In this document: piece after piece, positions 1 to 64,000 of the stretch
How positions within the stretch are numbered: the stretch's first letter is position 1
Layout of the letters: each line of letters opens with the position of its first letter
NCBI RefSeq assembly: GCF_044704955.1
Contig: NC_091991.1
Location: forward strand, 141,484,001 to 141,548,000
Direction of reading: 5' to 3'
Source: Pristiophorus japonicus
Taxonomy: Eukaryota
DNA: 64,000 bases
Program-made: the position numbers and the translations under genes
Notes under the pieces: generated by a model
What the model saw: the letters and a program-made list of their open reading frames with translations, nothing else
Database searches by the model: none
What the model was told of the DNA's origin: nothing

Positions 1-720
1 CGAACTATGTGGCCTGCCCAGCGGAACTGATAAAGTGTGGTCAGTGCTTCAATGCTGGGGATGTTGGCCTGGTCGAGGATGCTAACGTTGGTGTGTCTGT
101 CCTCCCAGGGGATTTGTAAGATCCTGTGGAAACATTGTTGGTCGTATTTCTCCAGCGACTTGAGGTGTCTACAGTACATGGTCCATGTTTCTGAGCCATA
201 CAGGAGGGCTGGTATCACTACAGTCCTGTAGACCATGAGCTTTGGTGGCAATTTTGAGAGTCTGGTCTTCAAAGGCTGCACTGGCGCACTGGAGGCAGTG
301 TTGGATCTCGTTGTTGTTGCCTGCTCTTGTGGTTAGAAGGCTCACGAGATAAGGGAAGTGGTCCATGTTGTCCAGGGTCGCGCCGTAGATCTTGATGACT
401 GGGGGGGGGACAGTGCTGTGCAGAGAGGACTGGCTGGTGGAGGACCTTTGTCTTACGGATGTTTAGCGCAAGGCCTATGCTTTTATACGTCTCAGTAAAT
501 ACGTCGACTATGTATTGGAGTTCAGCCTCAATGTGTGCAGACACAGGCATCGTCTGCGTACTGTAGCTCGACGACAGAGGTTGGGGTGGTCTTGGACCTG
601 GCCTGGAGACGGTGAAGGTTGAACAGGTTCTCACTGGTTCTGTAGTTTAGTTCCACTGCAGTGGGGAGCTTGTTGACTGTGAGGTGGAGCATAGCAGCGA
701 GGAAGATTGAGAAGGGAGTT
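1..720 (-). mobile_element. RTE-clade LINE fragment (5'-truncated RT region), continues off-window
   Basis: Minus-strand ORF pieces GLALNIRKTKVLHQ and DHFPYL. Homologous to the RTE copies at 2166 and 20495. Confidence 0.85.
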
Positions 721-1166
721 GGGGGGTGGGGGGGGGGGGGGTGCGGCAGGCAGCGGAGTGGGAGCTGGGGGGGGGTATGCAGGAGAGAGCCAGAGGAAGT
801 GTGAGCTGAACGGGGGGGGGGAGCCGGAGCCAGAGCAAGAGCAGGAGCTGGAGCAGGGAGATGCCGTCCAATCTTCGCCGCCCCAATGAGCCCATTCGGC
901 CAGGGCTAGGGGCGGCGTGCTTCGGGCCCCTCCCACACAGTTTTGGGTGCCTGGAGCTACTGCACATGTGCAGAGGTCCCAGCAGTGTTTTCAGCGCCGG
1001 GACCTGGCTCCGCTCCCGACTGCTTGTGCTGCACTGCGTCGAGGGCCTGGATCGACCTGAGGGAGTGGAGAATACCGAGGTAAGTTTTCGGCGCGGTTTT
1101 GAGCGTGGAAATCAGGCGCGGCTCGCGGGGCTGCGCCGTTCTAGGCGCAACCCGAAACCTGACCCC
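721..1166 (+). mobile_element. Right half of GC-rich TIR element, family A (PIF/Harbinger-like, non-autonomous)
   Basis: Near-identical to 25600-25970. Ends in TIR cgaaacctgacccc. Interrupted on the left by the RTE. Confidence 0.75.
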
Positions 1167-1268
1167 ATGGTGTTGAGATAGAGGATCAGTCATGATCATA
1201 TTGAATGGCGGTGCAGACTCGAAGGGCCGAATGGCCTACTACTGCCCCTATTTTCTCTGTTTCTATGT
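1167..1268 (+). mobile_element. CR1 LINE 3' UTR end
   Basis: attgaatggcggtgcagactcgaagggccgaatggcctact followed by a ttctatg tail, as at the end of the 11036-15031 CR1. Confidence 0.8.
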
Positions 1269-2165
1269 AAATGCGATATAAATGCGTTCTTATTGTTGAA
1301 GAACTTTTTTCTGAATGAATTAACTAATAGCCAAATGGCCTTATTCCAACTATATTTATCTTGCGATCATTCAATCAATTTTACTGAACAATGTTGAAAA
1401 TAAATGTTGAATCTCCAAGGTAACATACGGATTCAGATCCAGGATGTGTTGTTCAATCAATGCAAAAAAAAAGTGACGTTAACTAAATATAATAAATCCA
1501 CATTTTTACAACTCTAAACAGCAAAATCTTTACTAACTGCAGTTTTGCTCCTTACATATTCAGTTCTGGTGTGAGACATTTTGGTTATACAAGTTTTTAC
1601 TCTCTCTTCGCTCTATTGCAACATCCATGATCATTGGCCATTCCACAGAATTGACTGATATAAGTAAGTGATTAGAGTTTAAAGCTTTTGTTAAAAAAAA
1701 CACTTAATGAAATTAGAATTCTCAAAATTTGGAAGACATTCAAATGAATCTATCAATTCATAGAATTTTATCAATGCCTTTGAAATGGTACAACTGCTCT
1801 GATATTTGATTAGATGCACAGATGAAAAGCGCATTGTATTACTGCAGCCCTACAAATCTTAATAAAAGGCAATTATTTAAACAGAATAATTCGGCTGAGC
1901 TACCTTTAATGGTTTATAAACTTTTTTTTTTAAAATAGAATCAATGCAGCAAACTATTACTAGTACAGTCCTTTTGCTGGGTTTTTATTCAAAAGAAACT
2001 GTAATCTTTTGGTTTCATTGTTGCTTTGCAATACTGGCTAAGGGCTAGAAGCAGCTCATTTGCTTGCTGACAATCTGTTTTCAAAGAAACTCTTTTAGGG
2101 TCTGTTTTCAAAGAAATTCTAGAATGACAGCACAGGTGGTGGTCATTTGGCTCATCGAGCCTGTA

Positions 2166-3606
2166 CCGTCATCTCTCCCTGTGGCTGAGGAGCTCCTCCC
2201 GGAGTCACAGTGTGGATTCCGTCCACTACGAGGTACAACGGCTATCTTCTTTACGGCGTGACAACTGCAAGAGAAATGCAGGGAACAGCACCAACCCTTG
2301 TACATGGCCTTCTTTGACTCGGTTAGCCGAGAGGGACTATGGAGCGTACTGCTGTTTCGGCTGCCCCCAAACGTTTGTCGCCATCCTCCGCCTGCTCCAC
2401 GACAAAATGCAAGCCGTGATCCTGACTAACGGATCCACCACAGACCCAATTCACGTCTGGACCGGGGTCAAGCAGGGTTGAGTCATCGCGCCAACCCTCT
2501 TCTCGATCTTCCTTGCTGCAATGCTCCACCTCACACTCGAGCTCTCCGCTGGAGTGGAATTAAACTACAGAACCAGTGGGAACCTGTTCAACCTTCGACG
2601 TCTCCAGGCCAGATCCAAGACCGTCCCATCCTCGGTCATCGAGCTACAGTACACGGAGGACGCTTGTGTCTGCGTACAGAGACTGAACTGCAAGTCATAG
2701 TCAATATCTTCACGGAGGTGTACGAAAGCATGGGCCTTACACTAAACATCCATAAGACAAAGGTCCTCCACCAACATGACCCCGCCACACAGCACTGCCC
2801 CCCAGCCATCAAGATCCATGGCGCAGCCTTGGACAACGTGGACCACTTTCCATACTTCGGGAGCCTATTATCAGCAAGGGCAGACATGGATGACGAGGTT
2901 CAACACCACCTCCAGTGCGTCAGTGCACCCTTAGGCCACCCTGAGGAAGAGAGTGTTCGAAGGTCAGGCCCTCAAATCTGTCACCAAGCTTATGGTCTAC
3001 AGGGCTGTAGTGATACCCGCCCTCCTGTATGGCTCAGAGACATTGACCATATGCAGTAGACACCTCAAATCGCGAGAGAAATACCAGGTCTTGCAAATCC
3101 CCTAGGAGGACAGACGCACCACGTTAGTATCCTCGATCAGGCCAAAATCCCGAGCATCGAAGCACCAAAGCACTGACCACATACTCGACCAGCTCCATTG
3201 GGCGGGCCACATTTGTGTCAGGCATGCGAACAGACTCCCAAAGCAAGCGCTCTCTTCGGAACTCCTACACGGCAAGTGAGCCCCAAGTGGGCAGAGGAAA
3301 CGTTTCAAGGACACCCTCAAAGCCTCCTTGATAAAATGCAACATCCCCACTGACACCTGGGAGTCCCTGGCCAAAGACTGCCCTAAGTAGAGGAAGAACA
3401 TCCGGGAGGGCGCTGAGCACCTAGAGTCTCGTCGCCGAGAGCACGTAGAAAGGAAGCGCAGGCAGCGGAAGGAGCGTGCGGCAAACCAGACTCCCCACCT
3501 ACCTGTGACAAATACTGTAATTCCCATATTGGACTGTTCAATCACCTAAGAACTCACCAAGTGGAAGCAAGTCTTCCTTGATTTCGAGGGACTGCCTATG
3601 ATGATG
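2166..3606 (+). mobile_element. RTE-clade LINE, 5'-truncated and degenerate
   Basis: LPESQCGFRP, TGVKQG and MGLTLNIHKTKVL motifs. 3' tail gaagcaagtcttccttgatttcgagggactgcctatgatgatg. Confidence 0.88.
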
Positions 3607-4593
3607 GTAGAGTTTTCCAATTAATATCACTCCCCAGCTCTTTCCCCATAGTAATTTTTTTTTTCAAAAATATATCCAATCCCAATTTTATATTCTTATG
3701 TCCCCCCACCAGGTACATACTGTTCCTTGATAAGACATAAGGCAAGTGTCCCTCTCCGAAGCCTACACAAATGCTATTCTTCAGCCAATTGACAGAAAAC
3801 GCACAAGAATAACCAGGAGTCTCCTGCCCTCCAACTATTCCTCCTTTACTCCAGGTGAATATATAACCTATTGCTTAGTTTTTCCCGTTAGCAGCACAGC
3901 TGAGATCAAGAACTTCCTGTGACAGAAATATCAGTTGTAAACCCATCAAATGGAATCACCAGATTTTCTAAGAAACTCCCATTTTAAAAACATTCAAATG
4001 TTCGAATGGTTTGTTGACGAGTGGGGACAAAAGGGGAATATTTGTACATTTTACTCTTAAAGTGCTGAGATTGTGAAACAGCTATCACTAGCATTGGGTA
4101 AACTGACTTTACAAAAGTCACATATTATGGATTACATTAAGGCTGAAATGCCATCAACATTAGGCCAGATCTTTCTCGCGACATAAGCCGTTATAGTAAA
4201 TGATATTTTCCTGCACTTTTAGGCTTGATAATTTTGTGATGTAACTTGCTGGAAGTATGAGCTTATAACGCTGTGGTAAGTGCAATGGGGCATTTGGGTC
4301 CTCAGTGAATGGCAGGACCAACAGTGAATCTTAACCAATGGGATTTAAGGACTGAGCAAAAAGAAGCAATGACGGAGGAGGAAGGTGAATTAGAGTCAAA
4401 TCAGGTGCAGACTGAAATAAAGAAAGGGAAAGAAAGACTGGATCAAGAGAGAACAGAGACAGAAAGGAAACTTCTTTTTTTTTTTTTAAATTGACATTTT
4501 TAAAATCTCCTTTAAAACAATTTACTACATGTGGGATTGAGATTGTACCGTTTAAATTGCTCCCTTTCTGGGCCAAAGGTTGATTGGTATTGA

Positions 4594-4678
4594 AACATAG
4601 AAAACATAGAAAATAGGTGGAGTAGGCCATTCGGCCCTTCGAGCCTGCACCACCATTCAATAAAATCATGGCCGATCA
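4594..4678 (-). mobile_element. CR1 3' tail fragment
   Basis: aacatagaaaacatagaaaatagg...ggccattcggcccttcgagcctgcac is the reverse complement of the CR1 3' UTR. Confidence 0.8.
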
Positions 4679-4751
4679 ACAATTGCATTAACAATTATCA
4701 CGTGTTAAAAAGATACTTACGTTGTTAAGGTCTAACCCAACTTTCTGGGGC

Positions 4752-5075
4752 AAGTTTCATCCTCGAAGCGAGGATGACTTGCTTCCATGCCAAAAAGGGA
4801 TGAGTTCACAGGTGTTTCAATGAAGGACCAAATATTCCAGATCCCGAACTACATCGTGAAGGGTGGAAGATACCTGTGCTTGGATTTAAAAAAAATGTGT
4901 GGTGGCTGTTGCACACCAGCCACCACACGGGCTTGACAGAGCGAGGTCTTGGTCCAGTGGCAAGGATTACCCAAGACTAACGGGAGACCAGCTCTGCTGC
5001 ACAGACTGAGCGCGCACACATATCGCAGTGGTCTGGCCTGTGCTGCCCTTGGGCCCTCGCTTCTTCTGGGCCTCA
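4752..5075 (-). mobile_element. Short non-autonomous retroposon with an RTE-type 3' tail
   Basis: Minus strand ends ...gaactcatccctttttggcatggaagcaagtcatcctcgcttcgagg. Same body as 33152-33290; tail shared with the RTE LINEs. Confidence 0.7.
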
Positions 5076-6569
5076 CTGCATACCACTGCAGGGAGCAGCA
5101 TGTGCTGCTGCAGGAAGGTGACATTTAATGGATAATGAATGTGCAAATCCAACAAGTTCTTAAAAATAACGGGGAGGCTAAAGGAGAGATGCCGTTTGTG
5201 CAAAGTAAACGGTGGAGCAGCATAAATTGATTAGTAAGTTCTGGAGATTTGCACCTCAGTCCCCTAAATTTGTACTTTAATAACTCTCTGTGTTGTTAAC
5301 ATTGTCGTTATTTTTCCAGCAAGATTCGGCCCATTGTGTTGGACCATTGAATAGCTACAAAAAATCCCAAGTATATTCATTCAGAATGTTGAATTCTAAT
5401 TTCAAGTGTTCTCTCCCCACAACTCTCATGGCGACTGATAATGTAGCTGTTTTCCCAAATAAACCTTTGTGGCAGCCCACTAAAGGTGAAAACCAAGTGA
5501 ATCTTGCAGTAACATCCATCAAATCCATGAACTCTATTGTATCTGGATACTCATTTGGGTGGTGCTAAGAACACTGAGGTAGTGTTTCCACCATGTTGCA
5601 CTGTTTTTTTTTCCCAGCGCAATTCGTCCAAAATTGCCCAAACCAGAGCAAAAGCTCGAGGAATTTCAAGCGGAAGTTAGGTCCAGAGCAAATCAAGTTT
5701 CCGTGATCTTTTGTCCTTGTGTAACAAACATCGTGCTGGAATCTCGCTCAAAGCTAACCACACCCATAAATCTGACTAGGACCCCTGAATGAATTAATCA
5801 CCAAGGTGCGTTTCTGCTAATTGCGCTCGTTTGCGGCTCTTAAAATTAAGCCCCTTTTTTTTTTTAGGCGCAAGGGTACTCATAAGTTTTTAAATATTAA
5901 AAAACATTTAATTTAAGAAACTGTACATTAACGAAGCTAAGAAATGGTTCTGTATAGTTCTTTAAAGTCATTTTCAGTTATTTAAAATCATGTTGCACAC
6001 ATGTGGTGGACTATTCACGGATTAAAAATTCTTATTTTGTGAGATGAACCCATTTTCAGCTGTATTAATAGAACTGCACCAGGATACCACTCTTAAATAG
6101 TGAAACCAATATACATGGATACTCCCCAAAAAAAGAAACATCTGCAAAAAACAGACACTAGTGAGACCTAAATAACTGAAATGATAAAATATATAACAGG
6201 CACTGTAAAACCACAGACACTCGCAAATTCCAAACTATGAACAACCTTCAAATCACCCAGCCATTTTCCAAAACAAAACAGGACACTGGAATGGGGGAGC
6301 TTTTTACCCAATATACATTGCAGCAGAGAAAGTGCTTTATTTCTGGGACTGAATGCTTGGACGGCTCCATAGGGTTAGAGTGGTTTCTCTGCCGCTATAG
6401 ATGTGGAATAAAGAACTCCCCATTCTACTGAAAATATTTACAGTATACAAAATCGCCATTTTGAAAATAAGGTCTCCTGCAAATAAAGGACAACTGATGC
6501 TAGTCTCTAAGGTGTCTGTGATTTACAGGTTTCACTGTACATCAAGGAATATTTTTTAATGCAAGGGAT

Positions 6570-7084
6570 TGTGATGGAATATTTTCCACTTGCCTGGATG
6601 AGTGCAACTCCAACACTCAAAAAGCTCAACACCATCCAGGACAAAGCAGCCCGCTTGATCGGTACCCCATCCACCACCTTGAACATTCACTCCCTCCACC
6701 ACCGACGTACCGTGGCTGCAATGAGTACCATCTACAAGATGCACTGCAGCAACTCATGAAGGCTTTGTCGGCAGAACCTCCCAACCCCACAACCTCTACC
6801 ACCTAAAAGGACGAGAGCAGCAGGTGCATGGGAGGGCCATCACCTGCAAGTTCCTCTCCAAGTTACACACCATCCTGACTTGGAAATATATCGCCGTTCC
6901 TTCATTGTTGCTGTGTCAAAATCCTGGAACTCCCTCCCGAACAGCACTGTGGGTGTTCCTTCACCACAAGACCACAGCGGTTCAAGGCGGCGGCTCATCA
7001 CCACCTTCTCAAGGGCAATTAGGGATGGGCAATAAATGCTGGCCTTGCCAGCGACGCCCACATCCCAGAACGAAAGCAAAAAAA
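6570..7084 (+). mobile_element. 3' fragment of the tRNA-headed CR1-group LINE family
   Basis: MEYFPLAWMSATPTLKKLNTIQDKAARLIG followed by tail gggcaataaatgctggccttgccagcgacgcccacatccc. Same family as 32869-36638. Confidence 0.8.
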
Positions 7085-9429
7085 GTCAGGTGTGATCAGT
7101 GGAGTCCTTAAAAGCCATACTTACCTTCTTCCTTAGCTTACTCCCTTATATTGTCAGTTCATGATTAAAAGCTACTTGATCCAGCTGAACCAACCAGTGC
7201 ACAGCCTTGGACAAAGATAATCAATTTGCTTCCAGCATCACCATCTATGCCATTGCTGACACAGATGCCAATGCAGTACTTGCAATAAAAAGTCATAACT
7301 GTGCTTATTGAACAAAGTTAGCCACTTGCAAGGACAGTGATCATCAAATGACATGAACCCAAGAAATGCACAACAGATCAGTTGTCTAATGATCTGTGGG
7401 CCAAAAAATATAAAGGATTTTCACTGAAGCAAAACTGCAATGAAACTAATAGACACAAAAAAAATATGAAAATTAAGAGAAGATCTGGAAATAATAACCC
7501 AATAATGTTAAACTATCTAAAAAATACACAATGGAACACAGATTTTCCTCTAGACTTGACTATTCCAACGCACTCCTGGCTGGCCTCCCACATTCTACCC
7601 TACGTAAACTTGAGGTGATCCAAAACTTGGCAACAAGTCCCACTCACCTATCACTCCCAGGATGAGGGCCAGCAGAGTCTCATGCCCTTAGGATAGTTAG
7701 AAGACAATGCACAGGTTCAAATATTTGATTATACAGTGACACCTGCTGGGAAGTGCACTCTGCGGCTATAATGCTCCACACAATCCAATATGAATCCCAA
7801 TGCTCACCGGTTAGCCTCACACATTTGAGTAAATGGCCAGTTCGGCAAATTACCAGATGGTGAATGCGCCCATGGAACCAACCCGCTCCGTTCCCAGCTT
7901 TTTCTCACCAGCCCACTCCCTTTCCAGCTTTTTCAAAACGTTAAGGAGCCTGTTCCAGTGATGAACTGGAAGCGCTCATGCACAGAATGCCTCTAGTTTA
8001 TTGGCAGCAGTCGCGTCCTTTTTTTTTAAAAAAAGAAAAGCGTAGACAAGGGCAACATTTATTGTCCATGCGTAAGTTGCCCTTGAAAAGGTGGCGGTGG
8101 GCTACAAATTTGGACTGGAGTTAGAACTGTTCCAAAATCTCAGCCCCTGGGAAACCAATGAAATAACTCGCAATGCAGCTGATCCGACCAGCGGGGTAGT
8201 TTCTCTAGTCCAGTAACTCCACAATAGCCGTTAGGTCAGTCCAAAGTTTGCAGAGTAATTTAGCAAGGAGCAAGGTCTGACCTATCTCGTGCATTCCAGC
8301 AGCTGAGAAAATTTACATTTTTGTTTTAAAAACGAGAATTTTGCAGAATGCATTATTTTTCTCTACAAAATAAAGGCTTGCCTTCACCTGTGCATAATGC
8401 CACAGATCTGTCAGTTCACAATGGTTCCAACTTTAATCTGTCTTGGAAGATATGTAAACAAATTCCAGGTAAAGATCATGGGTCTCCCACACAAAAACCA
8501 CAGCTGCCCATGCGTGTATTCCCTACAACATTAATTTCAGCTAGTGTCTGGGAAAAGGAAATGGAGCACAGACAATGGTAATTAGAATGATCTTCCGATT
8601 GTTCCTCTGCCTTCCCAAAATGCAAATGAAAACGGCTGTGGAATGGAGAGAAGTTTGGCTTTGAAGAAAAGGAAAAGAAAAGGAGGGAGAAGTGTATTGA
8701 ATCTGTAAAGGATTGCTTAAAAAAAACATGAACCACAAAACTTAGAAGACAAAATGCTGAGTATTGCGGTCACAATTGTAGCTCGTAACAAAAACATTTA
8801 TAGCACAAAAGCTTAAAAGTGTGCCAACAATGTACCATAGACAAAATTTAACATCTCAAGGTTGCTGTCCAGACAGACAGACAGACTTTCCTCATTTTGA
8901 CGCATAAAATAAAATATCTATGCAGGATTTCTAAAGAGTAGATTAGTTTGTGTAATTCTGCATATAAATGCCATAAAACATCACAGTACCAGTGGTCAGC
9001 CCCTTTTCATAACAGTCCTTTTTGCTTTTTTCTCCCATTATGAATGGAAGCACTAAAACAGGTTAAGGCATTGCAACATGTTGAAAGTGTATAATTACAA
9101 GTTATCTTGGAGGATGCCAGATTGCTGTGCTGGCTCCCAACTCTGTACCTGGCTGGCCTCCCAACTGCACTACTCCATTGCCCTGTTGAAAGCAGTAGAG
9201 GCAAGTAGGTTAACCTGCAACATTAGGCACCAGGAGCTCGGATTTTTCCAGATATAAAATATGATTTATAGTACAAATGGTGTGACGTAGAACCTAAAAG
9301 CATCTGGAATCAATGACTGGGGCGAAAATACGAGGACATTTTTTTTCAGTAGTAAATTACCAGAAAATAAAACTGCAAAATAAAACAAACAGTCATCATA
9401 TTACACTTTTGCATCAGTGCACTTATCAC

Positions 9430-10750
9430 ACTGTGCACAGTTCTGGTCTCCATATTGCAATAATGATAGAGGCACTGGAGAAGGTGTAAAAAAAGATTTA
9501 CAAGGCTGATACCAGAACTGAGAGGTTGGGCCGAAAATTTCAGCCTCGCCAGGTGCATACGATGTGCGCATGCACCCGAAGAGGCCTCGCAAATGCCGGT
9601 TCTCGGCGCGCGATGCACACGCGCCGAGAATCAGCTTTTGCAATCTGTCAATTGACAGATCGCACACATCCCCGCAGGAAGGACATTCGCGGGGCAGAGA
9701 TTGTGTTATTTGCCTAACTCTTGCCCAGCGAATGCCCTTCAAACTCTTACACCTGTTAAAAGCAAGCGTATAGCCTACTTTTACCAGCATATGAGTTTTA
9801 AAACATAGAAAAATTAAATTTATTCACAAATTTTTATATTAAAAATCCTGTCCATTAAGGTAAATTTATTTTTAACCCTATTAAAACACATTTAACATTT
9901 TTTTTGAAATATATATTTTTTCTAAAACATTTAATTACATTCAATTTCAATTAATTTTAAATGTGAGGTTTTTAAAAAATTTTCAGGGGTTATTCCCATT
10001 GATTGCATTATTACTAGATGTTCATTGGTGGTTCAGGCCCACGTGATCTCAGGATATAAATACGTATCTGGAAGAAATGTTCCAGTACGCTGTTCTGCGA
10101 AACTAGGGCTCCGACTGCAATCCTACGTTCCCCCAGGACCACCAGGTATTTTCGTAAAAATAATTCCAGTCAGAGGCGTTTGCACGAAGGAAGCTTCCGA
10201 CTGCAATTTCCCTCCCCGCCCCCATTATAACCATCAGGAAAGACTGAACAGGCTATGGCTCTTTTCTTTGAAAAAGAGAAGGCTGAGGAGTGACATAATA
10301 AAGGTCTTCATAATTATAAGAGATTTACATAAGAAATAGGAAAGAAGACAGGGTTAGGCCATTTGGCTCCTTGAGCCTGCTCCACCATTCAATAAGATTA
10401 TGGGTTTGACAGGGTTGACGTAGAGAATAAGTTTCTACTTGTGGGGAGCCCAAAACTGGGGGTGGGGGTGGGGGTGAGGGGGGGTCATTAATATAAGATA
10501 GTCACTAATAAATCCAATAAAGGACTCAGGAGAAACCTCTTTACCCAGAGAACGGTTAAAATGTGGAACTCACTAACGCAAGGAGTAGTTGAGGCAAATA
10601 GCATAGATGCTATTAAAGGGAAGCTAGATATGTACATGAGGGAGAAAGGAATAGAAGGATATACTTTGATGGAGGTCATTTGGAGCATAAACACCAAGAT
10701 AGACTAGTTGGGCCAAATGGTAGGTTTCTGTACTATAAATATTATGTAAT
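9430..10750 (+). mobile_element. CR1 3' fragment interrupted by a TIR element (9528-10223) and a short inverted CR1 tail (about 10327-10400)
   Basis: CR1 sequence ...gaactgagaggtt / ataaccatcaggaaagactgaac... resumes on either side of the insert. ERLNRLWLFSLKKRRLRSD. Confidence 0.75.
9528..10223 (+). mobile_element. GC/AT mosaic TIR element, family B (PIF/Harbinger-like, non-autonomous)
   Basis: Starts gggccgaaaatt and ends gcaatttccctccccgccccc. Collinear with 55581-56227. Flanks gtt/att. Confidence 0.7.
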
Positions 10751-11035
10751 ACAGAGAGGTTCATAGCTTGCAGCAATGCAAAAGTAACAGCATAAAACTC
10801 CAGACTGAAGCCCCAACCAGATTACGGAAAGCATAAAGCCGAGAGGCGAGACATTCCTGCCAAGGGACATATTTCACAGAACTTAGGATTTGGTATTGTT
10901 CGGAATATAACTTCAGTCTGGTGTGAAGCAGATATGAAGGTGCTCTGGTCGTCTATTGGACACTATCAATTAGTATAGAGTTCTTTTAACGTTGAGATTT
11001 TTCCCTTGACCTCTCCTAATATGTATTTTTTTAAG

Positions 11036-14000
11036 TTATGCTCCTCCTGTACAATGTGGGAACTCAGGAACGACTCCAGTGTCCCTGACGACTACGTGTG
11101 CAGGAAGTGTATCCACCTCCAGCTCCTGACGGTCCGCGTTGCGGAGTTGGAGCTGAGAGTGGATTCACTCTGGAGCATCCACGATGCTGAGAATGAAGTG
11201 AGTAGCACGTGTAGCAAGTTGGTCATACCACAAGAGAAGGGTCCACAGCTAGATAGGGAATGGAAGACCAGCAGGAAGAGCAGTGCAAAGAAGGTAGTGC
11301 AAGGGTCCTCTGTGGTCATCCCCCTGCAAAACAGATACACTGCTTTGAGTACTGTTGAGGGAGATGACTCATCAGGGGAGGGCAGCAGCAGCTGCCAAGT
11401 TCATGGCACCGTGGCTGGCTCTGTTACACAGGAGGGCAGGAAAAAGAGTGGGAGAGCGATAGTGATAGGGGATTCAATTGTTAGGGGAATAGATAGGCGT
11501 TTCTGCGGCAGCAACCGAGACTCCAGGATAGTATGTTGCCTCCCTGGTGCAAGGGTCAAGGATGTCTCGGAGCGGGTGCAGGACATTCTAAAAAGGGAGG
11601 GAGAACAGCCAGTTGTCGTGGTGCACATTGGTACCAACGACATAGGTAAAAAAAAAGGGATGAGGTCCTACGTAATGAATTTAAGGAGCTAGGAGGTAAA
11701 TTAAAAAGTAGGTCCTCAAAAGTAGTAATCTCGGGATTGCTACCAGTACCACGTGCTAGTCAGAGTAGGAATCACAGGATAGCACAGATGAATACGTGGC
11801 TTGAGCAGTGGTGCAGCAGGGAGGGATTCAAATTCCTGGAGCATTGGAACCGGTTCTGGGGGAGGTGGGACCAGTACAAACCGGACGGTCTACACCTGGG
11901 CAGGACCGGAACCAATGTCCTAGGGGGATTGTTTGCTAGTACTGTTGGGGAGGAGTTAAACTAATATGGCAGGGGGATGGGAACCAATGGAGGGAGACAG
12001 AGGGAAACAAAAAGGAGATAAAAGCAAAAAACAGAAAGATGAGATGAGAAAAAGTGGAGGGCAGAGAAATGCAGGGCAGAGAAATGCAAGACAAAGAACT
12101 AAAAGGGCCACACTACATCATAATCCTAAAAGGACAAAGGGTGTTAAAAAAAAACAAGCCTGAAGGCTTTGTGTCTTAATGCAAGGAGTATTCGTAATAA
12201 GGTGGATGAATTAACTGTGCAAATAGATGTTAACGGATATGATGTGATTGGGTTTATGGAGACGTGGCTCCAGGATGATCAGGGCTGTGAACTCAACATC
12301 CAGGGGTATTCAACATTCAGGAAGGATAGAATAAAAGGAAAAGGAGGTGGGGTAGCATTGCTGGTTAAAGAGGAGATTAATGCAATAGTTAGGAAAGACA
12401 TTAGATGTGGAATCTATATGGGTAGAGCTGCAGAACACCAAAGGGCAAAAAATGTTAGTGGGAGTTGTGTACAGACCTCCAAACAGTAATAGTGATGTTG
12501 GGGAGGGCATCAAACAGGAAATTATGGGTGCATGCAATAAGGGTGCAGCAGTTATAATGGGTGACTTTAATATGCACATAGATTGGACTAACCAAACTGG
12601 AAGCAATACGGTGGAAGAGGATTTCCTGGAGTGCATAAGGGATGGTTTTCTAGACCAATATGTCGAGGAACCAACTAGGGGAGAGGCCATCTTAGACTGG
12701 GTATTGTGTAATGAGAGGGGATTAATTAGCAATCTCGTTGTGCGAAGAGTGACCATAATATGGTGGAATTCTGTATTAGGATGGAGAATGAAACAGTTAA
12801 TTCAGAGACCATGGTCCAGAACTTAAAGAAGGGTAACTTTGAAGGTATGAGGCGTGAATTGGCTAGGATTGATTGGCGAATGATACTTGAGGGGTTGACT
12901 GTGGATGGGCAATGGCAGATATTTAGAGACCGCATGGATGAACTACAAAATTGTACATTCCTGTCTGGCATAAAAATAAAAAAGCGAAGGTGGCTCAACC
13001 GTGGCTATCAAGGGAAATCAGGGATAGTATTAAAGCCAAGGAAGTGGCATATAAATTGGCCAGAAATAGCAGCGAACCCAGAGACTGGGAGAAATTTAGA
13101 ACTCAGCAGAGGAGGACAAAGGGTTTGATTAGGGCAGGGAAAATAGAGTACCAGAGGAAGCTTGCAAGGAACATTAAGACGGACTGCAAAAGTTTCTATA
13201 GATATGTAAAGAGAAAAAGGTTAGTAAAGACAAACGTAGGTCCCTGCCGTCGGAATCAGGGGAAGTCATAATGGGGAACAAAGAAATGGCGGACCAATTG
13301 AACAAGTACTTTGGTTCGGTATTCACTAAGGAGGACACTAACAACATTCCGGCTATAAGAAGGGTCAGAGGGTCTAGTAAGGAGGAGGAACTGAGGGAAA
13401 TCCTTATTAGTCGGGAAATTGTGTTGGGGAAATTGATGGGATTGAGGGCCGATAAATTCCCAGGGCCTGATGGACTGCATCCCAGAGTACTTAAGGAGGT
13501 GGCCTTGGAAATAGTGGATGCATTGACGGTCATTTTCCAACATTCCATAGACTCTGGATCAGTTCCTATCGAGTGGAGGGTAGCCAATGTAACCCCACTT
13601 TTTAAAAAAGGAGGGAGAGAGAAAACAGGGAATTATCGACCGGTCAGCCTGACATCGGTAGTGGGTAAGATGATGGAATCAATTATTAAGGATGTCACAG
13701 CAGCGCATTTGGAAAGAGGTGACATGATAGGTCCAAGTCAGCATGGATTTGTGAAAGGGAAATCATGCTCGACAAATCTTCTGGAATTTTTTGAGGATGT
13801 TTCCAGTAGAGTGGACAAGGGAGAACCATTTGATGTGGTATATTTGGACTTTCAGAAGGCTTTCGACAAGGTTCCACACAAGAGATTAATGTGCAAAGTT
13901 AAAGCACATGGGATTGGGGGTAGTGTGCTGACGTGGATTGAGAACTGGTTGTCAGACAGGAAGCAAAGAGTAGGAGCAAATGGGTACTTTTCAGAATGGC

Positions 14001-15031
14001 AGGCGGTGACTAGTGGGGTACCGCAAGGTTCTGTGCTGGGGCCCCAGCTGTTTACATTGTACATTAATGATTTAGACGAGGGGATAAAATGTAGTATCTC
14101 CAAATTTGCGGATGACACTAAGTTAGGTGGCAGTGTGAGCTGCGAGGAGGATGCTATGAGGCTGCAGAGCGACTTGGATAGGTTAGGTGAGTGGGCAAAT
14201 GCATGGCAGATGAAGTATAATGTGGATAAATGTGAGGTTGTCCAATTTGGTGGTAAAAACAGAGACACAGACTATTATCTGAATGGTGACAGATTAGGAA
14301 AAGGGGAGGTGCAACAAGACCTGGGTGTCATGGTACATCAGTCATTGAAGGTTGGCATGCAGGTACAGCATGCGGTTAAGAAAGCAAATGGCATGTTGGC
14401 CTTCATAGCGAGGGGATTTGAGTACAGGGGCAGGGAGGTGTTGCTACAGTTGTACAGGGCCTTGGTGAGGCCACACCTGGAGTATTGTGTACAGTTTTGG
14501 TCTCCTAACCTGAGGAAGGACATTCTTGTTATTGAGGGAGTGCAGCGAAGGTTCACCAGACTGATTCCCGGGATGGCGGGACTGACATATTAAGAAAGAC
14601 TGAATCAACTGGGCTTGTATTCACTGGAGTTCAGAAGAATGAGAGGGGACCTTATAGAAATGTTTAAAATTCTGATGGGTTTAGACAGGTTAGATGCAGG
14701 AAGAATGTTCACAATGTTGGGGAAGTCCAGAACCAGGGGTCACAGTCTAAGGGGTAAGCCATTTAGGACCGAGATGAGGAGAAACTTCTTCACCCAGAGT
14801 GGTGAACCTGTGGAATTCTCTACCACAGAAAGTTGTTGAGGCCAATTCACTAAATATATTCAAAAAGGAGTTAGATGTAGTCCTTACTACTAAGGGGATC
14901 AAGGGGTATTTCAAGAAAGCAGGAATGGGGTACTGAAATTGCATGTTCAGCCATGAACTCATTGAATGGCAGTGCAGGCTAGAAGGGCCGAATGGCCTAC
15001 TCCTGCACCTATTTTCTATTTTCTATGTTTC
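11036..15031 (+). mobile_element. Near full-length CR1 LINE (ORF1 zinc finger + SGNH esterase; ORF2 APE endonuclease + RT), frameshifted
   Basis: ORF1 has CSSC..CRKC, GDSIVRG, HIGTND and DGLHL. ORF2 has CLNARSIRNK, GDFN, NYRPVSLTS, YLDFQKAFDKVPH, SGVPQGSVLGP and KFADD. 3' UTR ends ttttctatgtttct. Several frameshifts and a premature stop at 14591. Confidence 0.95.
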
Positions 15032-15624
15032 TAAGAGGCAATCTGTGCATGCATGCAAGCATGAATGTACAAAGCTCTTTCTTGCCAGGGCAAATGCAAT
15101 TCACAGACTGCAGTTCGATACAGGCCTTATCAGTTATGCTCAGCAGTCTACCACAATCAGTTTCAGATCAGTTTAAAATAATTTAAGACCCAGCACAATA
15201 AGACACTGGGTACTCTTATACACCGTATAGAAAAAAATAGTCGTTTCTAAGAATTTCCTCCCAATATCTGAATGCAGAAAAAATGGCATGACTTCCAAGC
15301 ACTTCATTCTTTGAGTTCAAAGAAAATTGTGGTAATAGCCTTTCTTCAACCAGAAGTGGTTGAAGAATTATGAAAATTCTGGCTTCACTTAGCTGGTCAA
15401 AATGCCAAGTGCTAAGCTGTGGTATCAAGTGTAAAACCATTGAAAAACTGAGATCTTACAAGTAGTACAAGTTAGCTTCCATGGTAAGATTAGTTAAAGG
15501 GTCCTGTAGAAACAAATGCAAATACAAAGTCAGTGATAGTCTAAAACATTTCAATGCAATGATCTGGTTTTCACCTATATTGCCATAATGGCTCAGATTT
15601 TCCTGCAACAGCAACGTACACCAT

Positions 15625-16060
15625 AAGATTTCCATTTATATAGTGCCTTTCATGACCATCAGACGTCTCAAAGCGCTTTACAGCCAATGAAGTACTTTTG
15701 GAGTGTTGTAATGTGGGAAATATGTGGTAGCCAATTTGCACACAGCAAGCTCCCACAAACAGCAATGTGATAATCACCAGATAATCTGTATTAGTGATGT
15801 TGATTGTGGGATAAAGATTGACCAGGACATCGGGGAATAACACCCCTGCTCTTTTTCGAAATGGTGCCTTTTACGTCCACCTGAGAGAGCAGGTTTAAAG
15901 TCTCATCCGAAAGATGGCACCAACAACAATGCAGAACTCCCTTAGCACTGCACTGGAGTGTCAGTCTAGATTTGTGTGTTCAAGTCCCTGGAGTGGGACT
16001 TGAACCCACAACTTTATGACTCAAAGACAAGTCTGCTACCCACTGAGCCACAGGTGACAC
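15625..16060 (-). mobile_element. tRNA-headed Deu-domain-type SINE (SacSINE1-like) with an L2-type tail
   Basis: Minus strand starts with A box tggctcagtggg and B box gttcaagtcc. The tail aaagcgctttgagacg...aggcactatataaat is shared with the L2 tail at 22100. Family name is recalled, not searched. Confidence 0.75.
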
Positions 16061-16902
16061 ACAATATAGCATTGTAGCGCACTGATCGCGCGCTTGATAA
16101 CTTCTTTATTTTCCTGCATTTCTAATTAGAATACGCCATAGCAAGCATTGCGGCGAATAGGAAGCTGCACAACCATTTTACCAGCAAATCAACAAATACA
16201 TCAAACAGGATGGCAACGTAAAGACTTAAAACCAGATAAGTAGGGCGCTCATCTGAAACGCTACGACTGCTGGGCTGATCTCTTCTCAGTGGAATCAATC
16301 AGGTTACTTCCATTTAGAACGTGTTGTTAGTGATATGAATTTGAATACGGAGATTCCACGGGTTTGCTGAGCCACGGGTTTTCTGGTCGCAGTCCAGCCC
16401 CATGTATAAGCGAATACAATGGTTTGCTACAATTGATTTTGGAAGATCCATGAACAATAAACCAAGCTGCTGCCAGGTCACCAGCGGCATTTTTAAAGTA
16501 AGTGACAGCAATGTGAAAACTGGTGATAACATGGCAAAATCTCGATCGCCATGGTATTTAATGGAGGTGGACGCCATGAAAATTGCTTTCCAACTGGTTT
16601 TCGGCGAGGGGCATGGGAATCACTGCAAAAGTCCCAAGAAAATATGCAGTGCCATAATTCATGGCACAAGTCACTTACTCCATAATTTCCTCTTTCCTTT
16701 GCGGCGTTCAAGAGCCCTGACCATGTAAATGCATATTGGTGTAGGTCCACAGGAAAATCTGGGCCGATATTTTGTCATGCTAAATTTATCCTTTTGTCTC
16801 AATATTAAGCAAGCAACAGCCGAAAACAGGCTGGTTGCCACAGCAATTAGAAGTGTTAATCAGCTACCCAGAGCGGGAGTCACAGTTCGATTCTAGGAAC
16901 AG

Positions 16903-17478
16903 AGGCCCCGATATTGGTGGCCTTACTGCCCACCGCCACCAAGTTTTCCTCTTGGGCTAGAGCGAGCAGAAGGATAGTACTGCCAGTTGACACTTCTGGC
17001 GGCCAAGTAGCGCAAGTGGCCTCCCGGCCACCAAGCTGCCAGATTGGTGTGGGCAGGAGTCGCCACCAGCAGGGGGGGAGGACTGCTGCATGGAGGCTGT
17101 TCTAACCCCGATGGTAGGTATGAAGAAGGAAAAAAAAGTTAGTGAAAATATTTAAAACTTTTTTTTAAAAAAGCAGGATGGGGTCTCCTGAAGGTGTTCC
17201 GGTGTTTTTTTTAATTCCTATGATTTTTATTTGCAGGTGTTCCACCCTCCCTGAGCCCAACTCCAACCTCGGCAGCACTTGGGTGGCAAGAGCCTTTGCT
17301 GCAGAGATTGAGAGCTCCCGCCCACTGCTGCCCAGATTGACGGTGCAAGCCATTGTTTGGCCGCTGTGCAGTACTGCCACCTCTTTTAGAGGAATGGTCC
17401 AGGCAACGTACCGCCCGGTCTCTTGGCGGTCCTTTGGGTGGCACTTGGGTGGGTCATGGCTTCGACCGAGTTCGGGCA
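16903..17478 (+). mobile_element. Degenerate GC-rich TIR element
   Basis: Ends ggccccgatatt and gagttcgggc. GC-rich arms around an A/T spacer, as in families A and B. Confidence 0.4.
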
Positions 17479-17945
17479 CATAGGAACAGGAGTAGGCCAG
17501 TTAGCCCCCTATTCAGCCGTTCAATGAGATCCTGGCTGATCTGTGACCTAAATCTAATTACAAATCTTTGCCCCATATCCCTTAATACCTTTGGTTAATA
17601 GAACTCAATCAATCTCAGATTTAAAATTAACAATTGATCCAGCATCAACTGCCATTTGCAGAAGAGAGTTCCAAACTTCTACCACTCTTTGCGTGTTTCC
17701 TAACTTCACCCCTAAAAAGGCCTGGCTCTCATTTTTAGGCTATGTCCCCCAGTTCCAGATTCCCCAAACAACAGAAATAGTTTCTCACTATCCCATTTAA
17801 TATCTTGAAACCTTCGATCAAATCACCCCTTAATCTTCTAAATTCCACCAGAATGCAACCTTAGCTTGTGTAATTTCTCCTTGTAATTTAAGCCTTGGAG
17901 TCCAGTATCATTTTAGTAAATCTACGCTGCACTCCCTACAAGGCT
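17479..17945 (-). mobile_element. CR1 3' fragment
   Basis: cataggaacaggagtaggcc followed by typical reverse-strand CR1 ORF2 end and 3' UTR sequence. Confidence 0.75.
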
Positions 17946-18248
17946 ATTGCTGCTTGTTTATGGAGGTTTCTGTGGTTTCAATACAATAGGAAACCCCAAG
18001 TGAATCATTGACAGTCATCTTAGGCTATCAATAAAGATTATTTTCATTCAATGGTGATAAGAAAGCCATTCTGGGAGATGTCTGCTGCCTGCCCACAGTT
18101 CTAAGATGAGGCCCACTCTGGAACCTTTGGCAAAAGTGCCCAGCAGGCAGCAAGCAAAATCCTAGATCAGCTGGGATCAGAACAGCTTAGCATGAAAGTA
18201 GATCTAAGCCGAGGGAGACAACAAGAGAATTCAGAAGCATAGAAATTA

Positions 18249-19071
18249 GGGCCCAAGTTTCGACTCGAGTTGATCCTATTTTTTTGGAGCCGTAATTCTC
18301 AGCATTTAGTTTACTCCAGTTCTAGTTAGTTAGAATAGCTTCGTTTTAGTACAGTTTTTTTTTCCAAAAGGGGGTGTTACCAGCGACTTATGCCCATCTA
18401 GCAAGTTTAGGCAGCGAAAAGTTACTCCAAACTAACTTAGAACGGAGTAAATGTCGATTTTTGTACGCTCAGGAAAACCTTGCCTGCACTTTAGAAATTA
18501 GGCGCAGGTAGCGAGAGATGGGGGCTGGGGGGGGGGGAAAGTTAGGGGATTTTACAAAGCATTAAACACTTCACTTTTACCAATAAAGAGCCATCAAGAA
18601 ATGATAAATAAATCAATAAATCAATCAAAAAATAAAATAAATCAATAAATAAAAAATTTTAAGTTTCTACTCACCTACTGCAGCACCGGGAGCCCTCCAA
18701 CAGCCTGCCGAAGAGCTGCTGATCGGGCGGGCCCCACCGGCAGGGAGGCGTTTGGGTGGGTCCCACTGCCGAGGAGGTAAGGGCAGTGGCGACGAGGCGA
18801 GGGACGGTGAGGCAGGCAGGCCACTTGGCCCAGGATAGGGGCGGCGAACAGTGCGAAGTCTCCTCTGCCAAGGATAGGGTCGCCCAGAGACAGGACGCGC
18901 TGGGAGGACCAAGAGCTACTGCACACACATGCAGACTCCACTGTGCACGCGCACAGCAGCTGGCACTCTTTGGCCCAGGGCTGTAGCTCCGCCCCCAGCT
19001 GCTTGTTGACTGTGAAACAAGCAGCTGGTCTCTCGGAGTGTGCCGTTCTGGGAGGACATCCGATTGGGCCC
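18249..19071 (+). mobile_element. Family A TIR element
   Basis: gggcccaa...ttgggccc termini. Left arm homologous to 24688, 37723 and 51325. Flanks tta/tat. Confidence 0.8.
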
Positions 19072-19369
19072 TATGTTACTGGTCTAATAATCCAGAGAAC
19101 ACGAGTTCAAATCTCACTATGGCAGTTTGAGGATTTGAACTCAGTTTATAAAAAAGAACTGCTAAGTGACCATAAAGCTGTTGGATTGTCTTGGGAACCA
19201 ATAGGTTCACCAATATCTTTTGGGGAACGAAACCTGCCGTTCTTACCCGGTTTGGCCAATGTGTGACTCTAGTTCCAGCGGTACAAGGCAGCCCTTCTCA
19301 AGGGCAAGTATGGATGGGCAATAAATGCAGGTCTCACCTGCGATGTACACATCTCGAGAACAAAAAAAA
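19072..19369 (+). mobile_element. tRNA-derived SINE (LF-SINE-like): head and body of the 36638 LINE joined to its 3' tail
   Basis: B box gagttcaaatctc; body gtgaccataaagctgttggattgtc; tail cttctcaagggcaa...gggcaataaatgc plus an A-run. A degenerate minus-strand copy lies near 8040-8225. Confidence 0.75.
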
Positions 19370-19869
19370 GTTACATTACGGTTATTTTGCATTAACTGAG
19401 GATCATATGAAATTGATTGTTCTTGCTATGAAATTTGCACTGTTTATTCATGTATTTTATATCAAATAAACTAGTTTGTTGGTTTGAAGTAGTTCCTCAG
19501 CGCCATACAGTCTTTTTCAGACTGCCATCCATAAAGAGGGGAGAATACAAGGACTATATTTCAGTAGAGTTTACACACGAGACACGAGTGACATGAAATG
19601 CTGATCCAGAGAATATCTAGCACAAAAATCATTAGACAATTTACTATATTTTTATACATGCATTTAATTGCTTGCCCCTCTCTTTTAAAGGTATCTTCTT
19701 TTCCTCAGCAATCGGAAGTTGGTTTATCTAATAAAATTCTGATAAAGGCTTTGAGAAGTTAGAAGAATGATAGTTGTGGTTGTGTATACAGGATTCGATT
19801 ACTTTTGAAAGTTACAAATGGCAAACATCAGCATTTTTGAGACATGTCTACTTTATCAAAAATCAGCAT

Positions 19870-22008
19870 GCAATGTCTGGACTGCAGTATGTGGGAGTTT
19901 GTGGACAGCGAAACAGTCCCGAGCAAACACATCTGCAGGAGCTATCTCCATCTCAAATCTCTCCGGCTCAGAATCATTGAGCTGGAGTGCGAGTTGGAGA
20001 CACTGACACATAAGGGAGGTGGAGGAATTTCTGGACAGTTTTATCCAGAATACAGTCACACCCCATAGGAAAGCACAGGTTTAGGAAAGGAAGGGTGTGA
20101 CTTGTTAGGGAGCCGGTTAGCAGGATTTAGGAGAGGTTGAGAAGGAGGTCCCGCAGACACTGGACCTGTCCAACATGTACGATGTGCTTGCTACCTGTGA
20201 GGACAAGGAGAAAGGCTGCAGGGAGGACAGCTACAATGCAGACTAAGGCACCGTGGCTTAGAAGGCTGTCCGAGGGGGCGGGGGCGCGGGGGGGGGACCC
20301 AGAACAGAAATGTGTCAGTGATCGGGGATTCTACAATTAGGGGGATAGAAAGCGTCCTCAGCAGCCAAGAACGAGAATCCCAAATGGTGTGCTGCCTACC
20401 CGGTGCCAGGGTAAGGAATATTTCACAGCGGCTGGAGTGGAACTTGGAAAGGGAGGGAGGGTAAATCCAATTGTTGTGGTCCATGTTGGAACTTCACGAT
20501 CTTCCTCGCTGCCCTGCTCCACCGCACACTCAACAAGCTCCCCGCTGGAGTGGAACTAAACTATAAAATCAGTGGGAACCTGTTCAACCTTCGTCGCATC
20601 CAGGCAGAATCCAAGACCGCCCCATCCTCTGTCGTCGAACTACAGTACGTGGACGACACTTGCATTTGCGCACAGAGGTTGAACTCGAAGTCATCCTCAA
20701 CATTTTCACTGAGGCGTCGAAAGCATGGGCCTTACACTAAACATCCGTAAGACAAAGGTCCTCCACCAATCTGACCCCACCACACAGCACTGCCCCCCAA
20801 TCATGAAGATCCACGGTGTGGCCCTGGACAACATGGACCACTTTCCATACCTCGGGAGCCTATCATCAGCAAGGGCAGACATAGACGACGAGGTTCAACA
20901 CCGCCTCCAGTGTGCCAGTGCAGCTTTCGGCCGCCTGTGGAAGAGAGTGTTTGAAGATCAGGCCCTCAAATCTGGCACCAAGCTTATGGGCTACAGGGCT
21001 GCACTGATACTCGCCCTCCTGTATGGTTCAGAGACGTGGACCATATACAGTAGACACCTCAAATCGCTGGAGAAATACCACCAGCGATGCCTCCACAAGA
21101 TCCTGCAAATCGCCTGGGAGGACAGATGCACCAACGTCAGTGTTCTCGATCAGGCCAACATCCCCAGCATCGAAGCACTGACCACACTTGACCAGCTCCG
21201 TTGGGCAGGCCGCATTGTTCGCATGCCCGACACGAGACTCCCAAAGCAAGCGCTCTACTCGGAACTCCTACATGGCAAACGAGCCCCAGGTGGGCAGAAG
21301 AAACATTTCAAGGACATTCTCAAAGCCTCCTTGATAAAGTGCAACATCCCCAGTGACACCTGGGAGTGCCTGGCCAAAGACCACCCTAAGTGGAAGAGCA
21401 GCATCCGGGAGGGCGCTGATCACCTAGAGCATGCAGAAAACAAGCGCAGGCAGCGGAAGGACTGCACGGCAAACCAGGCTCCCCACCCATCCTTTCCTCC
21501 AACGACTGTCTGCCCCACCTGCGACAGAGACTGTAATTCCCGTATTGGACTGTTCGGTCACCTGAGTGGAAGCACGTCTTCCTTGATTTCGAGAGACTGC
21601 CTATGATGAAGAACAACAGACAGGTCCTGCTGAAAGAGTAACAGGACTCTAAATTTAAAAGCAGGACCTTGAGGGTAATAATCTCTAGATTATTGTCCGA
21701 GCCAAGTGCATATTGGCATAGAAGCAGACAGATCAGGAGAATTAACATGTGGGTAATTGACTGGTGTGGGAAAGAGAGGTTTCCTTTTCATGGGATACTG
21801 GCACCAGGGAGTGGTTGAAGCAAATAATGTAGATGCCTTTATGGGGAGGCTAAACAAGCATGTATGAGGGGGCAGGGAATAGAGGGTTATGATGATACAT
21901 TTAGATGAGGAAAGATGGGAGGCAGCTCGAGTGGAGCATAAATGCCAGCATGGACTGGTTGGGTCGAATGGCCGGTTTGTGTGTCGTATATCCTATGTAA
22001 TCCTATGA
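19870..22008 (+). mobile_element. Degenerate CR1 (ORF1 region joined to a CR1 3' UTR) split by an RTE insertion
   Basis: CLDCSMWE and CCLPGAR ORF1 motifs. ORF1 sequence resumes after 21610. Tail atcctatgtaatcctatg. Confidence 0.75.
20495..21609 (+). mobile_element. RTE-clade LINE 3' fragment
   Basis: 293-aa ORF with LLYGSETW, LRWAGRIVRM and a C-terminal CPTCDRDC..H zinc finger. gactgcctatgatga tail. Confidence 0.9.
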
Positions 22009-22099
22009 TTTGATCTTCCCATGTGCCTGAGGTCACCCAACAATGTGTTCAAAATACCTTCTCCGCTGCAGAGCTTGTGCGCATGTGCATTAATTGATA

Positions 22100-22244
22100 A
22101 CAATTTGTATTTATATAGTGCCTTTAATCTAGTAAAACATCCCAAGGTGCTTCACAGAAGTATTATCAAACAAATTTGACATCGAGCCATATAAAGAGAT
22201 ATTAGGATAGGTGACCAAAAGTTTAGTCAAAGAGGTAGGTTTTA

Positions 22245-22246
<2 letters not shown>
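22100..22246 (-). mobile_element. L2 LINE 3' end
   Basis: ttgtatttatatagtgcctttaa...catcccaaggtgcttcaca...aaagaggtaggttttaagg. Confidence 0.65.

Positions 22247-22291
<45 letters not shown>
22247..22291. repeat. (GA)n microsatellite
   Basis: About 22 perfect GA units. Confidence 0.98.
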
Positions 22292-22294
<3 letters not shown>

Positions 22295-22739
22295 CGGAGA
22301 GATTTAGACAGCCAGTGCCTAGCAAATAAATGGAAATACAATGGCACTTCTCGTCCAAATGCTTCCAATATTTTAATAAAGTTTATTAGCTTTTAGATAG
22401 GAAAAAATGGAACATGTTTAAACTAAAACATGTAATTTGAAACACTGCCAAGATTTAATTTCTTTTGAGATTCTCCGCCAGAAAGATGGATGTGTGAATA
22501 ATGATTCACCACATATTTTCCCCCATAAAATTTACAGTAAAAGAATTAAGTCATTGTTTTAACATATCCCAAGATTGCATCATAAAAGAAAATGTTTCGA
22601 TATAACTAGTTATTCTGGTTAGTTATAGCTTTGCAGAGGTTATAAATCACACTGGTTTTGCAAAATAAGCACAAAACACCTCATAATTTCCAAATTGCTT
22701 TATAAGACATTTTATGTAGTGAAAGAAAGAATTCGCAAT

Positions 22740-23330
22740 TATATTATCTAGGGTCTTTCTCAACCATAGGATGTCCCAAAGCACTTCACAACTGAGAAAG
22801 TACTTCTGAAATGTTGGCACTGCTGTAATATGGGGAAACATAGCAATAAATTTTCACAAAGTCCCACAAACAGCTAAATGGCCAGATCATCTGTTTTTAG
22901 TTGTTGGTTGAATGATGAATGTTGGCCAGATGCCGAGTGAACTCCCCTTCTTCTCTTTGAATAGTGCCGTGGGATCATTCACATGAATTTCAACAGGTAG
23001 ATGGGGCCTCGGTTTAATGTTGCATTCAAAAGACGGGACCTGTGACAGCCCTCATTACTGCACTGAAGTGTCAGCCTAAATTATGTGATCAAGTCTCTAA
23101 GGTCTAGAACAATGTTCCCTCTAATTTTTTTTTTTTTCGGTGTGGTCCCTTTAAATCTGTTGCATGGCCACACATGTGCTGTATCTTCCAGCAGCAACAG
23201 CTTGTGAGTGGACTGCGCGGGACCTCCCGATTGATGCATGGCCGCGCACCTTAGGGGGAACATTGGCCTCGAACCCACGACCTACTGACTTAGAGTGACG
23301 GTGTTACCATTGAGCAAAGGCTGGCAGCTT
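22740..23330 (-). mobile_element. Deu-type SINE copy interrupted by a hAT MITE
   Basis: Collinear with 15625-16060. Confidence 0.7.
23110..23265. mobile_element. hAT (Charlie-like) MITE
   Basis: TIR caatgttccctcta / tagggggaacattg. 8-bp flanks gtctagaa / gcctcgaa. Confidence 0.7.
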
Positions 23331-24686
23331 TAGTCTCCTCTCTGTCTATGAAGCCTTTTGCAGGTCAAACAAAATTTATTGGAGACAATATAATGTATGC
23401 CAATTAACAGTATTTTATGGCGACAAGCGTTTTCAGTATGCCAAATGTCAGAAATGGATTCCTGCTCTAGAGTAGGGGAGGGAATGGCAAACATTCAGGA
23501 AAACAGCACCAAAGCCCACAAAGTTGTTTTGGAGTTTCTTCTTTTAAGATGATGACTAGGTTTCTATTTCAAGCAAGCATAGTCTCAGTGCTCCAGAATA
23601 CATCTTTGATCTCTATCGACAAGGAAGATCCTATCAAGCCTGAAAACTACAGGGGAATCTTGTATCAGTGGCTATTAAGTTTGCCCTTCAGATGGTCATG
23701 GCATATACTGGATCCCTTGGAGTCTTGCAGTGTCAGAAAAGAACAGACTGGATCTTGTTCCTAAGAAATGTACAGGGTAGGATGTAGATTTATACAATAT
23801 TGCAGAAGGTCATAAGGCTCAAGGGATACCCCCTTACATTGCTTTCGTTAATTATTGATAGGTTATCAACCCATTGCCTCTTCGACTCTCATGAAGCAGC
23901 CCGAAGCTACAACAAAATGTGGCCAAATCTAGAATTTTATTCAGGATATGGACTCCAGATTCATGCAAGGAGACACTTGCTGAACGATCCCTCTTCAAAG
24001 AGGAGTGAGACAAGGTCGTCCACTATCATCTATTCTACTCAATGTCTTAGGCAATAATGGCATCATAGGGGAGCCTTAGAGTGTCTGTTCTGTCACTTCT
24101 GAAAGTATTGTTGCACTTCTTTTCACAGTTGATATTGCATTATTGATGGACTCATCCAGGGATTCAACACACACTGCTCATTATCTTGAACAATAGACTA
24201 ACTAGTGGGATATGGGGGTGAGTGTAGCCAAATATGATATGAAGAGGGAATCTTAAAGGCATTGACTGATAGGTACAAGGGGCATCTAACCCCATTGTTG
24301 ATTCATGTCAGTACCTGATCAGAGTAAATGCACACAACCCTTCAAGGCCACATTGAGAAGGCATGAAGGGCACTTTGTTTTGTCTCCTTCTTAAATAAAA
24401 CCAAAGCTCCAATACACAATGAAATTGTCTCTTTTGAAACAAACAGCAGATAGGATGCATTTTCCCCACTACTGCTCTCCACTAAATTTTTGATGTACTA
24501 TATAGTTTAAAACAGAAGAAAATATAACGTGTCTTTAGATTCATAAGTAAGGGATAATAGCAGGTCACTGGGTATGTGCCTATTTCTACCACTCTTCTAA
24601 TCTTACATATTGTTTAGACCTCTTCAGGATACATGAGAACTGGTTGATGTCGAGATACATCTCCTCCACAGCTCAGTCAGAATTAT

Positions 24687-25970
24687 AGGGTCAAGTTTCG
24701 GCCTGAGTTGTTCCTATTTTTTTGGAGCAACTAGTTTAGAATGGAGTATCTTAGAAATTGCAATTCTCAGCATTTAGTTTGCTCCAGTTCGAGTGAGTTA
24801 GAACAGTTTCATTTTAGAACAGACTTTTTTTTCCAAAAGGGGGCGTGCCCGGCCACTTACACCCGTTTTGCAAGTTTAGGCAGCGAAAACTTACTCCAAA
24901 CTAACTTAGAATGGAGTAAATGTAGATTTTTGTATGCTCAAAAAAACCTTGCCTACACTTAGAAAATCAGGTGTAAGGAAGAGAGAGATTGGGGTGAGCG
25001 AAGTTTACATACATGAAACACATCACTTTTAAAAATAAAGAGCCATCAATAATAAATTATAAATAAATCAAAAAAAAATTAAAAAATTAAAAAATAAAAA
25101 AAAAAATTAAATTTCTACTCACCGACTGCAACACCGGGAGCCCTCCAACAGCGTGCTGGGACGGGGCCCCCCCCAGTGTGTGTCTCTCTGACTGTCTCTA
25201 TTTCTGACAATGAGAGGAGGGGGGGAGAAGGGAGGGGAGAGCGCGCGCGCGCAAAGAGAGGGGAGAGCGGAGAGGGAGGGAGAGAGGAGAGAGAGAGGGA
25301 GAGGGGGTAGAGGGGGGAGGCTGAATGGGTCCGGCCGACAAGAAGAAGCCGGGCCGAAGACTTTGGGTGGGGCCTGCCCCCAGCAAGATGCCGGGAGGGC
25401 AGGCCCCGCCGAAGACGTGGAGGGGTAACGAACCGGACCCTGAAGAGGGGAGGGGGGGGGGGGGGTGGGGGAAAGAGGGGAGCCGGAGCGGAGCAGGAGC
25501 TGCGGGGGGGTTGGGAGCGGCGTGCAGCAGAGCGGGAGCTGAACAGGGGGACGGGCGAGCGGTGTGGGGAGAGCCAGACCGGGAGCAGGAAGCGAGGGGG
25601 GGGGTGGGGTGCCGGAGCCGTAGCAGGACCTCGAGGAGGGAGGTGCAGTCCAGTCTTCACCACCCCAGTGAGCCCATTCGGCCAGGGCTGGGGACTGTGC
25701 GCTTCGGGCCCCTCCCACACAGTATTGGGCACCTGGAGCTACTGCACATGCACGCACACTGTAGCGCGCATGTGCTGAGGTCCTGGCACTGTTTTCAATG
25801 CCGGGACCTGTCTCCGCCCCCCACAGCTTGTGCTGCGCTGCGCCAAGGGCCCGGATCGACCTGAGAGAGGGGAGAATACTAAGATAAGTTTTCAGCATGG
25901 TTTTGAGCGCAGAAATCAGGCGTGGCTCGCGGGGCTGCGCCGTTCTAGGCATGGGCCGAAACTTGACCCC
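24687..25970 (+). mobile_element. Family A TIR element, complete
   Basis: TIR gggtcaagtttcggcc / ggccgaaacttgaccc. tat flanks. G-rich central tract. Confidence 0.85.
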
Positions 25971-26651
25971 TATATATATGGGAGAATTGTTGAGGAAAAA
26001 TATGCTACACAATTTGTGGTGCTAACACAATTTAGAACTGCACATCCAAGCAGCCAATAATTGTATTCTCTCTTCTCCCTCAAAACACACACACACAGAA
26101 AAACCCCTAATGAGATGCACATACCCATTATGACACACCATAATTTTTACATTGTTTTAATTATGCTGGCCTTGTCCTAGTGATGTCAATAATGCCATCT
26201 TGTAGCCATGTTGCTGCGTGTTGTGGTGGTTAATTTTCACATTATGAGCCACTAATATGGATACCTGATTAGTCTTAGAGATGACTTGCCCCGATCTGAA
26301 ATATTATTTTCAAACCTTACAGTATAAAAGCAGAGGTGGAGGAAGGGAGGCATCTGTTGTTTAAATACCTGCTGATTGAGGCAATTCTTCCTGTATTCCA
26401 GCATATGAAGATCAATTTGACAGTAAGAATAACATTGTTAGAAAAATCACGAGCAACAAGACCAACCGCAGGAATAGTGTCTGTTGAAGGTTGGAGTTTC
26501 TGAAAGAAGACCTTCAGTTTTCTATTTCACTTTTTTTTTTAAAAACGCAGTTTGAATCTCAGTTTTAAGAAATTTGTACCCATGAGGTGATGGTGTTGAA
26601 ATTGCTTCAACTAAACTGTTACTTCAACATTGTAAATAAATGGTTCAAACA

Positions 26652-26783
26652 CAATGTTCCCTGTAATTTCTTTTGGCCAGCGTGCACCCTTTAACGGACT
26701 GAGCCGCTCATTCAAAATTCCGCGCATTTGTGGTTTTTTCAATTCAAAAGTCGGCTGCGGCACGCAGCTTAAAGGGAGCATTG
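26652..26783. mobile_element. hAT-like MITE related to 23110
   Basis: TIR caatgttccct / agggagcattg. Confidence 0.6.
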
Positions 26784-27134
26784 TTCACAAGAACTGTAAA
26801 GGGATGGATATCACAGTGCCATGAAATAGTTAAATATTCTGATCCATGTCACACACACATAATGTTTGCAGTGCTAAAAATGTTATGTTCAACATGCTGG
26901 GTACACATAACCACCTAACTGGAAAACTGAATTTGTATTTATTAAGTGACGCCAACAGTTCTGTAATAGTCGAAGCCCTCTACTTCTTCAGAATCAAGTT
27001 TTCTCTACATTGTCTTTAATTTGGGAATTTAAATAAAATCCACTATGCACAAAGATACCAGATTCATTGATAATGTAACAATTCTTTTTTCATACACTTC
27101 ATGACAAGTATTTAAAAAAATCCAAAACCTTTAC

Positions 27135-27244
27135 CTCATGACAGGCAAGATGCACATCTTTAATAATACAGCTGCCACCTGATAGCACAAGTTGTCTAAG
27201 TAAGAGGCAGGCAAGCTCCAATGTAGCCAAACGAATTTTCCCAT
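27135..27244 (-). CDS. CLEC16A: CLEC16A internal coding exon
   Basis: DGKIRLATLELACLLLRQLVLSGGSCIIKDVHLACHE. ctctttacag acceptor, GTAAAG donor. 110 nt, phase 1 to 0. Confidence 0.96.
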
Positions 27245-27520
27245 CTGTAAAGAGAAACAAAATAATAACCCTTACAAGCTCTGGCAACATTTGTTGTGGC
27301 AACTGCAAGTTTTCTATATTCAACATAGTAACATGTTGAGCTGAATCTATTCACCACTATTATACATACCTTTGATCAGGAAATGCTCACCGACTAGTTA
27401 AGTGTCATGTCACACAGCTATTTTTGGAAGTTTTTCCTTGAAAAGGAGCTCAAAGGTCATTGCAAGATTCTCAAGTTTGTTATCAAGACCACTTTAAGGT
27501 AGTTTTTATACCAAGTCAAT

Positions 27521-29033
27521 GGGCTCAATTTTCCCCAGTGATTTGCACCATTTTTTTGGCCTAAGTTTAAAAAAACAGTTTCCTCAATCAACTTGCACCA
27601 GCGTAACTCAGTTACGATTTTTTTTAAGGTACATTTTTTTTTCAAGCCATCCACGCCAATTCTGGCCATTTAGGCAAGTTTGGCGAGCTGAGAGATACTC
27701 CAGTTCCTCTTTGGCCAGAGAATGTGGCCTCTGCAAAAAAACCTTCTGGCGAGTTAAAGAAATCGGTGCAGGTAAGTGCAGCAGCAGGAAAGGCGAGAGA
27801 GAGGTGGGGGGGGCGGGGGAGAGGGGTGGAAGAGAGAGGGGGAGAAGAGAAAGGGTGGAGGGGAAGCCTTTCAGGTGTAGTTTTTTGTGGGGACTGGGAG
27901 GGAGGAAGCCACTCGGCCTGTGATAGGGGCAGGGGAGCAGACCGGTAAGCCCTTCGGCCAGGGCTAGAGGCGGGAGCGCGCATCGGCAAGGCACTCGGGG
28001 CCAGGGTCGGGTTGGGGAGCGGACCGGCAAGCCCTTCGGCCAGGGCTAAGGGCGGGGGACTGGGACTGGCAAGGCACTCTGGCTGTGGGGGGGGGGGGGG
28101 GGGGGGAGCTTGAGCGGCACCGGCAAGGGGCGGGCTAAGCAAACAGATTGACAAGCCCTTCAGCCAGGGCTAGGGTAGCTGGACCGGCTTTAATAATTGG
28201 AGGTAAGTGGCTGCAATATATTTTAATGTGTTTTTAAGTTGATGCAATGTGTTTTAATGGATCTGAAATTCCGATGTCCCAGGTCCATAAGAAGCTCCTA
28301 CGGATCCGGGAAGGCATCGGAAGACGGTTTCCAGCGCACAATGCGCATGCGCTGGAAACCGACAGTTCCGATCCATCAAGTTTTTAGTCTCAACAGATGG
28401 CCGCATCTCGGGAGCGAGGACATTTGCAGGGTAAGATTTCTGATATTTTTTAAAAATGTTTTGTATAGTGTTTGTGCGTTTTGGGCTTTTTCTCATTCAT
28501 AGTATAGGAGATTCGTAACTTACGTATCTCCTATTACTATGAATGAAAAAATACTTACCTGTGATTGGGTATCCAGGCACGTGACTTCTGCGGACGTCCT
28601 GACGTGCACGCGCTGTGCGTCGTTGGGAGAGGAGGCCTGTGAAACGGAAGTACCAATGTGCGCAGCAGCTCCAGGTAAGTGCGCAGTTTATTTCTATTTT
28701 TTCAGGATTTCCCGTGGGAAGCCCTCCTCGAAATTTCAGGGCCAATGTGTTTTTAAATTGATGCGATGTATTTTAATGTGTTGGGAGCTGGCTGTATGTT
28801 TCAACTTTGCACCCTCAGCTCGCATTGTGCACCTGGTTACCATGCCAACCCAATATTTTTAGCGCAGATCAAGGCTCCACCCCAAAACTAAAAGACAGGT
28901 TAGGCCACGCCTAAATGAAAAAAATCCAACGGTGAAACTTAGAACATTTTTGGGGGGGCGTACTTGAGGCCCCAAAAAAACGGGCGTAACTCTTCAAGCA
29001 CGCCAAAAAAATGCTTTGGGGAAAATTGAGCCC
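27521..29033 (+). mobile_element. TIR element related to family A, with a nested family B insert
   Basis: Perfect 17-bp TIR gggctcaattttcccca / tggggaaaattgagccc. Flanks aat/tat. Three internal copies of aagcccttc(g/a)gccagggcta. Confidence 0.85.
28259..28743 (+). mobile_element. Family B-related TIR element nested in 27521-29033
   Basis: TIR ggatctgaaattccg / cgaaatttcagggcc with an exact aat TSD. Confidence 0.8.
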
Positions 29034-30026
29034 TATGTGACCAAGATAAGCAGCTACCAGTATTTACAACACACATTTGTTGTCTTAAAAATAAATGATG
29101 TTATGCTTATTCATGGCAATCTGGATGCAACTGCGCAGAAATGTGGGTGAATGGAAACTGTCCAGGGCTCTTATTTATAAAAATAAGTTAGTCAGTTATA
29201 CTGGCAGAAGTTTGGTGCACACCATCACTAGAAATTTGTACTTCGTCGTTTTGTTAGATGAAACCTACCAAGTTGGATTGGTCACAAGATAAAATCAATA
29301 GGCAGATGGGCTAACAGAATCAAAGACAAGGTCAATGGATGGGTGCCGATTGTGTTCCACTCCAGATCTGTCTCCTGCCCCTGCCCCCTTCTTCAGGAAT
29401 TTGGGGGTTTAAGTGTATAATTCAAAAACATAAGCTAGACATCAGTCATTATATATTTTACATAAAGAAATTGACAGTGCTTGTTAAAGATCAACTAGGC
29501 GCCAGTCATGTGTGTTAATAGTGCATGTAAATTTAGCCTTCCTGGAAATATTGCTACACAATTTTTCAGATTTGAAGATCAACATTTATCATGAATATTA
29601 ATTTTGCTCACATAAGTTTAGAGGCAAACAATACAAATTACAGAATAAACTGGGATAAGGATCATGCAATAAAAATCAAGGGAGGGAAAACTTTGCAGAA
29701 TAAATTCTAGACTACCTTCTACATCAGTTCATTTCCAGTCCAACAAGGAAAGAAATACTGGTTAGGAAATGAAATGAAGTCGGGCAAATAACCGATGTGA
29801 AAATAAGAGTACAATTATGAAATAGAAACCACAACAGTAAGGTGCAATGTACAAACAGAAAAGAATACTTAAGAGTTCAAGAGTGCCGGATTGGAAAAAG
29901 ACAAAGTTCAATGAGTAAGTGAATCTGGTCCAAATTAACTGGGCAGAAAAAAGTTAACAAGCAGAATGAGGAATCAGCAGTGGAAAATCTTCAATTATGA
30001 GATGGACTGGGTACAAAATAGATATA

Positions 30027-30349
30027 CAGGTTCAACGTCCCGAATCGGGAATTGTCCAAAACCCGGACATTTTTGAGGCGACCAAGATGGCGACATCAGG
30101 CAGCGAGAGACGAGGAAACCAGTAACAAATGGAACACCGGAGGGCCGTGGGAATCGGCGAGGGGTGAATTCCAAAATCCGGCACAGATTTGATCTGCGGC
30201 GAGGTCAGAAATCCGGCAAAACCTGAAATCTAGCACAGATTCAGTCCAGAGGATTCCGAATTTCAGACTATTGATTTTCTTGTCCGAAATCCGGCAAAAC
30301 CCAAAAACCGGCACGGCCCGAGGATTCCAGATATCAGATAATTTACTTG
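30027..30349. mobile_element. Tc1/mariner (Tigger-like) MITE inside an old CR1 remnant (about 29850-30660)
   Basis: TA|cagg ... cttg|TA ends. Internal repeats gaaatccggcaaaacc. Confidence 0.6.
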
Positions 30350-31347
30350 TATTCCCAGAAGGTGAAAAAGGAGAGCAACGGATATAATTCCATGGATCAA
30401 GAGAGAGATTAAAACTAATTTGGAATTTAAGAGGGAGACATATGATTAAACTAGGGGTAACAATACTGAAGAAAATAAATGAGAAATATAGAACTGTAGT
30501 GGAGGGGTAATAAAGAGAGATTAGATGGGCTAAAAGAGATGATAAAAGATACAAGATAATATAAAAGGCATAATAAGGACTTTTATAAGCCTAAAAAATC
30601 TAAAAGAATAGTTAGTGATGTCAGGGATGACGGAGGAATTTAGTTGTGGAAGATAAATGATTGTAGAGATTTAAATAAATCCTCCTCCTCACCTTAATGA
30701 TACATTTTGAGAACATAGTTTCTACTTAACAGCACATCTATCCCACAATCTGTCATTTATTGCATGCTTGAGTGTTTAGGAATCATTTAGCCATACTTTG
30801 TTACTAATGATAGCAGTCTTCAAATAACATTCGCAGTAGATCAACTTTTTCCACACACTGTCTCATTCACATTGATACAAAAACAGTTGTAGGACTGGTA
30901 CCCATCCTGTCTGATGTGCTAACCACATTTTATCACCCTCCCTCCATTAACAATTAAGTATGTAGCTCCTCAAAACATGTGCCAAAAATGGAGGAGAGTT
31001 CCTGATTATTCAATTAGCAGTGAGAAGGAGGAAGAAAAGAGTGATGATGAGGGCTCAAATGAATACATTCTATAAATTAATCTATAGCCAGGAAACAAAG
31101 CATTGCCCCAACTACATTTCACTAATTTAAGCAAAGATGTGGTTAATTACGAAATATCTCATTCGCACTAGGAGGATTAGTCACTGACGTTCCTTTTCTT
31201 TTCAAATATGGTAAATATCTCACCCATCTTTCGGTAATTATCAAAAAAAACCTCAGTAGAATTTGGAAAATGCAGCTCCTACTAAGACGTACTCCGCAAT
31301 GTTGATGGTAGTTTCAGACTCTACTTCCCCAGCAATATTTAAAACAT

Positions 31348-31485
31348 TGGCCCTGAATTCCTGGCCTCTACGGGCACGTACAATGTACGCATGCGCCAGT
31401 AGGGGCCCCGCAAGTTCTGGGTTTAGGCATGCAAAGCACATGCGCTTAAACACGAAATTTGCAATCCGTCAAGAATCCTCTTGTA
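31348..31485 (+). mobile_element. Truncated left arm of a family B element
   Basis: ggccctgaattcc terminus followed by gcatgcg palindromic motifs like those at 9528 and 28259. Confidence 0.5.
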
Positions 31486-31819
31486 TTCTATTGTTTTGGC
31501 TGTATAGTTTGACAAACTATTCGTTTTGTTGGGTCAACATGTTGAGCGTTGAATTTACAAAGACTACTTGGACAGATCAGTTTTTTCTTCTTTTGGTTTT
31601 CACACTTCCCTGAAACTGGTGACTTCATATTGCAGTACAGTTTCATAGACACAAGCAACCTTACTCCACCTTGAACAAATGGCCAATCTTCATTGTGAGA
31701 AGGAGTATCAGCATGGTTTCAACCATGTAGATCACCGCAACCAAGCCCAACATGTCCTCTGTTGGCATCCACACATAAACTAGGATCAAGATGTGTATGA
31801 CATATAAAAAGGTATTCAA

Positions 31820-32475
31820 AAAGGCGCTGAGCACCTAGAGTCTGGTTGCCGAGAGCATGCAGAAAACAAGCACAGGTAGCGGAAGGAGCGGCGGCAAATC
31901 AGTCCCACCCACTCTTTCCTTCAACGACTGTCTGTCCCACCCGTGATGGACTGTAATTCCCATATTGGACTGTTCGGTCACCTAAGAACTCACTTCTTGA
32001 GTGGAAGCAAGTCTTCCTCGATTTCGAGCGACTGCCTATGATGATGATGATTCATAATGGAAATGCAAATTTGCTTAGGGATTCATAATCCCTAAACAAA
32101 TGCTTTATGTGGAGCTCCTTCATGGTAAACGAGCCAAAGGAGGACAGCGGAAACATTATAGGGACACCCTCAAAGCCTCGCTGGTAAATTCCGACGTCAC
32201 CACTGACACCTGGGATACCCTGGCCGCAAACCACCCGAGGTGGAGAAAGTCCCTCCGGGAAGACGTTGAGCTCTTCGAGTCTCAGCACAAAGAGCATGGA
32301 GAGGCCAAGCGCAGAAGAAGCGTGCGGCAAACCAGCCCCACTGACCTCTTCTCTCGACGAATGTCTGTCCCACCCGTAACAGGGTCTGTGGCTCTTGTAT
32401 CAGACTGTTCAGCCATCAAAGAACTCACTTTGGGAGTGGAAGCAAGTCCTCCTCGATTCCGAGGGACATTGATTA
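31820..32475 (+). mobile_element. Two adjacent RTE 3' end fragments
   Basis: Two copies of the gtggaagcaagtc...cctcgatt tail. The first ends in (atg)n at about 32050. LYVELLHGKRAKGGQRK. Confidence 0.85.
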
Positions 32476-32629
32476 TGACATTGAGACATGAACACATCAT
32501 GACTTAAGTGCCATGTAAAACCTCCACTGTAATCTATATTAAAAACAACATAGACAAGAAGTGTCTATTTTGTCTATGTGGGCAACTTGGGTCTGTATCA
32601 CGGAGCCTTACAAGTCAGACATATACGTA

Positions 32630-32815
32630 TCCCTCAATCAACATAACAGATTATCTGGTCATTACCACATTGCTGTTTACGGGAGGTTGCTGTGCACAAA
32701 TTGGCTGCCGCGTTTCCTACATTACAATAGTTACCAAACTTTAAATGTACTTCTTTGGCTGTAAAGCGCTTTGGGCATTGAGGTCATGAAAGGCACTATA
32801 TATATGCAAGTCTTT
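32630..32815 (+). mobile_element. Deu-type SINE 3' part (another copy at about 36950-37130)
   Basis: Reverse complement of the 3' half of 15625-16060. Confidence 0.65.
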
Positions 32816-33151
32816 TTAAAAAAATCGTTGATACTAACAGATCTTGTTGTTAGATTTAGGATTTGCCATTTTCTTTTATTCATTCATGGGATGTGGGTGT
32901 CGCTGGCAAGGCCAGCATTTATTGTTCATCCCCAATTGCCCTTGAGAAGTGGTGAGCCGCAGTCTTGATGTAGTCCATGTGGTGAAGGTACTCCCACCGT
33001 GCTGTCAGGGAGAGAGTTCCAGAATTTTGACCCAGCGACGAAGAAGGAACGATGATATATTTCCAAGCCAGGATGGTGTATAACTTAGATGGGAATTTGC
33101 AGGCAATTGTGTTCCCATGTGCCTGCTGCCCTTGTCCTTCGAGGTGGTAGA

Positions 33152-33290
33152 TCTTTCCGGGCCGGGCCACTGCATGTTGCTCCCTCTAATGGAATATTAG
33201 GTCCTTCATTGAAACACCTGTGAACTCATCCCTTTTTGGCGTGGGATCAAGTCATCTTCGTTTTGAGGGACTGCCTATGATGATGATGAT
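33152..33290 (+). mobile_element. RTE-tailed short retroposon inserted in the LINE
   Basis: gagggactgcctatgatgatgatgat tail. TSD gaggtggta at 33141 and 33291. Confidence 0.8.
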
Positions 33291-35329
33291 GAGGTGGTAA
33301 AAGTCACAGGTTTGGGAGGTGCTGCAGTGCATCTTTGGTATACTGCAGCCATGGTGTGCCAGTGATGGAGGGACTGAATGTTTAAGACAGTGGATGAGGT
33401 GCCAATCAAGTGGGCTGCTTTGTCCTGGATGGTGTCGAGCTTCTTGAGCATTGTTGGAACTGTACTCATCCAAGCATGTGGAGAGTATGCCAGCACATGC
33501 CTGGTTGTGCCATGTACATGGTAGAAGTAAGGAGGTGCGGCACTCGCTGCATAATATCCAGCCTCTGACCTGCTCTTGTTGCCACAGTATTTATGCGGTT
33601 GGGCCAGTTAAGTTTCTGGTCAATGGTTACCCTCAGAATGTTAATGGTAGGAGATTCAGTTATAATGAATGTCAAGGGGCGGTGGTTAGACTCTTGCCAC
33701 TTATCAGCCCAAGCCTGAATGCCACACAGGTCTTGCTGCATGCAGGCATGGACTGCGCCATTATCTGAGGAGTTATGAATGGAATTGAACACTGTGCAAT
33801 CAGCAGCAAACACCCCCACTTCTGACCTTATGATGGAGGGAATGTCACTGATGAAGCAGCTGAAGGCTAGAACATTACCCTGAGGAACTCCTGTAGCAAT
33901 GTCCTGGGACTGAGACGATCGGCCTCCTACAGCCACAACCATCTTTACTTTGTGCTCAGTATGACTCCAGCCAGTGGAGAGTTTTCCTCCTGATCCCCAT
34001 TGACTTCAGTTTTACAAGGGCTCCTTGATGCCACTCTTGGTGAAATGCTGCCTTGATGTCAAGGGCAGTGACTCTCACCTCACCCCTGGAACTCAGCTCT
34101 TTTGTTCATGTTTGGACCAATGAGGTCTGGTACCAAATGTTCCTGGCGGAACCGAAACTGAGCATCAGGGAAAAGGTTGTTGGTGAGTAAGTGCCGCCTG
34201 ATAGCACTGTCGATTATACTTCCATCACTTTGCTGATGATTGAGAGTAGACAGATGGGGCGGTAATTGGCCAGATTGGATTGGTCCTGCTTTTTGTGGAC
34301 AGGTCATACCTGGGCAGTTTTCCCACATTGTCAGGTAGATGCCAGTATTGTGGTGTATCTGGAACGGCTTGGCTAGAGGAGCGGCTAGTTCTGGAGCACA
34401 AGTCTTCAGCACAACAGCCGGGATACTGTCAGGGCCCATAGCCTTTGCTGTATCCAGTGGGCTCAGCCATTTCTTGATATCACGTGGAGTGAATTAAATT
34501 GGCTGAAGTCTGACTTCTGTAATGGTAGGGACATCAAGAGAAGTCTGATATGGATCATCCACTCGGCACTTCTGGCTGAAGATAGTTGCAAACATTTGAG
34601 TCTTGTCTTTTGCACTTGTGTGCTGGGCTCTGCCACCATTGGGGATGAAGCCTCCTCCTCCCGTTAGTCACTTAATTGACCACCATCATTCACGACTGGA
34701 TGTGGCAGGACTGCAGAGCTTTAATCTGATCCGTTGATTGTGGGATCGCTTAGCTCTGTCTATAGTATGCTGCTTCCAATGTTTAGCATGCATGTAGTCC
34801 AGTGTTGCCGCTTCCCCAAGTTGGCACCTCATTTTTAGGTAACCAGGTGCTGCTCCTGGCATGCTCTTCTGCACACATTGATCTCTGGCTTGATGGTAAT
34901 GGTAGAGTAAGGAATATGCCAGGCCACGAAGTTACAGATTTTGGTGCAATACATTTCTGCTGCTGTTGATGGTCCGTAGCACATCATGGATGCCCAGTCT
35001 TAAGCTTCTAGATCGGTTCTGAATTTATCCCACTTAGCACGGTGCCACACAACACGATGAAGAGTGTCCTCAGTGTAAAGATGGGACTTGGTCTCCACAA
35101 AGACTGTGTGGTGGTCACTGCTACAAGGGGGTCATGGACAGATGCAACTACAATAGGTAGATTGGTGAGGACGAGGTCAAGTATATTTCTTCCTTGTGTT
35201 GGTTCTCTCAACACCTGCTGAAGGCCCATGGCCCAGCCATGTCCTTCAGGACTCAGCCAGTTTGGTTAGTAGTGGTGATAGCGAGCCACTTTTGGTGATG
35301 GACACTGAAGACCCCCACCCAGAGTACAT

Positions 35330-35843
35330 TAAAGATTTGAGTACAAAAGTAAAGATGTCTTACTGCAATTATATCGAGCCCTTGCGAGACAGCACCTGGA
35401 GTATTGTGTACAGTTTTGGTCTCCTTAACTAAGGAAAGATATTGAGGGAGTTCAATGAAGGTTCACCAGACTGAACATATAAAATTATTACAAAGCTTGA
35501 CAGGGTTGATGCAGGGAGGATGTTTCCTCTGGCTGAGGTGTCTAGAACCAGGGGTCACAGTCGTAGAATAAGGGGTCAGCCATTTAGGACTGAGATGAGG
35601 AGAAACTTCTTCACTCAGAGGGTGGTGAATCTTTGGCATTCTATACCCCAGAGGGCTGTGGAGGCTCAGTCTTCGAGTATATTCAAGCAGAAATCGATAA
35701 ATTTTTGGATATTAAGGGAATCAAGGGATATGGGGATAGTGCAGGAAAGCGTCGAGGTAGAAGATCAGCCATGATCTCATTGAATGGCGGAGCAGGCTCG
35801 AGGGGCCAAATGGCCTACTTCTGCTCCTAATTCTTGTTCTTAT
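35330..35843 (+). mobile_element. CR1 3' fragment inserted in the LINE
   Basis: RTRGHSRRIRGQPFRTEMRRNFFTQRVVNLW plus 3' UTR. TSD gtacat at 35324 and 35844. Confidence 0.88.
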
Positions 35844-37722
35844 GTACATCCTGTGCCCTTGCTACCCTCAGTGCTTCTTCCAAGTGGTGTTCAATATGGA
35901 GGAGTCCTGATTCATCAGCTAAGAGAAGGCAGTAGGTGGTAATCAGTTGCAGGTTTCCTTGCCTATGTTTGACTCCATGAGACTTCATGGGGTCCGTAGT
36001 CAATGTTGAGGACTCCTAGGGCCACTCCCTCCCGACTGTAAACCATGCGCTGCCACCTCTGGCGGATCTGTCTTGCTGGTGGATCAGGACATACCCAGGG
36101 ATGTAATGGATGGGTCTGAGACATTGGCTGATTCATGAATCTGAGAGTATGACTATGTCAGGCTGTTGCTTGACAAGTCTGTGGGACAGCTCTCCCAATT
36201 TTGGCACAAGTCCCCAAATGTTAGTGAGGAGAACTCTGCAGGGTTGACTAGGCTGGGGTGCCGTTTTCATGTTCGAAGCTGGTGCCTAGGTAGATGGTGG
36301 GTGGTCCATCGGTTTTATTGTTCTTATTGCTTTTTGTAGCGGTTTATTACAACTGAGTGGCTTGCTCGGCCATTTCAGAGGGCAGTTAACCACATTGCTG
36401 TCGGTCTGGAGTCACATATAGGATAGACCAGGTAAGGATGGCAGGTATCCTTCCTTAAAAGACATTAGTGAATCAGATGGGTTTTTACGACAATCCGATA
36501 GTTTCACGGTCATCATTACTGATGTTAGCTTTTTATTCCAAATGTATTTAACTGCATTTAAATTCCCCAGCTGCCATGGTGGGATTTGAACTCACGTCTC
36601 CAGATTACTAGCAACATAACCACTACGCTACCATTCCCTATGTGTCCCTTATTCATTAATGAGGGATACATGCTAAAAAAAACTCCAGGTCTGTGAACAT
36701 GTTAACAAAAAAATAATCACAAATTTTAAGGGCCACGTAGCTAGAGCTCAGGTCTTATTTTGGACATCTCAGTCAGGATGACAGAAATATGAAGCCATAA
36801 CTTAAAACGCATTGCTGGTATTCTTCAAGCAACTTTATTCAGCTATGAATCTGCCAGTGCAAGAAGCAAAACAATTCTCACTGTACATCAGGAGGGAGGA
36901 TAATAGCTATTCTATGAAGTGAAATAAGTGCGACCTGGCAACATTCTTTCCCAACTAACACCATCAATAATAAATTAACTAGTTATTTATGTAATTTGCT
37001 GTTTGTGGGACATTGCTGTGTACGAATTTGGCTGCTACATTTGCTCATATAATAGTAATAAATGTACTTCAAAAGTTTGGTTGTGAAGTGCTTTAGTACA
37101 TTCTGAAGACATCAAAGATAGTCCATAAATCAAGTTCTTTCTTTTTGGCACTAAATTGACAATCTCACTCATGGGGGCATCAAAATGCAGCAAGTAGGAA
37201 AATAAGTCGTGTTTGTGTAAGATTGTGCTGAGGTAGAGTAGATGCAACAGTATTCTGCCTTTGATCGTGTTACACCTGATCCAGAATCCTAAAACTGGGA
37301 AATGGAAAAAGATTCCATTTCCCAGCACTAACATCTTTCAGTTTGACGGTCACAAGATACATCAAAAAAACTAAATGGAGTGCATTGTAGGGCTATAATA
37401 CATTAAAGCTATTCCAAACCAACCTCACAAAACATACACATATAGTGCATGTCCTGTGCTCTTTTAGTTGCATTCCAACGCTAAACCCATTTGCTCCTAA
37501 AGACACATGATTCTGGCTTCATTTGGTTTTTAATACTGAACCTAAACACGCACCGTGCTTATAAGTGATCTGATAAGTCCTCCACCAGGAGCGCCTTTCT
37601 GCAAATTATTCTCTGTTTAATATATTTTTTTCAGACTTCTTGTATTCGAGCTAGTACCATCAAAGCAATCGTCATGTTCGAGAAGCTCTGTAAAACCTTT
37701 CAATCCAAAGTGTCCACTTATC

Positions 37723-38964
37723 GGGCCCAAGTTTCCACATGATTTGCGCCTGATTTTTAGGAGCAACTGGTGGAGAACGGACTATCTTAGAAATCGCAAT
37801 TCTCCACATTTTTTTTTCTACAGTTCTAGTCAGGTAGAACAGTTCTACTTTGGAACAGAATTTTTTCTTCAAAAGGGGGCGTGTCCGGTCACTGACGCCT
37901 GATTTGAAAGTTTCCACAGTGAAAACGTACTCCAAACTAAAGTAGAATGGAGCCAGTGAAGATTTTTGTAGAACTGAAAAAACCTGTTCTACACATTAAA
38001 AAATCAGGCGCAGGTTACAAATTAGGTGTTCAGAACGAGGTGGGGGGGGGGGGGAAGGGAACTCATTAAATCCTTATTTATAATTCTACAAATAAATAAA
38101 TCCAACCTGAATAAACATTTATAAGCCAAGAAAAGATTAAATAAACCATCTTCTACCTGTGTGAAAGTGCTTCAGCCAGGGAGAATTCTGCAGCCGTTCG
38201 TGCCGCTGAGCGGGGGGGGGGGGGGGGGGGCAGAAAGCAGTTCGTGTCGCTGAGCGGGGTGGGGNNNNNNNNNNNNNNNNNNNNNNNNNNNNNNNNNNNN
38301 NNNNNNNNNNNNNNNNNNNNNNNNNNNNNNNNNNNNNNNNNNNNNNNNNNNNNNNNNNNNNNNNNNNNNNNNNNNNNNNNNNNNNNNNNNNNNNNNNNNN
38401 NNNNNNNNNNNNNNNNNNNNNNNNNNNNNNNNNNNNNNNNNNNNNNNNNNNNNNNNNNNNNNNNNNNNNNNNNNNNNNNNNNNNNNNNNNNNNNNNNNNN
38501 NNNGATCCAGTCCGGGAGCGGGAGTAGGGTCCAGTGGGGGGGCGGGAGCGAGGGTCGGGTTGGGTCCATTCGGGGAGGGCAGGGAGCGGGAACAGGAGCG
38601 CGGGTCGGGTCAGTCGGGGGGCGGGGGCGGGGGCAGGAGCTGGCCGTGGGAGGAGCCTTATTCACGCAGTCCCAGTGAGGCCATTCAGCCAGGGCTAGGG
38701 GCTGCGTGCTTTGGGCCCCTCCCCACACAGTTCGGCGCCTGGAGCTACTGCACTTGCATGCCCACTGTAGGGCGCATGTGCAGAGGTCCCGGCACTGTTT
38801 TCAGTGCAGGGACCTGGCTCCGCCCCCCCACAGCTCGTGCTGGCTGCGCCGAGGGCCAAAGTACCTGTAAGTAGGTGGAGAATACCGAGGATTTTTTTAG
38901 GCGCGAAAAACGGGCGCCCAGCTTGGAGGGGCGCCCGTTTTTTTTCTTGTGGAAACTTGGATCC
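37723..38964 (+). mobile_element. Family A TIR element containing an assembly gap
   Basis: TIR gggcccaagtttccac / gtggaaacttggatcc with an exact atc TSD. Confidence 0.85.
38265..38503. other. Assembly gap (239 N) in a G-rich tract
   Basis: Run of N. Confidence 1.
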
Positions 38965-39333
38965 ATCATTTTTACATTTTTGTTTTTAAATGCAATGTCC
39001 TCAGGCACAACTAAGTTTTCTTGCTTTGATCTTTAAATGTTATCAAATATTGAAATAGATGTGACCACAAATAACATGACCATGATGCCATCTGTAAGAT
39101 TCAGCAGAGAACCAGGAAAGTTTTTTTTGAAGCACAAAGCTAGGATATTCATTAAATGCCAGAGCCTCACTCAAAATCTTTTTTATTTGTCAATTAAATT
39201 TAAGTTTTCTCCACACTGCTGAGAATTGCAGCACTAAAGACAAAAACTTATCGCAATGTGTTTAGCTCGCCATTCTATTGAAGACAGATACCCATACAAA
39301 AATAAGTAGTTACATACAAGAACATTTTCTTAC

Positions 39334-39456
39334 CAGAGTGTGTTGATTGGTTCATTATCCTAATGAGTCTTTCTGCCAATACATGGCTGTATTGGTTCTT
39401 CTCCTCAGCTTGCTCTGGAGGAACTTGGATCTTTTCCAACAGGTCTGGGTCTATGC
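39334..39456 (-). CDS. CLEC16A: CLEC16A internal coding exon
   Basis: GIDPDLLEKIQVPPEQAEEKNQYSHVLAERLIRIMNQSTHS. ttcag acceptor, GTAAG donor. 123 nt, phase 1 to 1. Confidence 0.95.
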
Positions 39457-39462
39457 CTGAAG

Positions 39463-40697
39463 GAGGATGTAACAAACAGGGTGGATAAAAGGGAACCAGT
39501 GGATGTGGTTTATTTGGACTTCCAGAAGGCATTTGACAAGGTGCCACATAAAAGGTTACTGCACAAGGTAAAAGTTCACAGGGTTGGGGGTAATATATTA
39601 GCATGGATAGAGGATTGGCTAACTAACAGAAAACAGAGAGTCGGGATAAATGGTTCATACTCTGGTTGGCAACCAGTAACTAGTGGGTGCCGCAGGGATA
39701 AGTGCTGGGACCCCAGTTATTTACAATCTATATTAACAACTTGGAAGAAGGGACGGAGTGTAACGTAGCCAAGTTTGCTGACGATACAAAGGTGGGAGGA
39801 AAAGCAATGTGTGAGGAGGACACAAAAAATCTGCAAAAGGACATAGACAGGCTAAGTGAGTGGGCAAAAATTTGGCAGATGGAGTATAATGTTGGAAAGT
39901 GTGAGGTCATGCATTTTGGCAGAAAAAAAAAATCAAAAATAAGCTATTATTTAAATGGAGAACGATTGCAAAGTGCCGCAGTACAGCGGGACCTGGGGGT
40001 ACTTGTGCATGAAACACAAAAGGATGGTATGCAGGTACAGCAAGTGATCAGGAAGGCCAATGGTATCTTGACCTTTATTGCAAAGGGGATGGAGTATGAA
40101 AGCAGGGAAGTCTTGCTACAGCTATATAAGGTATTGGTGAGACCACACCTGAAATACTGAGTGCAGTTTTGCTTTCCATTTTTACGAAAGGATATACTTG
40201 CTTTGGAGGCAGTTCAGAGAAGGTTCACTCGGTTGATTCCGGGGATGAGGGGGTTGACTTATGAGGAAAGGTTGAGTAGGTTGGGCCTCTACTCATTGCA
40301 ATTCAGAAGAATGAGAGGTGATCTTATCGAAACGTATAAGATTATGAGGGGGCTTGACAAGGTGGATGCAGAGAGGATGTTTCCACTGATGGGGGGAGAG
40401 GAAAACTAGAGGGCATGATCTTAGAATAAGGGGCCGCCCATTTAAAACAGAGATGAGGAGAAATTTCTTCTGAGGGTAGTAAATCTGTGGAATTCGCTGC
40501 CTCAGAGAGTTGTGGAAGCTGGGACATTGAATAAATTTAAGACAGAAATAGACAGTTTCTTAAACGATTAGGGAATAAGGGGTTATGGGGAGCGGGCGGG
40601 GAAGTGGAGCTGAGTCCATGATCAGCCATGATCTTATTGAATGGCGGAGCAGGCTCGAGAGGCCGGATGGCCTACTCCTATTTCTTATGTTCTTATG
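39463..40697 (+). mobile_element. 5'-truncated CR1 abutting a CLEC16A splice acceptor
   Basis: VDVVYLDFQKAFDKVPH and KFADD motifs. 3' tail ttcttatgttcttatg. Closely similar to 48740-49974. Confidence 0.93.
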
Positions 40698-41366
40698 AGA
40701 TTAAATTACAAAAAGTGCTTTGAACAATCACAGAACTTGCTCGTCCTTACCCAATATGGTGGAAGGCACACTTCTGGTTGGAAGTATGCGTATGCTTCCT
40801 GTCTGCAATTTTAGGGCCTTTGGAAACCACATAGCACCTAAAAAATGGTCACTATCTGGCCCAATTTAACCCCCAATATGATCACTGATTGTTAATTAAC
40901 TACACCTTACATTACATACAATCTTTAAGGTCTACAAGTCCAAAACTACAACCAGAGTTTTGGATCTCATTCCATACACCCAATGTGGAAAAACTACAAA
41001 TGTTCTCTGCCGTAGTCATTTTAGCAACTGGGAAAATTATTCCACAACAGTTTCCCACCTATGTAGGTCAAAGCCATCCTTGGATAACAGCAGATACCCC
41101 TTTATATGTTCTGATTAAAAGTGGAAATCTGAAAGAAATGGCTTTTTGAAGCAGTCATGGAGAAAACAACCATTTGGATCAGACAATACATGTAGTGAAC
41201 CAGTCTTGGTTGAAAGAAACTGCATGCAGGTAAGCGGTCCCATCATTGGAAACAAGTAGGAGGGAAAATAAAGTGCGTACCAAATTCTCAAGCACCGAAG
41301 AGATAAAGTTTTCTTAGCAGCTTTTATCATCAACTCAAGACCAAATATTAACAAACAAAAACTAAC

Positions 41367-41467
41367 CTTTGTTGTGAGACATTGCAAAAAGAAGACATAA
41401 CACGAACAGTGCATAATAATCCTCTTCATAACATTCCAGTGCGTTGTACACCATATCTAAGAAAGGT
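41367..41467 (-). CDS. CLEC16A: CLEC16A internal coding exon
   Basis: RPFLDMVYNALECYEEDYYALFVLCLLFAMSHNK(G). tacag acceptor, GTTAGT donor. 101 nt, phase 2 to 1. Confidence 0.96.
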
Positions 41468-43010
41468 CTGTAAAGTTGAAAACGGGAAAAAAAAATTAAG
41501 ATATAAAGCAAGTTGGTTATGCAAGTTATTGCAGTGGAGAAATTCCAGTTCAGATTTCTCAACCAGTACTTGGGTACAAAATGTATCATAATTTCAATGA
41601 TCAAGAATGGCAATATATCCAACATTATACAAAGACATGTTCTAGAGTTTACGGAGCAGTCAGTTGGTTCGGACATATTGTCATGATAAAAATAAAATGC
41701 TGCTTGTAGGTTAGTGAATTCTAAAAGATATATTTAAAAACCACCACAGCAACTTTCAGTGTATTTCACATTATTACTTCTCTGTGAATAAGACCAAATG
41801 AATTTTATACTACACATACAAGAAAGAAAAACAATTTTCTGACCTCCAGGGAGACTCCAGGTCAGGCCAACAAGTGCCATGGCTTCAGATCACTTTAAGA
41901 GTCCTGGAAAACCAGGCTCTTGATTGGGAACAAAAAACAATGCTGCAAAAAAATCTACTAGACAGTCAACATCTGTTTAGAGAACAGACATGTTCAGCAT
42001 TTTCTTTAATGTTTCAGATTTCCAACATTTGCAGTTTGTTGTTTTTTTTATTTATACTGTCTGGGAGTGCAAGGCATCCAGTAGGTAGAAAACTGAAGTT
42101 TGAAAATGAACATTCACCGGTATTTTGCTAAGCATTTATATTTTCACCATAAATGGCGCTTTGATCAAGAAATGTTCCCCTAGACTCTCCATCCCTTTTA
42201 AGTTCCTCTATTACATTTACTTTAAACATTGCTTAATCAGAGAATGCTTCATTATTAAATGTTTTATGATTCTGGCTCCTTCAGTAGCTTTTCATTTACA
42301 TAAACAGCATTGTTTATTGGTTCTCAATAATGAGAAACCATATTAAAAACCATTGCTATAAACACACAATCGATGAATAAGCATATATTGAGTTTTAGGA
42401 AAATAGTGAACCAAGCCCAAATGTAAATGATAGATTAGAGCCATAAACAATTCCGATCTGCTCCAAGCAAAAATGTTAACAGAGTCATGCAGAATCATTC
42501 AACAATTTAGATGTGATACTTTGAGTTTATCAAAACATGATTACTAATCACATTAGTGTTAGCCGTTTTACAGCGAACCAGCATGATTTAACCAACTCAG
42601 CACTAGAAATTTATACAAAAAAAACTCTTCCAAGTCACACGATATAACATACATCAATAAAAACTTTTCAGGCCACTTAGTTTATAAATGCTCCAAAATC
42701 GAACATATAAATTTGCTTTGTGGACTGGAGGGGTAAGGGTACTTTACTGCAGCCTCGACTAATAACCAACACATTATGAAATTTTGAAAATATATTTTGA
42801 GAAATCCTGAATGGTACACTGGAGAAAAAAGTACCACTGCGACAGGATTGGGCCTCAAAAGGGAATACAATATTTCTCTTTAAAATGTCTACATCCAAAT
42901 GTTTTTGATCTTTTTCCTACATTCATGGCTTTTTTGGATGACATTTTCTCCCTTTTAACATCTTACAAAAATCATCAAACTTCACTCCACAAATACAAAA
43001 TTAAGCTTAC

Positions 43011-43137
43011 CTTCTTTGTGGATGGTCAACCCTTGCAGCAGCAGCTGTTTTCTCCTCATCAGTGGTATTTTGTTCAGTCAAGCCTAAAAGTTGGGGGCCC
43101 GATATCTTGCATCGCTCCATAATAACCATCTCAATTT
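43011..43137 (-). CDS. CLEC16A: CLEC16A internal coding exon
   Basis: (E)IEMVIMERCKISGPQLLGLTEQNTTDEEKTAAAARVDHPQR. ttaag acceptor, GTAAGC donor. 127 nt, phase 1 to 2, in frame with the neighbouring exons. Confidence 0.95.
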
Positions 43138-43937
43138 CTTAAAATGGGGAAAAAATGTTAAAAACTTTACTGAGACTAATTACTTTGTGCCAAAAGTTTC
43201 AATTATAAACAAACCATAATTTATTTGGTCACAATACATTTTCCAATTTTCAATATTATGAAGGAAAAAAAATCAACATTTTTGAAGTACAGCTCATAAT
43301 ATTAAATACACAACTTGAATTTGATAGCAATGCACTGAAAGGAACAGTTGGTAACATGAATTAATCATGAAAGCTCAGCTTCAGTGCTCATTAACATTCC
43401 CGACAATGAAAATGCTTATGAGCAAATAGATCTTTGTTCGAACGTTTAGTTTTAAATGTTTGGAGACCAAGCAAGTTAAAGTAATTCTCTGCATGTCTCG
43501 AGGGAGCTTTTCAAATGCACTGTCTCATTGCATAGTACTGTCAGAAATTTGTGCCAATAATAAAGTTCCATACAGTTTATTAAATAACCATGCATCAAGG
43601 GGGATTCTAGACTGCGGTGTATAAATTCTTTGAAGAGGCTCTGTTTTAAGAATTTTCTAATCGGCCAAATACAAGGCTTATTTTGCATCACTGTAAAGCA
43701 ACTTCCATTTTGCAGTGCAGGTACTAGTATTTAAAAAAGAACAAAAGTTCCAACCCTGACATGAACAAATATGTTGACAACGAGAGCACTGTTGTCACAT
43801 GATGGAAGGACTTTGGCCTGGCTGAGGGTGAACACCAATTATCTGGTGACTCCTCTCATCTCCCTCTGGACTACGACTCCACGACTGAACATCAAGCTGT
43901 CAATTACCAGGCTGTTACTGATTTTGTCTCTTTTTCG

Positions 43938-44474
43938 GGTTGCCAATTCTAGTTAGACATACTCCTTGGGGTTTGATCACATGGCACTAGATCGCAGCAG
44001 CTTGCAAATGTTACTGCACTTACCTTCAAAGGGTTGGGCCCCCTATAGTTCAGCGTCTTTTTTCAGTTTCATTCTTCTTAAACTGGTACTTAAGTTGGCT
44101 TCTTGCTGCTTTCAGCAACTCTGAAGATTTTTTGATTTGACGATAAAAATCAACGCAAGACACACTGTAGTTCAGCTGCACCTGTAACTCTGCTTTCACA
44201 AGATTTTCACTTAATTGGAGCTTTTCTTTGCTCCAAAGCAAAGTCATTAAGCTGAAAACCACAAGCTGCATTTCCAGCAGTGGGGTGACCAGCCACAAGG
44301 AAATTCCAGCATGGTATGAATTGCCGATTGTCTGAAACCGAAGATGGGCATCATCTCAAATGCCTGGGAAATAGCCAGGATGGTGCAGGGTGGGAATTGA
44401 GATTCAGGACATGACCTGCGCATACAAGGAACTTTTCTCCGGGGTCGCCAATTACAGAAGGGTTGCTAACCCTA
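43938..44474. mobile_element. Possible hAT-type MITE with gggttgcca ends
   Basis: gggttgccaa ... ttgctaacccta imperfect TIR. It splits Penelope-like sequence. Confidence 0.35.
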
Positions 44475-44519
44475 TTTCTTTCAGAAATCTCCCAACCCTT
44501 CAGCTTACTGGACTAATTC

Positions 44520-45728
44520 CTCTCATCTGTACACTGTACCCCCGCCACCCCATTCAGTGCCTACCCACATATCTACATCTGGGACTCCTCTGATACTGTA
44601 ACAATTTTACATTCTAAGGGCCCAACTGTCTCCTTTTCACTGTGGTTATACAGTCTTAAATCTTGATCCTTTGCTAGGATCACTCAACTTCTTTCTTCAC
44701 AGGCAAGCCAACCACTCTCCATTCACTGCCACATGCTTCAAGCCTGACTGAACTTGCTCTCACCTTGAACAACTTTTCGTTTAACTCCATTCACTTCCTC
44801 CAGCTCAATATAGTTTCAAAGAGAATTCATATGGGTACCAGTTATGACAATCTTTTTCTGGAACATGTGGAACACCCTGGATTTCATTCCAACGAGTCCT
44901 CACCCGGATCTCTTCCTTCATGTCAGTGCTACTATCTGCTTTTTGCCTTGACCCTGAGAATTTCATTAACCATATGCTTTCTATTTTTATCCATGATTCA
45001 TCCTTTATGTGCACCATCTCTGATTCTTCCTTTCCCTTGTTGGCAGTTTTCTACCTCCAATTCTATCTCTAGCAATGGGCTTTTCACAGACATCTATTAG
45101 AAGGCCACTGACTCCCACAACAACCTGGATTATGCTTCTTCCCACCTACATCCTGTAAAGACTACAACCCTTTCTCCCAGTTTCACCATCTCCATCATTA
45201 GTTGTGCAGACTCTACTTTTCATAACTAAGTTTATGAAATGTCCTCCTTTTTCCTCAGCTGATGTTTACCTAACACTCAACAGGACCCTTGACCATGTTT
45301 TCCCTATTTCCCAGGTTCTTGCTCTTGCCCCACCTTCACTTGTTCTCATCTTCCATCCCATTAGCCCCCACATTCACCAGCTTATCTTCCACCATCTACA
45401 ATAGGATCCGATCGACATGCACATATCCCCATCCGTTCTCTAGTTTCTGGACCATAATCTCCAGGACACATTGGTCACTCTTCCAACACCCCTTCTTTCA
45501 GCAGTCTTTCCCCACCACCTTCCTGTGCAGTCGCAACACGTGTCAATTTACCTCCTGCAGCACTGTCCAGGGTCCCAAACATTATGTAAAACGCAGTTTA
45601 CATTCACTTCCTCTAATCTAATATACTGTATTCACTGCATGCTGTTTGGTCTCCTCTACACTGGAGATATCAAAAGTAGATTACGTAACCGCTTTGCCGA
45701 ACACCTCCATTCAGTACGAAACCGTGGC
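44520..45728 (+). mobile_element. Penelope-like element remnant (RT + GIY-YIG endonuclease)
   Basis: TLNNFSFNSIHFLQL..MGTSY (RT) and SSNLIYCIHC..LLYTGD..RLRNRFAEHL (GIY-YIG). A related piece lies near 43770-43935. Confidence 0.75.
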
Positions 45729-45749
45729 GACACATGGAAGCTGACAACA

Positions 45750-46320
45750 CACCTTTCTCTTTTCTCAATCCACCCTGTGCCTCTGTGTTGTCAGATTGCT
45801 TGACCTATATCCAGCCCAGACTGAGCAAGAATTTCCTAGAGTTAAACATTGGAATGACTGAAGCCATTGTCTTCAGCCCCTGCCACAAATGCCATACACT
45901 CACTGCTGATTTCAGCGCACTCCCCAGCCATTGTCTCAGGCTATTCACCATTTCTGTGTCCTATTCAAATCCGAGCTGTGTTTCCGATCCCACATGTTCT
46001 CAAGGACGGACTGCCTCCACTTCCATTTCACCTGCCTCCACCCCGGTTCAGTCCACCAGCTGCTAAAGCCTTCATCCATGCCTTTGCCACCTCCAAACTT
46101 GATTAATCCAATGTCTCCTGGCCAGCCTCAATCAACCACGGCTCATCCAAAACCTTGCTGTCCATATCCTATCAGACACCAAGTCCCGCTCAGCCATCAT
46201 CCATCCTTGCTGGCCTACATTGGCTCACAGTTCCCCATTGCCTCAATTTAATATTCTCACCTTAGTGTGTAAATCCCTTCAAGACCTTGCCCCTTTCTAC
46301 CTCTGTAACCTTCTCTTGGT
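45750..46320 (+). mobile_element. L2 LINE RT remnant (small piece also at about 7550-7660)
   Basis: NFLELNIGMTEAIVF and IHAFATSKLD motifs, typical of L2 ORF2. Confidence 0.7.
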
Positions 46321-46462
46321 GAAAACCAAGTCAACTTGTTAATTTTAGTATTCATAAATGGGTGGCCTTTATTTTACATATATTCTTGTACCCATCCATT
46401 TCTCATTTTTTTGAAAAGCAAGATGATATGGAAGATGTACCAGTTTGAAATTTGGAACATGG

Positions 46463-47191
46463 GGGCCGAAATTACCTTGTGCCCCGTTTGGGGGCGGTAA
46501 CCAAGTCGGGTCAGGACATCCTGTGCCCAGCGCCAAAGTCTTGACCCGATCGCGAAATTAGGGTTACCGCCCCTCACTGGAAGTGGAGCGCGATGTCACA
46601 TGCTCCACTTCCTGTTGAGGCAATGTCCGGGGTGCTACATGTAACTGACATGTTTCAACGCTCCTCCTCTTCCGTTAAAAGGGAGGGACGCCACGACTCT
46701 GCAGGCTGTTTGATGGCCTCCACTGGGTGCCATGGCAGCAGTCCGGCACCAAGACGGAGTACCAGGCTGCACAATCGCAGCCTGGACCACGTGACATCGA
46801 TGAGTGTGGGCTGACTGGTGAGTTAGCCGAAGAAATAAAATGGCATCGCGCAGCGCAGCGCAGCTCCTTTAATCTCCGCCCCGGGAACAGAGCAGTTTAC
46901 AACTTGCGAGGCTTGCGCTAGCATCATCCGCAGCGGCTTCATGGGGCGCTGGCCAATTTCCGCCACAGGGTGGAAAGGGGTCACTGCCCACGGCGATGAT
47001 GTCATTGCCGGAGATGTGGCAATATGGGGAGCTACTAGCGGGGCGCAGTGCTGCCGTGTTTGCGCCTCCGCCAACTCCCGCGCATTTTCGAGAGAGCTGG
47101 TTGTGACCCACCCCAGGCGAAAACAGGCTCGTTTCGTTAGCGTCCCCGGAGGCACTAACGGGAAGCACACAACAGGGGAATTTCACCCCCC
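46463..47191. mobile_element. GC-rich TIR element (third family)
   Basis: gggccgaaatt ... aatttcacccccc termini with tgg flanks. CpG-rich. Internal hairpin ggaagtggagc / gctccacttcc. Confidence 0.6.
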
Positions 47192-47434
47192 TGGTGCATA
47201 GCACTACTGAGGGGTTCATAATAAATAGCTTAGCAGTCCAGAGGACAGTCCTGGGAACTGGCAGCAGTGAGATGGAGATACATCTTCTATATCATGCTGT
47301 TGTGTATCCCATGCCTTAAAAAAGATAAGAGATAAAAATTAAATATCTTGGTGGAGGAACAAATAAACAGGCTCATTGTTTGTGAATATAATAATCAAAG
47401 TCAGACTTAGATTTCACAGAAAACTTAACTGTTG

Positions 47435-49974
47435 CGGAATTGAATGTTGGTCGGAGTATAAACCAGGGGGCTTGTAAAAAGGGAACAACAATAATCATGG
47501 GTGATTTTAATCTCCATATTGATTGGACAAATCAAATTGAACAGGGTAGCCTTGAGGAAGAGTTCATAGAGTGCATAAGGGACAGGCTCCTTCAGCAATA
47601 TGTAATGGAACCAACCAGGGAGCAGGCTCCCTTAGATCTGGTCCTGTGTAATGAGACAGGATTAATAAACAATCTCCTAGTAAAAGGATCCCCTTGGAAT
47701 GAGTGATCATAGCATGGTTGAATTTCAAATTCAGATGACGGGTGAGAAAGTTGGATCTCAAACAAGTGCACTAAGCTTAAATAAAGGAGACTACAAAAGT
47801 ATGAGGGCAGAGTTGGCTAAAGTGGACTGGGAAAATAGATTAAAGTGTAGGATGGTTCATGAACAGTGGCGTACATTTAAGGAGATATTTCACAACTCTC
47901 AAGAAAAATATATTCCAGTGAGGAGGAAAGGGTGTAAAAGCAAAGATAGCCATCTGTGGCTAACTAAAGAAATAAAGGATGGTATCCAATTAAAAACAAG
48001 GACATACAAAGTGGCCAAAACTAGTGGGAGGACAGAAGATTGGGAAGCTTTTAAAAGCCAGCAAAGAATGACTAAAAAAATTATTAAGAAAGGGAAGATT
48101 GACTATGAAAGGAATATAAAAACAGATAGCAAGAGTTTCTATAAGTATATAAAAAGGAAAAAAAAAAAAAAAAAAGAGTGGCAAAAGTAAATGTTGGCCC
48201 CTTAGAGGACGAGACCGGAGAATTAGTAATGGGGAACATGGAGATGACAGAAACTCTGAACAAATATTTTGTATCAGTCTTTACGGTAGAGGACACTAAA
48301 AATAACCCAACAGTGGATGGGGGGGGAAGAGAAAGGAGAGGAACTTAACACAATCACAATCACTAAGGAGGTGGTACTCAGTAAGATAATAGGACTAAAG
48401 GCAGATAAATCCCCTGGACCTGATGGCTTGCATCCGAGGGTCTTGAGAAGTAGCGGCAGGGATAGTGGATGCATTGGTTGTAATTCACCAAAATTCCCTG
48501 CATTCTGGGGAGGTCCCTGCAGATTGGAAAACTGAAAATGTAACACCCCTATTTAAAAAAGGAGGCAGACAAAAAGCAGGAAACTATAGACCAGTCAGCC
48601 TAACATCTGTGGTTGGGAAAATGTTGGAGTCCATCAAAGAAGCAGTAGCAGGACATTTGGAAAAACAAAATTCAGTCAGGCAGAGTCAGCATGGACTTAT
48701 GAAAGGGATGTTATGTTTGACAAATTTGCTGCAATTCTTTGAAGATGTAACGAACAGGGTGGATAAAGGGGAACCAGTGGATGTGGTTGTACTTGGACTT
48801 CCAGAAGGCATTTGACAAGGTGCCACATAAAAGGTTACTGCACAAGATAAAAGTTCACGGGGTTGGGGGCAATATATTAGCATGGATAGAGGATTGGCTA
48901 ACTAACAGAAAACAGAGTATCGGGATAAATGGTTCATTCTTGGGTTGGCGATCAGTAATTATTGGGGTGCCGCAGGGATCAGTACTTGGACCCCAGCTAT
49001 TTACAATCTATATTAATGACTTGGAAAAAGGGACCGAGTGTAACGCAGCCAAGTTTGCTGACAATACAAAGATGGGAGGAAAAGCAGTGTGTGAGGACAC
49101 AAAAAATCTGCAAAAGGAAACAAACAGGCTAAGTGAATGGGAAAAAATTTGGCAGATGGAGTACAATGTTGGAAAGTGTGAGGTTATGCACTTTGGCAGA
49201 AAAAAAAAAATCAAGGAGCAAGTTATTATTTAATTGGAGAAAATTTGCAAAAGTGCTGCAGTACAGCGGGACCTGGGGGTCCTGGTGCATGAAACACAAA
49301 AGGTTAGTATGCAGGTACAAGTGATCAGGAAGGTCAATGGAATCTTGGCCAGTATTGCAAAGGGGATGGAGTATAAAAGCAGGGAAGTCTTACTACAGTT
49401 ACACAGGATATTGGTGAGGCCACACCTGGAATACTGCATGCAGTTTTGGTTTCCATATTTAAGAAAGGATATACTTGCTTTGGAGGCAGTTCAGAGAAGG
49501 TTCACTGGGCTGATTCCGGAGATGAGGGGATTGACTTATGAGGAATGGTTGAGTAGGTTGGGCCTCTACTCACTGGAATTCAGAAGAATGAGAGATGACC
49601 TTACCAAAACGTATAAGATTGAGGGGGCTTGACAAGATGGATACAGAGAGGATGTTTTCACTGATAGGGGAGACTAGAACTAGGGGGCATAATCTTAGAA
49701 TAAGGGGACGGCCATTTAAAACTGAGATGAGGAGAAATTCTTCTGAGGGTTGTAAATCTGTGGAACTCGCTGCCATCAGAGAGCTGTGGAAGCTGGGTCA
49801 TTGAATAAATTTAAGACAGAGATAGACAGTTTCTGAACCGATAAGGGAATAAGGGGTTATGGGGAGCGAGCGGGGAAGTGGACCCGAGTCCATGATCAGA
49901 TCAGCCATGATCGTATTAAATGGCGGAGCATGCTCGAGGGGCCGGATGGCCTACTCCTGGCTCCTATTTCTTAT
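47435..49974 (+). mobile_element. 5'-truncated CR1 ORF2 (APE end + RT) with 3' UTR
   Basis: GDFNLHIDW, SDH, NYRPVSLTS, GVPQGSVLGP and KFADN motifs. Many frameshifts. Confidence 0.93.
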
Positions 49975-51324
49975 TAAACTGGGCCAGACAGATACCCAAA
50001 AAACTCCCCATTGAAGAATGAGGTGAGTTGTCTGGGACAGAAATGTCAATTAAAAACCATGCAACTAAAGTAGAATTTGACCTACAGTCGCTGTAAATCA
50101 GTGGCTCTCATAATACATTGGGCGATACATGGTGCAACAATCCACTGGTATAAAACAGCATATCCTCCGACTTACTATAAGCAATGCCATGGGCGATCTG
50201 CTCATTCCATATTGTACAATGAATACTACACTATGAAATTACCAGGCTAATTTAGGATGCTTCTAAACCCACAAAATAAATTCTAGCCATTCCAGTCAGT
50301 TAACCCCAAGATTGAAGTACAGCCTCCAACTCTGCAGGGACATGTATACTCATGTCATACAATCCATTCATTTCTGATCTTTAACAAAAAACATTTTTTT
50401 TTTTAAAAAGTAACACACCACCATTGGTATGTGCATCACTGGAGATTAAGCAGATTAATGAAAATGGAAGCAGTGCTGCAAGGGTGTTCACAAAAATTTC
50501 CAACAGCAGCTGGAATATCCATAAAACACCACCATTTCCATCACGTGCAAATAGAGGGCGTTTTTAAAAAGATGAGAAACAGCTAATGGGGAATTGCGGA
50601 TAGTTGGGGTGAATTCTCCACTTCGATGCCATCCCACATTCCATTTAAACAAACAAAGCAACCCGCATATTTCTACAGATGATTCGCCAACCACCTATGT
50701 AGAATGTATGCACACTTATTTTCATCTATAAATAATTTAATGTTTGGCTCTTTATTAAGATTACTCGATCACATATGAGGAAGCTCTTGATTATGAGCAA
50801 CAATAAACTGTGATTTAAAATTCAATAGAACATCTGACTTTCAAGGTAAAAAATTGTAAATTCGTGAGCTAGAATTCACAGAAGATTTTTGCTAGATACA
50901 ATTCTCAGAAATACAGACCAGATAACCTCTCATCGACATGAACATGAGATTTAAACGGGAAAGGATTTTAATCATGTCCAATGATCAGATTCCCGGATTT
51001 GCAAGTTTGACAGTCTTCAAAACAATGTCTGAAATTATAATGAAAATCCCAAATACAATCAAGTGACTGTTTACAGTTAACTGCAAAAAGTAAAAAGGGG
51101 GAGATGGTGCAATATTACAAGTAGAATTCATTTGTTCCACAGTAGATGCCTCTTGTAATACATCACTGAATGCCGAATACTGGGTTATAGCCACAATTGT
51201 TCATGTGGTCAGTTACCAATCTCAGTTTTAACTTTCTGGAGCAGCACTTCTCTAATAGGCAAGGAGCGATAATTGATGGGGAAGTCTTGGGTATTGCTCA
51301 CTTAACTCCAAGTAACCAGTCTTA

Positions 51325-52517
51325 GGGCCCAAGTTTCCACATGATTTACGCCTGATTTTTAGGAGCAACTGGTGGAGAACGGACTATCTTAGAAATCACA
51401 ATTGTCCACATTTTTTTTTCTGCAGTTCTAGTCAGGTAGAACAGTTCTACTTTGGAACAGAATTTTTTCTTCAAAAGGGGGCGTGTCCGGCCACTGACGC
51501 CCGATTTCAAAGTTTCCACAGTGAAAACGTACTCCAAACTAAGTTAGAATGGAGCAAGAGAAGATTTTTGTAGAACTGAAAAAACCTGTTCTACACATTA
51601 AAAAATCAGGCGCAGGTTACAAATTAGGCATCCAGAACGAGGTGGGGGGGGGGGGGAAGGGAAGTCATTAAATTCTACAATAAATCCTTATTTATACTTC
51701 TACAAATATTATACAAATAAATCCAACCTGAATAAAAATTTATAAGCAAAGAAAAGATTAAATAAACCATCTTCCTACCTGTGTGAAAGTGCTTCAGCCA
51801 GCCTCAAGTTCGTTCGTTCCCGACGGCGGGGAGGGGGGGGGGGGGGGAGGAGGAAGCCGTTCCCGACGGCGGGCGGGCGGGAGGGAGTGAGTGCGGGACC
51901 GACCAACCGCCTGCCCGCAGCGGGGGGGGGGGGGGGGGGAGGAAGCCGTTGCAGACGGCGGGCGGGAGGGAGGGAGTGCGGGCCCGACCGACCGCCCGCC
52001 CGCAGTGGGAGGGGGGTGGGAGGAAGACGTACCAGACGGCGGGCAGGCGGAAGTGCGGGCCCGATCGACCGAACGCAGCGGGGGGGGGGGGGGGGGGGGG
52101 GGAGGAAGCCGTTCCAGACGGCGGGCGGGAAGGAGACAGTGAGAAGGCTGTAGGAAGCTTCAGTGCTGATGGCAATGTGCTTTTATTAAAAAACGTTCAA
52201 AAATTTAACAGCTACAAAGAACTACAAAAATGGCCGAGTGCCAATGTTTCCTTCACACTGCGCGTGCGCGAACGCTCCAACGCGCACGCGCAGGGTTGCC
52301 GGCAGGAAAAAAACTAATTTAAATGGTACCCGCCCCCTCCCACTTACAAAATCGGCGCAAGTGTAGGCTCCGCCCCCCTGGGCGCCGTGCCAAACAGACA
52401 AGGAGCTGCAGGGCTCTCCAGAATCGCGAGTTTTTTTTCCGGCGCCATTTTAGGCACGAAAAACAGGCGCCCAGCTCGGAGGGGCGCCCGTTTTTTATCG
52501 TGTGGAAACTTGGGCCC
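51325..52517 (+). mobile_element. Family A TIR element with an internal G-rich minisatellite
   Basis: Perfect 17-bp TIR gggcccaagtttccaca / tgtggaaacttgggccc. Flanks tta/ata. Left arm nearly identical to that of 37723. Confidence 0.9.
51820..52130. repeat. G-rich tandem repeat (about 85-bp unit, 3-4 copies)
   Basis: Repeated ggaggaagccgtt..gacggcgggc..gtgcggg..cgacc..gcagcg(G)n. Confidence 0.85.
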
Positions 52518-53429
52518 ATAAAGTGGAGACCAGGAGCAGATTTTATGTCCAACCACTCAACTGGGAATGGCAAGTAGTGCAGATTGGGTCCCTTAATGAA
52601 ATAACCCAGCGGCTAGCTAATTGTTCTTTTTACTAAATGATTTATATTAGAGACCCTATAGAATAAATGGGAATGGTTGACTCAAAATGCTCCCTTCAAA
52701 AACTCACTGCCACTAATAAAGTGCCCTTTTTGGTTTGAATATTAAAACTTAGTACTACTATACTTATGAACCCAATAAATAACTACAGATCAATCAACAG
52801 TACCTTGATTCACTTGACCATCTTGAACCAAATAAACCGATAAATCAAGAAAAATAGAAGAAAGATTTTAAAGAAACAAAACATTTTTACTCCATTTACC
52901 GTTGGAGGCAGAAATAAATTTCACAGAAGAGGCTGAAGATGAAAGTGATCCAACTGTTTTTTTTCAAACCAATCACACAAATGTGGACTGAAATTCCCTC
53001 ACTGTCCTTAAAATCCAGGAATCATAGCAATGTAAATGCAATATTAGTCTTGGTGAATGACATCAACAAAAACTGTATTAACACAAAAAAAAGTCACAGC
53101 AAACCAAATCACTACAATTAGACAGTCGTTTAAAGATGTGTAAACAATCTTAAATGTGGATCAAACATACAAGTGGTCAAAACCTTTGGACTGGCTAATC
53201 ATATACAGGTATAAACATAAAAATGCTATCACTGCTTGGGTTTAAATATGTGCAGAGGTTAAACATGGAGAAAGTTACTTACAGAAAAACAGTGACACTA
53301 TGTTTGTCTCGCTGTAAGTACCTTAGGCATCCCTATGATGCAAAAATCTCCTGTGCCAGAGTGGTGGAACATAAAGTGGTACTTGGAATTTTCCACTTCG
53401 TCTAATCAGACAACAGATTTATATTTCCA

Positions 53430-53780
53430 ATGGAGCTTTATTAGAGATTTTTTAAATTATGAAAGATTTTGAAAGAGTATATAGGGAAAAGTATTTCCCC
53501 TGGTTGAGGAGTCAGTGACTAGGGGTCATCAATTTAAAATTGTCACAGTGAGTGATAAGACCTTCTTTATACTACAGTATGGAATGCTGTGCCATGGTGA
53601 AATGTTGAGACAGAGGCCATTGCATCTTTTAATGGAAAAATGCATAAACATTGGATGCAAAGCAAAATACAAGGCGATGGAAAAAGGAGGGCAGTGTGTT
53701 TGGTCTTGAATTGCTCCTACAAAGACCCAGCGTAGACACAATGCACGAAATGGTCTTGCCTTCTGTGTTCTAAACTTCTA
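53430..53780 (+). mobile_element. Old CR1 3' fragment
   Basis: TRGHQFKIV motif and degenerate 3' UTR. Confidence 0.55.
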
Positions 53781-55274
53781 TGACTCTTCTATCTTCTATG
53801 TTGGAAAGGTAACATATGTATTCTCCCAGCTGGGGGAACTTAGTAAGTTTCAAGTGTATATTGTGATGAACTGAGTGCATTTTGGGTGGAAATGAATGAA
53901 TGAGCACATTGATTGTGTGCATGCATGTCTCATGTTCAGGCACATGTGGCAATCATTTGTTTAAACATGATCGTGTTTCTGAAACAAGTTATTTATCCTA
54001 CAATTCCTGTTAATTTTTGTTGTTCTTGTATATCTTAACCTTTAGATTGCTGACAAATCTGGAGAAATTCCAATTTTACCAGACTGACTGGTCTTGTTTG
54101 TTTTCTACTCACAAACTGTGCCTTCAAGAATGAATTTCACATCTACAATAAGCAAATGTATAAATGTAAGAGTTGACCACTTGTTGTTGAACACAGAAAA
54201 TGTTCCTTCATCAATTATCATGGAAAGCTATTGGCAAAATAGTTTTAAAGAATATCAAATATCAGGATAACAGCTCAATTTTGCCAATGTCCATTTTCTT
54301 AAGAGTTTGCTTAATAAGCTACAATGACAATTTGACTAAAAGTCTAAGGCAGGTTGTACTCTGTTAATGTATTAATCAATTTTATATGTCCATTACTTAA
54401 GTATTATTGCAGAAATTTGGTTAGTGCTCAAGCAAATTATTTGATTAAAAGATGATTAAAATGGTAAGAAATTACAGATGTGCCGTTTGCCAAACAGAAT
54501 GGAATAGAACTGTATGACCTTCAATGCATGCACCTGCAAATATTATACAATCCTTACTGTAGCATGTACTCTGTACCAAATCATGTCCAGAGAAAGCATG
54601 TAAGCCTCTGTAGAAAATGTAAAAAAGAAATTGGCTTCATAGCTTTATGGCTTTTCAAATCAAATACTTCACTGTACCCAGCCTCCTACATTGTACGCAT
54701 TCTATTCAGGAACAGAATCACCTATACTTCATTCTTTAACTATGACATTGGAACATAGGCAAAGTAGACATTTTGAGCCATGTACGAAGCAACCTTGGAT
54801 ATGGGGACAATTCTTAAGGGAGGAATAATAAAACATAAAACAAGTTTCTTTATTAACTTATCTTTCAAGAGCTTTACTTGTAACACAATAGTCAAGATAT
54901 TTGCTTCAAAATCCTCCTGAAGTCCCAGGCTTATGTGGCATTCAAGTTCATCCATACAACTGCAATTCACACTTCTGTATACAATAAGCTCATAACAGCA
55001 AAGGTATTTGCCCTAGCTCATGACTGCAATGTTTTCCCCCCCATGATAGCAGGCCAAAACATGCTAGGTAATGTCATCTATCTATATGTGTCATGCTTCT
55101 CATCACCTTACTATGCAATAGAATTAATATTCAAATCATGTCTGTGATGGTGACTTCTTAGCAAAGTTTAAATTCACTCAAAATATTGTTGAACTCTGAG
55201 CTTATTTTGGTCTTAACTGAATTAGATCCTATGTAATGTGCCGTATATCCTAGGTAATGGCTTCCGAAAAGACA

Positions 55275-56415
55275 TTACATAGGATATACGGCACAGAAAC
55301 AGGCCATCCGGCCTAACTAGTCCATGCCGGCATTTATGCTCCACTCGAGTCTCCTCCAGTCTTTCGTCATCTAAATCTATCAGCATAACCCTCTATTCCC
55401 TTCTCCCTCATATGCTTGTCTAGCCACTCCCTATATACTATTCGCTTCAACTACTCCGTGGTAGCGAATTCCACATTCTCAATTGACTTTGGGTGAAGAA
55501 TTTTCTTCTGAATTCCCTATTGGGTTTCTTGGTGACTATCTTATATTGAAGGCCTCTAGTTATGCTCTTCCCTACAAGTTGGGCCGAAAATTCTGTACGA
55601 AGTGTGCACGGATCCGGCGAGGCCTCGCAAAAGATTTCTCTGCATCCCCGGGAGAAGGACATTCGCGCAGATGAGGTTGGGCAATATTTGCCCAACTCAT
55701 GCCCAGCGAATGTCCTTCAAACTTTTCCGCCTGGTAAAAGCAGATGCATAGCTTGCTTTTACCAGCGTAAGAGTTTTAAAACATAAAAATTAAATTTAAT
55801 CATTCATTTTTATGTTTAAAAACTCTGTGCATTAAGGCAAGTTTATTTTTAACCCTATTAAAACACATAGAAAAAATTTTCCAAAAAATATATATTTTTC
55901 CTCAAACATTTAATTTCAATTCATTTTAAATATGAGGTGTTTTTAAAAAAAAATTATTATGCTGTGTTTTGTGTTTTAGGAGGGTTTTCTCAGTGATAGT
56001 AATGAGTCCGTACAAACAGAGATCCCATTTTCATCAATGAGAATACTACCTAGTGATTGGTGGTCCAGGCCCATGTGACTCCAGCATTTCCATACGTACG
56101 GAGAAGTCATCTCCCCTGCACGCTGCGCATCAAATGAAGGCCTCTCAGAGGTGCCTCCGGGACCACCAGGTATTTTCGGGTCGGAGGCGTTCGTCCGAAG
56201 GAAGCCTCCGACTGCAATTTTACCCCCATTCTCTCTGTATCCACGCTATCAAAACCTTTCATAATTTTAAAGACCTCTATTAGGTCACCCCTCAGCCTTC
56301 TTTTTTCAAGAGAAAAGAGATCCAGCCTGTTCACCTTTTCCTTAATATGTGTATCCTCACATTTCTGGTATCATCCTTGTAAATCTTCTCTGCATCCTCT
56401 CCAATGCCGCTATAT
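55275..56415 (-). mobile_element. CR1 3' fragment split by a family B element
   Basis: NRLDLFSLEKRRLRGDLIEVFKIM and ITRGLQYKIVTK. 3' UTR matches 21810-22008. Confidence 0.8.
55581..56227 (+). mobile_element. Family B TIR element
   Basis: gggccgaaaatt ... aattttaccccc. Collinear with 9528-10223. Confidence 0.75.
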
Positions 56416-59397
56416 TTACACTGTGATGCTCTGCATTAAACCAACCAACCAAACAAACAACAAGATGAACACCCCCTCCCCTTACCAAAAGGTGTGGGGA
56501 AGAAAAAGTAAAAATTTCACTGAGAAACTACACGATCATTTGCTTGCTAACTTCACTATAGAAGACTAACTAGAAGCAGGATACCAAAACAGGGAAGAGG
56601 GTGGGAGAAGAAAGTACATGCAACTCTATGGAAAGGTTTTTAAGAACATTTTGTTCCCATGTACACAAAGTATCTTACTCCAGTGTAGATTAGCAATTCT
56701 TTCCTGCACTGGTGAAATGACCAGTATATGCAATTTAAATCAGTGCACTTCAAAATCTACTCCAAGTTTAAAAGCACCACTTCTAGGATTGTTTGCACTG
56801 AGCTTTGAAGTTTAGTTTGATTTAGTGAGGCTTAATAAAGAACCTTACAATGATCAGTGTTCGAGGTATAGGGGCTAGTGAAAGATTGTGGGTTTAAGTC
56901 CCACTAGAATTTTGGGTTTTATAAGAATATTCAAATGTAAAGGGAGAGTACAAAAAGTGGGATTGAATTAGGTGACTCACGTGGAGGAAATCACTGGCAC
57001 ACATTTGATACGCCAAATGAACTGTTTCTATGCTAAAACATTCTATGAAAAATCATAATCGCCCTGTATATTTGGAATTTAAGTGAAGAAAGAAAATCAA
57101 CTTCAAGTATTGAGTGGAGTTATTATTAAAACATACAAGACTGCTCCAATAAACATGCTTTCTTCACAAGATATGTTAGTTAGATTCTGTTAATACATTT
57201 CTTCTGCAGGCATGTGCGCTTTCAGCAACTGGGACAAGATTTTATTAGCATACTCTGTCCTAGCATTAGTGCACATTAATGTCGTTGCAAAGAAAGGAGG
57301 AAAAAGCATAATTTATAATTCAATAAATTTAAATCCCTTTAAAGAACCACAGAAGATTTGTTAAACTAAAGCTTGCACCTAACCTAATGTACACGCTTCA
57401 TTTTGACATTGATGACATCAATTTACTGATGATGTTGGTGCTAAATTGTCCAGTACATGTAAAACCACGACGTTAGCTGATCTAGTTTACAGTTAAGAAT
57501 CTTCTGGGATAATTTCTGCAGTACTTTAAAGATGAATTTAGCCAAAGTATTTTAAAGAGTTTACATCATTGAAGGAGGATGCAAGTATATCAATATATAC
57601 ATATTACTATTACTGTGGACACTTCCTGATGTCTTCTTTCTCTGTCACAACTTGTAACCCTTGATAAGGCCTGAAGCAATGCCTGGTTAGATTTCTCTTA
57701 ATGGGCAATGTTGTAGTGCCTGCTACAATAACCCATTATACAGGTACTTACCGTTTAGTCCTCCCAGCACTGGTGACACTGTGCACACGTCACTCAGGTC
57801 CTCCACTATTTTCTTAGTTTCGCTGCGCCACCACCTCTCTTTACTGGAAGCCCCGAGCACCCCTCAGTATCTTTCCTCACTCCAACCAAGTTCAAGGTAT
57901 TTTATTTTAAAACAGAGACTCTAAATTACTTTAATACATTTGCTGACAATGACAAAAAGATAAATATATAACATCCACTCAGTCTCAGATCTCCTTTTCT
58001 GACCCTGCAGTCCTCTCTTCTGCTCTAGGCCTTCCTCTCGTCCAACCTATTCTTCTTCAATCAACACATTCGGCTGCTCCTAATCAGTTCTGCAATCTTT
58101 ACCTGCCTTTCCAACCTTTTCTTGCCCAGTTCCAACAACCCCTCCCTGCAGATTCCAACTCACCTTCTCCTGCTGCTCCTATCCTGCTCTTCAGCTCCCG
58201 TGGTGTATACACCCCTAATGTCTCCACAACCACTCTTGGTCTTTCCATCCATCATCCCTGGCCCTTCCCCTGCATCCCTCCAGTGTCCATGGCCTTTCTC
58301 GCTCTCCGCTCTGGTCCTTTCCTGGTCCCGACTGTTCTCCAGCTGCCACTCTTTTCTCCCAGCCCAGCTTGGCTGCACCAGCCATTTAAAAAAAAATTCT
58401 GCTCCATTCTGTTTTCAGGTCTACTTCCTGCTGGAATTCAGCTATTCCAGCCTGTCCATCCTGGGACAACAAAAAAAATGCAACAGCAGGAGAAAAAATC
58501 AGCTAGAGTAGGCAGAAATAAGTCAATGCCAGGCAGAATGAGACAGATAATTCCAAAAACAGACAAGGGGGATCTATGGGACACAGAAACACGGGTCAAG
58601 AAAAGACATGAACTTAAAGATCAAAGGAGACAAAAATCAGAAAAGCTTCAGTGATGTAGAAAGACAAAGATCATAGATAGAGCTGACATCAGAGATATGT
58701 GAAAGAGGGAGACAATGACAGATAGCCAGCAATGCCTCTGACAGATCAGATCAAATAGCTATACATGAACATGTTTTAAGAACCCCAATCTTTTCATTGT
58801 CATTAGTATATTTGTCTTGCCGGAAAAGTAGAAATGCTTGCAGTAGTGTACATTAAATTACTTTCAGTGCAAAAATGATGGCGAGGATAACCAGCAGGGG
58901 AAAAAATTGGCCCTGGTCACTTATGCCACCAACCCCTACAAGTTAGCAAACTGATGTATCCTACCCAAGGCAAGCTAATCGCTTGGTAATTAAGCATCAG
59001 CAATTTTTTAAAAATAGTCTCCAATTTTCCAGAAAAATGTTCCCTCTCTTTAGATCCCCAAGGCACACATCTTCCCAAAACAGGTATGCAAGTAAAAATT
59101 CCTAGCCTCATGCTATTCTTGAACCTCAGAACAGCAGACAGCCTGCAGAATTTCATACAAAGTTTCCCCTATTCTTACTTCAAGATCACCTTAAAACAGT
59201 TCAATAAGACATATCCTTTCTTCAAATAAAGTGGTCCTCCATCTGATCAAAAAGTTATTATCCTCCTGCAATTTTATAAACTCTCAAAATAATTTGGCTT
59301 TAAAAATGTTAATACACTTAAGCAAACATATTGAATAATCACTGGACTGTAGGAAAGTGAGGGGAACTACCAGCCTTTTAGTTAGTGCAACACTCAC

Positions 59398-59626
59398 CTT
59401 CAGTCTCCCCACTTGTCTTGATGGCTTTTGTACTAGACTCTGTACCTTTCAGCTTTTCTGTATCATCTTCCTTGTCTTCTATCCCTTTCTCCTCCTCATC
59501 CTCTTCGCCCACATTTTTATAGTTTGGCCTTTTCTGAAGTTTCTTTTTTCCCTTGTGTCGACTAATCTCAAGAGATCGCTCCAATGTTTCTACAGGTTTT
59601 GTGAAACAGCGAATGCTTGTAGAAAC
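59398..59626 (-). CDS. CLEC16A: CLEC16A internal coding exon (Lys/Glu-rich disordered region)
   Basis: Translates to VSTSIRCFTKPVETLERSLEISRHKGKKKLQKRPNYKNVGEEDEEEK...KGTESSTKAIKTSGETE, which matches vertebrate CLEC16A. AG acceptor at 59627-59628, GTGAGT donor at 59397-59392. 229 nt, ends in phase 1. Confidence 0.95.
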
Positions 59627-59957
59627 CTATCAAAAATAAATTGATATTATGAATCAGTTTGTAAAATAAAATCAAAAAATCCTGTAAATTCTCAAATGCC
59701 AGGTAAAACAACCAGTTGTCCACAACCTGTGCATAGCAACAAAGAGACTTTTTCCACACTACTGCCATGGTTTGACATAAAATGACATTTAAATTCAAAA
59801 CTACAATTAAGTCCATAAATGACTCTTTGGTTAACAAGTTGTAGGACATCCCTGCGTCTACTGTTTAAACAAAGGTGACAACCTATTTAAAATAAATAGC
59901 TGAGCATCTAATTTTCAGGTCAGAAGATTGTCATGTGTTCTTACATGCATTTATTCA

Positions 59958-60770
59958 CAAGAACATAAAGAAATAGGAGCAGGAGTGGGCCCTAGGGCCC
60001 ATCGAGCCTGCTCAGCCATTCAATAAGATCATGGCTGATCAGGTGTCAACTCCACTTTCCCACCCGATCTCCATATCCCTTGATTTCCCTAGACTCCAAA
60101 AATCTATTTATCTCAGCCTTGAATATATTCAGAGACTCAGCATCCACAGCCCTCTGGGGCGGAGAATTCCAAAGATTCACAATCCTTTGAGTCAAGAAAT
60201 TCCTCCTTATTTCTGTTTTAAATGGCCTTCCCCTATCTTGAGACCGTGACCCCCAGTTCCAGACACTCCAGCCAAGGAAACAACCTCTCAGCATCTACCC
60301 TGTCAATCCCCTTCAGAATCTTGTATGTTTCAATGAGATCACCTCTCATTCTTCTAAACGAGAATAGAGAACCATTCAACACAATCTCTCATCATAAGAC
60401 AGCCCTCTCATCCCAGGAATCAATCGAGCAAATCTCTGCTGTACTGCCTCCATGGCAAGTATATCTTTCCTTAGACCAAAACTGTGCACAGTACTTCAGG
60501 TGTGATCTCACCAAGGCTTTGTACAATTGTAGCAAGACTTCCTTACTCTTATACCCCAATCTCCAAAGAACATGACATTTGCCTTCCGTATTTGCTTGCT
60601 GTACCTTCATGCTAGCTTTGTGTTTCTTGCACAAGAATACCCAAATCTCTCTGAGCACTAACATTTAAAAGTTTCTCATCCTTTTCTAAAAAAAGTATTT
60701 TTTTTTAAAATTCTTTCTACCAAAGTGAATAACCTCACATTTTCCCACATTATACTAAATCTGCCACATT
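59958..60770 (-). mobile_element. CR1 3' fragment
   Basis: KEVLLQLYKALVRSHLKYCAQFW and RNFLTQRIVNLWNS. aagaacataaagaaatagg tail. Confidence 0.85.
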
Positions 60771-62759
60771 TTGTGTTTATCCGTTAGTATCGCCAACAGT
60801 AAATTTTAGGCTTTACTGTTTAGCTCTTTTTTGGAACTACTAGATAAAGTTTCTCATCTTGGGGAACAATATTACATATTTATTCTATAATTGCCAAACA
60901 TCTGGCATATTCGCAGAATGACAGATACAGGATTCTATCCTGCATGGCTCACAACGCCATCACACGTTAGTTTTTGCAGATGTGATTAGCACGTCTAGTG
61001 GACTTAGTGGACTGTATCATTTGAAAAAAAATGTACATGCACAGTCTTTTGAATTGTGCAACACACAATTTATTCTGATAAATTTAGAAGACACAGACTA
61101 GTTATCAATATATATGATTCGCAGCTGTTCAATGGGGTTTCGGTGAATGTTATAACATAGTAACGAAAAACAAAGACATACTGATTATTTGAGGGCTATT
61201 ACAAGCATAAAAAGGCACTTAAATACTTAACTGATCACATTGGTTGTTGTGAAAGGTAGAGTGGACACCAGCTTGAAGTCTGCTTTAGTGGAGAAAGGCA
61301 CAGAGCCAACCCAGAACAAAGTGAAGCATGTTGCTGCAATGAATCGTGTAACTAGGATACTTTTAACTCGCCATCCAATGTAAAAAAAAATTCTAATACT
61401 TTATTGAAATCAAAGTTTAATCCCTGAACAGAATGAAAGTAACACTAGACGTACAACGGTTATCACAAAAGCTGCAGTGTACCAGGTCACGTCAAATCAT
61501 ATCGCTACTAAATATACGTGAAGTTCTACAAAAAAAGTCAAGCATAAAAAGCAACACCTAGCATAAATAGGGGCCTTTGTGCTTAAAATAAAAGCAATTT
61601 TTTGGGTACAAAGATAGCCGAGTGTTCAAAGTTGCTGCTTCTTTCCTATACCTCTCCTGCACAATACAATACGACCAACTGCTACCAATGTCACTTTTCC
61701 GCCACCCACTGGAAGGTGAAAGTAGCACAGGTCGATTCATCCTCTGATTTCAGTGTCTACAGATCTTCACCTATAACCAACTGGGATCCTAGGATCACAA
61801 GTCGTAAAACCATGTCTGATCATGCTGTTTTTAAATAAGTAATGCGTTTTATCATTATTTTTGAAGATGTATTTATTCTCTAATTCCCCCATCAGATCAC
61901 AACAGCGGGCAATCCGTTCAAAGAGTAATGTCATTCTGAATTGGGCATCAAGAAGCACAGTATAAAAGCCGAGAGATATCTCTGCCAAATATTTCCCAGG
62001 AGATACTGCCCCGCATAGCAGGAAGGCCAGGATCAGGAACTCGGCTAAGTGGGGGAAATCAAACCAGAGTCCCATCATTCAACAGTGTCATGTGTTGGTG
62101 CTCCATATACACTAACTTATGAAAATAATGGGAAAAGATCATCCAGCCAATAAAGCACACCCCCCACCACAGCCCGACAGTGTACAGCCACGTACACCAG
62201 TTATTCAACCCAAGTCATCAATCTCCTGGGAGAGGCAAAAAAAAAAACAAGGGCCAACTTGGGGAGTGGTATTTACTCGGGCTTTTGCAGAGGCAATCAA
62301 TGAAGGCTCCAAGAGACCACAGCGCCTCATGAATATTATTACCAGCTATGTCTTCTATATTTTGAAATGACATCTTCTCTCAGGAACTTGACCAGCTCCC
62401 TCTGAAGAACTGCAGGAAACCCAAACTTACCAAACACGTCAGTGATCTGTACTAGAGAATGATAATTCTGTGAATGGAAATACTTCCCACTTGTCCCTTC
62501 CGTATACATCTCAAATAACCTATCCACCAACAAGATAAAACTTAATCTCTTCATCATTTAAAAACCTGTGTCATATCCCCTCTCAGCCCATGCTTCTCTA
62601 ATGAAAATACCCCCAACCCCTTGAGCCTATCTTGATGAAGAACTTCAGTTATTCTGCCAAATTTATCTTTAGAAAAACCCATGAAGGAGATTAATGGGTA
62701 CATGCAAAATGCCATTTCATAAATTTCCCTTTTGTAGAATAGGCATGGGCCATCAAGGA

Positions 62760-63610
62760 AAAGCAAGAATTAAACTCACTTAATTCCACTAAACTAAACC
62801 AAACCAGGTAAATAATAGACTATTTTGTCCAACATTGATACGGGTAGTAGACAATCTTCCAGAGTCCGTAATGCAGGATAAAGATATAAACTAATTAAGG
62901 ACCGAAAACATGGATTTAAAAAAAGACAAGTCATGTCTGACAAACTACAGAAAGTGGTTTTAGAAAACATTTGTTTCAAGAAACAGTGGACTTTATTGAT
63001 AAAGGAAACGCAGTAGATGTTGTGTATTTGGATTTTCAAAAGACATTTGATAAGTTGGGGCATTGGATCCTTGTTGATAAAAATTAAGGCACACCACACC
63101 AAAAGGCATGTTACAGCAGATAAGATGTTATTTAAAGAGAATATATATAAACTGTTCTCACTTGGGTGTGGGGACACATTATAATAATTTACTGACTACA
63201 CAAAAATAGGGAGCAGATTTAACTGTGAAGAGAATCGTTTGTAGATTGGACAGATCGATGCCAGATGAAATGAGGAAATTGAGGCCTTATTCGTTGGATC
63301 AATAAAGCTTGAGAGATCTAAATTGAGAGTTTAAATTAAATTGGGAAGAACTATTTCCACTGGTCAGTAAGTCAGTAAAAGAACTAAGGGAGAGGTTTTT
63401 TTGCATAAGGTTATGTGGATATGAAATGCCCTTGCAGAAAAAGTGGCCAAAGCAGAATTCATAATAGTTTCCAAAAGCAAAGTAGGTAAGAATTTGAAGA
63501 ACTATCAGGAAAGATCAAGGGAATGGGACTAAGTGAATAGCTCTTTGAGAGCTGGGACAGATATATGATATGCCAAATAGCCTCCTCTGCTCTATAAAAT
63601 GTTATGATTC
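62760..63610 (+). mobile_element. Highly degenerate, internally deleted CR1
   Basis: gatgttgtgtatttggattttcaaaagacatttgataag (DVVYLDFQKTFDK). Degenerate 3' UTR. Confidence 0.6.
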
Positions 63611-63719
63611 TTGCATTCTAAATGGATATTGCCGAAGAAAAAGAGGGCCTATAAAAAGATAACCAAGTCAGCTTCTTGACCAGAAATAAGTATACAATAC
63701 TTTACAACAATGATTTATC

Positions 63720-64000
63720 GCAGATAGTAAAAGCTTTTACCGATATATAAAACGGAAGAGTGTAACTAAAGTAAATATTGGTCCCTTAGAAGATGAGATG
63801 GGGGATTTAATAAGGGGAAATGTGGAAATGGCTGAGACCGTAAACAATTATTTTGCTTCGGTCTTCACAGTGGAAGACACAAAAACCATGCCAAAAATTG
63901 CTGGTCACAGGAATGTGGGAAGGGAGGACCTGGAGACAATCACTATCACTAGGGGGATAGTGCTGGACAGGCTAATGGGACTCAAGGTAGACAAGTCCCC
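63720..64000 (+). mobile_element. CR1 ORF2 fragment running off the window end
   Basis: DSKSFYRYIKRK..IGPLE..NNYFASVFTVED..GLKVDKSP. Confidence 0.85.

Follow-up and report, generated by a model that had tools for sequence, protein, structure and literature searches.

We read positions 32869..36638 (minus strand) of the window, by which we mean the whole 64,000-nucleotide stretch of Pristiophorus japonicus DNA analysed, as a decayed copy of an elasmobranch Zenon LINE whose tRNA-derived 5' end carries A and B boxes and which was likely transcribed by Pol III. We put the probability of this reading at about 65%. In the family at large, head, leader, a 973-codon APE-RT frame and an A-tail make up one co-travelling 3.3-kb unit, whose parts lie in the window as follows.

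32869..36638, minus strand: the decayed Zenon LINE copy, full element
36571..36638, minus strand: tRNA-derived head, with a sharp 5' end common to the family
36630-36620, minus strand: Pol III A box, TAGCGTAGTGG, the exact motif in 22/43 decayed copies
36591-36583, minus strand: Pol III B box, GTTCAAATC, the exact motif in 46/71 decayed copies
36342..36494, minus strand: conserved leader block, a candidate translation-initiation element, near-invariant by eye in five published consensus sequences
32935..36346, minus strand: single ORF, with an Arg-rich leader, APE from about 36240 and RT at about 34450-33620
32869..32934, minus strand: 3' UTR with AATAAA (32923-32918) and an A-rich tail, with a T-run in a third of family copies

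Zenon belongs to the CR1 group of LINEs, and its consensus sequences from five elasmobranch species are published (Stuart et al. 2026, PMC13343379). Compared by eye, the first 400 letters match SquAca_Zenon-1 nearly letter for letter, with total lengths of 3314 and 3316, and a 15-nt motif matched six rows of the published consensus sequences, all of them Zenon. The family is abundant in this shark, keeps the single-ORF design, and is mostly A-tailed at the 88 3' ends inspected; natural copies match the Pfam models Exo_endo_phos_2 (APE) and RVT_1 (RT). Phylogenetic placement of the RT, a check proposed by the sequence-only reading of this DNA, sets the family far from shark CR1 (31% identity) and groups it with a whale-shark protein (100/100) and further relatives, in a tree of 25 rows that include no named Zenon protein. 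Lacking an ORF1, the family shows neither the esterase ORF1 nor the close kinship to esterase-bearing CR1 that marks a canonical vertebrate CR1. The CR1 at 11036 in the window has a weak GDSL match and an RT distant from that of the Zenon copy.

The sequence-only reading had proposed an autonomous LINE with a tRNA head and no ORF1, while allowing that the head-to-APE junction might be unique to this locus or that other copies might run into an ORF1. The single-ORF, headed design holds family-wide. Among 40 hits scored, self included, out of 12,320 first-look candidates, all 40 span head to APE (39/39 besides self), and none was seen to reach an ORF1. A chance SINE adjoining a truncated LINE is ruled out, because the junction is family-wide and recurs in the published consensus sequences. 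When copies were instead selected by their RT (n=38), the leader was reached in 11 and the head in 5; no other common upstream sequence appeared among them. The absence of ORF1 is not new here, since all Zenon elements are already described as lacking it (PMC13343379).

The order of head, APE, RT and tail with two nested inserts, as first proposed, was likewise borne out. Both inserts are missing from other family copies, and the window holds two further members of the family.

35331..35843, plus strand: nested 3' fragment of a CR1, flanked by a 7-bp target-site duplication (columns 848-854) and matching the 3' ends of CR1 in the window
33152..33293, plus strand: nested retroposon 3' end with a (GAT)n tail, presumably RTE-like, matching 4761-4839, 31979-32051 and 3561-3606
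19072..19370, plus strand: older SINE-like derivative of the same Zenon family, with head, leader and tail only
6566..7074, plus strand: 5'-truncated 3' fragment of the same Zenon family, 90% identical to majority columns 2802-3315

Stops and frameshifts break the ORF in the window copy, while in the family majority of 78 stretches it is open for 973 codons and begins 330 nt from the 5' end. The ORF evolved under purifying selection: common variants divide into 25 synonymous and 19 nonsynonymous (omega ~0.27), against 1049 and 3529 among rare variants (omega ~1.19; p=1.5e-6 for the difference). Hence the long family is not a SINE in the sense of a non-coding, non-autonomous element. No intact young copy was found: no open frame in 150 scored RT hits exceeded 620 codons, and the least diverged copy differed from the majority by 3.4% at its non-CpG positions. 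The family therefore appears extinct in this genome. Close intact relatives are also absent, the best being 43-47% identical, shark fragments aside. Fourteen near-full-length copies showed no evident target-site duplications.

From its start at 36638 the head runs through an A box and then a B box, just as the sequence-only reading had it, placing both elements of a type 2 Pol III unit at the 5' end. About 26 nt between the boxes have been lost from the window copy. By eye, the same head opens the five published shark and ray Zenon consensus sequences, which over their first 400 letters keep both boxes while the stretch between them varies; the first 400 letters of hagfish and coelacanth Zenons show no such head and contain T-runs. 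ARAGORN found no tRNA in the window; the Rfam tRNA model gave weak matches in two copies' heads (E 0.51 and 8.2, under the gathering score) and no match on five whole loci. Every one of 30 bins is covered in four sequencing runs, two of DNA type and two guessed to be RNA, whose contigs show no start, end, strand or polymerase.

The coding strand is poor in Pol III stop signals. Without its inserts, the window copy contains 3 T4 runs, no T5 and 18 A4 runs in 3116 nt; the earlier count had both T figures right and put the A4 runs at about 16. Of the three T4 runs, the two that were checked arose by decay in this copy and are missing from the column majority. Head and ORF of the family majority are free of TTTT, whereas each of 21 control LINE frames carries it at 1.87 per kb or more. 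The CR1 at 11036, said to have many TTTT runs, has 7 (2 of T5) in 3985 nt. T4 scarcity alone is not significant (p=0.11 in synonymous shuffles, 0.12 in dinucleotide shuffles). On a measure picked post hoc, once these results were in view, four-T-in-five clusters occur once versus 5.8 expected in synonymous shuffles (p=0.009) and 8.0 +/- 2.6 in dinucleotide shuffles (0/150 as low); the same clusters of A, C or G are not depleted. Five-T-in-seven clusters give no significant depletion in synonymous shuffles (p=0.14). Four-T-in-five clusters take in known weak terminators, TCTTT and TATTT being listed as Pol III terminators in the relevant part of PMC8466645. Seventeen control LINEs have them at 0.73-1.14 of expectation, in a comparison of the Zenon majority sequence with single natural copies that do not include the GC-rich headless Zenons; shark CR1 is itself mildly T-cluster-poor (0.73-0.75, p ~0.03). 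The proposed purging of terminators thus stands once weak terminators are counted, and fails for T4 alone against codon shuffles. A search aimed at an older, long subfamily brought back mainly members of the main family and so gave no independent replicate of this T-tract avoidance.

T-dense tracts are absent from the sense strand apart from the 3' end, where a T-run of at least four is found at 29/88 ends versus 8/93 flank windows. The element accordingly reads as a unit with no internal terminator and a terminator at its end, the origin of the end run being uncertain; it could be target DNA. Given a tRNA-type promoter and a coding strand without Pol III stop signals, Pol III transcription of the family is likely on sequence grounds. 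Since Pol III ordinarily makes non-coding RNA only, an unusual translation route would then be needed, and we infer a cap-independent one.

Three features bear on where translation might begin.

36350..36388, minus strand: predicted hairpin with a 7-nt anticodon-like loop (36368-36362), from the helix list and pair tallies in 113 copies
36371..36373, minus strand: ATG in frame, reading GTG in the older lineage, with a TAA after it at 36349-36347 in the window copy
36268..36270, minus strand: ATG that is a CpG-decay artefact, from a triplet tally over 60 copies

The sequence-only reading took the ATG at 36270 to open the endonuclease, and this we reject. Across 60 copies that triplet is ACG in 22, ATG in 18 and ACA in 12, a CpG-decay pattern, and it lies outside the APE frame in the family, falling in frame locally only through a 1-nt deletion at 36258. 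No conserved AUG start exists in the family. The leader block has six non-CpG majority differences from the older lineage. It folds no better than its shuffles (z -0.67); of the 62 pairs predicted in its consensus structure, 3 show any double change, and the covariation term is unfavourable. By analogy with the dicistrovirus IRES, the hairpin loop could pair with an in-frame GCT at 36340-36338; the stem and three to four loop pairs are feasible in the main and older lineages, with little covariation.

We propose that TFIIIC would bind the A and B boxes and that Pol III would read through all 3.3 kb, terminators having been selected out, and stop at the 3' T-run, inside the element or just downstream. 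As happens in mammalian B2-type SINEs, an AAUAAA about 45 nt upstream may permit polyadenylation of the RNA. Lacking a cap, the RNA would rely on the conserved leader to set an unconventional translation start, most probably at a codon other than AUG immediately after 36349. A more specific version, which we regard as unlikely, has a terminator-free 3.3-kb Pol III mRNA on which a leader pseudoknot, formed by a tRNA-Ala anticodon-mimic loop and the in-frame GCU, would load ribosomes without AUG. Wherever a copy kept both its head and its tail, it would already be a SINE as it stood; this would account for the many deletion forms, each with a breakpoint of its own. Such forms, non-coding and non-autonomous as SINEs are, make up 13/29 leader-selected loci, as many as the long forms (13).

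A Pol II LINE with a captured SINE head, its boxes mere passengers or aids to Pol II and its T-poverty due to biased codon use or to the avoiding of U-rich processing signals, would fit several of these data. T4 alone lies inside the shuffle range, the strand as a whole has little T (19.7%) and favours codons ending in C, and the single-ORF Zenons already known manage with no Pol III promoter in what PMC6740152 describes of them. Against it, T clusters, and those of no other base, are scarcer than codon usage and dinucleotides account for; three AATAAA signals in the first 370 nt would be expected to be heeded by Pol II; and the boxes persist across five species. We think it improbable. Template switching between a SINE present in many copies and a LINE master lacking the head, producing head-bearing long copies as chimeras, would account for the parity of short and long forms and for the scrambling of variant sites (mean r2 ~0.04-0.07 beyond 10 nt), which points to frequent recombination. 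Tree-like subfamilies were not found. Yet shark CR1 is scrambled too, though less (r2 ~0.12, in fewer copies), so that scrambling is not specific to Zenon. Long copies share one identical junction while each short form has its own breakpoint, no copy has an alternative 5' end, the older lineage includes a head-bearing long copy (L291), and the published consensus sequences of five species have the same arrangement. These observations largely refute the chimera account, to which we give very little weight.

Compatible with Pol III transcription, and a serious though less than even prospect, is an ORF starting at the AUG or GUG of 36373, with only open haplotypes autonomous and stop-bearing copies copied in trans or read through. 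That codon lies in the APE frame in strong Kozak context, and the open haplotype has 11 exact genome matches, most such copies reading into APE. In the sampled, not genome-wide, start-haplotype counts, 12/67 classed copies are open at both stop sites. Both stops usually precede CAA, a leaky context. Stops nevertheless usually follow this candidate start, with TAG after it in the published consensus sequences of 5/5 species; the codon is GTG in 9/13 older-lineage copies; the whale-shark consensus, by eye, keeps the GCT-to-APE frame and not the frame from the AUG; and there is no clear sign that open copies are younger (0.066 vs 0.071).

By definition, SINEs are transcribed by Pol III and non-coding, LINEs transcribed by Pol II and coding. 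The Zenon sequence is already catalogued; what is new is the reading of its 5' end. If that reading is true, a LINE that kept its Pol III promoter across sharks and rays, its coding strand meanwhile losing T tracts, crosses the line between the two classes, a natural 3.3-kb Pol III RNA is shown to be translatable, and deletion offers a direct route from LINE to SINE. The 160-nt leader provides a defined setting for testing a factor-free IRES origin. Were the pseudoknot also real, it would give a cellular-genome example of the dicistrovirus IRES type and a vertebrate retrotransposon wholly independent of Pol II and of the cap.

Protein-coding LINEs that begin with a tRNA-derived Pol III promoter have reportedly been described in the Ingi clade by Kojima et al. 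in 2011, a different clade from Zenon. B2, Dip and Ves SINEs have a tRNA-type head. They also resemble the shark element in ending with AATAAA, a terminator and an A-tail, and differ in being short and non-coding where it is 3.3 kb with a selected ORF (as far as the sections of PMC8466645 on these SINEs go); its T-run, moreover, is present in only a third of copies. Among cartilaginous fish, the shark SINEs SacSINE1 (Deu), HE1 (V) and the CmiSINEs (CORE) likewise join tRNA heads to LINE-type tails. A Deu, Meta or UCON3 body was considered and rejected, the Zenon leader resembling none of these domains by eye in the printed alignments (PMC7245038 supplement 1).

The type 6 IRES (dicistrovirus IGR) is similar in occupying ~150-190 nt ahead of a frame without a conserved AUG and in its anticodon-loop:codon pairing, in the shark leader a possible one; GCU and ACA are common first codons of type 6 IRESs, according to the part of PMC12221177 devoted to them. 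It differs in that the shark leader is modelled to offer only three to four pairs. PKII, PKIII and the conserved type 6 loops were not found in the leader, and two leaders searched against the Rfam IRES families gave no match down to an E-value limit of 10. Lepidopteran Zenon and its deletion derivative Persaeus share the single ORF, the poly(A) tail and short internally deleted derivatives, and Persaeus keeps the Zenon 5' end without tRNA homology or a Pol III promoter, on the account given in the pertinent sections of PMC6740152; the shark derivatives, unlike Persaeus, are SINE-like by construction. The closest relatives are the elasmobranch Zenons SquAca, CarCar, RhiTyp, ScyCan and HypSab, which belong to the same family with a single ORF and a poly(A) tail (PMC13343379). 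The main text of Stuart et al. 2026 contains neither "tRNA" nor "promoter" and leaves the head, the T-tract depletion and the start-codon problem undescribed (PMC13343379).

The joining of a tRNA-like head to a LINE at 32869..36638 is a real feature of the whole family. We queried the source genome with the head-to-APE junction (36000-36640), and all 39 scored matches besides the locus itself (best 40 of 12,320 candidates) spanned it, so the junction is not a peculiarity of this copy. Because this query itself selects for head plus APE, we also sampled copies by RT. Among 38 distinct RT-selected copies, the leader was reached in 11 and the head in 5, the remainder being truncated, and no two of the 38 shared any other upstream sequence at their truncation points. 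Sequencing contigs from other organisms span the entire element, with some joints jumping from leader end to tail. At the locus, the head is followed on the minus strand by the leader, then by remnants of APE and RT, and finally by an A-rich tail. The sequence features are:

36638, minus strand: start of the tRNA-like head
36630-36620, minus strand: A box
36591-36583, minus strand: B box
35331-35843, inside the element: nested CR1 3' fragment, not in other family copies
33152-33293, inside the element: nested end of a second retroposon, not in other family copies

A second hairpin lies past the anticodon arm of the family head (window 36571-36638 and family copy L124), where it resembles a duplicated arm; other species also have a hairpin at this position, with different letters. 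The window also holds an isolated 56-nt tail fragment of this family, Zenon, at 8047-8102, and 239 Ns at 38265-38503.

Several other repeats share the window. A young canonical CR1 at 10979-15020 has a weak esterase-type ORF1 match and many genome copies with open frames of ~1000 codons; a second CR1 family (39463-40696, 47466-49975, 59955-60772) is about 66-73% identical to the CR1 at 11036. Fragments of a further LINE family with (GAT)n ends, which we take to be RTE-like, lie at 1-714, 2491-3604, 20492-21609 and 31823-32467. A further repeat (18291-18708, 24683-25970, 37718-38905, 51325-52180) joins an AT-rich end to GC-rich, G-run-rich tandem units, of 81-89 nt at 51833-52173.

The column majority of 78 stretches, that is, the most frequent letter at each aligned position, is 3316 nt long, starts sharply at GGGAACGG and carries a single open frame of 973 codons. 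Copies diverge from it by a mean of 6.2% at non-CpG sites (range 3.4-9.0%) and by 25% at CpG sites, and no intact copy was found among those examined in the source genome. Variants common to many copies are predominantly synonymous (omega about 0.27) and rare ones neutral (about 1.19; p=1.5e-6), so the Zenon source elements encoded and produced a functional protein. Pieces of the ORF also occur within predicted shark proteins P0002-P0006 and P0008 (storkhead-box 1-like, anoctamin-7-like, FERM domain 7-like and others), probably as gene-model artefacts. Some 60 high-frequency non-CpG variant sites (copies L031-L168) are nearly unlinked past 10 nt (r2 about 0.04-0.07), and shark CR1 sites are likewise scrambled (r2 about 0.12), a pattern suggesting that the source RNAs of LINEs recombined heavily in this genome.

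Translation probably began in a less conventional way. The sequence-only reading opened the APE endonuclease at ATG 36270; across 60 copies that triplet is most often ACG (22 ACG, 18 ATG, 12 ACA), and it is out of frame in all but the window copy. The first Met within the 973-codon frame is residue 287. An in-frame ATG lies directly upstream of the open frame at 36373, preceded by seven others; after it, 100 main-lineage copies have TAG in 44 and, six codons on, TAA in 55. A minority haplotype is open from this ATG through to APE, and the older lineage reads GTG there in 9 of 13 copies. In the available portions of published Zenon consensus sequences, TAG past 36373 is present in all five species and, by eye, the frame from GCT 36340 to APE is preserved in four of five: whale shark keeps it while losing the frame from ATG 36373, and SquAca_Zenon-1 is off by one. 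Since ATG 36373 is unconserved and usually followed by stops, the GCT frame is kept, and a shared 3-nt leader deletion likewise preserves frame, translation most likely began without AUG, just past 36349.

The columns that correspond to 36388-36350 fold into a stem in two parts carrying a loop of 7 nt; the commonest loop allele, CUAGCAA, we take to have anticodon-loop form. Its AGC is complementary to the GCU of the codon at 36340, nine bases past the stem, and could pair with it. Main-lineage copies preserve eleven of the 12 stem pairs at frequencies of 66-97%. At the twelfth they have A-C, the older lineage has G-C and the ray consensus has A-U. An anticodon-loop mimic of this kind is employed by type 6 IRESs, which initiate at non-AUG codons (excerpts of PMC12221177), and a review floated these IRESs as a possibility for LINEs (excerpts of PMC3894237). 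By analogy, the AGC would pair with GCU as an anticodon mimic and permit non-AUG initiation. We consider this mechanism unlikely: the loop's second base varies among copies, the leader has nearly no covariation, folding of the block does not exceed that of shuffled sequences, and an Rfam search gave no IRES match, all of which count against it.

The purge of Pol III terminators proposed from sequence is partly supported. Its three TTTT runs and no T5 match the exact count outside both inserts (3116 nt); its A-run excess stands, with roughly 16 AAAA becoming 18; and its "many" sense TTTT runs in the CR1 at 11036 amount to 7 in 3985 nt. The column majority has no T4 across head and ORF, and 8 T3 against 20 expected by composition. 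Natural copies carry 0.35 T4 and 4.85 A4 per kb (252,029 aligned bases); T4 density was at least 1.87 per kb in every one of 21 control ORF2 frames (6 shark CR1 copies plus those 15 metagenome loci, out of 42, whose RT frame is at least 600 codons long). The ORF is already poor in T (18 Phe, 3 of them TTT), and for this reason T4 alone is not significantly depleted against synonymous shuffles (0 observed, 1.9 expected, p=0.11). Interrupted T tracts also terminate Pol III (PMC3141230 and PMC8466645). For clusters of four T among five bases, a measure picked post hoc following an earlier analysis of the element, depletion does exceed composition: 1 observed against 5.8 under synonymous shuffles (p=0.009), 10.0 under mononucleotide shuffles and, for the whole element, 8.0 under dinucleotide shuffles (0/150 as low). 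No such depletion is seen for clusters of A, C or G. The ratio to expectation is 0.17 here versus 0.73-1.14 in 17 controls (the 15 metagenome loci together with 2 CR1 copies out of the 6); five-in-seven T clusters are not significantly depleted against synonymous shuffles (p=0.14). A T-run of at least four is present at 29 of 88 3' ends, some 45 nt past an AATAAA, versus 8 of 93 flank windows. Polyadenylated Pol III SINEs are laid out in this way, but the runs could instead be target DNA. Our best reading is Pol III transcription of the Zenon LINE, at a probability of roughly 0.65, followed by translation from a non-standard start.

Short forms accompany the long element. Among 29 loci chosen by leader match, 13 continue into the ORF, 13 fuse leader to tail, each at a private breakpoint, and 3 do neither. 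An older lineage of short forms includes 19072-19370 in the window and one long copy. Lepidopteran Zenon gives rise to deletion derivatives as well, but without a Pol III promoter (excerpts of PMC6740152).

Identity of the family RT is 31% with shark CR1 and 43-47% with intact relatives. A LINE with a tRNA-like head reportedly has a precedent in Ingi elements. Zenon LINEs, all without ORF1 and poly(A)-tailed, are reported from five elasmobranchs in the accessible parts of Stuart et al. 2026 (PMC13343379), where a 15-nt leader motif matches six consensus rows, all Zenon. Because these rows match and the main text contains neither "tRNA" nor "promoter", the element and its absence of ORF1 are already known and the head appears unremarked. 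No description of a tRNA-like Zenon head was found in the literature searched; full-length published consensus sequences, Repbase and subscription papers lay outside that scope and may bear on novelty. The literature covered also included PMC5786205, PMC4824008, PMC7245038, PMC5499810, PMC3747384, PMC2746220, PMC4494074 and PMC11481361. Within the available PMC13343379 sequences, the 5' end of SquAca_Zenon-1 (3314 nt) is nearly identical to that of our family by eye (first 400 letters compared), and the consensus sequences of all five elasmobranch species begin with a tRNA-like head, as here, whereas the hagfish and coelacanth Zenons have no such head and carry early T-runs.

Follow-up and report, generated by a model that had tools for sequence, protein, structure and literature searches.

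Retroelements are already known to supply core splice signals. The closest described system is the merle allele of the dog, in which an antisense SINEC_Cf sits at the boundary between intron 10 and exon 11 of PMEL (PMC7349775). In the portion of that report drawn on here, the host branch point is displaced and the element acts as the pyrimidine tract, an arrangement that matches the one described below for CLEC16A; the original and cryptic acceptors compete. In contrast to the CLEC16A insertion, the merle element is young and polymorphic, is flanked by a 15-bp duplication, draws its tract from a poly(A) tail, and leads to exonization with a phenotype. At CLEC16A, the tract corresponds to the body of an old LINE ORF2, the host AG was retained, and only the normal junction was seen. 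The same portion of the merle report places branch points usually about 20 to 50 nt from the acceptor (PMC7349775).

Other systems show the same principle, as far as the cited sections of the respective papers go. Antisense Alus are a source of branch point, tract, and acceptor in exonized Alus (PMC4315302), a LINE fragment supplies part of the branch site of the disease-associated GPR143 pseudoexon (PMC7951965), and retroelement exonization has been described in non-mammals (PMC2911107). As in the case presented here, retroelement bases provide core 3' splice signals in the Alu and LINE pseudoexons of these sections. However, these systems make new exons, whereas in CLEC16A the signals of an ancient constitutive exon appear to have been replaced while the protein stayed unchanged. 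The twist at this locus is that the body of ORF2, and not the tail of the element, forms the tract, with support from RNA.

Surveys of transposable elements (TEs) near exons offer a second point of comparison. The consulted parts of these studies report that LINEs near exons in mammals are mostly antisense (PMC3088655) and that TEs are depleted near acceptors, the survivors being mostly antisense and truncated (PMC3088655; PMC6108849). Among full-length elements within 20 bp of exons, 3 of 30 AluY and 2 of 7 L1 copies were located at acceptors (PMC3088655; PMC6108849). The LINE in CLEC16A is antisense and truncated like these mammalian survivors, and fixed insertions less than 20 bp from an acceptor are rare but real in the parts consulted. 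Those parts are confined to mammals and do not ask whether a survivor supplies the tract; no shark survey of TEs near exons was found in the literature searched. Furthermore, the accessible sections of a study on polymorphic Alus less than 100 bp from exons describe them as splicing quantitative trait loci (QTLs) that often, not always, raise exon skipping (PMC6326789). These Alus resemble the present case in that the insertion falls in the branch-point and tract zone, and their outcome depends on the locus, with one having no effect. Their exons are alternative and their effects were measured in the sections cited (PMC6326789), whereas the CLEC16A case is known from sequence and contigs. No report of this CLEC16A insertion was found in the literature searched, in which subscription journals are sparsely represented.

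The CLEC16A exon and its transcripts

The window, that is, the whole stretch of 64,000 nt of Pristiophorus japonicus DNA analyzed here, carries CLEC16A on its minus strand. Of the 14 Pfam CLEC16A_C matches in the genome, 13 were collinear on NC_091991.1, and a protein search with one exon returned shark and ray CLEC16A as the top matches (86 to 95% identity). With the CLEC16A_C domain spread across collinear exons and best matches named CLEC16A, the gene has the hallmarks of a CLEC16A orthologue.

The 123-nt exon of interest (39456-39334) is preceded by AG and followed by GTAAG. It starts and ends in phase 1, in agreement with an earlier note on this DNA that had called it in frame, and its loss would remove 41 residues without shifting the reading frame. 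Of 120 homologues listed, 115 contain the exons on either side, and 114 of these have kept the exon between them. The exception, which lacks it in frame, is a bird gene model (P0100) that may be a prediction error. The exon peptide was 93% identical to that of the closest shark entry, comparable to the neighboring exons (92 to 97%).

Contigs from three transcript-like runs (X5, X6, and X7) cover this part of the gene. These runs come from three samples (S2 to S4) of the same organism in one study and have a share of 0.07; like all 11 runs listed, they are not on record as RNA. Each yielded one contig, with depths of 43, 25, and 50, that joins 43140-43011, 41467-41366, 39455-39334, and 27244-27134 without a gap in record coordinates; the joint appears shifted by one base owing to a G that could belong to either side. 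Two intron bins covered by the DNA run had no cover in any of the three runs. The contigs thus represent spliced transcripts, in which the acceptor at 39457 is used. As the contig of every run carries the exon between its neighbors, exon skipping is not the main outcome, with the proviso that contigs drop rare forms. The tables of joints and loose ends, with 15 of 1,272 and 24 of 3,082 rows listed, are dominated by repeat contigs and are uninformative on rare skipping.

Further observations concern other parts of the gene and the sample. A fragment of CLEC16A (window 57716-59626), made up of exon 59399-59626 and about 1.7 kb of the following intron, has an 88% identical copy, with a stop in its exon, on another chromosome-scale contig (about 201254568-201256497); eight other exon regions were compared with this dispersed duplicate, and none matched it. 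In rays and skates, several CLEC16A isoforms (P0011 to P0013 and P0015) cover just 83% of the peptide of exon 59399-59626, hinting at an alternative splice site within it. Run X1, a DNA run from the possible source sample of the assembly, has numerous single-nucleotide differences and short gaps relative to the assembly in the single-copy intron sequence at 29009-31871. One contig of 1,139 nt, for example, has 13 differences and 7 gaps, which suggests that the second haplotype is fairly divergent.

The LINE copy and its junctions

A LINE lies next to the acceptor of the 123-nt exon (Table 1). The insert measures 1,235 nt, close to the 1.24 kb given in the earlier note, is antisense to CLEC16A, and covers the intron from about -7/-10 to -1,240. 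When the genome was searched with 39440-39700, family matches began at query positions 24 to 27, corresponding to 39463-39466. In all 29 loci fetched from the junction search, family similarity began at 39463 or 39464, which bears out the previous claim that CR1 sequence starts 4 to 7 nt from the acceptor AG. All 40 scored matches of the junction search were 95 to 97% identical, self-match aside, these being the best of 4,249 first-look candidates. Most family copies extend 5' of 39463 with family sequence that is absent from the window, and in copies with an intact 3' end the similarity ends at about 40697, at the same tail that terminates the window copy.

Table 1. Features of the acceptor region in CLEC16A (positions in the window)
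Feature	Positions	Strand	Evidence or remark
5'-truncated CR1-type LINE with broken reverse-transcriptase/ORF2 remnant, 3' UTR, and TTCTTATG tail	39463..40697	+	RVT_1 matches
LINE-derived pyrimidine tract and AG-free zone	39463..39518	-	Antisense ORF2, C-rich and U-poor
Predicted branch-point motif yUnAy in the LINE	39485..39489	-	Adenosine 39486, at -30; no other such motif from -15 to -60
Host sequence left at the acceptor, -1 to -6	39457..39462	-	AG at 39458-39457; no similarity to family copies; used in contigs
GAG common to element and target (microhomology or short duplication)	39463..39465, also 40697-40699	.	
Cryptic AG of the LINE tail, immediately 3' of the displaced host tract	40692..40693	-	Top tract score of 55 AGs scanned
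Putative displaced host tract, formerly at about -7/-10 to -35; distance to the AG now 1.24 kb	40698..40725	-	Computed rejoining
Internal coding exon of CLEC16A (123 nt, phase 1-1)	39334..39456	-	Pfam PF19439 267-303, E 2e-9
Upstream CLEC16A exon, donor at 41366	41367..41467	-	Pfam; contigs join to 39456
Downstream CLEC16A exon	27134..27244	-	Contigs join to 39334; Pfam match

The RVT_1 domain was matched on two frames, with E values of 2e-7 (over the cut-off) and 9e-6 (under the cut-off), and the LINE ORF is broken into three pieces by one frameshift and one stop. The element thus combines a LINE-type reverse-transcriptase domain with 5' truncation, an intact 3' end, and a dispersed high copy number. 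LINEs of the CR1 clade carry a short tandem-repeat tail in place of poly(A) and leave no long target-site duplication. Both features were found here, as the TTCTTATG tail is a short tandem repeat and the duplications in 42 copies were no longer than expected by chance. The family is provisionally labeled CR1 on the basis of the earlier note, the tail, and the absence of long duplications. This truncated copy lacks the APE endonuclease and ORF1. Compared with 58 copies from the genome, 29 of which were picked on the 5' end (set A) and 29 on the middle (set B), the LINE had a median identity of 92% and was 3.0% off the column majority; the 58 copies themselves were a median of 3.8% off. Judged by its sequence, the LINE belongs to a large family and is one of its old members; no shark rate from which to derive an age in years was found in the literature searched.

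Additional repeats are present in the same gene. Other LINE pieces of the same superfamily lie in CLEC16A introns at 12996-15034, 35474-35849, 47588-49974, and 59953-60772. Three of the four longest are antisense to CLEC16A, and the one in sense orientation (59953-60772) stops 327 nt short of the acceptor at 59626. An older dispersed repeat at 40736-40880, which is 72 to 86% identical to 39 other places, is separated by about 45 nt from the reconstructed empty acceptor downstream of it. The end of the intron would thus have bordered a repeat already before the LINE arrived.

Between the AG and the element there are four host bases, or seven if the common GAG is counted as host. The earlier note had reported this GAG at both ends of the insert, where it is indeed present, and had proposed that removing the insert at this point rebuilds a natural acceptor. 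The rejoined acceptor does look ordinary, but the GAG is not the only possible point of rejoining, as a 2-nt duplication or a blunt join also fits the empty site, besides the 3-nt duplication. Junction duplications were considered as proof of the empty site and rejected: the 42 copies with both ends found had duplications of 2 to 7 nt in a lenient search, and this length distribution was the same as that of random position pairs in the same search. No second copy of the intron flank without the insert was found in this genome, where only the locus itself and the older short repeat were matched.

The LINE-derived tract and alternative explanations

The pyrimidine tract and the AG-free zone, which extends over 60 nt, are LINE derived, as the earlier note had recognized in describing them as antisense CR1 coding sequence, and the LINE occupies the branch-point zone as well as the tract. 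The tract is antisense ORF2 and does not stem from a poly(A) or repeat tail; the insert carries its own tail at the opposite end (40690-40697). At -25 to -5, the sequence is 81% pyrimidine and 43% T, compared with 52 to 86% pyrimidine and 52 to 71% T in 11 other CLEC16A acceptors, making it poorer in U than all 11. The AG-free zones of these native acceptors span 22 to 88 nt. A composition score was trained on the same 11 acceptors, which were picked by eye from Pfam matches; four of them were confirmed by contigs or flank confirmed ones, and one further exon (L072) was left out of the training because its acceptor is unclear. On this score, which is not a calibrated splice-site model, the tract reached 1.0, against 0.7 to 6.7 (leave-one-out) for the others, and exceeded only one of the 11. 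The three reconstructed empty-site acceptors (3-nt duplication, 2-nt duplication, and blunt) scored 4.6, 1.9, and 4.2, with 57%, 52%, and 57% T and 22 to 25 AG-free bases, placing the rejoined host tract within the range of the other CLEC16A acceptors. As the tract is poor in U and outscores a single native acceptor, some loss of splicing efficiency is plausible.

Given that the tract and AG-free zone consist of LINE sequence and that transcripts use the acceptor, it is very likely that LINE bases serve as the tract and as the predicted branch point. The locus is probably best explained by an antisense, 5'-truncated CR1-type LINE whose cut end lies next to the used AG and whose reversed ORF2 likely provides both signals. 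Target-primed insertion with 5' truncation would have moved the host tract 1.24 kb away. The sense strand of the element is purine rich, which would account for the pyrimidine content of its antisense strand; in the antisense ORF part, pyrimidines make up 62% and AG occurs 3.6 times per 100 nt, compared with 52% and 5.5 times in the flanking intron. The truncation may then have chanced upon a long AG-free stretch and a yUnAy motif at -30. An intact AG and a strong donor can carry exon definition, and with the host AG and the strong GTAAG donor both preserved, exon definition likely picks the old AG. U2AF and U2 would bind LINE bases, as the host tract is now 1.24 kb and dozens of AGs away and branch points are usually located about 20 to 50 nt from the acceptor. 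The allele would have outlived selection and become fixed because splicing still worked, its survival reflecting purifying selection against worse truncation points, and it appears not to have been remodeled since.

How fortunate the truncation point was can be gauged from 1,115 possible truncation points, each joined to the last six host bases, bearing in mind that these windows overlap and that the composition model is crude. A score at least as high as the real one together with at least 20 AG-free bases was obtained for 14% of the points (about 1 in 7), 16% attained the lowest native score, and 12% had an equal pyrimidine share. An AG-free zone of at least 62 nt occurred at about 4%, and in this respect the real site is better than average. 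A workable tract is an uncommon, not rare, outcome of the antisense composition of the element, and beside a conserved exon only such outcomes would be expected to last.

The earlier note had gone further in calling the LINE immediately exapted as a core splice signal, which overstates the case, as we found no tuning or extra constraint and a workable tract arises at roughly one truncation point in seven. The first 100 nt of the LINE differ from the family majority at one (set A), three (set B), or two sites (both sets), as expected from the approximately three differences per 100 nt in the rest of the copy. No sign of retuning or extra constraint was seen in the tract relative to the family majority, a comparison for which 60 bases offer little power. 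That selection reshaped the first 60 LINE bases into a better splice signal is highly improbable. Two of the three differences from the set B majority (39474 and 39490) are C-to-U changes on the pre-mRNA strand, in the direction that such retuning would take; however, both variants are also carried by roughly half of the 29 set A copies, which were chosen for similarity, and were likely inherited from the source element, and the number of differences is not unusual. On sequence grounds, the term exaptation would hold only passively, the tract being ordinary family sequence with about the same 3% divergence as the rest of the copy. Misassembly that set a repeat beside the exon is scarcely credible. 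The DNA contigs of run X1 enter the LINE from the two flanks by only 10 and 26 letters, below the bridging rule of 31 letters, and come from the possible source sample; but the locus lies within a 187-Mb contig, and the clean truncated 5' end, intact tail, single-copy flanks, and rejoining to a normal acceptor all argue for a genuine insertion.

Of more consequence is the possibility that the weaker, C-rich tract permits partial skipping or exposes the acceptor to competition from cryptic AGs of the LINE, be it in certain tissues or at a low level, so that the insertion would amount to a mild splicing QTL that became common. The earlier note had offered leaky skipping as its alternative outcome. 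The low score of the tract relative to all three empty-site reconstructions, its T content below that of the 11 other acceptors, and the single homologue lacking the exon (the bird gene model, possibly a prediction error) are consistent with this, and in the cited part of the Alu study insertions 25 to 41 nt upstream of exons raised skipping in minigenes (PMC6326789). Furthermore, three AGs within the LINE outscored the real acceptor, the highest being 40692. Nevertheless, leaky splicing is unlikely, and as a main outcome it finds no support, given the continuous exon-bearing contigs in all three samples and an exon peptide that is not relaxed. Use of the AG at 40692, which has an A at -3 and from which read-through meets a stop after 3 codons, was not seen among the 15 of 1,272 joints listed. 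For each of four cryptic AGs tested, read-through to the exon would run into a stop after 3 to 31 codons, and the antisense LINE contains just one site resembling a donor. It is more improbable still that the insertion is polymorphic and that the spliced RNA came from animals or alleles without the LINE, in which case the contigs would be uninformative on the LINE-bearing acceptor. The RNA samples (S2 to S4) do differ from the DNA sample (S1), and they have no intron cover for genotyping. However, the copy is not young, being 3% off the family majority, interrupted by a stop and a frameshift, and only about 92% identical to its closest copies, and an S1 contig with two differences, perhaps from the other haplotype, enters the LINE by 10 nt, below the bridging rule. 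Neither an adaptation nor a leaky allele, the insertion is most likely a tolerated survivor whose tract is weaker than the one it replaced but still adequate.

Implications for splice signal turnover

As retroelement-supplied splice signals are known, this locus alone changes no principle. It likely represents a natural swap of a core splice signal, in which LINE coding sequence took the place of the tract and branch point of an exon conserved between sharks and birds without causing its loss from the transcript. It would illustrate that an intact AG and downstream donor leave considerable latitude in the tract, and the filled and empty introns form a ready minigene pair. The finding would matter more if such replacements proved common genome-wide in cartilaginous fishes. 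Tentatively, and with more doubt than confidence, one may suppose that antisense CR1 ORF2, rich in pyrimidines and poor in AG, is a ready acceptor platform in the repeat-rich genomes of sharks, that LINE insertions into the tracts of constitutive exons are tolerated far more often there than in mammals, and that many ancient exons now depend on tracts and branch points of LINE origin. If this were true, retrotransposition would renew core splice signals without altering the protein, and the CLEC16A locus would be an RNA-supported example.
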